Assembly: GCA_009602735.1 (NCBI GenBank)
Contig: WELA01002258.1
Coordinates: 713,546-752,061 of the forward strand
Reading direction: 5' to 3'
DNA length: 38,516 bases
DNA from: Mesotaenium endlicherianum
Taxonomy: Eukaryota
In this document: positions 1 to 38,516 of the stretch, piece after piece
Numbering within the stretch: the stretch's first letter is position 1
Layout: every line of letters starts with the position of its first letter
Notes under the pieces: model-generated
Told to the model about the DNA's origin: nothing
What the model saw: the letters and a program-made list of their open reading frames with translations, nothing else
Database searches by the model: none
Made by a program: the position numbers and the translations under genes

Positions 1-694
1 ATAAAAAGCATAAATAGTGGCTCCTCATCTTCCTGTGAGTCCATAAATGAGGGAGTCCCCACGGTCGGCCATCATCACAAATGCCCTAACTTAAAATACT
101 AAGAGAATTTTGAACAACATTTTCAGTAATGGAGGTTGATCAAGAAATTGTGAATGCATTCAACTACAACAATGTAAACTTGTAGCAGTGAAGCATCTAG
201 TGACAAAGCTGGTGCTACTTAATCTGAAGCGTCATTGTGTAGCATATCAACGCCGGTCATCGTAAGGTGATCCCAAATCTTGACAAGCTTACGCGTTAAA
301 ACTTTACGGTTTGCCTGTCAGCCACTTCTCGCATAATCAACGATGACTGGACATGTTTTCACATTTTTTTGGTCAGGTTGTCAAAGCAAACAAATGTTTT
401 ACTTCTAACACGCGTGATCAATTTATTTACCTTTTTCTTTGCCGCCAAATGTATTTAGCACGTTATACGCCAATGGTACACATAGTACGTGTGTACGTCT
501 GTGTCATACGTATACGCCAAAAATGTATCCCATAACTAGGTCCATGCGTGCTCTAGTACTTATTGCGAAAGTGCTTTTCTTCCATGTAGTATCTTCCTAT
601 TCACCTCTTCTAGCACCTAAATGTTAAGTGAGAGCAGGTGGAGTGAGGTGGAGCCAGGGAGCAGGGATGAGCAGGCCTTTCAATTTGAGGAAAT

Positions 695-1159
695 CGTTGG
701 AGTCTAGACATCCTTTTAATTTGACTGGAGTTTAAAAACAATAATCCAAATTGGCAAATAATATCAAATTAATATGACATCGAGAGGTATGGCTGGGCTG
801 AGAGCAGTAGGAAGTGTTCACTGGGAAGACCTACTTGGGGCCACTTTGGACCACCACCAAGTTACAACATACAACCACTCAACCAATCAAATATATTATA
901 TATATCTCCTCTCCCGATTATCACCCACCCACTCCACCCCACTCCACACGTCTGACAACAACGTCAACGCGTATAGACTATTGTTGAGTTTTGACCACTA
1001 CAAGTCTATCTTGGACACAGCCAAGCAATGTCATGTTCGTCAACCGAGTCGATTGTTGTACCCATTTGTAATAAGTTGTAGCACTTTGTAGGGTTGCTTT
1101 TCACAACTCTCGACTTGCGAGTCTTCACTTCCAACTCTCGAGACCCGAGCACTCCAACA
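695..1159 (+). repeat. Possible LTR remnant
   Basis: CGTTGGAGT...ACTCCAACA (8/9 inverted termini), internal TATA-rich tract at ~890; no TSD seen. Confidence 0.4.
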
Positions 1160-2509
1160 AGGGTCCTAGTGTTAGATACACAAATAGATGCAATACTTTG
1201 TGACATGTACATTTTGTATCACACGTATGGAAAGAAACTTCAATTGACAAAAAGCCTACTTGTGGGATACTCGCGTGCTGGTTCGTGAGCGACAAATTAC
1301 ACATCGTATTTTGACATATTTTCAAAATACGCAAAATACGCGTCCCCACGAAGTAAAAATGAATCTTTGGCAATTTGATAATATAACAAAGGAATTTTTT
1401 AACTTTCACCACCTTCATGTCATAGTAAACTTTGTCCTCTACCATTTGCGACCAATCGCGCTTGAAGTTTTAAAGCACTTTTGAAAGTTGCAAGCCCTGC
1501 TAGTTTCTCCGAGAATTTTGGAAAAATGGATTACACACGTAATTCCTTTTTTACACGTATTATTGCAATAAGTATTTGTTTGACGTATCCTCCACATACG
1601 TACTCCATAACTGAGACAAAAAGTCAACATTGCTGACAGATAGACAATTCTAGATAAGTTTCCCAACGACTACACGCGTTGTCGCCCATTTAGGAGTCCT
1701 TGCTATGCGCTAATGAACGAATTATTTCTGATCCAAAAAGGACTACCAAGGTCCAACAAAAGTTTGAATTCATTCCTTATTTCCAATAATAACGTTTTCT
1801 GGACAAATTGTGTTATTTGCATTTTGTCATTTTTTCAATCTCATCAAGACAACAACGCTGGTGGAGGCGCTTTCCTATGAGCCACCATCCTTCCAGTGAA
1901 TGGAGTGAAGTTACAATTTGCTCTGCTAATCTCTCTCTGAATTTCTTCTTTGTCCTCTTAGACGCCTCTTGGGATGCCAATTATTACTCAAAGCCAGGAA
2001 TACCAGAATTACCTGATGCATAAGCTCTCGCAACCCAAGCCCACTTAAAAAATGGCAAACAAAAAGAAGATCCAGATCTTGCCATGCTCCCATTTGATCT
2101 CCTCTCAAATTTGCGCCATACAACAAGCCCATCATTAGGAGTCGATAGCAAACCAAGTCAAATTGCAACGTCTGCAAACTATTGTAGATGCCCACTGCCA
2201 AGTCTGTGGGATTGGCAGCGAAGTAGTACTGGCTAGTGGGGATCTTAGCTGCCGCATTAAAATCTTGTGGCTAACCAAAAGGAAAGGGCACTGCTTGAGC
2301 TAGAAAGAAGAAGCTTAAGAAAACTGTGGGTCTTGGTGTGAGATTTGCAGTTAATTGAGTAGCCTTTGGATGTCCAAGCGGGCCAGTCCATCTGCGTCTT
2401 AGCACAGCCAGTTCTAACGGCGTTCCCACAGTCGCACTAATCGCAAGAACATGAAGAATAGTGCTCCATGCCACTTGCCTAATATTTGCAACATTCATTG
2501 CTAGCCACA

Positions 2510-2665
2510 ATGCTCGCTAACCATCCCTACAAAACCAATGGTTCCATTCACCGCCGCGCTTCTATGCTGCTCTGTGACCGTTGCAACGCAGGTTGGCATT
2601 TGGCATGTTTATCTCCTCCATTGTCACGAGTTCCCGAGGGGGCTTGGTTCAGTCCCTCCTCCTAA
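2510..2665 (+). pseudogene. Decayed PHD finger, probably from a retroelement 3' end
   Basis: Frame from 2561 reads SMLLCDRCNAGWHLACLSPPLSRVPEGAWFSPSS*; outer Cys codons mutated; PPT-like GAGGGGGGA at 3232-3240. Confidence 0.75.
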
Positions 2666-4121
2666 CCATCTTTCTAGCCTAGGACCCTTTTATTTCTCCT
2701 TTCCTTTGTTTGTGTTTTTTTTTCCTTAGTGGTTTCATTGTTTGTGCAGGTCCTCTCTCCCTTTCCTCCCTTTCCTGGTGGAAACAGTCCCTGCTCGCCG
2801 ACTTTTTAGGTCTACCCCCGCCGCTGCTCACCGCCGCGATAGCTGACGCCTTCCGAGTGGACTTCTTGGAGACAACTAGTGCCCCTACCAACTTTCCTAT
2901 TGTGGACGGCTGTCTGTCCCCTATTTTGCCGTTCATTCGTCCTTCCACGGAGTTCTATCCCATCTCCGTTTGTCACATCTACTACATGGACTTCCTCCCG
3001 CCTGGGTTCTACTACCATGTCAGAGGCTATCCTCTCTTTTGTCGTCCCTGACGGCCCTCTTCTTGCTGTCCCGCATTCAGCTTCTGCCTCGACCCCTTAC
3101 CTTCAGCTGGACAGGGGTTTTCCTAGCTTGATATTTGTGCTATATACCTTTTAGCTGCCAAGTAGTGCCCAGTTTAGATTTCCGCATTTTTTCACGTTTA
3201 CAACTTATAAGCTGTGGGTTTTTCCCCCTATGAGGGGGGATTTTACCCAAGCACGTAGTTTAGTCATTCAATGCCTAGTTTGGGAGTAGTCCCCTCCCTA
3301 GGTCACTTCCTTGCTGTGACAATCTCCTTTCATGCTAGCCGTGCCAATGCCTGGCGCCCCCCGACAGTCTCCAGCGCAACACCCTTGATCCTACCCTAAA
3401 TTGTATCTGAGAGCATGCCAAGCTATGGACTCTTGCACGTATACTGCATGCCATCTATCCAAGTTCCTCAGTCTGTCCTGCTTATGTCACATAGGATATT
3501 ACCACATCAACAGTCAGGTAGATTCTATTTTGTTTCTTGGATGAAAACACCTTTGCAACTTCACACTTTCAGCTATTGAAGTCGCAATAAAACTGCAAAA
3601 TACCCACGTGCATGAGAAGCGGAAGCAAGTTGTATGTGTGTCAGGTTGATAATTCATATACATTATATTAAAGCTATGCTCTGCAATACATACTTATGTG
3701 GCATAACCTCCCGTTGTCAGATGACTACTTGCCCAAGAGAACCTTACATGAGCTTCGTGAGCTGAGTCTCTTCCAAAAAGCCACGGCAAGTATAACTCTA
3801 ACCAAGCACACCACATCGGCTGCAGATTGCAACGTGGCCTCGTGGTGGTGGCCTGCTAAAGTGTGACTTGGCCTCGAGCAGCAAGGGAAGTTTGTGCCTG
3901 TTGNGCCTCGAGCAGCAAGGGAAGTTTGTGCCTGTTGTGCACATGCAGCTTACTAGAACAACACTGGTTGGATCTATGCTCTGGTGTGCAATCCTCATCT
4001 AGAAGCGACGACACCAATTTAAATAGTACGAAGCGCCAATATTATTGGTCGCACCTCTTAGCTGTGGCAACCAGACCTAAATATTAAGGAAGAGGTACCT
4101 GGAAGTGGTATATTGTGGAAC

Positions 4122-5905
4122 TTATCGAGGCGTAACTTCAGAAACAAATGGGACACTGATGGCAGAAGTGCCTTCGGAGCCGAGCATTGGTGCCTCAGGA
4201 CCCATGCTGCCGCTGGAGGGGTGGGAAGCAAGCCCTGACGAGTGCAGCCCCGTGGAGCCGCCTGCTCTTCGTATGAGCGGCTCCGAAGAATCCATATATT
4301 GCAAGTGGGCCTCACCGCTCGCTATCTCTTCCAGGCGGGTGGCCACCTGTGCCATGGATGGCCGATCAGCAGCGCCCAACTTGACGCAGTCGAATGCCAG
4401 CTCTATGACGTGTGCAAGCGCCTGCTCCGAGAACTCCCCCATCGTGGGATCGATCACAGAAGTCCAGCCCAAAGTGGAGAGGTTCCACTTGACCTGCGCC
4501 CACATCATTAGATTACGGTGCGCCGTTACAGCCTCCGGCCAGTGCTTCACGGACCAACATATCTGGCAGGAAGCAACCCAGGCGGGCGTATACACAAGAA
4601 GGTCAGACGCTTACCCAAGCTATCAACGATTTGGTCTCCTCTGGGTTTTCCAGGTCCTTCCAAGTGGGGCGCTTCCCGGTGCACAGTTCCAACAGCACCA
4701 CTCCAAAGCTGCGGTGAGCATGGCACACAGGCAGCTAGTCAATGCAATCGATTTCATGTGATGGCTTTGTAGTGTTCACAGGCCAAGCGCAATCATGCAG
4801 ATGCTAAAATAATCCACATTCTTAATGGCTCCCCTCTACTTCCCTGCTTATTGCAGCTCATGTACTTGGTAAAAAGGACCTGTATGAGCGAAAAAGGCCA
4901 GTAGGGACACACCTGTAAACATCGCTCTTGGGCGTGAGTTGGAAGGTGGAAAAATATTCGGGGTCCATGTAGCCGCGCGTGCCCGCCAGCTGTGCCGTGC
5001 TCAGTTTGTCCACTCCATTGCCCACCCGCTTCAGCAGCCCAAAGTCTGCCACCTTGGCCTGCACCGTGCACGCACAACAGCAGCGCCGCAAGGGCCACGA
5101 CTGAGTACGTTGGCTACCACAAGGTCGTGCACAAGCAAGGGGTGCGGCAGTCAACAGCAGCTAGGTGGTGGGGGTGGGCATGGGCACTTGGAGCTTGGCA
5201 TCCAGCAGGATGTTCTCGGCCTTGACGTCGCGGTGGATGATGGCTTCCTTGGCATTGTTGGCAAACGAGTGCAGGTAGCTCAGCCCGCGCGCCGCCCCCA
5301 CAGCAATTATTAGCCTCTGCTCAAACGTCAGCGGCTGCCTCCCGCTACCTGGCAGCACACAGATGCACGTGCAACTCGCTTGCTCAGATCAGCCAGCCAG
5401 TCAGTCAGTCAGTCCGCCGGCCAGAGTGCCGGCCCCTCGACTAAGTCCCTTGCTTCCCCCCCTCCAAGAGGACAAAAGTGGGAGAAAGAGGGGCGGCACC
5501 TTGCTTGGGGTGCAGCCAGTCATCCACGGTGGCGTTGGGCATGAACTCGTACACAAAGATCTGCTCGCCCTTGTCGGTGCAGAAGCCCAGCAGCACCACC
5601 ACGTTCACGTGGTTNNNNNNNNNNNNNNNNNNNNNNNNNNNNNNNNNNNNNNNNNNNNNNNNNNNNNNNNNNNNNNGCGTCACGCACCTCCTCGGCAAAG
5701 TCCTTGAAGCCCTGCTGGGTGGCCTTGTTGGCGCGCTTCACGGCCCACAACTTGTCATTGGGGCCCTGCCCCTTGTACACCGTGGCAAACCCGCCCGCGC
5801 CCATGCTGTTGGCGTCGCTGAAGTTGTCTGTTGCCTTCTCCAGCTCCGTCAGTGGGATGTACTGCACCGTCCCCGCCTTGAGCTTGCTCAGCAGCCTCTG
5901 CCCCT
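4122..5905 (-). CDS. Protein kinase domain exons of the RLK (RD kinase)
   Basis: [109 protein letters not shown]. Confidence 0.95.
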
Positions 5906-8900
5906 CTGCACACCACCCGCATCCCACACAATTCCCTCTCGCCTCAGATACGCCCCTCCTTGCCCCTTCTCACTACCTCGGTGGCCAGGTGGCAGGAGGC
6001 CCAGGGTTTGCAGACGCAAGATAGCACGTGTGCACACCCACCTAGGTCCAGAGGGCCCTGCTGATTGTAGCGCCGGCGGCCCCACACAATGGCCGCCAGC
6101 AGCAGCACTGCCGCCAGCACACACGCTCCGACAGCTGTGCCGGCAATCGCTCCGGTCGAGAACCCCTTGGACGCCGCTGCAGCACGGCAACAGACAGGGA
6201 CAGGGCAGTCGCAGTCAGCCCTCAGTTCTTGCCACACGTTTACTAAAGGAGAGTCGCACTAAACAAGGGCCAATGCACTCCCTGTATGTGAATGTGTGCG
6301 TGCAATTCGGTGAGAGAGGACAAACCTGGGGGCGCTTCGGGGCCGGGCAGCACATCTTGCAGCTCCAGGGCGTTGAGCTTGGGCTCCTGCAGGCGGCTGC
6401 CCGGGCTGGGCATGATGCGCACACGGATAGTGGAGCTGGACGCTCCCAGGTTCACGCGGAAGTCGCGGAACAGCGCCGCCCGCGGCCCCACCTCCTTGAC
6501 CACGTCCAGCCCGCTCAGCACCAGCTGCACCCCACCCCCTCCCGCCCCTGCTCTGTAAGAGGCATGCGGACAGACAGACACAGGGGAGCAACTGTGCTGC
6601 ACGCACGCACACTCACTCATGCAAATATGATGCCCTCCTCCCAGGTGATTCCCTGTCTCCCTCCAGGAAAAATTCACTTGATTTGTCCCACACACTCACA
6701 TACACGGTCATTTAACGTGGCAAACCTGTCCCGCTCTCGCCCCCCCTCTGACACAGACCCACAAACATACACAGAGAGAGAGAGTGAAGGGTAGAGGCGG
6801 CCTCTACTCACGTCACGGCAGCACCCTCTGCCATGCTGTGCTGTGCTGGGGTCGTTGAAGGAAGACAGACAGCAAGCAGCACCCACTCACCTGCTCATTG
6901 ATGTAGATGTCGAGCACGCGCCCGCCCACGTCCTCCACTGTCAGCTCCGCAAAGTGCAGGCGGACGACAAACTTATGTGATGATTTGACGGCAATGGAAG
7001 TGCTGAGGCCGTCGGGCCCCAGGTGCTCCTCTCGTACCAGCCGCTCGCTCTGGTACACGGCCAGCGGCAGAAACTGCGGCGCTTCCCCCGTGCCGCTGAT
7101 GGGCACCGGAACGGTGTTGGTCGTGGTGTTGGGGTTGGTGTACTGCATGGGGTCGTCCAAAAGCCACGTGCGCCCGCCTGCCAGCAAAACACTTGCTCGC
7201 ACAGGCTCCTTTTATCAGCTGCATGCTCCTTCTCCCACCATAGCACAGAGGGCATACTGTCCGTATGACCCACGCCACAATGTTCGCGTCTATCTGCATG
7301 TGCATGTGAGTGAGACAGGGATAGGAGGAGAGACACAAGCCTTACTTGGATCCATATGCTGCGGGCCTCCGATGTTCTTCCTGTTGGGGCCAAAGAGCTG
7401 GAGGATGTCTTTGGTGGTGGTGGTTTGATTAAACAGCCCCTCCGGCTGCGTCACAATCTGCAGCACGCATACACACAGACACACGCACACACCAACACGT
7501 CTTTTGCTTAGAGGGGAAGCATAGAGCAGGAAGAAAAAAGGCCGCCCGCCCGCCCGCCGCCCATTGCCTATCCACATTCCGAGTATCAAATGACAGAGTG
7601 CAAGCCATGGGCTCCTCCGCATCCTCCTCCTCCTCCTGCTGATGCTGCTCATCTGCTGGGAGGGATATAAGGTGCCTACCTCAATGGCAGAGACCATAGG
7701 GTTCCCAATGGAGCGAGAAAAGGTGATGGTGAGGTTGGGGCCGGGGACGGCAAGCGAGAACTCGTCATAGTACGTAACCCCGGCCTCGGGCGGATTCAGT
7801 TGGCTCATCACCTGCAGACCCACGCGCTCCCAGTCTCTCAGAAGACGTCCGCAGGTTGCGACAGCGGGATGACAGCTGCCTCAGGGTCCTATTCTCCTCC
7901 GTCAGGGCCAGGGATGGAGAGTGGGGGGCTGTTGCTTACGAGGAAGCCGTTGAGCAGGATGCTGTAGGAGCGCAGCAGAGGGGACGAGAACTCAAACTCG
8001 CCATAGTACACCCGCACCTGCAGCCACCCGCAGCCAAAACTGTGAGGGCGGGATGCCGCTTGCTCTTCCCTGCTCCCGGACAGCCGCATGCCCTAGCTCA
8101 GTGTGAGAGAGCATACCAGGTACAGCCCGGGAGCAGACTCAATGGGAATGTTGTAGCTGTTGTTGGCCCCCCCTGGCCAGTATCTGTAGGATGCGTACAG
8201 CTCGGCGTTGTTTACCATCTGCGACAGCTGTCTCTGGATGTTCTTCCGCGACGCACTCATAGCAACACCGCTGCTGAAGTAGTCATCAGCAGCCCAGAGG
8301 TTGCCGGCAGGGTCCGTGTACTCCTGGCCCCCACAGTTGATCCGGATGGCGCCTGCCCCCCCCTCAGTCCCACAAGTTGCATACACACATCATGTCAGGG
8401 TGGGCCTGCTGCAGCCGCTTGGGGCCCTGACACAATCGATGATCACAACCACCAACAGCAGCAGCAGCACGTCTTGCAGTGCTGGGGAGGAGGGGGCGCG
8501 GCACCTTTCAAGCTGAGAGGGGGGGCCACGAAAATGGAGGTGAGCAGCTCCACGCCGCAGAGCAGCGCCTCCTGCACGCGGCTGCCATTGCTGGGGCGCA
8601 CCTCATACGTCACCGCGTTGCTGGTGTCCGCCTGCACCTTAAAGTCCACATACGTGGCGCTCATGGGCCCCACCTCCTTCACCAGGTCCAAGCCGCTGCG
8701 CACCACCTGCGAGACGAGAAGACCACTATACAGCAGGCACGTCAGCTCCCCTGAGGTTGCACGTGCCATTGCTAGTGGTACTTGCCGACAAGAGACACAC
8801 GTGCACGGCGCATGCACAACACACATTAACAGCACTGCAAATGGTGGCGAATGTGCGCGCTGGCTCTCTCTCGCAGCCGCACTTCTTCCGAAGCACCAGA

Positions 8901-11900
8901 CAGGCAGCCTCTGCCAGCAGCCCCACCCACCTGGCCGTTGAGGAGGATGTCCATGACGCGGTCGCCCGCGCGCAAGTACTGCAGCTCTGCAAAGTGCAGC
9001 CGCACCAGGAAGAAGAAGAAGCTGCCGCTGCCCAAAAACCTCACCGACAGCACCTTGCTCAGGCTGGTGGGCACCACTATCCCGCCCTTGGTGGCGCTCT
9101 TGCTGATTCGCGCGCTCTGGTACAGGCTCTGCTCGTAGTCGCCAGCCTCTGCACGCACCGCCACCGGCCTGGTGGCCCACAGCGTGGTGGTGTGATTTTT
9201 GAGGTCGTTCACGCGGTTGTCCAGGTGCCAGGTGCGGCCCTGCGAGTCCATGAGGCTGTTGCCGCCGATGTTGTAGCGCTCCACTACCACGCTTGTGATG
9301 GGCGCGGTGTACGTCTCACGATACATGCCCGCCGGTGCCGCCGCAACCTGACGCACGCGCACAATGGGTATGCCAGAGGGTGGGCGACGTCCTACTGGTA
9401 GCAGACAATGCTCTGCACTTGGATACGATGGGTCTCATCTTCCACCCTTTGCGGGGGGAAGGGGGGGGGGAGTGGGCGGGGGGGGGGCAGTCAACACACC
9501 TCGATGGCGCTGATGACAGGTTGCCCCGTGAGAGGCACCAGGGTGATGCTCAGGTTGGTGCCGCTAACGGGAGCACAGAACTCAAACACGGACAAATTGA
9601 AGCGCGTGAAGCTGAAGTTGCCCGCCACCTGCCACCCGCCAAGCACCCCTGTGAGGTCACTACCATGCTCGGCCTGACTGTGCGATCGTGCACGCTTCCC
9701 CCAACCCAATTGGTACTTATATTGACGCAGAACATGTGCTAAACAACAGCAGCGATTACTTCACTACCATATACATGGCAAGTGTAAACTAGAATGCAAA
9801 GGCGAGGGAGAGACAGGGGGGGGGGGGGGNAGCCGCTTGGGGCCCTGACACAATCGATGATCACAACCACCAACAGCAGCAGCAGCACGTCTTGCAGTGC
9901 TGGGGAGGAGGGGGCGCGGCACCTTTCAAGCTGAGAGGGGGGGCCACGAAAATGGAGGTGAGCAGCTCCACGCCGCAGAGCAGCGCCTCCTGCACGCGGC
10001 TGCCATTGCTGGGGCGCACCTCATACGTCACCGCGTTGCTGGTGTCCGCCTGCACCTTAAAGTCCACATACGTGGCGCTCATGGGCCCCACCTCCTTCAC
10101 CAGGTCCAAGCCGCTGCGCACCACCTGCGAGACGAGAAGACCACTATACAGCAGGCACGTCAGCTCCCCTGAGGTTGCACGTGCCATTGCTAGTGGTACT
10201 TGCCGACAAGAGACACACGTGCACGGCGCATGCACAACACACATTAACAGCACTGCAAATGGTGGCGAATGTGCGCGCTGGCTCTCTCTCGCAGCCGCAC
10301 TTCTTCCGAAGCACCAGACAGGCAGCCTCTGCCAGCAGCCCCACCCACCTGGCCGTTGAGGAGGATGTCCATGACGCGGTCGCCCGCGCGCAAGTACTGC
10401 AGCTCTGCAAAGTGCAGCCGCACCAGGAAGAAGAAGAAGCTGCCGCTGCCCAAAAACCTCACCGACAGCACCTTGCTCAGGCTGGTGGGCACCACTATCC
10501 CGCCCTTGGTGGCGCTCTTGCTGATTCGCGCGCTCTGGTACAGGCTCTGCTCGTAGTCGCCAGCCTCTGCACGCACCGCCACCGGCCTGGTGGCCCACAG
10601 CGTGGTGGTGTGATTTTTGAGGTCGTTCACGCGGTTGTCCAGGTGCCAGGTGCGGCCCTGCGAGTCCATGAGGCTGTTGCCGCCGATGTTGTAGCGCTCC
10701 ACTACCACGCTTGTGATGGGCGCGGTGTACGTCTCACGATACATGCCCGCCGGTGCCGCCGCAACCTGACGCACGCGCACAATGGGTATGCCAGAGGGTG
10801 GGCGACGTCCTACTGGTAGCAGACAATGCTCTGCACTTGGATACGATGGGTCTCATCTTCCACCCTTTGCGGGGGGAAGGGGGGNCGTGAGCAAGTGCGC
10901 GTTACCCCCCGCACAGCACACGCACAACACGAGCAGAGAGGAGGCAACCACACTGGATTTCTATGCGCCTCCGCCTTTGCTTCGGCCACTGCCAGCACGC
11001 ATCAGAAGCAGCAGCAGCTGCAGCAGCAGCAGCAGCAGCAGCAGAAGGAGGAGAAGGGGGCAAGTGGGTAGAGGATGTGTGTGAGAGAGAGAGTGTCAAA
11101 CCCAGTAGAGGCCGGGCTGGCTGAGGGGGATGATGTAAGAGCCGCCCAGGACGTCCTGGGGCCACGTGCGCTGCGACGCCAGCAGGTGCGCGTGGAACCC
11201 CACGGTGCTGTACATGGTTGCCATCATCGACGGCTTGGCCTGCACGGCCTGCCCCCCCTTGTAGAAGCGGTCGGGCAGCCACTGGCGCCCGTACGAATCG
11301 GTGGTGACGCCGCCTCCGCAGTTGATGCGCACCACCGCGGCCTCATCTGCGCAGCCGCCGCCCGTTCAATCAGTCACCCGAACTCATTGGTGACGCGTCC
11401 GAACAGGGAATGGCAGGACGGGGGGGGCGATGGAGAGAGGGAGGGGAGGTGGGAAGGAAAGAGGAAAGGAGGGAGGGGGAGCAGATAATAATGATGGGCT
11501 CACCTGAGCGTGTCGGCGGCGGCTGCGAGAGTTGGTCGTGGCGCAGCATCTCCACGGCGCTGAGCATGGGCTGCTGCACCTTGGAGGCGGTGCTGGCGCG
11601 GATCTGCACCAGCAGCAGGCCCGTGCCGTCCCCCTGCACGTTGAAGTCCTTGTACAGCGACGCATTGGCGCCCGCTTCTACCATCACGTCCAGCTTCTCG
11701 TATGCCACCTGTCCACGCCCTTGATACCGCTCACACATGTGAGGACGGATGGTGCCGGCACCAACTCCACGCTGCGAGGGGGGGCTGGCCGTAACCCTGC
11801 TTGGAAGGAGGAGGCCGGCAGCCACAAAACTTCAAGACTATGGCTGTCGGGCCGCTACTGTCTAGACGAGGGGAGAGGAGAGGAGAGAGAAAAGGGGTAC

Positions 11901-14900
11901 ATACAAAGCCGTTGATGAGGATGTCCATGACGCGGACGCCTGCAGCCGCATACTCCACCTCGCAGAAGTGCAGCCGCAGCAGATAGAACGTCAGGTTGGA
12001 AGGCAGCCGCAGCGGCATCGAAATCGTGGGCGTGCCGCTGCTGCTGCTGCTGCTCTGATTGAGCGCCAAGGGCAGGGCCCTCCGCCCGGAGCGCAGCAGC
12101 GCCGCAGGCACGTAGCTCGGGCTGACGTCCGCGCCTCCGATCACAACATCGTTGCTGACGCTGTAGAGGGCGGTGGAGGCGGGGGGCTCGTAGAAGTTGG
12201 GGTCGTCGCCAAAGAAACGGCGGCCCAGGGAGTCCACCACGTCCTTGCCGCCCACATTCCAGCGCCTGTATGCCCACAGCTCGGTGGGTGGCGCCACGAT
12301 CGTGGAGAAGTAGCTTGCAGCCGGCATTGGCACCACCTGCCCACCACCACCATCCATCCGGCAGGCAAAGGCAGGCAGATTCAGCAGTAGCAGCAGCAGC
12401 AGACACAGACACAGCTCAGCCTCACTCACCATCGGCCTGCACGCATGAGATGCATAAACCAATGCTCCGGGCAGGCAGGCTCCCAGAAAGGGCAGGGAGG
12501 GAGCGACTGACCTCGATGGCGTTGACGTAGGGGGTAGAGTCAACGGAAGCAAAGCTGAGTGTCAGATTGGGGCCTGGGACGGCCACCACGTACTCAAACT
12601 GCTCGTGGCTTGCGAAAGTGGATGGGGTGTAGGACACTCCCACCTGGCACACAGTCGAGCCAAACCCCACCCGCACCAGCAGGTTACACTCTGTACTTGC
12701 ATGCACCTAAGCGACAGCTAGGTGTGTTGCCTGTGGCCATAAGCTACTAGCGCTAATAGTACTAGTGGTGCAAGGCTGCCTCTTGGGGATGCTGGTGTGT
12801 AGAGTCGAGTACCTGAGAAAGAGAGAGAGAGAGGATGGGTGAGGAGGAGGAGGGGACGAAGGATTGTACCGGATTGTCATTGATGACAAAGGCGAGGTGG
12901 CGCAAGGACGTGTTTGCATACTTGAGCTCCGCGAAGTGCACGCGTATCTGCCCAAATGACACGCACTCATCCCTGTCGTCGTCAGAGTGTGCTGCAGACG
13001 GCCAAATATGGGCGCAGGACAGTGGTCACGCAGACAGACCGAGACAGGCAGACAGACTGCATGGCCCAAAACAGCCAAACCTGCACAAGTGTGCAGGCAC
13101 GTGGGTTGAGCGGCCAGCAAGCACAGGGGAAGGGGAAGTGGGGAGGGCAATCCTGCTGCCAAGCCCACTTGCAGCAGCAGCATTCGCGTGCCATCTCCTA
13201 CCCTGCCCTACCAAGTATGTGCCCTTGTCGGCGGGGATGACGTAGTTGCCGACACCGCCGCCACGTGGCCACTCGCGGTAGGATGCCACCACTGGGGCGT
13301 CCTGGCTGGTAGAAACCAGGAGGGCGGTGGCGTTGTCTGTGGCAGCGACCGCCGTGCCCCCCTCAAAATAGGCATCCTCTGACCACTGCACGTTCCTGGC
13401 GTTCTTGTACGCCCCACCGCCGCAGTTTATGTGCAGAGCACCTGCCGCAGCCACACATCATCATCACCATCCAGAGGCTTCAGCACATGCTCCTAACTCT
13501 GAAGTGAGCACTCCCCCGGAGCCCCGCAGAGAACCATCTATCCCTTCTCAAATCGATGGCAAGAAGTTTACGCCCCCTGGCAATGTCTTCCTCCTCCTCT
13601 CACTCCCTCCCTTCTTAGTTGCTAAGTGGCCAGCGTGAGCCTCAGCCCAAGAGCGGAGGGCACAGGGCAAAGGGCACAGGGTGCGGACCTGGGGGAGAAG
13701 GGGGGGCGGGCAGCATCTCAATGAGGACAAAAATTTCAAAGGCGCTGAGGATGGGCTCCACCACGCGGCCACGCGTGTTGGCTACCACCTCCACCACCAG
13801 GTCGCCCAGCGGGTCCTCAATCTGCACCACAAAGTCGCGGTGCATGCCCGCATTGGGCCCCACCTGGCGCACGATGTCCAGCCCCTCCAGCACCAGCTGC
13901 ACCCCCCCCCCNNNNNNNNNNNNNNNNNNNNNNNNNNNNNNNNNNNNNNNNNNNNNNNNNNNNNNNNNNNNNNNNNNNNNNNNNNNNNNNNNNNNNNNNN
14001 NNNNNNNNNNNNNNNNNNNNNNNNNNNNNNNNNNNNNNNNNNNNNNNNNNNNNNNNNNNNNNNNNNNNNNNNNNNNNNNNNNNNNNNNNNNNNNNNNNNN
14101 NNNNNNNNNNNNNNNNNNNNNNNNNNNNNNNNNNNNNNNNNNNNNNNNNNNNNNNNNNNNNNNNNNNNNNNNNNNNNNNNNNNNNNNNNNNNNNNNNNNN
14201 NNNNNNNNNNNNNNNNNNNNNNNNNNNNNNNNNNNNNNNNNNNNNNNNNNNNNNNNNNNNNNNNNNNNNNNNNNNNNNNNNNNNNNNNNNNNNNNNNNNN
14301 NNNNNNNNNNNNNNNNNNNNNNNNNNNNNNNNNNNNNNNNNNNNNNNNNNNNNNNNNNNNNNNNNNNNNNCCCCGGCCCCCTCTTCCCCCTTTTCCCCTT
14401 CAGGCTGCGCCAATTACTCACTCAGTCACTCGGTCAACAGCAGCAGGTGCACGAAGGGGGAGAAACATCTCCTCCTGCCGCTCACCTGGTTGTTGATGCG
14501 GATATCCAGCAGGCGGTCACCGGGCAAGCTCAACTCTATCTCCGCAAAGTGCAGCCTCACGAGCACCCAATCTCTTGAAGTCAGGGATTGGATGTACGTC
14601 AGTCTTGCCGGCGGATCTGTCGGCTGGCCGCCTGGTGCCTTGCGAAAGCTCTGGTAGATGCCAGCTGGCAGCCTGTCGAGGGTGGCATTGAGGTTGCTGA
14701 TGTTGGCCTGCCTGGTGAACACCACAGAGCGCTGCTGCGAGTACCAGAGGCCATCGTCGTCGGCAATCCACACGCGCCCCTGGGAGTCTCCGATGCCGTC
14801 GCCACCCACATTGATGCGGACTGACGTGAAGAGCAGCGAGGGCGTCGTCACCGCCTCCCTGTACTGCCCCTCCGGCGCCGGGTACACCTGCAGGCTCCCT

Positions 14901-17900
14901 TCCCGTCCGTCACCTTCTTGTGGGCTGTTGCGCGCACCACCGCTGCCGCTGGAGTGGTTGGTACGAGTTGCTCCTAATGTGCATGGACTGCCTCATCTGC
15001 TGGAGAGGTCGCAGGGAAGGAGGGGTTCTTGGCTAAGGATGGGAGAGGGAGTGGAAGCGCCTGCGGACCTCTATGGCGTTGATGTAGGGCGCGCCAAAGA
15101 GGCCGCGGTTGAAGGCGATGGTGAGGTTGGGCGTGGTGACAGGCAAGTGCACCGCCTTTGTGGTCGCAAAAGCCGGGTATGCGCTGTTGTAATTTATCAG
15201 CACCTGCCTCGTCATCGCCATCAGCATTCATCAGAGAGCCGGCTGAGCTCGGGAGAGGAGCAGCAACAGCAGCAGCATCAGAACTTAGGGGCTTAAAAAC
15301 AGGGAGTGAGGGAGGGCGGGGAGAAATCTCCAGGCAGGCAGGCAGGCAGGAAAGAAGCATAGTGGAGAAGGGCGGACTAGCAGCAGGTGGGAGGGCGGCC
15401 AGGGGACAGGAGGGGAGGGAGCTCACAGCGGTGTCCTGGAACTGGACCGTGAAGGCGCGATAATAGACGTTGCTGTACTCCAGCTCCGCAAACAGCAGCC
15501 GAACCTGCAAGCCGGCAGCCAGCAGCCAGGGTGTCATGTCCTGCCCTCTTCCTTGCTCTCGCTCTCACTCTTTTTGTCTAGTAGCGATTGACAACGTCGG
15601 GAAACATGTCTGGGTGGACCCCCACCCAAGCAGTGGCAAAATGCAGCACCAGCACCAGCATGAGGGGACGGGAGCACGCACCAGGTACAGGCCGGGCCTG
15701 GGTACGGGGATCCGGTAGTAGTTGAGCGTCTCCCCCGAGAACTCGCGGTACGACGCCGCCACCTGCAGCGCCTGGTTGTTGTCCTGCTCTCTCGCCAACA
15801 AGGCAAACTTGGCCAGGCTGGCAGGCACAGCCACACCCCCCGAGAAGTATCGATCCGCCACATACGGGAACCCAGCGGCCGAGACCATGGCCTCTCCACC
15901 GCAGTTGATCCGCAGAGTGCCTGCAAGGGTAGACAGGTAGTGCAATGCATCGGGTTGGCACTCGAAAAGAAAACTTTCCCTCAACTTACATATAATGAAA
16001 GATATCAGGCGCTTAGAGGACCAGGTGCAGCAAGGGGTTGGCACCGCCACCTCCTCGCTCACTCACAAAGCATGGCCCATGCCTTGCCGACGTGTGATTG
16101 AAGTAAGGACAGGACTAAGCATCTCCTCCCTCACATGCAAAGGGAAAAACTAGGATTGCTACTCCCCTGGGCTAGCACGGGGGGAGGGGGGCAGGTCTGA
16201 GGCTTGACCTTTTCCTTGCCCTTGAACTCAACCTTGGTCTGCATGCAAGTCACTCCCGCCCAGCACAGGAGCTGCCCCCCCACGCACATGTGGAGCCCGG
16301 GGGGCTAGAGGCTGGAGGATAGGGGCTAGGGGCTAGGGGCTAGGGGCTAGAGGCTAGGGGCTAGAGGCTCTCTCCCTCTCTCCCTCCCTCTAACCTGCTC
16401 TTGCTCGGGCTTCCTTTGATCTTACCGTCAGGAAAGGGATCAAAGACTTGGGGCAGCGGGCTGTGGCGGAACACTTCCAGCGCGCTCAGCAGGGGCTCCT
16501 GCACGGGGCTGGTGGGAACGTTGATGACGGTGATGTTGATAGTTCTGCTGGTCGCGGCGGGCACGGGCTCCACGTTGAAGTCCAAGAACATGGCCTTGCT
16601 GGGGCCTGCCAGCCGCACCACGTCCAGGCCCGCATACACCAGCTGCACCCCCAGCCCAGGAGGAGCATGAGCGCGCGCACGCATTCACACCCACACACAC
16701 ACAGGAGCACCCTCCCTGTCCTCTGACGGACAGCAGAGCAGCAGCGGAGGGGGCTCCTAATGCCAAGCTGCATACAAGCATATACTCCCCCCTCAGCCCG
16801 GAAGCACAGACGCGCAGGCGGCATGTTCCATGAAGGAGCAACCGGCCCCACCCGCTACCAGAACGCATGATGGGCGCTGCCGCCCGTTTAGTACACGGGC
16901 AGTGAGTGATTTATTAGTCGGACTGACCTCGTCATTGACGTAGACGTTCATGACGCGCTGGCCGGCGGTGAGGCCCTGGACCTCCGCAAAGTGCAGGCGC
17001 GCCGTGTGGTAGGAGGCGCCTAGCACGGGCACCACGATGTAAAGCCCCACACCCGTCAGGTTCTGCGCCGCGATGGTGGTGGCCGTCTGGAGCACGCGCA
17101 GCGGCAGGAAGTCGGGCGAGCTGCCCGTGCCCGCCACCTGGACGGCGGGGCCCACGCGCGTGCTGCTGGTGCGGTTGTTGACGTACATGAGCGGCACGTC
17201 GGGCTCCCACGTGCGCCCCTCCGAGTCCAGAAAGGGCGCGGGGTCGCCGCCCATGTCCAGGCGCGTGATGGTGCGCATCATCATGGGCGTGTTCACATTG
17301 TTGCGGTACAGCCCTGGGTAGTGGCGCGCCACCTGTCAAGTCGGCAGCACAGCAGAGGCGCAGATGGTGACTTGCATGACATTTAGGCTAGCAGAGGTCA
17401 GAGCAGAGCAGAGCAAATGACTCGCCAGAGGTTGGGGTCTGGCTGCGTTGCTCCCATGCCTGCCTGCGTGGCAGCTCCTGCCAGTAGCATGGCTGCGTTT
17501 GATTTAATCGCCGCATCATCGTCATCATCATCATCATCATCTTGATCAACGTCCGCAGCTGCAGCAGCAACGCTCAAAGTGCATGCATGCAGGTGCCGGC
17601 CCACGCTATGCAGAGAGCAGAGCACACGCCAACGGAATAATGGAGCGTGTAAACAAGCGCACTCACCTCAATGGCGGAAATGTGCATGGCTGCTGTGATG
17701 GCGGTGAGGGACACCACGACCGCGCTGCCGTACACGGGCACCGAGAACTCCAGAAAATATGGCACCGCCGGGTTTGCCACAGTGTACGCCCTGTACGCCT
17801 GCAGCAGCAGCCTCAGGAGCAGTGGCCATTGCTTCAGCACTCGGCCGCAGGAGGTGGAGGAGCAGGAGTCGCTGCAGCTGACTAGATGCAACACAGCGCG

Positions 17901-19048
17901 CCCGGTGGCTACATTTTCACTGTTATCTAAAAAATTGCAGCTTGCTCTCCTGCTTCCTGCTGCCCTTGCCACTTCTTCTTTTTTTGGGGGGGGGGNNNNN
18001 NNNNNNNNNNNNNNNNNNNNNNNNNNNNNNNNNNNNNNNNNNNNNNNNNNNNNNNNNNNNNNNNNNNNNNNNNNNNNNNNNNNNNNNNNNNNNNNNNNNN
18101 NNNNNNNNNNNNNNNNNNNNNNNNNNNNNNNNNNNNNNNNNNNNNNNNNNNNNNNNNNNNNNNNNNNNNNNNNNNNNNCCCCCCCCCCCCAGCACCATCA
18201 ACAACACGTGCATGCATCCGGCCGCGCGCTCTTGATGAGGCACGCAGCCACGATGACAGGAGACTCCTGCTCATGCCGTGCACGCAGTGCTCGCAAGCAT
18301 GCATCCTTCTTGGATGTACTTCCAGGAGGGTGCTCATGGTGGCAAGTTCAAGAGCCCTCAAGTGCCACCGTGACCCCCATGCCACTCTCCCAACGATGAC
18401 ACCTGGCTCCGAGGACCTCCAGCTTCTCCTTTCTGCAGTCTAGGTGTGGCTGGACCACGCTGGACTACACCTGAGCAGATTGCATCAGCGGCAGAAACTT
18501 TGTCTGGCACGCTACGCTGCCCGAGTCTGTGAATGGGATGACACAGCTGGCAGCAGCAAGGCCCCATCCTTTCCTTTTCCCACGCCCTGCTGCCTTTGAA
18601 GCATGCCTTTCCATCGCCGGCCACTCCTCCCCGTCATGCGATGCCTCTACGGCCATTGCAACGCAAAGAGTGAGGGGTGCATGCAGCCCCACCCACTCAC
18701 AGCAGCTGGCGCTCTCCGGGGCTAACTCCCTCTCAGAGCAGGCTCCACGCGTCGCAGCTGGTCCGGCAATTCAACCCTCACAGGGTACCATCCCACGGTC
18801 AGGGGGAGATGGGCGTACCCAGAAGTAGCCAGGGGCAGCCACAGAGATGTTGTAGGAGCCCACGTAGTCCGTGGGGGCCCACTCGCGGGTGGTGGCATAC
18901 AGCAGGTTGTCCTGCAGCAGCAGCTGGGCTCCCGACGCCGTGCTGTTGGCTGGCAGGCCGCCGACATAGCTGCTGTCGGCCGCCCACGTGCGGTTAAAGT
19001 GGTCGACGAAGGCGGGACCGCCGCAGTTGATGCGGACCACTTCGCCAT
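4122..19048 (-). CDS. Multi-exon malectin-like receptor-like kinase (CrRLK1L-related RLK/Pelle): 5 tandem malectin-like pairs, TM helix, Ser/Thr kinase; 5' exon not located
   Basis: Manually spliced GT-AG exons: 19048-18819, 17798-17667, 17332-16928, 16642-16426, 15920-15682, 15504-15427, 15203-15069, 14887-14486, 13896-13689, 13441-13212, 12947-12870, 12643-12512, 12336-11905, 11708-11504, 11346-11102, 9628-9500, 9347-8931, 8706-8505, 8352-8117, 8017-7940, 7811-7680, 7457-7346, 7177-6891, 6524-6326, 6176-6042, 5905-5688, (gap)5614-5500, 5348-5188, 5058-4913, 4708-4615, 4493-4122(stop). Recurrent malectin motifs (R/H)INCGG, RLHFAE, GxRVxDIxIN, LDVV..VGP, xSAIE. Confidence 0.88.
6042..6176 (-). 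CDS. Transmembrane exon of the RLK
   Basis: [35 protein letters not shown]: hydrophobic helix followed by an RRR stop-transfer; flanked by AG/GT. Confidence 0.9.
   Translation of the reverse strand, partial: RRPRGSRPERLPAQLSERVCWRQCCCWRPLCGAAGATISRALWT
6326..8352 (-). CDS. Malectin-like pair 5 exons
   Basis: [75 protein letters not shown]. Confidence 0.85.
8505..11346 (-). CDS. Malectin-like pair 4 exons (interrupted by duplicated segment and gaps)
   Basis: VVRINCGG (11346-11102); VAGNFSF..ISAIE (9628-9500); ERYNIGG..VRLHFAE (9347-8931); [14 protein letters not shown] (8706-8505). Middle 78-bp exon not seen; N junctions at 9830 and 10885. Confidence 0.8.
9831..10884. repeat. Apparently identical copy of 8413-9466 (offset 1418), bounded by single Ns; probable assembly artefact
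   Basis: Identical ORF translations in both copies, introns also identical by eye; N at 9830 and 10885 next to poly-G runs. Confidence 0.85.
11008..11044. repeat. (CAG)n microsatellite in an RLK intron
   Basis: Direct inspection. Confidence 0.85.
11504..13441 (-). CDS. Malectin-like pair 3 exons
   Basis: [57 protein letters not shown]. Confidence 0.85.
13689..15920 (-). CDS. Malectin-like pair 2 exons
   Basis: [66 protein letters not shown]. Confidence 0.85.
16301..16368. repeat. Intronic (CTAGGGG)n heptamer array
   Basis: GGCTAGGGGCTAGGGGCTAGGGGCTAGAGGCTAGGGGCTAGAGG. Confidence 0.85.
16426..19048 (-). CDS. Malectin-like pair 1 exons
   Basis: [60 protein letters not shown]. The short middle exon is probably in N-gap 17996-18178. 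Confidence 0.8.
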
Positions 19049-21269
19049 CTGGACGTCACCTCCAATGCAAAATGCACGAACTGAGTGAAATGAGCGAACA
19101 GAGTTCTCGGCAGCATAATATCATTCTGGCAGCTGCTTTCAACCCCTGCCCAGTCAACGCTGCTCGACCAATCTCCAGAAATGCATATAAGTCTCCCTTC
19201 TACCTTTCCTTGCTTCCCCGTGATGACAAGCTTGACGACTGCGTGCGTCGGCAAACGCTTCCTGAAAAGCAGGCAGGCTGCTGCTCGTCGCTGCAAGCTG
19301 CTGTGGCGTGTGAGGACCCAGCACTCAATTGACATGCAGCGGAAGACAAGGAGGGGGAGGGGAGCATCTGTGCATGGGTTGACAGTGCACGCCACACGCA
19401 GCTTCCATTGCTGCCATAACCCGCCATACACAGCCTTGCAGTGTATTNATACACAGCCTTGCAGTGTATTTGAAACTCCTCATCAACTTCATCAATATAC
19501 AGAGTTGCATCCAATCAGGCATTACCAAGCCTGATGAAAATGTCAGACTGATTCTAACCTATAGCACAGCCGCATAGCGACTATCTGCCCCTGCTCCCAT
19601 ACCAATACATAAGTTCACTACACGTTTCTTGTTCGACTTGTCGGGTACAAGTCCCTCCTGCGCTCCGCTAAGAACCGAAGCCACATGTTCTCCAGTCAAC
19701 TCATTTCATCATTCAACTTGTTCAGTTTCTGTCGTGGCCCCTCTACTTGATGAAAGTATGTCGTCTATGCCCTTACCCTCTTTGACTCTACTCGCGTTTA
19801 TATCAGAACGCATTCTATAAGTATAACTACTCCACAAGCCAGCATAGCAGCTAGCGTAGACACACGTGCTCGTTTGAAATTCGTACTCATGTTCGGGTTA
19901 TTCAAAATGCGCACGCTCAGTCACATAGATGGCAGGTACAGAAGGGTGGAGTCGCTGAAGGCACTTCAAGTAAAGAGCCAGTTCTGCTTCAACTTCAAAC
20001 TCCCCTGCAGTTATGCAGCCAGTCGGGTACCGTAATACAGGCTTGCATATCTTGGGGAGGCAAACGTGCTTAAGAAGGAAAGCTTGCGAGAAGCTGAAAC
20101 TAAATTCATTCCTGAGGCAATTCTCCTTGTTTCGCTATAAGAAAGTGCTTTTTTATTTCCCGTAGCCTGTGCTCGACTGTTCAATGCGAACTACGAGAGC
20201 CTTGATATCACTCACATGCATTCTCAGCACCCACGCGTTTACCTGAACTCTCGCCATTAACGGCTACAAGCAGGACGATGAAAATCCAGTATAAGCATGC
20301 GAAGCGTCCGCGCTTCATAGGCCTCATGTTGGCAGATTACTTCATAGAATTTTCTTGTCAAGGCATCAATAGTAGAGGGGGCACGACTCTACGAGGCAAG
20401 GAGTTGAAACATAAGCTGACGAATGGCAATTTTCTGAATTTCACAATCGAGGATTGGAGCAGACTAGACCTGATGTCAATCACTAATTGCAGGCGCGTGA
20501 AGGCCCGAGCTCTTGACGACGTAGCCGACTTCGGAACTTGTACACGTGAGGCGACAACAGAGAGAAGTGGGAGTAACCAGGCCTGACAGGGACAGGTAAT
20601 TGGGTCGGACCCTTGAAATAGTCTCGAAAACGCCAAAGTTTGCAATTCGCTTGGACTCCCGGAGCGGCCACCAACCTCCGGAACAAACTTTTCTCGATTC
20701 GACCGGGAGACATTTTAACCGCAAATGTATCCGAGAGGCATCGTACCAAGATGGACGAGAAAATGCCAGAATGTGATGAAGCCCTGCCTGGCGTAATCAT
20801 GCAACTATGAGAGCACACTGGACAGAAGTACTCGAGCATAAGCGTGTATGCAACAAACGACACTCATCGACACGATTTGTACGCCTCTGCAAATCTGTAC
20901 CTTGAGATCACTTGAAAAGCTGACAATTTCGAGACTAAGCACGCGAGGTCACGGAATTTGAGAAGCAAATGACAAGACGACAAGGTCCAGAAATATATAA
21001 TCGAGGTGACGACAAACCAGGCGCTTGACTAACAGTTCGTCTTGACGTAGGGCATTGTCACATACAAGAATCAAGGCGGCAACCTCAGTCATTCATGAGT
21101 GCGACCGCGACGTGGACAAGGACCGCTGACAATTTTCACCGTAACCGCTTCTTGCCGTTAGACGCAACGTATCTAGTTCGAAACACTACTGCTCGGATTG
21201 GGCAAGAGCCTAAATAGAGTTATTTTCCTTTGAAGTGTCTTACATTATTTTGTTTGTCTTAGGGACTCA

Positions 21270-22509
21270 TGTGGCGACTATTATCCGTTTGACGGTGTCG
21301 CACGCGCAGCGCAAGCTACGGCCACCTAGTGCTGAAAGTCAACGTTGCCTCACCCACCACTTGACTGATTACATCGCAGTTACCGGTTATGGCGGCGTCA
21401 AGACCACTGGCAAGGGGTCAATGGCAAGGGGTCAATGCCAGTGTGCCCCACACCCAAGGATGGGGGAGGTTTTGACAAGACAGCCGCGAGGCTAGGAGCT
21501 GGGGATCAGCAATGAGCCGCCCAGCAAGTACCAGGTCAGGTACTGTGTGACTGGCAGATTAAGCCAGGTCATGGCTGCAATGCCAAGATAGGTTACGGCC
21601 GCCCGGTTGGGAAAACTTGAGCAAGCGGCATTTGCTTGCACGCCGCTCAGGAATTCTTAGCCATGAGCCAATTAGGCGTGACTGCCGGCTGAGAAGCTAA
21701 GCAGCCACGCGCGACAGTCACAAGGTGTGCATGCATGCTGAGTGACTACGAGTTTGAGTTGAGCAAGGCTGGGCAGAGGCGACATGCAGCTAAGTTGTGT
21801 GACTAAGCACGGCATTCTCGAAAGATGACGCTGTGTGGTGCCTGCGAAAGGCACGAATCTTGCCTGAGACATGTCATTCACTCTCACGCACCTTTGCCAA
21901 GAAGCAGAAGGAAAGAGAAGAAGGGCGCGAAAAAGAAGAAGGAGTTCCCAAGGCCATTGGAGGGCCAAAGCCCCACGCTTCTGACGACGCCGAAGATTCT
22001 TCTGTGTATCATAGATAAGTTAGGATTGTAGGAGTTCCCAAGAGGGAATCTCACGGTTGAAGAAGGAGAACTGCAGAATAGAATTTGCTAGGAGATTAGC
22101 ACAGAGTCAGCCGAACGCCACAAGTGTGTGTGTGAAGCAGCCTTAAAATGGTGAGTTGAGTGTTGATTTCCAAGTTCTCAGAAGTCGCATTCGCATCTCG
22201 AAGAGAGAGAGTAGTATTGACAGATAAAGCTCTCAGTGAAGAACTGAGTGAGCCCAGCCTGGCAGTGAAGAGCTGTTAAGGCGCGGTGTTAAGTGAAGAG
22301 CTTGACCCAGGGCAGCATAGACGTGGTTTCAGAGTTTTGTAAGCTGACTTGTGGAAGTTAAGCGAAAGCCCGAAGGGCAATTTTCTCAGAATCTGACGTT
22401 GCATGTCAAGCTGTTTAGAGTGTGATTTCTGCAAACTACAATTTGCTCACCTATGAACCCAAGAACCTTAAGGCATAAAGCCTATGTGGAAGTAAGAGAC
22501 TTTCGTCCT
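21270..22509 (+). repeat. Terminal repeat A (1240 bp), 5' copy
   Basis: Nearly identical to 31267-32492. The 14-bp length difference is explained by a tandem duplication GGCAAGGGGTCAAT at ~21409-21436. Confidence 0.93.
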
Positions 22510-22845
22510 ACTTCTGAGAATATCAGTTCCGTGGTTCAGGTGAATAGAAATTCCCAAGCAAATTGGGGATTGAGGCCTGTGAGGGCTGCCGGTGCTCAAC
22601 CTGGAAGGGGACCTGGAGAAATTCAACTGTACATGCAGTTGAGGAGTGGAAGACTCTACTACCCTGTGGAGCCTGCGAAAGTATCTGATTCAAGCCAAAG
22701 TCCACGAGAAAGTGAGACATCTGAGCACACGGATAACCTGTAGAGTGAGCAACCGTCGAGAGACGAGTCTCGCCATACTGCCACAAACAGTGAGAATCCG
22801 TATAACGCGCGAGCTTTTGTACCCAATTCGGGCAGAGAGCACGAC

Positions 22846-24328
22846 GTGTGGGATAAAGATAGTGAGTCTTGGTCACCACTCGAAATGACTGGTGATGATA
22901 AGGATGAAAATCCTAAGTTCAAGCTGTCTACAAAGTGTTTTAGTGGACGAACCAGTGGAAATAGTCTCACTTTCGAAGAGTTTGATGAGATCTATTGGGC
23001 TGACTTCTTTGAGAAAATCCGAAAGGATTCTTCTTACACTCAGTCTATCGCTTTTATAAGCTTGGTTCAGTACTTGGACAAGGATGCCTTGTTGCTGTAT
23101 TGCCAATTTCGGAAGGATGAGAACCTTACTCAGAAATGGGCGTTTGACGAGCAAAAGAAGGCGAGAGATTTGAAAATCCAGAATGAGGCTGCGAAAGCCC
23201 GCCTGTCCGCTTTGTCATCAGGAAGAGCGATACCTGCTGCACCTGTTGAGAGCGTAAACTTAGCTGCACCAACACAAGAATTAACAGATGCCATGAAGCA
23301 ACTCACCAAGGGTCAGCAGCGAGCGGCTACTCGAGATGATGATGCTGGATCTGTCATAGAATTGCGTAAAGTGTGTGCAGAATTGTCTGAAAAGATTGCT
23401 AATGCTCAGGAACGAGAAACACGCAGAGCTGCACCTTTTACAGGGCAGCATGGTGATAGTGCCACCACGGAAGCAGGCCATGCGCAAGCGTTGCCTAGTT
23501 GCCGTAGGGATATGGAGGCTGGAGATGACCAGTTAGACTCTTAGCACTGTCTGCGTCGTTTCTTTAAGTTGCTTGAAGCAAAATCCCCAGAGAATCGCAG
23601 TCTTAAAGTGCACCGTTATGTTCATTTTGTCCGTCAGAAGAACGACACAGTGATGGAGGTCAAATCCAGATTGGTAGACCTTGCCAAGAAGGCAAGAATC
23701 TATGAGCCTAGGATTGTGGCTGACAAATTCTTATTATGTCTGGGTAAAGACACAGATCGGGAGGTCAGGCCGCACCTATCTGCAAAACGCGGAATCGACT
23801 TGAACATCGACGAGGTTGCTGAAATAGCACGCAATGTCGAGGAAGGTAAAGTCTGGTACAAGGAGGCGTCCAGGACGCTTATGGCTCCTGAGAGAAGGGA
23901 GGAATCCTTTCAGCCTAAGGCCAATAGCTCTAATTTCCAGTTTAAAAAGAAGAGCGGGTCTTTCGATAAAATTTGCTAAGCACGCCAACACTGCTGAGAC
24001 AGCAGAGGGCTGTTGGAATTGCGGGAAATCGGGACATCAGAAGAGAGATTGTCCGTACCCGGATGCTAAGCAATTGTTTGCTAGCAAGGCGCAAGTATGC
24101 GCACATTGCAGTAAAAAGGGACACTCAGAAGATGAGTGTTGGTCCAAGAACCCAAATCTGAAACCACCATGGGCTAATGCTGCCACGAAAGAGGCGGATA
24201 AGGGTAAGAAAAGGGAGAAAGATAACTCTGGTAACCGGAAGGGTAACCAGAAGTATGATGCTATGAGTGCAGAGATTGCAGAGTTGAAAGCTAAATTTGC
24301 AAGACTAAATGTGCCTAATGTCTTATGA
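22846..24328 (+). pseudogene. gag: gag region with two CCHC zinc knuckles (stop at 23542, frameshift near 23970)
   Basis: RQKNDTVMEV..RL.DLA capsid-like motif; CWNCGKSGHQKRDC and CAHCSKKGHSEDEC. Confidence 0.85.
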
Positions 24329-24767
24329 TGCAGATGTGGCCGAAAAGACCATCTGCAAAGGCGAGAAGCTGACGCCTGAGAAGGCCGTGGCTGCAACGGC
24401 TGCGGAGCGCGCGGATCATGACCGTCTGGTTCCAAGGAATGCTGGGAAGCTTCCTTAGACCTTTCGGATCACTCTCGATGAGAACGAGATTGCGCAGCTA
24501 CAACAAGCCAAGCCTGGGCCACGCAAGACATTTAGTTTTTCGCTGGAAAAGCTAAAGGCTCTGGTGGAACACCGGATTCAGCACATTCCTTGTCTTTCAC
24601 TCGCTGATCTGCGTCTTACATATCCTTTCACGATTGAGGAAGCCGGACAGCAGCTGGACCTAGCTAAGGAAGGCGCGAACAGCGCTTCGCTGCCAACTAA
24701 TTTCAGCACTGTGAGAGAGCAGAACAAGGATAGAGTTATGACGTTTAACAACTAGGCCGCTCCCAAT

Positions 24768-25110
24768 ATCCTATTGGACACAGGCGCACAGCCAGTAATC
24801 TTGGGAAAGCGAGCTGTGAAAGCTCTGGGATTGACGGCAAGGGACCTGAAAGAAAGTTCTTTCCAGTTGAGGACTGCATCTGGGCAAATTTCAAAGTCTT
24901 GTGGAATCACCCGCAAGCCTGTGGAAATCACAGTAAACTTGGGGAAACCTGAGGAAGCGTCACTGTTATAGAGTGTACGGTGACAGAGTCAGAAAACTAT
25001 GATGTTCTATTGGGGACAGAAGCTCTGATTCCCCTGGGTATGGTCATTGACCTGCGGAAGCAGAGGGTGACTTACCAGTCGACAGATCGGCAGCCGACAG
25101 GAGAAATTCC
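24768..25110 (+). pseudogene. Retroviral-like aspartic protease (disrupted near 24970)
   Basis: ILLDTGAQPVILG active-site motif; downstream YDVLLGTEAL..LGMVIDL..RVT. Confidence 0.88.
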
Positions 25111-25420
25111 TGTAAAAATGGTTTGCTCGGGAGAAGCAAACTACGGACTGCTAGACTGCTATGTGAATGACCAGTATCCAGACCATTATGACCTCATCAT
25201 GCAACGCAAAGAGAAGATCTACACCAGCATCAACATGCCGACTCCCTTGGTTTGGCAACCTTGGATTATGGAGCAACTAGAAGCTGTGAGTAACAAGGAC
25301 CGTGGCCCGCAAGAGCTGCTGCCTGTTCCTTATCTAGTTAAGAGTGTTGCCAATTTGATGCCTGGAGTAGACCCATTGCCGCAAGGCACTGTGAGGATGG
25401 AAGATCCTTTTCGCAGGAGA

Positions 25421-26390
25421 GGAGTAGTAATGCTGGAATTGTTCGCCGGACTTTGTACTGGAACCATCGCACTGATTCAGCGAGGTATCCGGGTATCCAA
25501 AGTGCCGTATGTGGACAATGATGAGAATGTTTTTACAGCTCTTGAGGAGGTCATGAGTCAGATGCGGCAAATGTACCATTTCAAGGCATTGGTGCCCACT
25601 AGTGTGGTGCGTCTTGCTGAAGGAAACATTCTCGATGTGAAGTCTGAGGACCTGGATGGTTACAGGATTGACTGGATTTTTGCGAGAATCCCTTGTCAAC
25701 CTTTCTCGCAAGCTGGGAACAGGAGGGGATTCAATGACCCGCGAGCACAACATTGGGGAAGGATGGTGAAGATCATCAGTATGCTGCGGGAACGCCAGCA
25801 TCTCTACCCACAAGTGCTTGTGATTGAGAATGTACATCCAGGGATGGATTACAACCAGATGAAGCCAGGAGATCCATGGCTGGTCTTCGACTCCACCCTG
25901 GGTCATCATGTATTGATCAACGACGCCAGGCACGGAGGACTCTCACACCGGGCCCGACTATTCTGGACCAACGGCATGTCCATTGAAATCCTGAGGGAGA
26001 TGGAGGAGATTACGCGGCGCACGCCAACGACAGTATCTGTGGGAGAAGCACTGATGGTGGAAACCAAGCCAGTGATCAGGAGGGATTCCTACCCACAGTA
26101 CGTCGTCAACGAGCCAGGCCGGCCGAGGGTGGTGCTGCCCACCTTCACAGCATACTCAGGATCACGCGCTTTCGTGAATGGAGTGGAGGACCAGGATTGG
26201 TCAAAGATGTGCACGATAGAGAAGCTCAGTGGAGAGAGCCGACAGCTGAAGAGAAGGGAAGGTGCCTGGGGGTACTCAACTCCATTGCACAAGAAATTTT
26301 TGCAATGGTGGGACAGGACAACGCTGGGAAGATATTCGGCAATATGATTGGGCATCACTCCATGACAGGGTTGGTAGAGACGATTATGAC
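25421..26390 (+). pseudogene. C5 cytosine DNA methyltransferase domain (DNMT3-like) within the retrotransposon polyprotein; one frameshift near 26183
   Basis: Motif I LELFAGLCTG (25433-25462); motif IV IPCQPFSQAG (catalytic Cys 25694-25696); motif VI VIENV (25820-25834); motif VIII HRARLFWTN (25946-25972; compare DNMT3 HRARYFWGN). After the frameshift, motif IX-like WREPTAEEKGRCLG (26230-26271) and motif X-like KIFGN (26329-26343). Confidence 0.9.
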
Positions 26391-28176
26391 TTGGCAACAG
26401 ATGATGTTCTCTGACAAGCCTATGCCCAGGCCGAGGCCGGTAACAATTGGAGTCCATGTGGTGCCAACCTCTGATCAGAGAGCTATCAGGGAAGCGTATC
26501 AGCAACAAAAAGAATATGCTGTTGAAAGAGACTTCGCTGAGGCTGACCAAGATGAAACACTCAGAGAAACCAGAGTGGTGGATCTGACCAGGTATCAAGA
26601 CCTATTGACGCGAATTGACAATCGGATGGCGACTCTACGCGACCCTCTGGAAATAGAGCAATGGAGGCTGCAAGAAGAAGTAACCATGGAAGACCAAGCA
26701 ACTGGTGCAGCAAACCCTTTGGTGAGCGCTGCAGTAAGCAAATCACAGGAGGTTCCAGCATCTGCAGAACGCTCCAGCCAAGTATTTAGGAGGATGTCGG
26801 AATGGGAAGAATATACCAGTTCTGAGTTACGAAACATGGCCCCAGACCAGGTCTTCGGGAGCCCATCCCCAGACGCGGTAACATCAAGATATGAAGAACG
26901 CCAGTGCAATATTGGCGAATGGGCCGAAGAACGCAGTCAGAATTCAGGAAATTCTGGAGGGTCTGGAAAGACCATTTGCCTGGAGGTGATTTTTGAAGAA
27001 CACAAGAAGGAGACAGCCAAGAGATTGCCCGCCACACTTGCTCTGATGAGCCCAGGGCCAGAGGCCAAAGGGCAACCACAAGACACAGTTGGCAACACAG
27101 CTGAGTCGATCACCAGGCAAATCATGGCGCAGTTGCTGGAAGCAGACGCCCCTCGACTCAAGGAAGAGAAAGTGGCGAAAGCAGCTCTCGCTCTACAGTC
27201 AGCCATCATCAACATGGCGAGGCTCAACACAGGAGGGGATGAAGAATTACCGCCTCCTAGAACAGAGAAGCCGGAGGAGGAAGAGGATGCAAAGATGCAA
27301 GGCCTCTCGGAGTTGGAGTCACCATCACTCAACAATGAAGGGGACATTAGGGAAGAAATTCCACGTTTTCCCACGCCAGAGTTGGATCTGCTTGACTTAC
27401 AAGAGCTGAGGACAGACGACTGGGTGGCTGACCACCTGATGGGGCCAAGCCCGGCAGACCTTTATGAAGAATTAAGGTCGCCAACATCCAGTTTTCCTTT
27501 TGCCAGTCTTCCAGTGGTAGAATCCAAGTCAACCGCACAACCGCCGCAACGGCAGGAGGTGACTGCCTGCACTGCTAATGTGGAGACAGCACAAGCAAAG
27601 CCCGAAAGTCGCGCAAGCAGACCAAGGAAGGTGGCCCGTGAGGGTAACGCATCTTTTAGGAGGATACTAAAGCAATATTTCAAGCATAAGGGGAAGGCTC
27701 AGAGAGAGGGCGTTTCGCGAAGAACCACAGCTCCACCTCCTCCGCCTCTGCGGGATATTCTGCAGAGAGAGGGAGAGGACGGTTTGGTTTGCAGGGTAAT
27801 GGCATTGGGCATTAGTGTGCCGCCAGGCATGAACACGCCCTCGTTGCAACTATCAGATCTTAGGATACAGAGGTCGGAGGAGCCTGCTCCTATGATACCT
27901 GCAATCCCAGGATCGGAACTGATGGATCTGAGAAACACCATCAGCCGCTTGACCGCAGCAGATGATGCCTTTCTCGCACAACTAGCGGCACCTCAAAGGC
28001 CGCAAACATTGGCGCAGGCATGGATGGTCACACCACCCGCAAGGGAGGAGTATGGCACGACCGTCGTCCGCATGGCTATTATTGAGCGAGAATGGGGCTG
28101 GGCGATCAGCCCTAGGACAGATCCAGCAGGTTTTCCAATGGCAACCCAACCTCAGTGCATGGGGCTCCCACAGTAG
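26391..28176 (+). CDS. Long stop-free polyprotein segment of unknown function (acidic/Pro-rich) between DNMT and RT
   Basis: Part of the 659-aa ORF 26197-28176; no domain I recognise. Confidence 0.55.
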
Positions 28177-28900
28177 TAGTCGCTAAAAAGGACGAGGCCG
28201 GCAATTACTCTGCCACTCGTATGTGTGGAGATTACAGGCGACTGAATCTCTACACGGAGCCAGATAGCTATGTGATGCCTACACCGGAAAGGATCTTTGC
28301 AATTGCCACCACCGGAAAGGTGTTTAGCATTATCGATATGCGCCAAGGCTTCAACCAGATCCCTGTGAAAACAGAAGGTCGAGGTAAGACAGCTTTCTGG
28401 GCTCAAAGGGAACTTTGGCAATGGACAGTAATGCCATTTGGACTGAAAAATGCCCCAGCCATATTTCAGAGGACTATGGATAAAGTGCTGGAGGGGCTGG
28501 ATTTTGCTAAGCCATACATTGACGATGTGGTAGTATTCAGCAAGTCCATAGAGGAGCACCTCGAGCACTTGGAACAAGTGTTCCAGCGCTTGGAGAAATT
28601 CCAGATGAAGCTGCATCCCGGGAAGTGCAGATTCTTTGAGGCACACGTGCCTTACCTAGGACATGAGATTGGGAACAATGCTTTGTCCCCTCATGCTGTG
28701 AAGACTGAGGCTATTTAAAAGATACCTGCACCTGCGAATGTGTCGAAGCTAAAAGCTCTGTTAGGGCTAAGCGGATACTATCGTAGGTTTGTGAAGGATT
28801 ATAGCAGAATTGCTAAACCCGTGACGAAACTCCTGAAAAAGGATGTACCTTTTGTGAGGACAGAAGCTCAGGAGAAAGCCATGAACGAGCTTAAGGAGCG
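28155..28900 (+). pseudogene. pol: Reverse transcriptase (gypsy-type), premature TAA at 28716
   Basis: VVVAKKD..RMCGDYRRLN, IDMRQGFNQI, MPFGLKNAPAIFQR, YIDD (28515-28526), KCRF..VPYLGH, LGLSGYYRRFV. Confidence 0.95.
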
Positions 28901-29310
28901 GCTGGTAACAGCCCTAGTCTTGCGAACGCCTGACTACTCCAAGCCGTTCAATCTGCACACTGACTGGAGTCGTGTGGGAATTGGCGCAGTACTCACTCAG
29001 GCCACAAGCCCTACAGAGGAGTATGTCATTGCCTATGCCTCACGCTCTAACAATCGAGCGGAGAGCAACTACTCGTCCTATGAAGGAGAGCTGCTGGCAG
29101 TGGTTTGGACGGTCACACACTTCAGAGAGTATCTGTGGGGAAGACCCTTCACACTGATCACGGATCACTCACCATTACTATGGCTGATGAAGAATGGAGA
29201 CCTCACTAGTAAGTTGGCTCGCTGGGCTCTTAAGCTGCAAGAGTACCAAATGACGGTGGTGCACAGAGCAGGAGTGCTCAACAACGAAGCCGATGGACCC
29301 AGCAGGAACC
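28901..29310 (+). pseudogene. RNase H (Ty3/gypsy type)
   Basis: FNLHTDWSRVGIGAVL, IAYASR, EGELLAVVW, FTLITDHSPL, RWALKLQEY, NNEADGPSR. Confidence 0.93.
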
Positions 29311-29612
29311 CAGATCCATCTTCAGACAACAGAACAGGAGCTCAAGAGGATGAAGACCCGAGCAGCCCAGCAGAGTTGGTGGCTTGCCTAGCCAAAATGG
29401 CTGGAATAGTAGCATCAGGTGAAGTTGAGCCTCTACCCCTATTAAGTCCAGAGATCTGGAAAGATCAAGCTACTATGCACTGGCTGAAGACGGGAACTCA
29501 CTTGGAAGGACTATCAGTGAAGGAGAAGGACCAGGTAAACCATTGAGCTAAAAGGTTTTGCTCAAAATGCAACAACCTCTTCAAAATTGAAGAAACTGGT
29601 CAGGAGAAGTTA

Positions 29613-30700
29613 GTGCCAGAACCCATCAAGAGACGAGCCCTTGTGCAGGAAATGCACGAGAACACTGGACACTATGGTGTCAAGAAGACATATAGTCTTT
29701 TGGAGCTGTCTTACTGGTGGAGGGGCATGAAGCAGCAGTATGAAGATGTGATCAAGGCCTGCCAAAGCTGTGATCGCGTCAAGGGTGGTTTTACACAGCA
29801 ACATCCACACTTGCAACCTTTGCCAATCATGGGCCTAGGCTACCGTTGGAGCTGCGATCTCGCAGGTGAGCTACCGCTGTCTAAGCGAGGTAACAAGTAT
29901 ATCATGGTCATGATTGAGCATTTCTCTAAGTGGATAGAGGTTGTCCCTCTGACTGCTAAGGAGAGTCTAGGGACCGCGGAAACGTTCCTCAATGGTGTGA
30001 TTGTGCGTCATTATGCTCCAGCAGAAGTGCTGACAGACCAAGGGTCTGAGTTCCAAGGGTCTTTTCAGAAACTCTTGGATAGATGCTTCATCGATCATCG
30101 CACTACGTCTAGAGATCATCCACAAGCAGATGGTCTAGCAGAAAGGATGGTGCAAACCATTAAGTCTGCTTTGTGCATGTTTTGCCTTGAGCATGACAAG
30201 CGTGACTGGGATCTAGCCCTGCCATGGCTGGTTATGGGTTACAGATTAGCAAGCAGGCTGCCTTGGCAAATTACTCACCATATCAGATACTGTTTGGCAG
30301 AAGTCCAGTAGTGCCCAGCAGCATCAAGCAGGAGATTGAACAGGTGAAAGACCTGGACAGCCTTGATGAACTGTTAAAAGTGATGGTGCGCCGTAAGGCG
30401 TTATTTGAGCGCATGATACCGGCTGCACTAGACAATCTGAAAATTGCACAGAAAAGAGATATGCAACATTACGCCAGGACGCGAGACGGGAGCTACCGCC
30501 TGCAGATGACGCGGATTCAAGAAGGAGACTTTGTCTACCGCAAGCGCTAGACCAAGACCACCATCGACACCAGTTCAGGTGCAGTGATCTTGCGCGTGAA
30601 ACATGCGTTTGACAATGGTGTGTTAAAACTGGAAGGTTCTGATGGTAAAACCATGAGAGACCACGTGCAGAATTGCTCGCTATGCCATTTGCCGAATATT
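29613..30700 (+). pseudogene. DDE integrase with HHCC zinc finger and C-terminal extension (frameshift ~30245, stop 30548)
   Basis: H..GHYG..C(QS)C; WSCDLAG; VLTDQG; HPQADGLAERMVQTIK; SPYQILFGR; GDFVY. Confidence 0.93.
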
Positions 30701-30748
30701 GATCCCACAGTTAGGGTTGTGCCCGAGGAATTGGTGCCGGCCACGCCT

Positions 30749-30877
30749 TGTGCCAGCTGCAAAGTGCTGGACGATCAGGAAGCAATGGTAACTTGCGATA
30801 AGTGTGGTGCCTGTTGGCACACTTTCTGCATTGGCGAGGAAGAAATTATGGCAGGACGATGGGAATGTCCTGATTGC
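30749..30877 (+). CDS. PHD finger (C4HC3) at the integrase C-terminus
   Basis: CASCKVLDDQEAMVTCDKCGACWHTFCIGEEEIMAGRWECPDC; all 8 zinc ligands and the conserved Trp are present; polyprotein stop at 30911-30913. Confidence 0.92.
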
Positions 30878-30948
30878 CATCCTAAAACCCCTAGCCGCAG
30901 GGCTGGAAAATAATAGCTTTCAGCAGGAAAGGCAGGGACGCCTCAGCT

Positions 30949-30960
30949 GAAAGGGAGGGG
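30949..30960 (+). promoter_or_regulatory. Polypurine tract
   Basis: GAAAGGGAGGGG immediately before TGTT at 30961. Confidence 0.85.
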
Positions 30961-31264
30961 TGTTAGAGGAATTAAGGCAAGGCAAGTATTTTTAAATTTT
31001 CTGCTGAAAGTCTTAGGATAAGCAGATGGTGAGAGCCGGGTGATAGAGAACGTCACCTTGAGTGTTGGTCAAGGCTATATGGTGCAAGTTCAGGAACCCA
31101 GGGATAGGTTAACCCTGGTAAGGCTTGTCACCGACACACGTGCAAAGGTCGATCGACCATGTCTGCCACACGTGAGGAGGGCCACCAACACATCAACCAG
31201 GCCGAAGGCACACGTGCTGGAAGGCTACGCACGTGCCGAGAAACCGACACTGTTAGGCACAACA
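30961..31264 (+). repeat. Repeat B (304 bp, TGTT...AACA, LTR-like), first copy
   Basis: Follows the PPT; inverted termini; nearly identical to 32493-32796. Confidence 0.92.
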
Positions 31265-31266
31265 GC

Positions 31267-32492
31267 TGTCGCGACTATTATCCGTTTGACGGTGTTGCAC
31301 GCGCAGCGCAAGCTACGGCCACCTAGTGCTGAAAGTCAACGTTGACTCACCGACCACTTGACTGATTACATCGCAGTTAGCGGTTATGGCGGCGTCAAGA
31401 CCACTGGCAAGGGGTCAATGTCAGTGTGCCCCACACCCAGGGATGGGGGAGATTTTGACAAGACAACCGCGAGGCTAGGAGCTGGGGATCAGCAATGAGC
31501 CGCCCAGCAAGTACCAGGTCAGGTACTGTGTGACTGGCAGATTAAGCCAGGTCATGGCTGCAATGCCAAGATAGGTTACGGCCGCCCGGTTGGGAAAACT
31601 TGAGCAAGTGGCATTTGCTTGCACGCCGCTCAGGAATTCTTAGCCATGAGCCAATTAGGCGTGACTGCCAGCTGAGAAGCTAAGCAGCCACGCGCGACAG
31701 TCACAAGGTGTGCATGCATGCTGAGTGACTACGAGTTTGAGTTGAGCATGGCTAGGCAGAGGCGACATGCAGCTAAGTTGTGTGACTAAGCACGGCATTC
31801 TCGAAAGATGACGCTGTGTGGTGCCTGCGAAAGGCACGAATCTTGCCTGAGACATGTCATTCACTCTCACGCACCTTTGCCAAGAAGCAGAAGGAAAGAG
31901 AAGAAGGGCGCGAAAAAGAAGAAGGAGTTCCCAAGGCCATTGGAGGGCCAAAGCCCCACGCTTCTGACGACGCCGAAGATTCTTCTGTGTATCATAGATA
32001 AGTTAGGATTGTAGGAGTTCCCAAGAGGGAATCTCACGGTTGAAGAAGGAGAACTGCAGAATAGAATTTGCTAGGAGATTAGCACAGAGTCAGCCGAACG
32101 CCACAAGTGTGTGTGTGAAGCAGCCTTAAAATGGTGAGTTGAGTGTTGATTTCCAAGTTCTCAGAAGTCGCATTCGCATCTCGAAGAGAGAGAGTAGTAT
32201 TGACAGATAAAGCTCTCAGTGAAGAACTGAGTGAGCCCAGCCTGGCAGTGAAGAGCTGTTAAGGCGCGGTGTTATGTGAAGAGCTTGATTCAGGCCAGCA
32301 TAGACGTGGTTTCAGAGTTTTGTAAGCTGACTTGTGGAAGTTAAGCGAAAGCCCGAAGGGCAATTTTCTCTGAATCTGACGTTGCATGTCAAGCTGTTTA
32401 GAGTGTGATTTCTGCTAACTACGATTTGCTCACCTGTGAATCCAAGAACCTTAAGGCATAAAGCCTATGTGGAAGTAAGAGACTTCCATCCT
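31267..32492 (+). repeat. Repeat A' (1226 bp), second copy of 21270-22509
   Basis: Direct alignment by eye from TGTCGCGACTATTATCCG to GAGACTTCCATCCT. Confidence 0.93.
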
Positions 32493-32796
32493 TGTAAGAG
32501 GAATCAAGGCAAGGCAAGTATTTTCAAATTTTCTGCTAAAAGTCTTAGGATAAGCAGATGGTGAGAGCCGGGTGATAGAGAACGTCACCCTGAGTGTTGG
32601 TCAAGGCTGTATGGTGCAAGTTCAGGAACCCAGGGATGGGTTAACCCTGGTAAGGCTTGTCACCGACACACGTGCAAAGGTCGATCGACCATGTCTGCCA
32701 CACGTGAGGAGGGCCACCGACACATCAACCAGGCCGAAGGCACACGTGCTGGAAGGCTACGCACGTGCCGAGGGACCGACACTGTTAGGCACAACA
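32493..32796 (+). repeat. Repeat B' (304 bp), right terminus of the element
   Basis: TGTAAGAGGAATC...TAGGCACAACA followed by CTCA. Confidence 0.92.
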
Positions 32797-33319
32797 CTCA
32801 TTGTTGCACGTTTAACAATTGAACAATGAGAGAGTTGTTAGCGTGCTTTTCAAATAGCCATGATGAATTTCTTGCATGTAACCCTGAAAATGTGCATTTC
32901 ACGAAACAGTGTGCTTCAGTCCCCCAGCATAGTTCTTTGTGGTGGCGTGCGTCAAATCCCCGCCCCCGTTGTCCACGTGAGTTCGACCCCACATTCTCTG
33001 CAGGCAGCAGGCCTTTATTGAGGTGTGGGTGGAGGACGCTGCCACCTGTCCCATTGAGGAGGTCTCTGTGGCGCTCTTCTAGGGAGGGGCACCTGTCGCA
33101 GTGGAGAAGAAGGAGGCTGACGCATTGTATGACCTAAAGAAGTTGGAGAGGGAGCTGGCGGGCGTGGAGCATTGCCAACCTGGCGGGGCTGCAGGAGCGC
33201 CTCTCGGTCGTCAACCCGTTCAACCTCCTTATACATGAGTTAACTGATTGCATGACTGATGCACGTTCACTCGCATTTGACTTATGAGTATTGGAACGCT
33301 AGTTGTGAAGTCTTTTGCT

Positions 33320-35215
33320 GATTATTAGGTAATCAAAAAACCCCATAAGATTACTTGATGACGTAAAATCTTTTAACAATTGTTAATCGTCTATCGATAA
33401 GTCAATTCATTTCAGTGGTATTGGAGTTGGTGTCTTAGATTCCTTTGTATGGTAAGGACGCGGTCTCAAAATAGCAACTCTTGAGATATGGAGGGTCAAG
33501 ATAACGAGAAGAGGGAAATTCTAGGTGAAAATGAAGATGATAAATGTTGTACTTATGCTGAAGTTCTTGCGCCTAAAGAGGCTAGAGAAGCCGAGGAAAC
33601 GGCGACGGCCTTTGTTGTAGTAGCAGCTTAGCAAGTTGAAAAATATCTCATTAGAACAGAGGCCGAATGTTTGGCTAAAGCAGAGGACGAGGCAGCTGCT
33701 GAAAAGCGGCGTCTGGGTGACAACAGCACGGTTGAAGAGATGATGGCAGAAAGGGCCACTCTCCAAAACGAGCTTCCTGATGGAGCTACTACTGTACCTT
33801 TCACCCTGGAGCTACTACTGTACCTTTCACCCAGATAAATAGACAGTTAAGCGAGACAGGACTTGCTAATGCAGCAGCAAGAGGAAATGCCAAATCTGTT
33901 GCTAAGCAATTGAATGCTGCTGCTGCTGCTATTGGTGGATTGCAACCTCAGAATGTTGATTTGGGTGCATTGTTCGTTCAAATGCAGTCTCAGATGACAA
34001 TGATGTATCAATCCCAACTGGAGGATTAGAGGATTATGATAGCATTGTTGCGTAAGACAGACCAACCGGGGTCTCACACTACTGGTGGTGGCAGGGGGCC
34101 TAGCAAGCTCAAGCCAAAGTCACCTCAAGACTATGACCCCGAGGGAAACAAAAAGTATTCCTTGACAAAGTTTCTCGGTGATGTTGAGCAGTGGCTGGAG
34201 AATTATCCAAACATGCAAGATTTTGGAATATTTAGACACACCGGTGCTCTACTGAAAGACAGCACAGCAGACTGGTGGCTACTCTACAAAGGAGAACGGA
34301 AGGCTAAACAACTCGATGACCCTACATGGGAAGAGTTCCGTTGAGCAATTGCACAAGAAATTTGATGTCATCAATCAGATGGAAAAAGCTATCTCTGCAA
34401 TGATCTCCTTGTCACTGGAGCAAATTACTTCAGTTGGTGAGTATGCACAGAAGTTCCAAGAAAATATGATGAAGAAACCTGCATTGTCACAGCTATCTAG
34501 AATTGCATACTTCCAGTTTGGCTTGAAGTCTGAGATCTCGAGTCATTTTGCTAAGAAGAAGTATGATAAGCTGGCTCACTTGATCCAAAATATTGATGCT
34601 TGGGATCAACGGGGATTCAACTATAACTTGGCACCCACCAGTGTCGCTCCTTGTGTCCTGTATGGATGGCAAATGAAGGAAAAAGAAAGGCTTCGAGGAA
34701 GATGCAAGTTGCTGAATACAATGGAGTTCGTCTAAAGCTGGAACCTCAAGGAAGATATAATGTTCTGTTTGTTGCTCAAAGAGTTCCCTCCTCAACCTGA
34801 GGAAAGAGTAAGCGCTCCGGAGCACCCCACCGCCGCGATAATTGTTGCTCAGTATGATGGTGTTTTTAACATGCCCCCAAGACTGCCCCCTAAGAGGGAG
34901 GTAGATCATAAGATTGATCTGGTACCCGGAGGCAGCCTCCTTGGCAGCGTACGCATGGCTTGTTCTATGTGGAGATTGAGGAGTCAAAAACACGAATTCT
35001 AAAAGTTCAGGAGAAGAGTCACATATCTCCTAGTATGTCCCCTTATGGCGCACCCATTCTACTTGTTCAGAAAAAGGATGGCAGTATGCGTATGTGTATG
35101 GACTACAAACCTAAAATTAGAATCACGTTAAAAAAATTGATGTGCTTTACCTAGGATTGAGGATCTGCTTGATACAGTGTCTAGAGCTAAAGTGTTAAAT
35201 AAAATTGACCTTGAT
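33320..35215 (+). mobile_element. Degenerate, truncated Ty3/gypsy element: LTR 3' end, decayed Met PBS, gag, start of RT
   Basis: ..ATTCATTTCA (33414) + TGGTATTGGAG; gag-like FLGDVEQW..TADWW..PTWEEF; LPPKREVDHKIDLVPG, SPYGAPILLVQKKDGSMRMCMDY, LPRIEDLLDTVSRAKVLNKIDL. Confidence 0.85.
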
Positions 35216-35629
35216 ACTAGATAGCTCGAAGGTCCCTATATGGACCAACTGTCACTTTCTGGACCAACTACTTGGCCCTCTAGTATGTGCTCGGAATTTC
35301 TTACTACTTATTTGTTTTTTGTGAAATTATTCTCAAACGATAGCTTATGTCGCAAGGATCTGGCATTAAATCAAGAGGTCAAAACAACCAAGTATGGGGC
35401 CGGGGAGGTGAAACGGGCCAATTCGAAATTTTAGTTTCTTCGAACAGAAGGTCCTCTTTCGCGATTGAAACTGATGTCTTTTTCTTGCAGTTCTTTGCTA
35501 ACTTCCGCCATGGCCGATGTAGAAAGCTCGCGCGACTCTCTTTTAGGGGCTAGGATACTAGTTTTGACTGTAACCTTTGGCCATACGTAAGCGTAAGATA
35601 AATTTGGAGATAATTGTGAGGAGTTTTAC

Positions 35630-36375
35630 TTGTCGAGAGATGTGATAAAGACAGGTGAGGGTAAAAGAGGGCAAGAGCACCATTATGTTGTCTTCTTTGC
35701 TTTTGACAAGACTAAACCAAAGTACACTCAAGCGTTGGCTGAATCAAACCTTAGAGATGATGAAGATGAATTTGAAGAGGTTAATTTGGGCATTTACAAG
35801 AGGAAAACAGTAGCTTCTTAACCAAATTCACAACCGGATTTTTTGGAGTTGTTCAGAGAGTCACAAAGAGCTATTCTCGACACACAATTAGTGATGAACA
35901 GCAGGTTACACCTTCTAGCATGCTAGAGAGTCAAACCGGGTCTGAGAGAGAGACCTTCAAGAAAAACAATATTGTAGCTCTTGTACAGAGGAATAAGTTC
36001 ATGTCTGATGCTTTTAGAGCTAGCAGGAAAGAGAAGGGCAAGCAGGTACAGTTAGACTCTGATGATGAAGAAGTTGGTGGTTGAAGCTCTAATGGAGAGA
36101 GCTCGGAGGAGGAGGATCTGCCAATAGCTGCAAGCTTGGAGGAGGTGGAGGAGGAGGAGCAAGAAGATTCCGAAGATGAAGATGTGCCACCTGTCTAGGA
36201 CTGGCAACCTGCTGCTCCTAAAGAGACCTATAACGAGGTCCTACTAAAGACAAGTAAGAAACAACACCACGAATTGCAGAGAATCTCTGACAGGAGATTC
36301 AAGGCCTTGTCTCCCCTTGGAGTCTTTTGCCTGCTCATGCCAATCTGGTTCTTTGAGCAGCTTGTAGTAGAGACT
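35630..36375 (+). pseudogene. piggyBac-like transposase N-terminal fragment
   Basis: Acidic D/E-rich stretch followed by SPLGVFCLLMPIWFFEQLVVET (36310-36375), resembling the start of the piggyBac transposase domain (xPxxxFxLxxxxxxxxxIVxETN); cut by the LTR at 36375. Confidence 0.55.
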
Positions 36376-37094
36376 GTAATGAATCAGTATATTAGTAGAT
36401 ATAATGTTCATTTAAATATAATAGTTAATTGAGTTCAGCCTGCTGAACTCTAGTTAATAATCGGTCTGCTGAACTTTATATTTAATAGCAATTTAATGAC
36501 TCAGCCGGAAGCAGCAGGCTGAAGTCAACTTAAGTCAGCTTGCTGACACATTCTTTGACAGCCGGTTGACTTCCGTACTTGGTAGCAGCGAATTGCCTCG
36601 ATATGCATCAAAGTGTGATATGCTAGATGAATGGCCAGATGACATCCCTATGATGGATGGCGATTTGGGATGATGGGAGATGGCGGTGGATTTGGTTAAC
36701 CGAGGTCCTACCAACGTGGTTAACTCCCGGGTAGGCGGTGCCATCGCATTGGCCGTTGAACAGCAATCTCATTCCATGTACATATGCTAGGCATTGCTCT
36801 CGAGTTGGGCATTCGGAAACGAGGCCAACTCTCTTGTACAGCATACTAAGAGAGATCTGAATTCAAGGCGAGAAGCTATTGATACAGACTGTCTTCTAGC
36901 CTTGCTTATGTATGAGTTTACTGATTGCATTATTGATGCTAGTTTACTCGCATTTGACTCACGAGTATTATTCACTGCTAGTGTGTTGTCCTTTGCCGTT
37001 TAACCAATTAACGGAAAATACCATAAAGATTACTTGCTGATGTAAAGATCTTTATTTATTGTTAATCGCCTGTTTGGTAAGGCGATTCATTTCA
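36375..37094 (+). repeat. 5' LTR (720 bp) of a gypsy-like element
   Basis: TGTAATGAATC...GATTCATTTCA terminal inverted repeat (10/11 match); 3' part is similar to 33340-33414. Confidence 0.85.
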
Positions 37095-37095
37095 A

Positions 37096-37107
37096 TGGTA
37101 TCAGAGC
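37096..37107 (+). promoter_or_regulatory. tRNA-iMet primer binding site
   Basis: TGGTATCAGAGC one base after the LTR-terminal CA. Confidence 0.92.
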
Positions 37108-37168
37108 AGTTATCACAGTCTTCTTTGTATGGTAAGGACAAGGTCTCAAACTAGCAACTCCCGGAGAC

Positions 37169-37389
37169 ATGGAGAATCAGGATAACGAGAATGTCAAAAA
37201 CCAGGCGGAAAGTCATGTAGCGGGAACCCGTACCTATTCTGAAGCAGTGGCAGATACTGCAGCTAGGGAGGCTGCAGATGAGGCAGCTGCTATTGCCACA
37301 GTCGCAGCACAGCAAGCTGAGGAGGAGAGAGCCAGATTAGAAGCTGAACAATTAGCAAAGGCCGCTGAAGATACAGAAAGGAGGGAAGT
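37169..37389 (+). pseudogene. 5' fragment of gag (MENQDNE..., related to MEGQDNE at 33488), truncated by a nested LTR
   Basis: ATG shortly after the PBS; leader similar to 33440-33500. Confidence 0.7.
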
Positions 37390-37892
37390 TGTAGTGAAAC
37401 ACATAGATAAAGTACTTAGTAAAACAGAATACTTTATCTATTCAAGACAAGGATCTTTGAACACAAGTGGTAGCTTCTTGAAAGAGAGATGGCTTCTTGA
37501 AAGTTAATATATTTATGGATTTTGGCAAGTACAAGAGTGATTCTGGAATGTCTTTCTATGTTCTAGCTCTTGTTTATATACTTGCTACATAAGTAATTTC
37601 TAGGAAGGTGTATGTTGATGTGTTGGCACCCAACACATCCCAAAACTTGCCACCTCTTTCTAGAATAATGTACACATGTCCTTTTGACCTAAAAATGGCA
37701 CATCTGACTTTTGCCACATGGAGTTCTTCTAGGTCTTTCCTCTAACTTCGAAAATGCCTTGGAAGGTTCAAAGGACATGAACCAAGTTACTAGAGTACCT
37801 ATTCACACTTGACTCCACACAATACTACTCCAAATATATTTGAAAACATTAAAATATATGCAAACTAATATATAATAACTCAAATCACTACA
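37390..37892 (-). repeat. 3' LTR (503 bp) of a minus-strand LTR element continuing beyond the window
   Basis: TGTAGTGA...TCACTACA 8-bp inverted termini; CCCCCCC at 37896-37902 is a minus-strand PPT adjacent to the LTR. Confidence 0.82.
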
Positions 37893-37929
37893 TCACCCCC
37901 CCGATAGAAAAAGCGACGTCTCGGCGCGT

Positions 37930-38058
37930 CAAGTCAGGTCTTACACATGTGGAGCAAACTAGTCAACAGTTTCAAGTCAGATGCCACACATGTAAAGAGG
38001 ACTAGTCAAAGGCGCCAAGTCAGGTGCTACACATGTAAGGTAGACTAGGCAAGGTCGT
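37930..38058. repeat. Three imperfect 43-bp tandem repeats in the 3' internal region of the LTR element
   Basis: CAAGTCAG..ACACATGT..ACTAG units starting at 37930, 37973 and 38016. Confidence 0.8.
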
Positions 38059-38516
38059 AGGTGGTGTGACCTTATTGGCTAGCCTACTCCTTAATGATAA
38101 AGAAAATTGTACAAGTTGGCCCAGAATCTGCCACGAACTCAAAAATTCATAGCGGCCACAGAACTGCTCCAAATCTGAAAATTCGAGTGCCAAACGGACC
38201 GCGTCAAAAAACTCTACCGGGTCACCAAATTTGAGAGCATTCTCATTTCTGGAGTGTCGTTGAGAGCTGAGAGAGTAGGCACTCCTCCAAATCTGTGCAG
38301 AAACTTCTGAAAATCATAAGTCCTTCTATACTTCTCCAAATTCTGCAAACTAAGTCTCAAACTGGGCGCTGTAAAATGTTCNTATATTCTACCAGATACT
38401 TGAGTTTCAGAGCATTCCAAGTTCAGGGGAAGGCACAATGTCAGAAGGCATATTCTGTCCTAACAATGCCAGCAGCCTGACCCCCTTCTACTTAGAGCAT
38501 CATATCTCTCTCACCA

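What the first reader, a model, noticed from the sequence alone, without database searches (positions are those of the whole stretch)
25421..26390. Retrotransposon encodes its own DNMT3-like cytosine methyltransferase between protease and RT
Seen: C5-MTase motifs I, IV (PC), VI (ENV) and VIII (HRARLFW), plus IX/X-like motifs after one frameshift. They are in frame with the protease C-terminal half and lie upstream of RT-RH-IN. Established: DNMT-bearing retrotransposons have been reported in dinoflagellates and charophytes (de Mendoza et al. 2018), so the concept is not new, but such elements are rare. Inference: as part of the polyprotein, the MTase could be packaged in the particle and methylate nascent cDNA or the insertion site. 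This copy is probably inactive (frameshift ~26183; ARIPC instead of GGxPC).
Basis: partly seen in the sequence, partly recalled or inferred. Interest (0 to 1): 0.88.

Follow-up and report, generated by a model that had tools for sequence, protein, structure and literature searches.

The report
Methyltransferase-carrying Gypsy retrotransposon, permuted ends
This is a dead copy of a jumping gene, in what is likely an alga or non-seed plant, that encodes its own DNMT3-like DNA methyltransferase; the design was described in the alga Klebsormidium in 2018, and the enzyme would likely methylate the element's own new DNA copies.

Summary
Positions 25421-26410 encode a DNMT3-type cytosine methyltransferase (Pfam E 6e-14; profile and fold closest to DNMT3A/B), in frame with the protease of an 11.5-kb Ty3/Gypsy element (21270-32796): Gag-PR-MTase-spacer-RT-RH-IN-PHD. 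It is not a one-off insertion. Other copies carry it, and 92 of the 150 best relatives have it inside retrotransposon ORFs. This copy is dead (six stops, six frame breaks).

It is a new member of KnitGypsy-Dnmt3 (de Mendoza 2018): the same domain order as K. nitens proteins and the same A-coding-B-A-B repeats.

Not found in print in my searches: a second layout (RT-RH-MTase-IN-PHD; Scenedesmus), Tf1-like self-priming complementarity (8 of 8 elements), TG..CA ends with 4-bp target duplications, and a palindromic B|A junction conserved in both layouts (20 of 34 loci). These suggest integration by cutting inside a circularised cDNA. Self-methylation of cDNA is inferred only; the element shows no special CpG loss, and the K. 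nitens enzyme was inactive in yeast. This scan found the family and the permuted ends before on other genomes.

The parts
21266..21269 (.). left 4-bp target-site duplication (CTCA)
21270..22509 (+). repeat A1 (1240 bp); starts TG; holds a TATA-like site and the likely transcript start near 22170
   Evidence: 97% identical to A2; RNA reads peak in bin 21982-22372; start site inferred
22175..22185 (+). 11 nt complementary to the sequence right after A1 (likely self-primer)
   Evidence: 3 of 300 shuffles reach 11 nt
22510..22520 (+). primer-binding site, self-priming type; not a tRNA-type PBS by eye
22630..24325 (+). gag with CCHC zinc knuckle; start approximate; stop at 23542, frame breaks near 23969 and 24322
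   Evidence: PF00098 E 2e-6
24756..25120 (+). aspartyl protease; frame break near 24967; stops upstream at 24456 and 24753
   Evidence: PF13975 E 4e-6
25421..26412 (+). DNMT3-like C5 cytosine methyltransferase domain, motifs in unpermuted order; frame break near 26180
26413..28153 (+). open spacer rich in Glu/Ala/Pro, no family match; ends at a deletion that removed the RT N-terminus
   Evidence: loose end at 28153
28158..28715 (+). reverse transcriptase (N-terminus missing); stop at 28716
   Evidence: PF00078 E 2e-30
28719..29543 (+). RT connection and RNase H; stop at 29544
   Evidence: PF17917 E 2e-37
29547..30550 (+). integrase (H2C2 and rve core); frame break near 30246, stop at 30548
   Evidence: PF17921 E 2e-16, PF00665 E 1e-11
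30728..30892 (+). C-terminal PHD finger, closest to WSTF, MLL3, KDM5-PHD1, ATXR5 and BAZ2B PHDs
   Evidence: PF00628 E 1e-5
30950..30960 (+). polypurine tract directly before B1
30961..31264 (+). repeat B1 (304 bp), ends CA
   Evidence: 96.7% identical to B2
31258..31273 (+). near-palindromic B1|A2 junction: the element's own right end and left end, two bases apart
31267..32492 (+). repeat A2
32493..32796 (+). repeat B2, joined directly to the end of A2; ends CA
32797..32800 (.). right 4-bp target-site duplication (CTCA)

Best explanation
This is a decayed copy of a high-copy Ty3/Gypsy retrotransposon of the KnitGypsy-Dnmt3 kind whose Gag-protease frame runs into a DNMT3-like methyltransferase, which in active copies is likely packaged in the particle and would methylate the new cDNA, probably at CG. 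Shown: domain order, DNMT3 affinity, presence in other copies and relatives, conservation of the catalytic Cys/Glu/Arg, A-internal-B-A-B repeats with TG..CA ends and a 4-bp duplication (about 0.93 for membership). Inferred: (1) the RNA primes itself as Tf1 does, its 5' end pairing with the site after A1; (2) reverse transcription from that site and the polypurine tract gives BA-internal-BA; (3) the ends join, and the DDE integrase opens the palindromic B|A junction inside one repeat, which yields A-internal-B-A-B (about 0.55); (4) the PHD finger tethers integration to unmethylated H3K4, that is gene-poor chromatin; (5) the MTase marks the cDNA before or at insertion so that it matches host DNA (about 0.5).
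For: Pfam and profile/fold matches. 92 of 150 best relatives hold the domain in an ORF with protease, RT/RH or integrase matches. K. nitens KFL_013780020 is NC-PR-MTase and the adjacent tag KFL_013780010 is RT-RH-IN; 30% and 42% identical to the window. The window RT-RH falls in one clade (FastTree support 1.0) with K. nitens, Closterium, Coleochaete and Calypogeia proteins. 535 contigs of run X1 lie on the MTase stretch; an X7 contig bridges the site of the frame break without it, and other copies differ at two letters in the motif IV codons. Median dN/dS 0.39 for MTase (73 pairs) against 0.38 for RT (46 pairs) at dS 0.15-0.4 among 20 loci. Ends: 4-bp duplication exact in 4 and with one mismatch in 3 of 7 complete elements; junction motif in 20 of 34 loci against 2 of 34 control stretches and 2.8% of shuffles; self-complementary primer site in 8 of 8. 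PMC5890265 showed de novo CG methylation by the Symbiodinium retrotransposon Dnmt3 domains.
Against: The K. nitens Gypsy MTase gave no methylation in yeast (PMC5890265; called inconclusive there). CpG observed/expected is 0.62 in the element, 0.67 in the host gene region and 0.49 in the neighbouring repeats, so there is no mark of self-methylation. Most relatives have EC, not PC, at the catalytic loop. No RNA read fell on the MTase bins in two runs (33 and 120 reads laid on the element, mostly on the repeats; 6% and 12% of the runs read). A plain two-LTR circle has two junctions and should also give A-B-A-internal-B; none was seen (19 loci checked upstream, one loose match outside the element). 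The window MTase has a long branch and its grouping with K. nitens has SH-aLRT 91 only; it was drawn to a prokaryote-type MTase. The loci were found with an MTase motif, so they cannot show how many relatives lack the domain; the eight elements fall into three sequence families.
Confidence: 0.6

Rival explanations
1. The domain belongs to the element but does not act on the cDNA: it binds nucleic acid, methylates the flanks after insertion, or damps the element's own activity to the host's benefit.
For: No activity of the K. nitens domain in yeast and the self-limiting idea in PMC5890265 (discussion read); PC replaced by EC in 70 of 116 relatives; no extra CpG loss.
Against: Cys is kept in 116 of 116 relatives, motif VI Glu in 100% and the motif VIII Arg residues in 98-100%, which points to catalysis. 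The domain stays inside the polyprotein in both layouts.
Confidence: 0.27
2. The MTase reading is right, but A-internal-B-A-B arises without a closed circle: an extra template jump of RT, or read-through into B2, gives a linear DNA whose ends integrase trims as usual.
For: Only one of the two possible openings of a circle is seen. The A2|B2 joint varies by up to two bases between insertions, as a template jump could cause.
Against: The polypurine tract abuts B1 and the primer site abuts A1, so ordinary synthesis ends at B start and A end, which lack TG..CA in the relatives. The junction is conserved across both layouts although the repeats share no other evident similarity, so it seems to be used each cycle.
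Confidence: 0.3
3. The MTase is a one-off captured or nested fragment, and the repeats are a chance pile of LTR pieces.
For: The flanks hold other repeats, and the spacer after the MTase is three times longer than in most relatives.
Against: In frame with the protease, present in other copies, same order in K. nitens and Closterium proteins, same repeat layout with target duplications in unrelated-sequence loci.
Confidence: 0.02

Closest known systems
KnitGypsy-Dnmt3 of Klebsormidium nitens (de Mendoza et al. 2018, PMC5890265; parts 1-5 of 7 read, Fig. 4c seen as legend only, 3 supplementary text files searched)
   Same: Gypsy domains, intronless unpermuted Dnmt3-like domain in the polyprotein, A-coding-B-A-B repeats; K. 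nitens proteins KFL_013780020/010 show the same PR-MTase-RT order and fall in the same RT clade.
   Different: Another host and about 30% MTase identity; 587-codon spacer (the K. nitens gene model ends right after the MTase). The text I read does not mention the PHD finger, self-priming, target duplications or the junction.
SymbioDIRS-Dnmt3 (same paper)
   Same: Dnmt3 domain in Pol, A-coding-B-A-B repeats; shown to methylate CG de novo in yeast.
   Different: Tyrosine recombinase instead of a DDE integrase; dinoflagellate host; independent capture according to the paper.
DAM-LTRs and EpiLTRs (bioRxiv 10.64898/2026.05.21.726589; passages and section 7 read)
   Same: Gypsy elements with a methyltransferase and a chromatin reader; one DAM clade has the domain between RT and integrase, as layout II here.
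   Different: Adenine MTase, or a DNMT4-sister MTase with a chromodomain; the paper calls the streptophyte Gypsy-DNMT3 capture distinct.
Tf1/Sushi and Tcn1 self-priming elements (PMC7175516 and PMC6317226, passages)
   Same: About 11 nt at the likely RNA 5' end complementary to the site after the 5' repeat.
   Different: Ordinary LTRs and chromodomains; no MTase. Kinship of the RTs was not tested.
Gypsy-7a_cRei of Chlamydomonas (PMC9940879, section 13 read)
   Same: Green-algal Gypsy element with a PHD finger in Gag-Pol.
   Different: PHD lies before the integrase, no MTase listed, ordinary LTRs.

Membership tests
KnitGypsy-Dnmt3 / streptophyte Gypsy-DNMT3 | Gypsy domain set and order PR-RT-RH-IN, no tyrosine recombinase | tested here: met
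   (12 ORF pieces scanned; no recombinase family listed)
KnitGypsy-Dnmt3 / streptophyte Gypsy-DNMT3 | intronless, unpermuted Dnmt3-related domain in the polyprotein | tested here: met
KnitGypsy-Dnmt3 / streptophyte Gypsy-DNMT3 | repeats arranged A-coding-B-A-B | tested here: met
KnitGypsy-Dnmt3 / streptophyte Gypsy-DNMT3 | RT and MTase group with the K. nitens proteins | tested here: met
   RT clade support 1.0; MTase within the family, finer placement weak. That KFL_013780010/020 are the paper's element is my inference.
KnitGypsy-Dnmt3 / streptophyte Gypsy-DNMT3 | MTase and RT in one reading frame | tested here: inconclusive
   RT N-terminus deleted in this copy; one ORF in P0021, P0170, P0177, P0200, P0289, P0290 and in L010, L053, L056; conserved stop in another subfamily, 10 of 10
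KnitGypsy-Dnmt3 / streptophyte Gypsy-DNMT3 | purifying selection on the MTase | tested here: inconclusive
   met in relatives (dN/dS 0.39, like RT 0.38, inflated by decay; one pair 0.03); not measured in the window's own family
DNMT3 family | closer to DNMT3 than to DRM, DNMT2 or bacterial MTases; motif VIII HRxRxxW | tested here: met
   no tree with host DNMT3 sequences was built
DNMT3 family | SAM-dependent de novo cytosine methylation | not testable with these tools
   catalytic residues conserved; activity unshown
DIRS/PAT/Ngaro tyrosine-recombinase elements | tyrosine recombinase, no target duplication (recalled) | tested here: not met
   rve integrase and 4-bp duplication
Troyka (PMC12440569, parts 1-3 of 5 read) | CG..CG ends, 3-bp duplication, animal hosts | tested here: not met
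   TG..CA ends and 4-bp duplication
Canonical LTR retrotransposon | one direct repeat at both ends, starting after the PPT and ending before the PBS | tested here: not met
   the PPT-to-PBS unit B+A is split; the insertion ends lie inside it
Chromoviruses | chromodomain at the integrase C-terminus | tested here: not met
   PHD finger instead

The most novel reading that the evidence does not exclude
An old lineage of Gypsy elements across green algae and bryophytes has left the retroviral rule that integrase works on the ends of linear cDNA: it self-primes, joins its cDNA ends and is integrated by a DDE integrase at an internal palindromic junction, much as IS3-type circles are (recalled). It carries a DNMT3 plus an H3K4me0-type PHD finger, a mobile copy of the DNMT3-ADD logic, captured once and later moved from before RT to before integrase. 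Boldest step: methylation by the element's own enzyme protects one of the two junctions and so explains why only A-internal-B-A-B is ever inserted.
Probability: 0.4. Interest if true: 0.75.

Novelty: new member of a known kind. Interest (0 to 1): 0.42.

Why it matters
The finding as posed was published in 2018, so one more dead copy adds little. The family matters more. It gives many diverged, naturally open DNMT3-like domains with which to test the open question of whether retrotransposons methylate their own cDNA. Its conserved junction makes a clear prediction about an integration route not expected for a retroviral-type integrase. Tools that look for paired terminal LTRs would likely miss or mis-bound such elements in algal and bryophyte genomes, and their MTases can inflate DNMT3 gene counts.

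Tried and rejected
Troyka as the name for split-repeat Gypsy elements: recalled wrongly, rejected after reading. No whole genome is held, so copies could not be counted or aligned in the host. Word-index searches for longer MTase relatives found nothing; the exhaustive search did. Viral contigs: 0 loci by protein and 0 by motif. Prokaryotic genomes: 4 motif matches, none with an MTase hit. The search for related loci with alignment A1 had no conserved stretch. No RNA holder listed in the run index. Atlas: only the K. nitens homologue could be searched; it returned generic C5-MTase clusters. No tRNA gene in the window. The minimum-energy fold of 22170-22560 does not show the primer pairing, so self-priming rests on complementarity alone. 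No self-priming match of 11 nt was found in layout II locus L068, whose A end is off the contig. dN/dS on stop-free domains gave only 2 usable MTase pairs. The conserved stop after the MTase, a lead from earlier notes, is subfamily-specific: 10 of 10 in the L003 type, but sense codons in 15 of 22 in the L053 type; undetermined in the window. Literature: searches found only PMC5890265 and one mention in the 2026 preprint for Gypsy-Dnmt3, and nothing on split repeats with a DDE integrase; subscription journals, Repbase and theses were not searched, supplementary figures of PMC5890265 and bioRxiv supplements were not seen.

Full report
Observation. The frame 24953-26347 holds the second half of an aspartyl protease and then a C5 cytosine methyltransferase (PF00145, E 5.6e-14). 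The piece after the break near 26180 matches six relatives on its own. A profile of 24 family sequences scores DNMT3A (E 8e-19) and DNMT3B (3e-16) above DRM-type enzymes (6e-13 to 5e-10) and HaeIII/HhaI (about 1e-9), with motifs in unpermuted order. The model (mean pLDDT 74; its last 55 residues are out of frame and mostly under 50) matches DNMT3A best.

The element. Gag with a zinc knuckle, protease, MTase, a 587-codon spacer, RT, RNase H, integrase and a PHD finger run on the plus strand. The repeats are A1 21270-22509, B1 30961-31264, A2 31267-32492 and B2 32493-32796, about 97% identical in pairs. The insertion starts TG, ends CA and is flanked by CTCA on both sides. The copy is dead: stops at 23542, 24456, 24753, 28716, 29544 and 30548, frame breaks near 23969, 24322, 24967, 26180 and 30246, and a deletion near 28153 that removed the RT N-terminus. 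Neighbouring genes encode malectin domains and a plant receptor-type kinase, which points to a streptophyte; the named relatives are algae and liverworts.

Not a one-off. In run X1, 9027 contigs lie on the element and 535 on the MTase stretch; summed depth is not a copy number, but the family is clearly repeated. An X7 contig bridges the place of the MTase frame break without it, X1 contigs break off there, and other copies differ in the motif IV codons, so these lesions look private to this copy. RNA reads from two runs with the same species label as X1 were few and fell mostly on the repeats, none on the MTase.

Relatives. The exhaustive search gave 460 proteins at E<=0.001. Of the best 150, 14 have the MTase after protease or before RT (layout I, as here), 78 have it after RT/RNase H or before integrase (layout II) and 58 show the MTase alone. 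Layout I includes K. nitens KFL_013780020 and Closterium proteins; layout II includes Scenedesmus sp. PABB004 pol. Of 80 long metagenome loci found with a motif VIII pattern, 50 are layout I, 21 layout II, 8 unassigned and 1 has no MTase hit. In the RT-RH tree both layouts form one clade (support 1.0) with K. nitens, Closterium, Coleochaete and Calypogeia proteins; layout II is a sub-clade (0.95) and a layout I protein, P0258, lies just outside. In the MTase tree layout II is one side of a branch (SH-aLRT 94) within layout I when rooted on distant MTases. One capture followed by a move of the domain is the simplest reading, but the root is weak and no one-clade test was run. The liverwort RTs were not shown to carry an MTase themselves; MTase-bearing loci group with them.

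Known kind. De Mendoza et al. 2018 (PMC5890265) describe KnitGypsy-Dnmt3: a Dnmt3-related domain in the Pol of a Gypsy element whose repeats are arranged as in DIRS. They report Ka/Ks under 0.2 and no activity in yeast, which they call inconclusive, while the Symbiodinium domains methylated CG. All features that I could test are met or inconclusive; none failed. This is a new member of that kind.

The ends. Six metagenome elements repeat the layout. The 4-bp duplication is exact in the window, L019, L023 and L053 and has one mismatch in L032, L055 and L078; ends were set by eye. The polypurine tract abuts B1 and the primer site abuts A1, so ordinary reverse transcription would give BA-internal-BA. 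In the relatives those ends lack TG..CA, while the internal B|A junction is the right end and the left end of the insertion, two bases apart. A 16-letter junction motif, drawn from these loci, is found 3' of the PHD in 20 of 34 loci (14 of 21 layout I, 6 of 13 layout II), against 2 of 34 control stretches and 2.8% of shuffles; the window matches with two mismatches. I infer that the cDNA ends join and integrase opens the junction. Against this, the alternative product A-B-A-internal-B was not seen in 19 loci. In 8 of 8 elements the sequence after A1 is complementary over 10-17 nt to a site inside A (0-3 of 300 shuffles as long), about 25-35 nt below a TATA-like sequence in the window and the L023-type elements, as in Tf1 self-priming. 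These elements come from three sequence families, and some loci appear to be one insertion in two samples.

Function of the MTase. The catalytic Cys is kept in 116 of 116 relatives and dN/dS resembles that of RT. Being fused to Gag-protease, the domain should enter the particle, where cDNA is made; methylation of cDNA is the most likely role but is unshown, and CpG content gives it no support. The PHD has Gly or another non-aromatic residue two before the zinc-binding His in 65 of 65 relatives (Gly in 60) and is closest to KDM5-PHD1, BAZ2B, ATXR5 and related fingers. From recalled knowledge this is the type that reads unmethylated H3K4. One subfamily has a conserved stop about 85-100 codons after the MTase, others do not; the window cannot be judged.

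Earlier notes of this scan report the same family in at least 6 other genomes and the permuted ends in two. They are unchecked AI notes and not independent support; I reuse their word 'permuted'.

Verdict. Real and correctly read, but a known kind: interest 0.42. The unexplained part worth following is how a DDE integrase yields split repeats.

Noticed in passing
window 4100-19150, minus strand: Intron-rich gene or genes with many malectin-like domains and a plant receptor-type kinase; exons repeat, and 8396-9800 is duplicated 1418 bp downstream next to assembly gaps.
   Followed up: partly
window 33228-33510 and 36905-37191: A second pair of diverged direct repeats (77%) with gag-like fragments nearby; likely another, older retroelement right of the insertion.
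   Followed up: no
window 20000-21269: Left flank has CpG observed/expected 1.04, unlike the rest; no Pfam match for its two ORFs.
   Followed up: partly
protein P0143: Holds PCIF1_WW (E 1e-10) and DNA_methylase (E 3e-8) in one ORF; may be a dual adenine plus cytosine methyltransferase element.
   Followed up: no
loci L003, L006, L011, L022, L044, L067, L069: Conserved stop followed by CAA about 85-100 codons after the MTase, in frame with RT; resembles a read-through signal (recalled).
   Followed up: partly
proteins P0006, P0022, P0025, P0227: Extra domains in relatives: Tudor after the PHD (P0006), G-patch between MTase and integrase (P0022, P0025); a more distant Gypsy ORF named thymidylate kinase by its source (P0227).
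   Followed up: no
protein P0165 cluster: 226-member RT-RH-IN-PHD cluster of this clade; one member is named as a cyanobacterial protein, likely eukaryotic DNA in a metagenome bin.
   Followed up: no
L038, 8192-18193: About 7 kb between MTase and the nearest RT, whose sequence looks like another Gypsy lineage; likely a nested insertion.
   Followed up: no

Follow-up and report, generated by a model that had tools for sequence, protein, structure and literature searches.

A PHD finger behind the integrase of a decayed Gypsy-DNMT3 retrotransposon from Mesotaenium endlicherianum, and its relation to the element's methyltransferase

A PHD finger at positions 30749–30877 is confirmed as the last Pol domain of a decayed Ty3/Gypsy retrotransposon of about 11.5 kb, of the Gypsy-DNMT3 (KnitGypsy-Dnmt3) kind. 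The element lies in the window, by which is meant the whole stretch of 38,516 nucleotides of Mesotaenium endlicherianum DNA that was analysed. In intact relatives the finger is carried in one open reading frame (ORF) with the integrase. The reading we favour, at a probability of about 0.6, is that the finger would tether the integration complex to nucleosomes bearing unmodified histone H3, and that the DNA methyltransferase (DNMT) of the element would be a separate module methylating new element DNA. Finger and DNMT are best read as two co-inherited, independent modules, not as a coupled reader-writer.

The element and its PHD finger

The components follow one another in the order gag, protease, DNMT3-like methylase, linker, reverse transcriptase (RT), RNase H, integrase and PHD finger, within repeats arranged A-coding-B-A-B. 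Features are given below with their strand and the evidence for each.

21266..21269 (left) and 32797–32800 (right), no strand: 4-bp target-site duplication, identical 4 bases at both ends
21270..22509 (+): terminal repeat A1, starts TG; 96.9% identity to A2 over 1240 bp
22516..24330 (+), start approximate: gag, interrupted by stops and a frameshift; Pfam zf-CCHC 2.2e-6, translation
24765..25087 (+): aspartic protease, broken; Pfam gag-asp_proteas 3.8e-6, custom HMM, two frames
25415..26340 (+), end approximate: DNMT3-like C5 cytosine methyltransferase domain; Pfam PF00145 5.6e-14, tblastn of relatives, two frames
26341..28148 (+): long low-complexity linker in open frame, without Pfam match
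28170..29294 (+): RT and RNase H with a single stop at 28716–28718; Pfam RVT_1 1.7e-30, RT_RNaseH 2.1e-37
29622..30245 (+): integrase zinc-binding and core domains; Pfam Integrase_H2C2 2e-16, rve 9.5e-12
30245..30712 (+): integrase C-terminal domain with small beta-barrel; custom HMM 189 bits, strands at model residues 15–38
30749..30877 (+): C4HC3 PHD finger, last Pol domain, frame ending at 30913; Pfam, PDB, ligand, AlphaFold and Foldseek evidence
30949..30960 (+): polypurine tract directly 5' of B1; sequence
30961..31264 (+): repeat B1, TG...CA; 96.7% identity to B2
31265..32492 (+): 2-nt spacer and repeat A2 (A2 = 31267–32492); self-comparison
32493..32796 (+): terminal repeat B2, ends CA; self-comparison

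Two features of Gypsy-DNMT3 elements are present: the protease-RT-RNase H-integrase order with a DNMT in Pol, and the A-coding-B-A-B repeats. The DNMT3-like label is tentative and rests on homology to the Klebsormidium nitens domain and on the PDB matches of an intact relative, whose best are DRM and DNMT3A; the window DNMT's own best PDB matches are HaeIII and DNMT2, with weak E-values. This domain keeps motifs I, IV (the catalytic Cys), VI and VIII, with a frameshift near 26185 ahead of the last motifs. Gag retains a zinc knuckle near 24008–24055. The start of RT has probably been deleted at the right end of the linker, as suggested by two runs with loose ends at 28149 and by tblastn matches that begin at 28131–28152. 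The integrase C-terminal domain has a frameshift at its start (near 30245) and a stop at 30548–30550, which together sever the finger from the integrase core in this copy. Because of these two lesions and the DNMT frameshift, the window copy is dead. An RNA run labelled as the same species yielded 45 matching reads from 6.9 million records, none at 99% identity and none over integrase or PHD, at very thin coverage. CpG depletion over the element is about that of the rest of the window and is uninformative on self-methylation.

The joint between B1 and A2 (31255–31280) consists of the right end, 2 nt and the left end. Joints of the same kind occur in six relatives, and exact 4-bp target duplications were found in four of the six examined. 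Repeats, joint and 4-bp duplications are conserved family-wide (L019, L025, L051, L055, L077, L079). The window also holds a second, older relic of the same family, a broken integrase tail with PHD at 2424–2656 (+), and another decayed LTR element at 33228–37191 (repeats 33228–33510 and 36905–37191, 76% identity) with an RT fragment near 34930–35260. A host gene with repeated malectin-like exons occupies about 6400–19100 (-). The segments 8413–9466 and 9831–10884 are 100% identical and lie next to single Ns, a possible assembly duplication.

The finger begins 12 codons past the integrase C-terminal domain, in a shared frame. Its eight zinc ligands are spaced Cys-x2-Cys-x11-Cys-x2-Cys-x4-His-x2-Cys-x12-Cys-x2-Cys, with codons starting at 30749, 30758, 30794, 30803, 30818, 30827, 30866 and 30875. 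Membership in the PHD family (PF00628) is indicated by the Cys4-His-Cys3 ligands and the PHD fold, both of which are present. The Pfam search that a preliminary description of this DNA had proposed gave PF00628 at E 9.9e-6 and 25.9 bits, over the cut-off of 24. All 31 PDB sequence matches at E<=0.01 are named PHD-finger proteins; WSTF (3.2e-7) leads, followed by KMT2C, KDM5B-PHD1, Lid and KDM5A-PHD1. The AlphaFold model of 30551–30910 (mean pLDDT 81.7, 33 sequences) consists of a small beta-barrel and then a PHD finger, which Foldseek superposes on solved PHD fingers at an rmsd of 2–3 Å. A Pfam search of the window proteins found no chromodomain. On this evidence the preliminary description was right to see an intact C4HC3 finger at the place where chromoviruses carry a chromodomain. 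Chance spacing of Cys residues was rejected as the source of the pattern. A host PHD gene beside the element was likewise rejected, since the finger lies inside the element's repeats and downstream of the integrase in relatives. Chromovirus identity was rejected on the missing chromodomain match. Identity with an ADD domain was rejected as well: this C4HC3 PHD is of the ordinary kind and has no ADD profile match, and the ADD family is absent among the six Pfam matches of the window proteins at E<=0.1.

The finger in relatives and its predicted histone ligand

A HMMER search of 1.84 billion representative proteins, with a query that included the finger, returned 928 relatives at E<=0.001. Of the best 150, 146 have the finger behind the integrase C-terminal domain in a single ORF (134 when a strict pattern is required), which bears out in intact relatives the integrase fusion claimed at the outset. 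Among longer proteins, word matching with the PHD frame of 120 residues gave no hit, whereas HMMER did. The window's full domain order is found in one frame in six relatives picked by their RT (P0224, P0230, P0233, P0238, P0244, P0245). The stop at 30548–30550, between integrase and finger, is private to the window copy: other sequence stands at its place in 45,999 of a depth of 46,176 in run X1, and throughout the depth of X5, X6 and X13. Run X1 contains many copies of the element family, and its depth is about equal over finger and integrase. The closest named protein, with 88% identity across 85 residues, carries the gene-model label jgi/Mesen1, which we take to stand for Mesotaenium endlicherianum and which makes a zygnematophyte alga the likely host.

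The PHD finger of KDM5B binds H3 Ala1 via P347, G349 and W351, Arg2 via D328 and Lys4 via D308 (PMC4225485), and readers of H3K4me3 require an aromatic cage (10.1101/715474). Among 167 family fingers the equivalent of D328 is kept in 156, of W351 in 158, of P347 in 141 and of G349 in 133; no other non-ligand positions of the family are conserved as well as these residues of the Ala1/Arg2 pocket. A Trp at the second position ahead of the zinc His occurs in 0/202 family fingers and an aromatic residue before Cys1 in 4/202. These two positions are presumably those of the H3K4me3 cage, and a cage of the ING/BPTF/TAF3 type is absent from the family fingers on these counts. An acidic residue within five residues before Cys1 is present in 138/202 relatives and missing from the window copy. 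The window finger keeps the Asp after Cys3, the Gly and the Trp; Met replaces the conserved Pro, and the loop is shorter. Since it is not ADD-like and has no H3K4me3 cage, the finger likely reads unmodified H3, as a candidate of the KDM5-PHD1 or BAZ type.

Sequence variants were considered at 40 of 67 places. Eleven fall in the finger, 0 in ligand codons and 6 synonymous. A synonymous excess is not significant in the finger alone (transitions at 6/40 versus 4/89 sites, p 0.07) and is significant in the integrase tail (p 0.0008); finger and tail do not differ (p 0.71).

Inheritance and separability of finger and methyltransferase

Because the HMMER query contained the PHD finger, three further sampling routes were used for co-occurrence. 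(a) Proteins were picked by RT-RNase H; of the best 120 of 2,833, 44 belong to this lineage, and 25 of these are uncallable on one side. In 19 both a DNMT and the whole integrase tail are present; these comprise 13 with a PHD finger, five without and one with a degenerate Cys/His stretch. (b) Of 76 proteins picked by their DNMT, 36 end before the integrase does. The remaining 40 span the whole integrase, and of these 35 have the finger, three lack it, one is degenerate and one is frame-broken; five of the 40 are also in sample (a). (c) Metagenome loci, the best 80 of 435, were ranked with a PHD-bearing query, and 39 were uncallable. Both domains are present in 40/41 callable loci, several of which are one insertion assembled twice, and the exception has a finger and lost its DNMT via internal deletion. 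PHD and DNMT are thus usually inherited together, across a large old family.

Each domain has nevertheless been lost without the other. A PHD-less clade (SH-aLRT 99) consists of two Closterium proteins, P0234, P0242 and P0246, and sits among PHD-bearing relatives; its members have a complete integrase and an intact-looking DNMT with the Cys, EN and RxR motifs kept. In the opposite direction, P0094 is an open ORF of 2,435 residues with a finger and no DNMT, sister to the DNMT-bearing P0096 (support 97). P0251 and P0295 combine a PHD finger with no more than a worn DNMT, and the finger of P0213 is degenerate. The expectation in the preliminary description that the two domains would accompany one another across the family therefore stands as the usual state, and the independent occurrence that it had named as evidence against its reading is found in part, in the PHD-less clade and P0094. 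Exceptions amount to about one loss in each direction, which a functional PHD-DNMT link would likewise permit; co-occurrence itself is explained by common descent. Trees were quick IQ-TREE and FastTree reconstructions, with 12 outgroups in one and six in the other and the rest left out; same-cluster duplicates were excluded, as were proteins in which the RT domain was incomplete or present more than once. Deep branches lack support, that of the window included, and in both trees the window forms a branch separate from K. nitens P0366.

The two domains are also far apart. In 8/8 intact relatives of the window's order, 1,051–1,278 residues lie between DNMT and finger, a span that includes RT and RNase H. 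A complex prediction for DNMT and PHD of the intact relative P0224, in which alignments were not used, scored 0.00 and speaks neither for nor against contact. In 11/48 listed RT frames, from several subfamilies, a stop followed by a Gln codon occupies a fixed place between DNMT and RT, 124–132 codons upstream of the RT motif (L001, L002, L003, L005, L012, L030, L067, L068, and L008, L073, L076). Twenty-four DNMT-picked proteins end without RT, and 15/16 of the ends inspected fall at the matching place, as do the ends of Marchantia Gag-protease-DNMT proteins; the window element has no such stop. We take the stop and Gln codon to resemble a read-through signal, and the arrangement looks like programmed read-through placed past protease and DNMT instead of at the gag/pol border. 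With a read-through stop at this place, DNMT would outnumber integrase-PHD. A literature search for read-through downstream of protease and DNMT found nothing.

A different order prevails elsewhere in the lineage. The DNMT lies directly 5' of the integrase in 30/39 relatives that span RNase H to PHD, at a distance of 132–184 residues in the three measured. Relatives with the DNMT between RNase H and integrase form a clade (SH-aLRT 99; P0297, P0271, P0136, P0081, P0390 and others) with a named member in Scenedesmus sp. PABB004. Where the two adjoin, a joint protein is possible and coupling would be easier. Many members of this clade have a small barrel behind the finger, with one weak Tudor match, plus a further domain with weak adenine-methylase matches (E 0.03–0.2 in 3/10). 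The added C-terminal part is present in 21/34 PHD-bearing proteins of this order in the DNMT-picked set. In P0286, an unrelated Gypsy Pol, a Dam domain precedes RT and a PHD finger lies between RNase H and integrase; this is a separate capture of reader and writer.

The preliminary description had proposed a coupled module after the example of animal DNMT3A/B, in which an ADD domain adjoins the catalytic domain. Here the finger would recruit or activate the element's DNMT at H3K4-unmethylated chromatin, a reading that we consider improbable. Its attractions are the pairing of the domains in samples (b) and (c), the predicted preference for H3K4me0, which we take to be that of ADD too, and the adjoining position of DNMT and integrase in one large clade. 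ADD-like coupling was not borne out, however. No ADD profile matches the finger, which is of the usual C4HC3 PHD type; more than 1,000 residues and two enzymatic domains separate it from the DNMT in the window's order, and in some subfamilies the fixed in-frame stop separates them as well. The PHD-less clade retains its DNMT motifs, and descent explains the co-occurrence. Algal DNMT3s have been described without companion domains (PMC12344493). We also judge it unlikely that a functional finger has a ligand different from the H3 tail, be it DNA, the tail of H4 or a chromatin protein of the host, or that its role is to keep the integrase stable. Some extended PHD fingers do bind H4 (10.1101/715474), the top Foldseek matches include regions of PHF1 and MTF2 solved on DNA (with a high whole-query rmsd), and the window copy is without the N-terminal acid; the strong conservation of the Ala1/Arg2 pocket speaks against this alternative. 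That the finger of the window's subfamily is a fading passenger, still folded and no longer steering integration, has little probability either. It would account for the low score of the window finger (25.9 bits versus 29–50 in 25 relatives), for its lost family residues, and for the loss of the finger in a sister clade and its degeneration in P0213. The untouched ligand codons among the listed variants, the synonymous share, which is alike in finger and integrase C-terminal domain, and the high copy number with even depth in run X1 argue the other way.

A bolder account, which we regard as doubtful, is that this Gypsy lineage rebuilt the logic of animal DNMT3. The integrase PHD would pick H3K4-unmethylated chromatin, and the element's own DNMT would methylate the arriving copy. 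The lineage would be an ancient one of green algae and early land plants, with the DNMT held in the same integration complex. One branch would have the DNMT beside the integrase and would extend the protein past the finger with a Tudor-like barrel plus an adenine-methylase-like domain.

Under the preferred reading of two independent modules, transposition would proceed as follows. (i) Cleavage of Pol by the protease would release DNMT and integrase-PHD as two distinct proteins. (ii) The finger would bind the free N-terminus of H3 together with Arg2, and H3K4me3 would repel it. (iii) Integrase-PHD would bias insertion away from active H3K4me3 promoters, as chromodomains do for chromoviruses, and the finger would likely steer insertion toward inactive chromatin; the single insertion site of the window element is uninformative on such targeting. 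(iv) The DNMT would methylate the cDNA or the fresh insertion. Reader and writer go well together, and this may account for their joint retention; neither requires the other.

Relation to known systems

A Klebsormidium Gypsy element whose Pol contains a DNMT3-like domain and whose repeats are DIRS-like has already been described as KnitGypsy-Dnmt3 (K. nitens; 'Gypsy-DNMT3' of streptophytes; PMC5890265), and the window element resembles it in both respects. The K. nitens protein KFL_009030040 (P0366) shares the protease-DNMT-RT-RNase H-integrase order, with homologous DNMT and integrase tail. It is partial and ends inside the integrase tail, before any PHD would start. The main text and supplements examined of PMC5890265 contain 0 occurrences of PHD, and Fig. 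4c may show one. No activity of the Klebsormidium DNMT domain was seen in yeast; the authors consider this inconclusive and pose the role of DNMTs in retrotransposons as an open question (PMC5890265). The literature search yielded no text naming PHD and DNMT3 in one Gypsy element, though figures or supplements may show the pair; the family-wide pairing seems not to have been spelled out in print. The known range of Gypsy-DNMT3, so far Klebsormidium, is extended here by named proteins of Closterium, Marchantia and Scenedesmus, the last a chlorophyte. The lineage offers natural controls: its subfamilies differ in the presence of the PHD, in where the DNMT lies (two positions) and in whether a stop separates DNMT from RT. 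A comparison of insertion sites and of methylation on new copies would separate histone-guided integration from self-methylation.

Chlamydomonas reportedly carries a PHD-bearing Gypsy element, REM1. PHD fingers in retrotransposons have been called widespread (PMC6673714; 10.1101/2021.11.30.470311). Gypsy-7a_cRei of Chlamydomonas is like the window element in having a PHD finger in its Gypsy Gag-Pol, which has been proposed to limit harmful insertions; its intergenic insertion is 2.6 times over chance (PMC9940879). Unlike in the window, the figure legend lists the PHD before the integrase, and in the text consulted no DNMT is named for the element.

The idea of reader plus writer has itself been published for chromodomain elements. 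EpiLTRs/DAM-LTRs are LTR elements that, like the window element, combine DNA methyltransferases with a histone reader (10.64898/2026.05.21.726589). They differ in that the reader is a chromodomain and the DNMT is sister to DNMT4 and accompanied by a DAM, and no PHD domain is named in the text of that report. Searches of the window with Pfam and a custom HMM found neither chromodomain nor DAM. Chromoviruses likewise carry a reader at the integrase C-terminus (PMC3605345). Theirs is a chromodomain, whereas the PHD finger of the window is another reader fold with another predicted mark. Animal DNMT3A/B share with the window element a related catalytic domain and a reader, predicted here, that prefers unmethylated H3K4; they differ in that the window element has an ordinary PHD finger, placed on the integrase and far from the DNMT.
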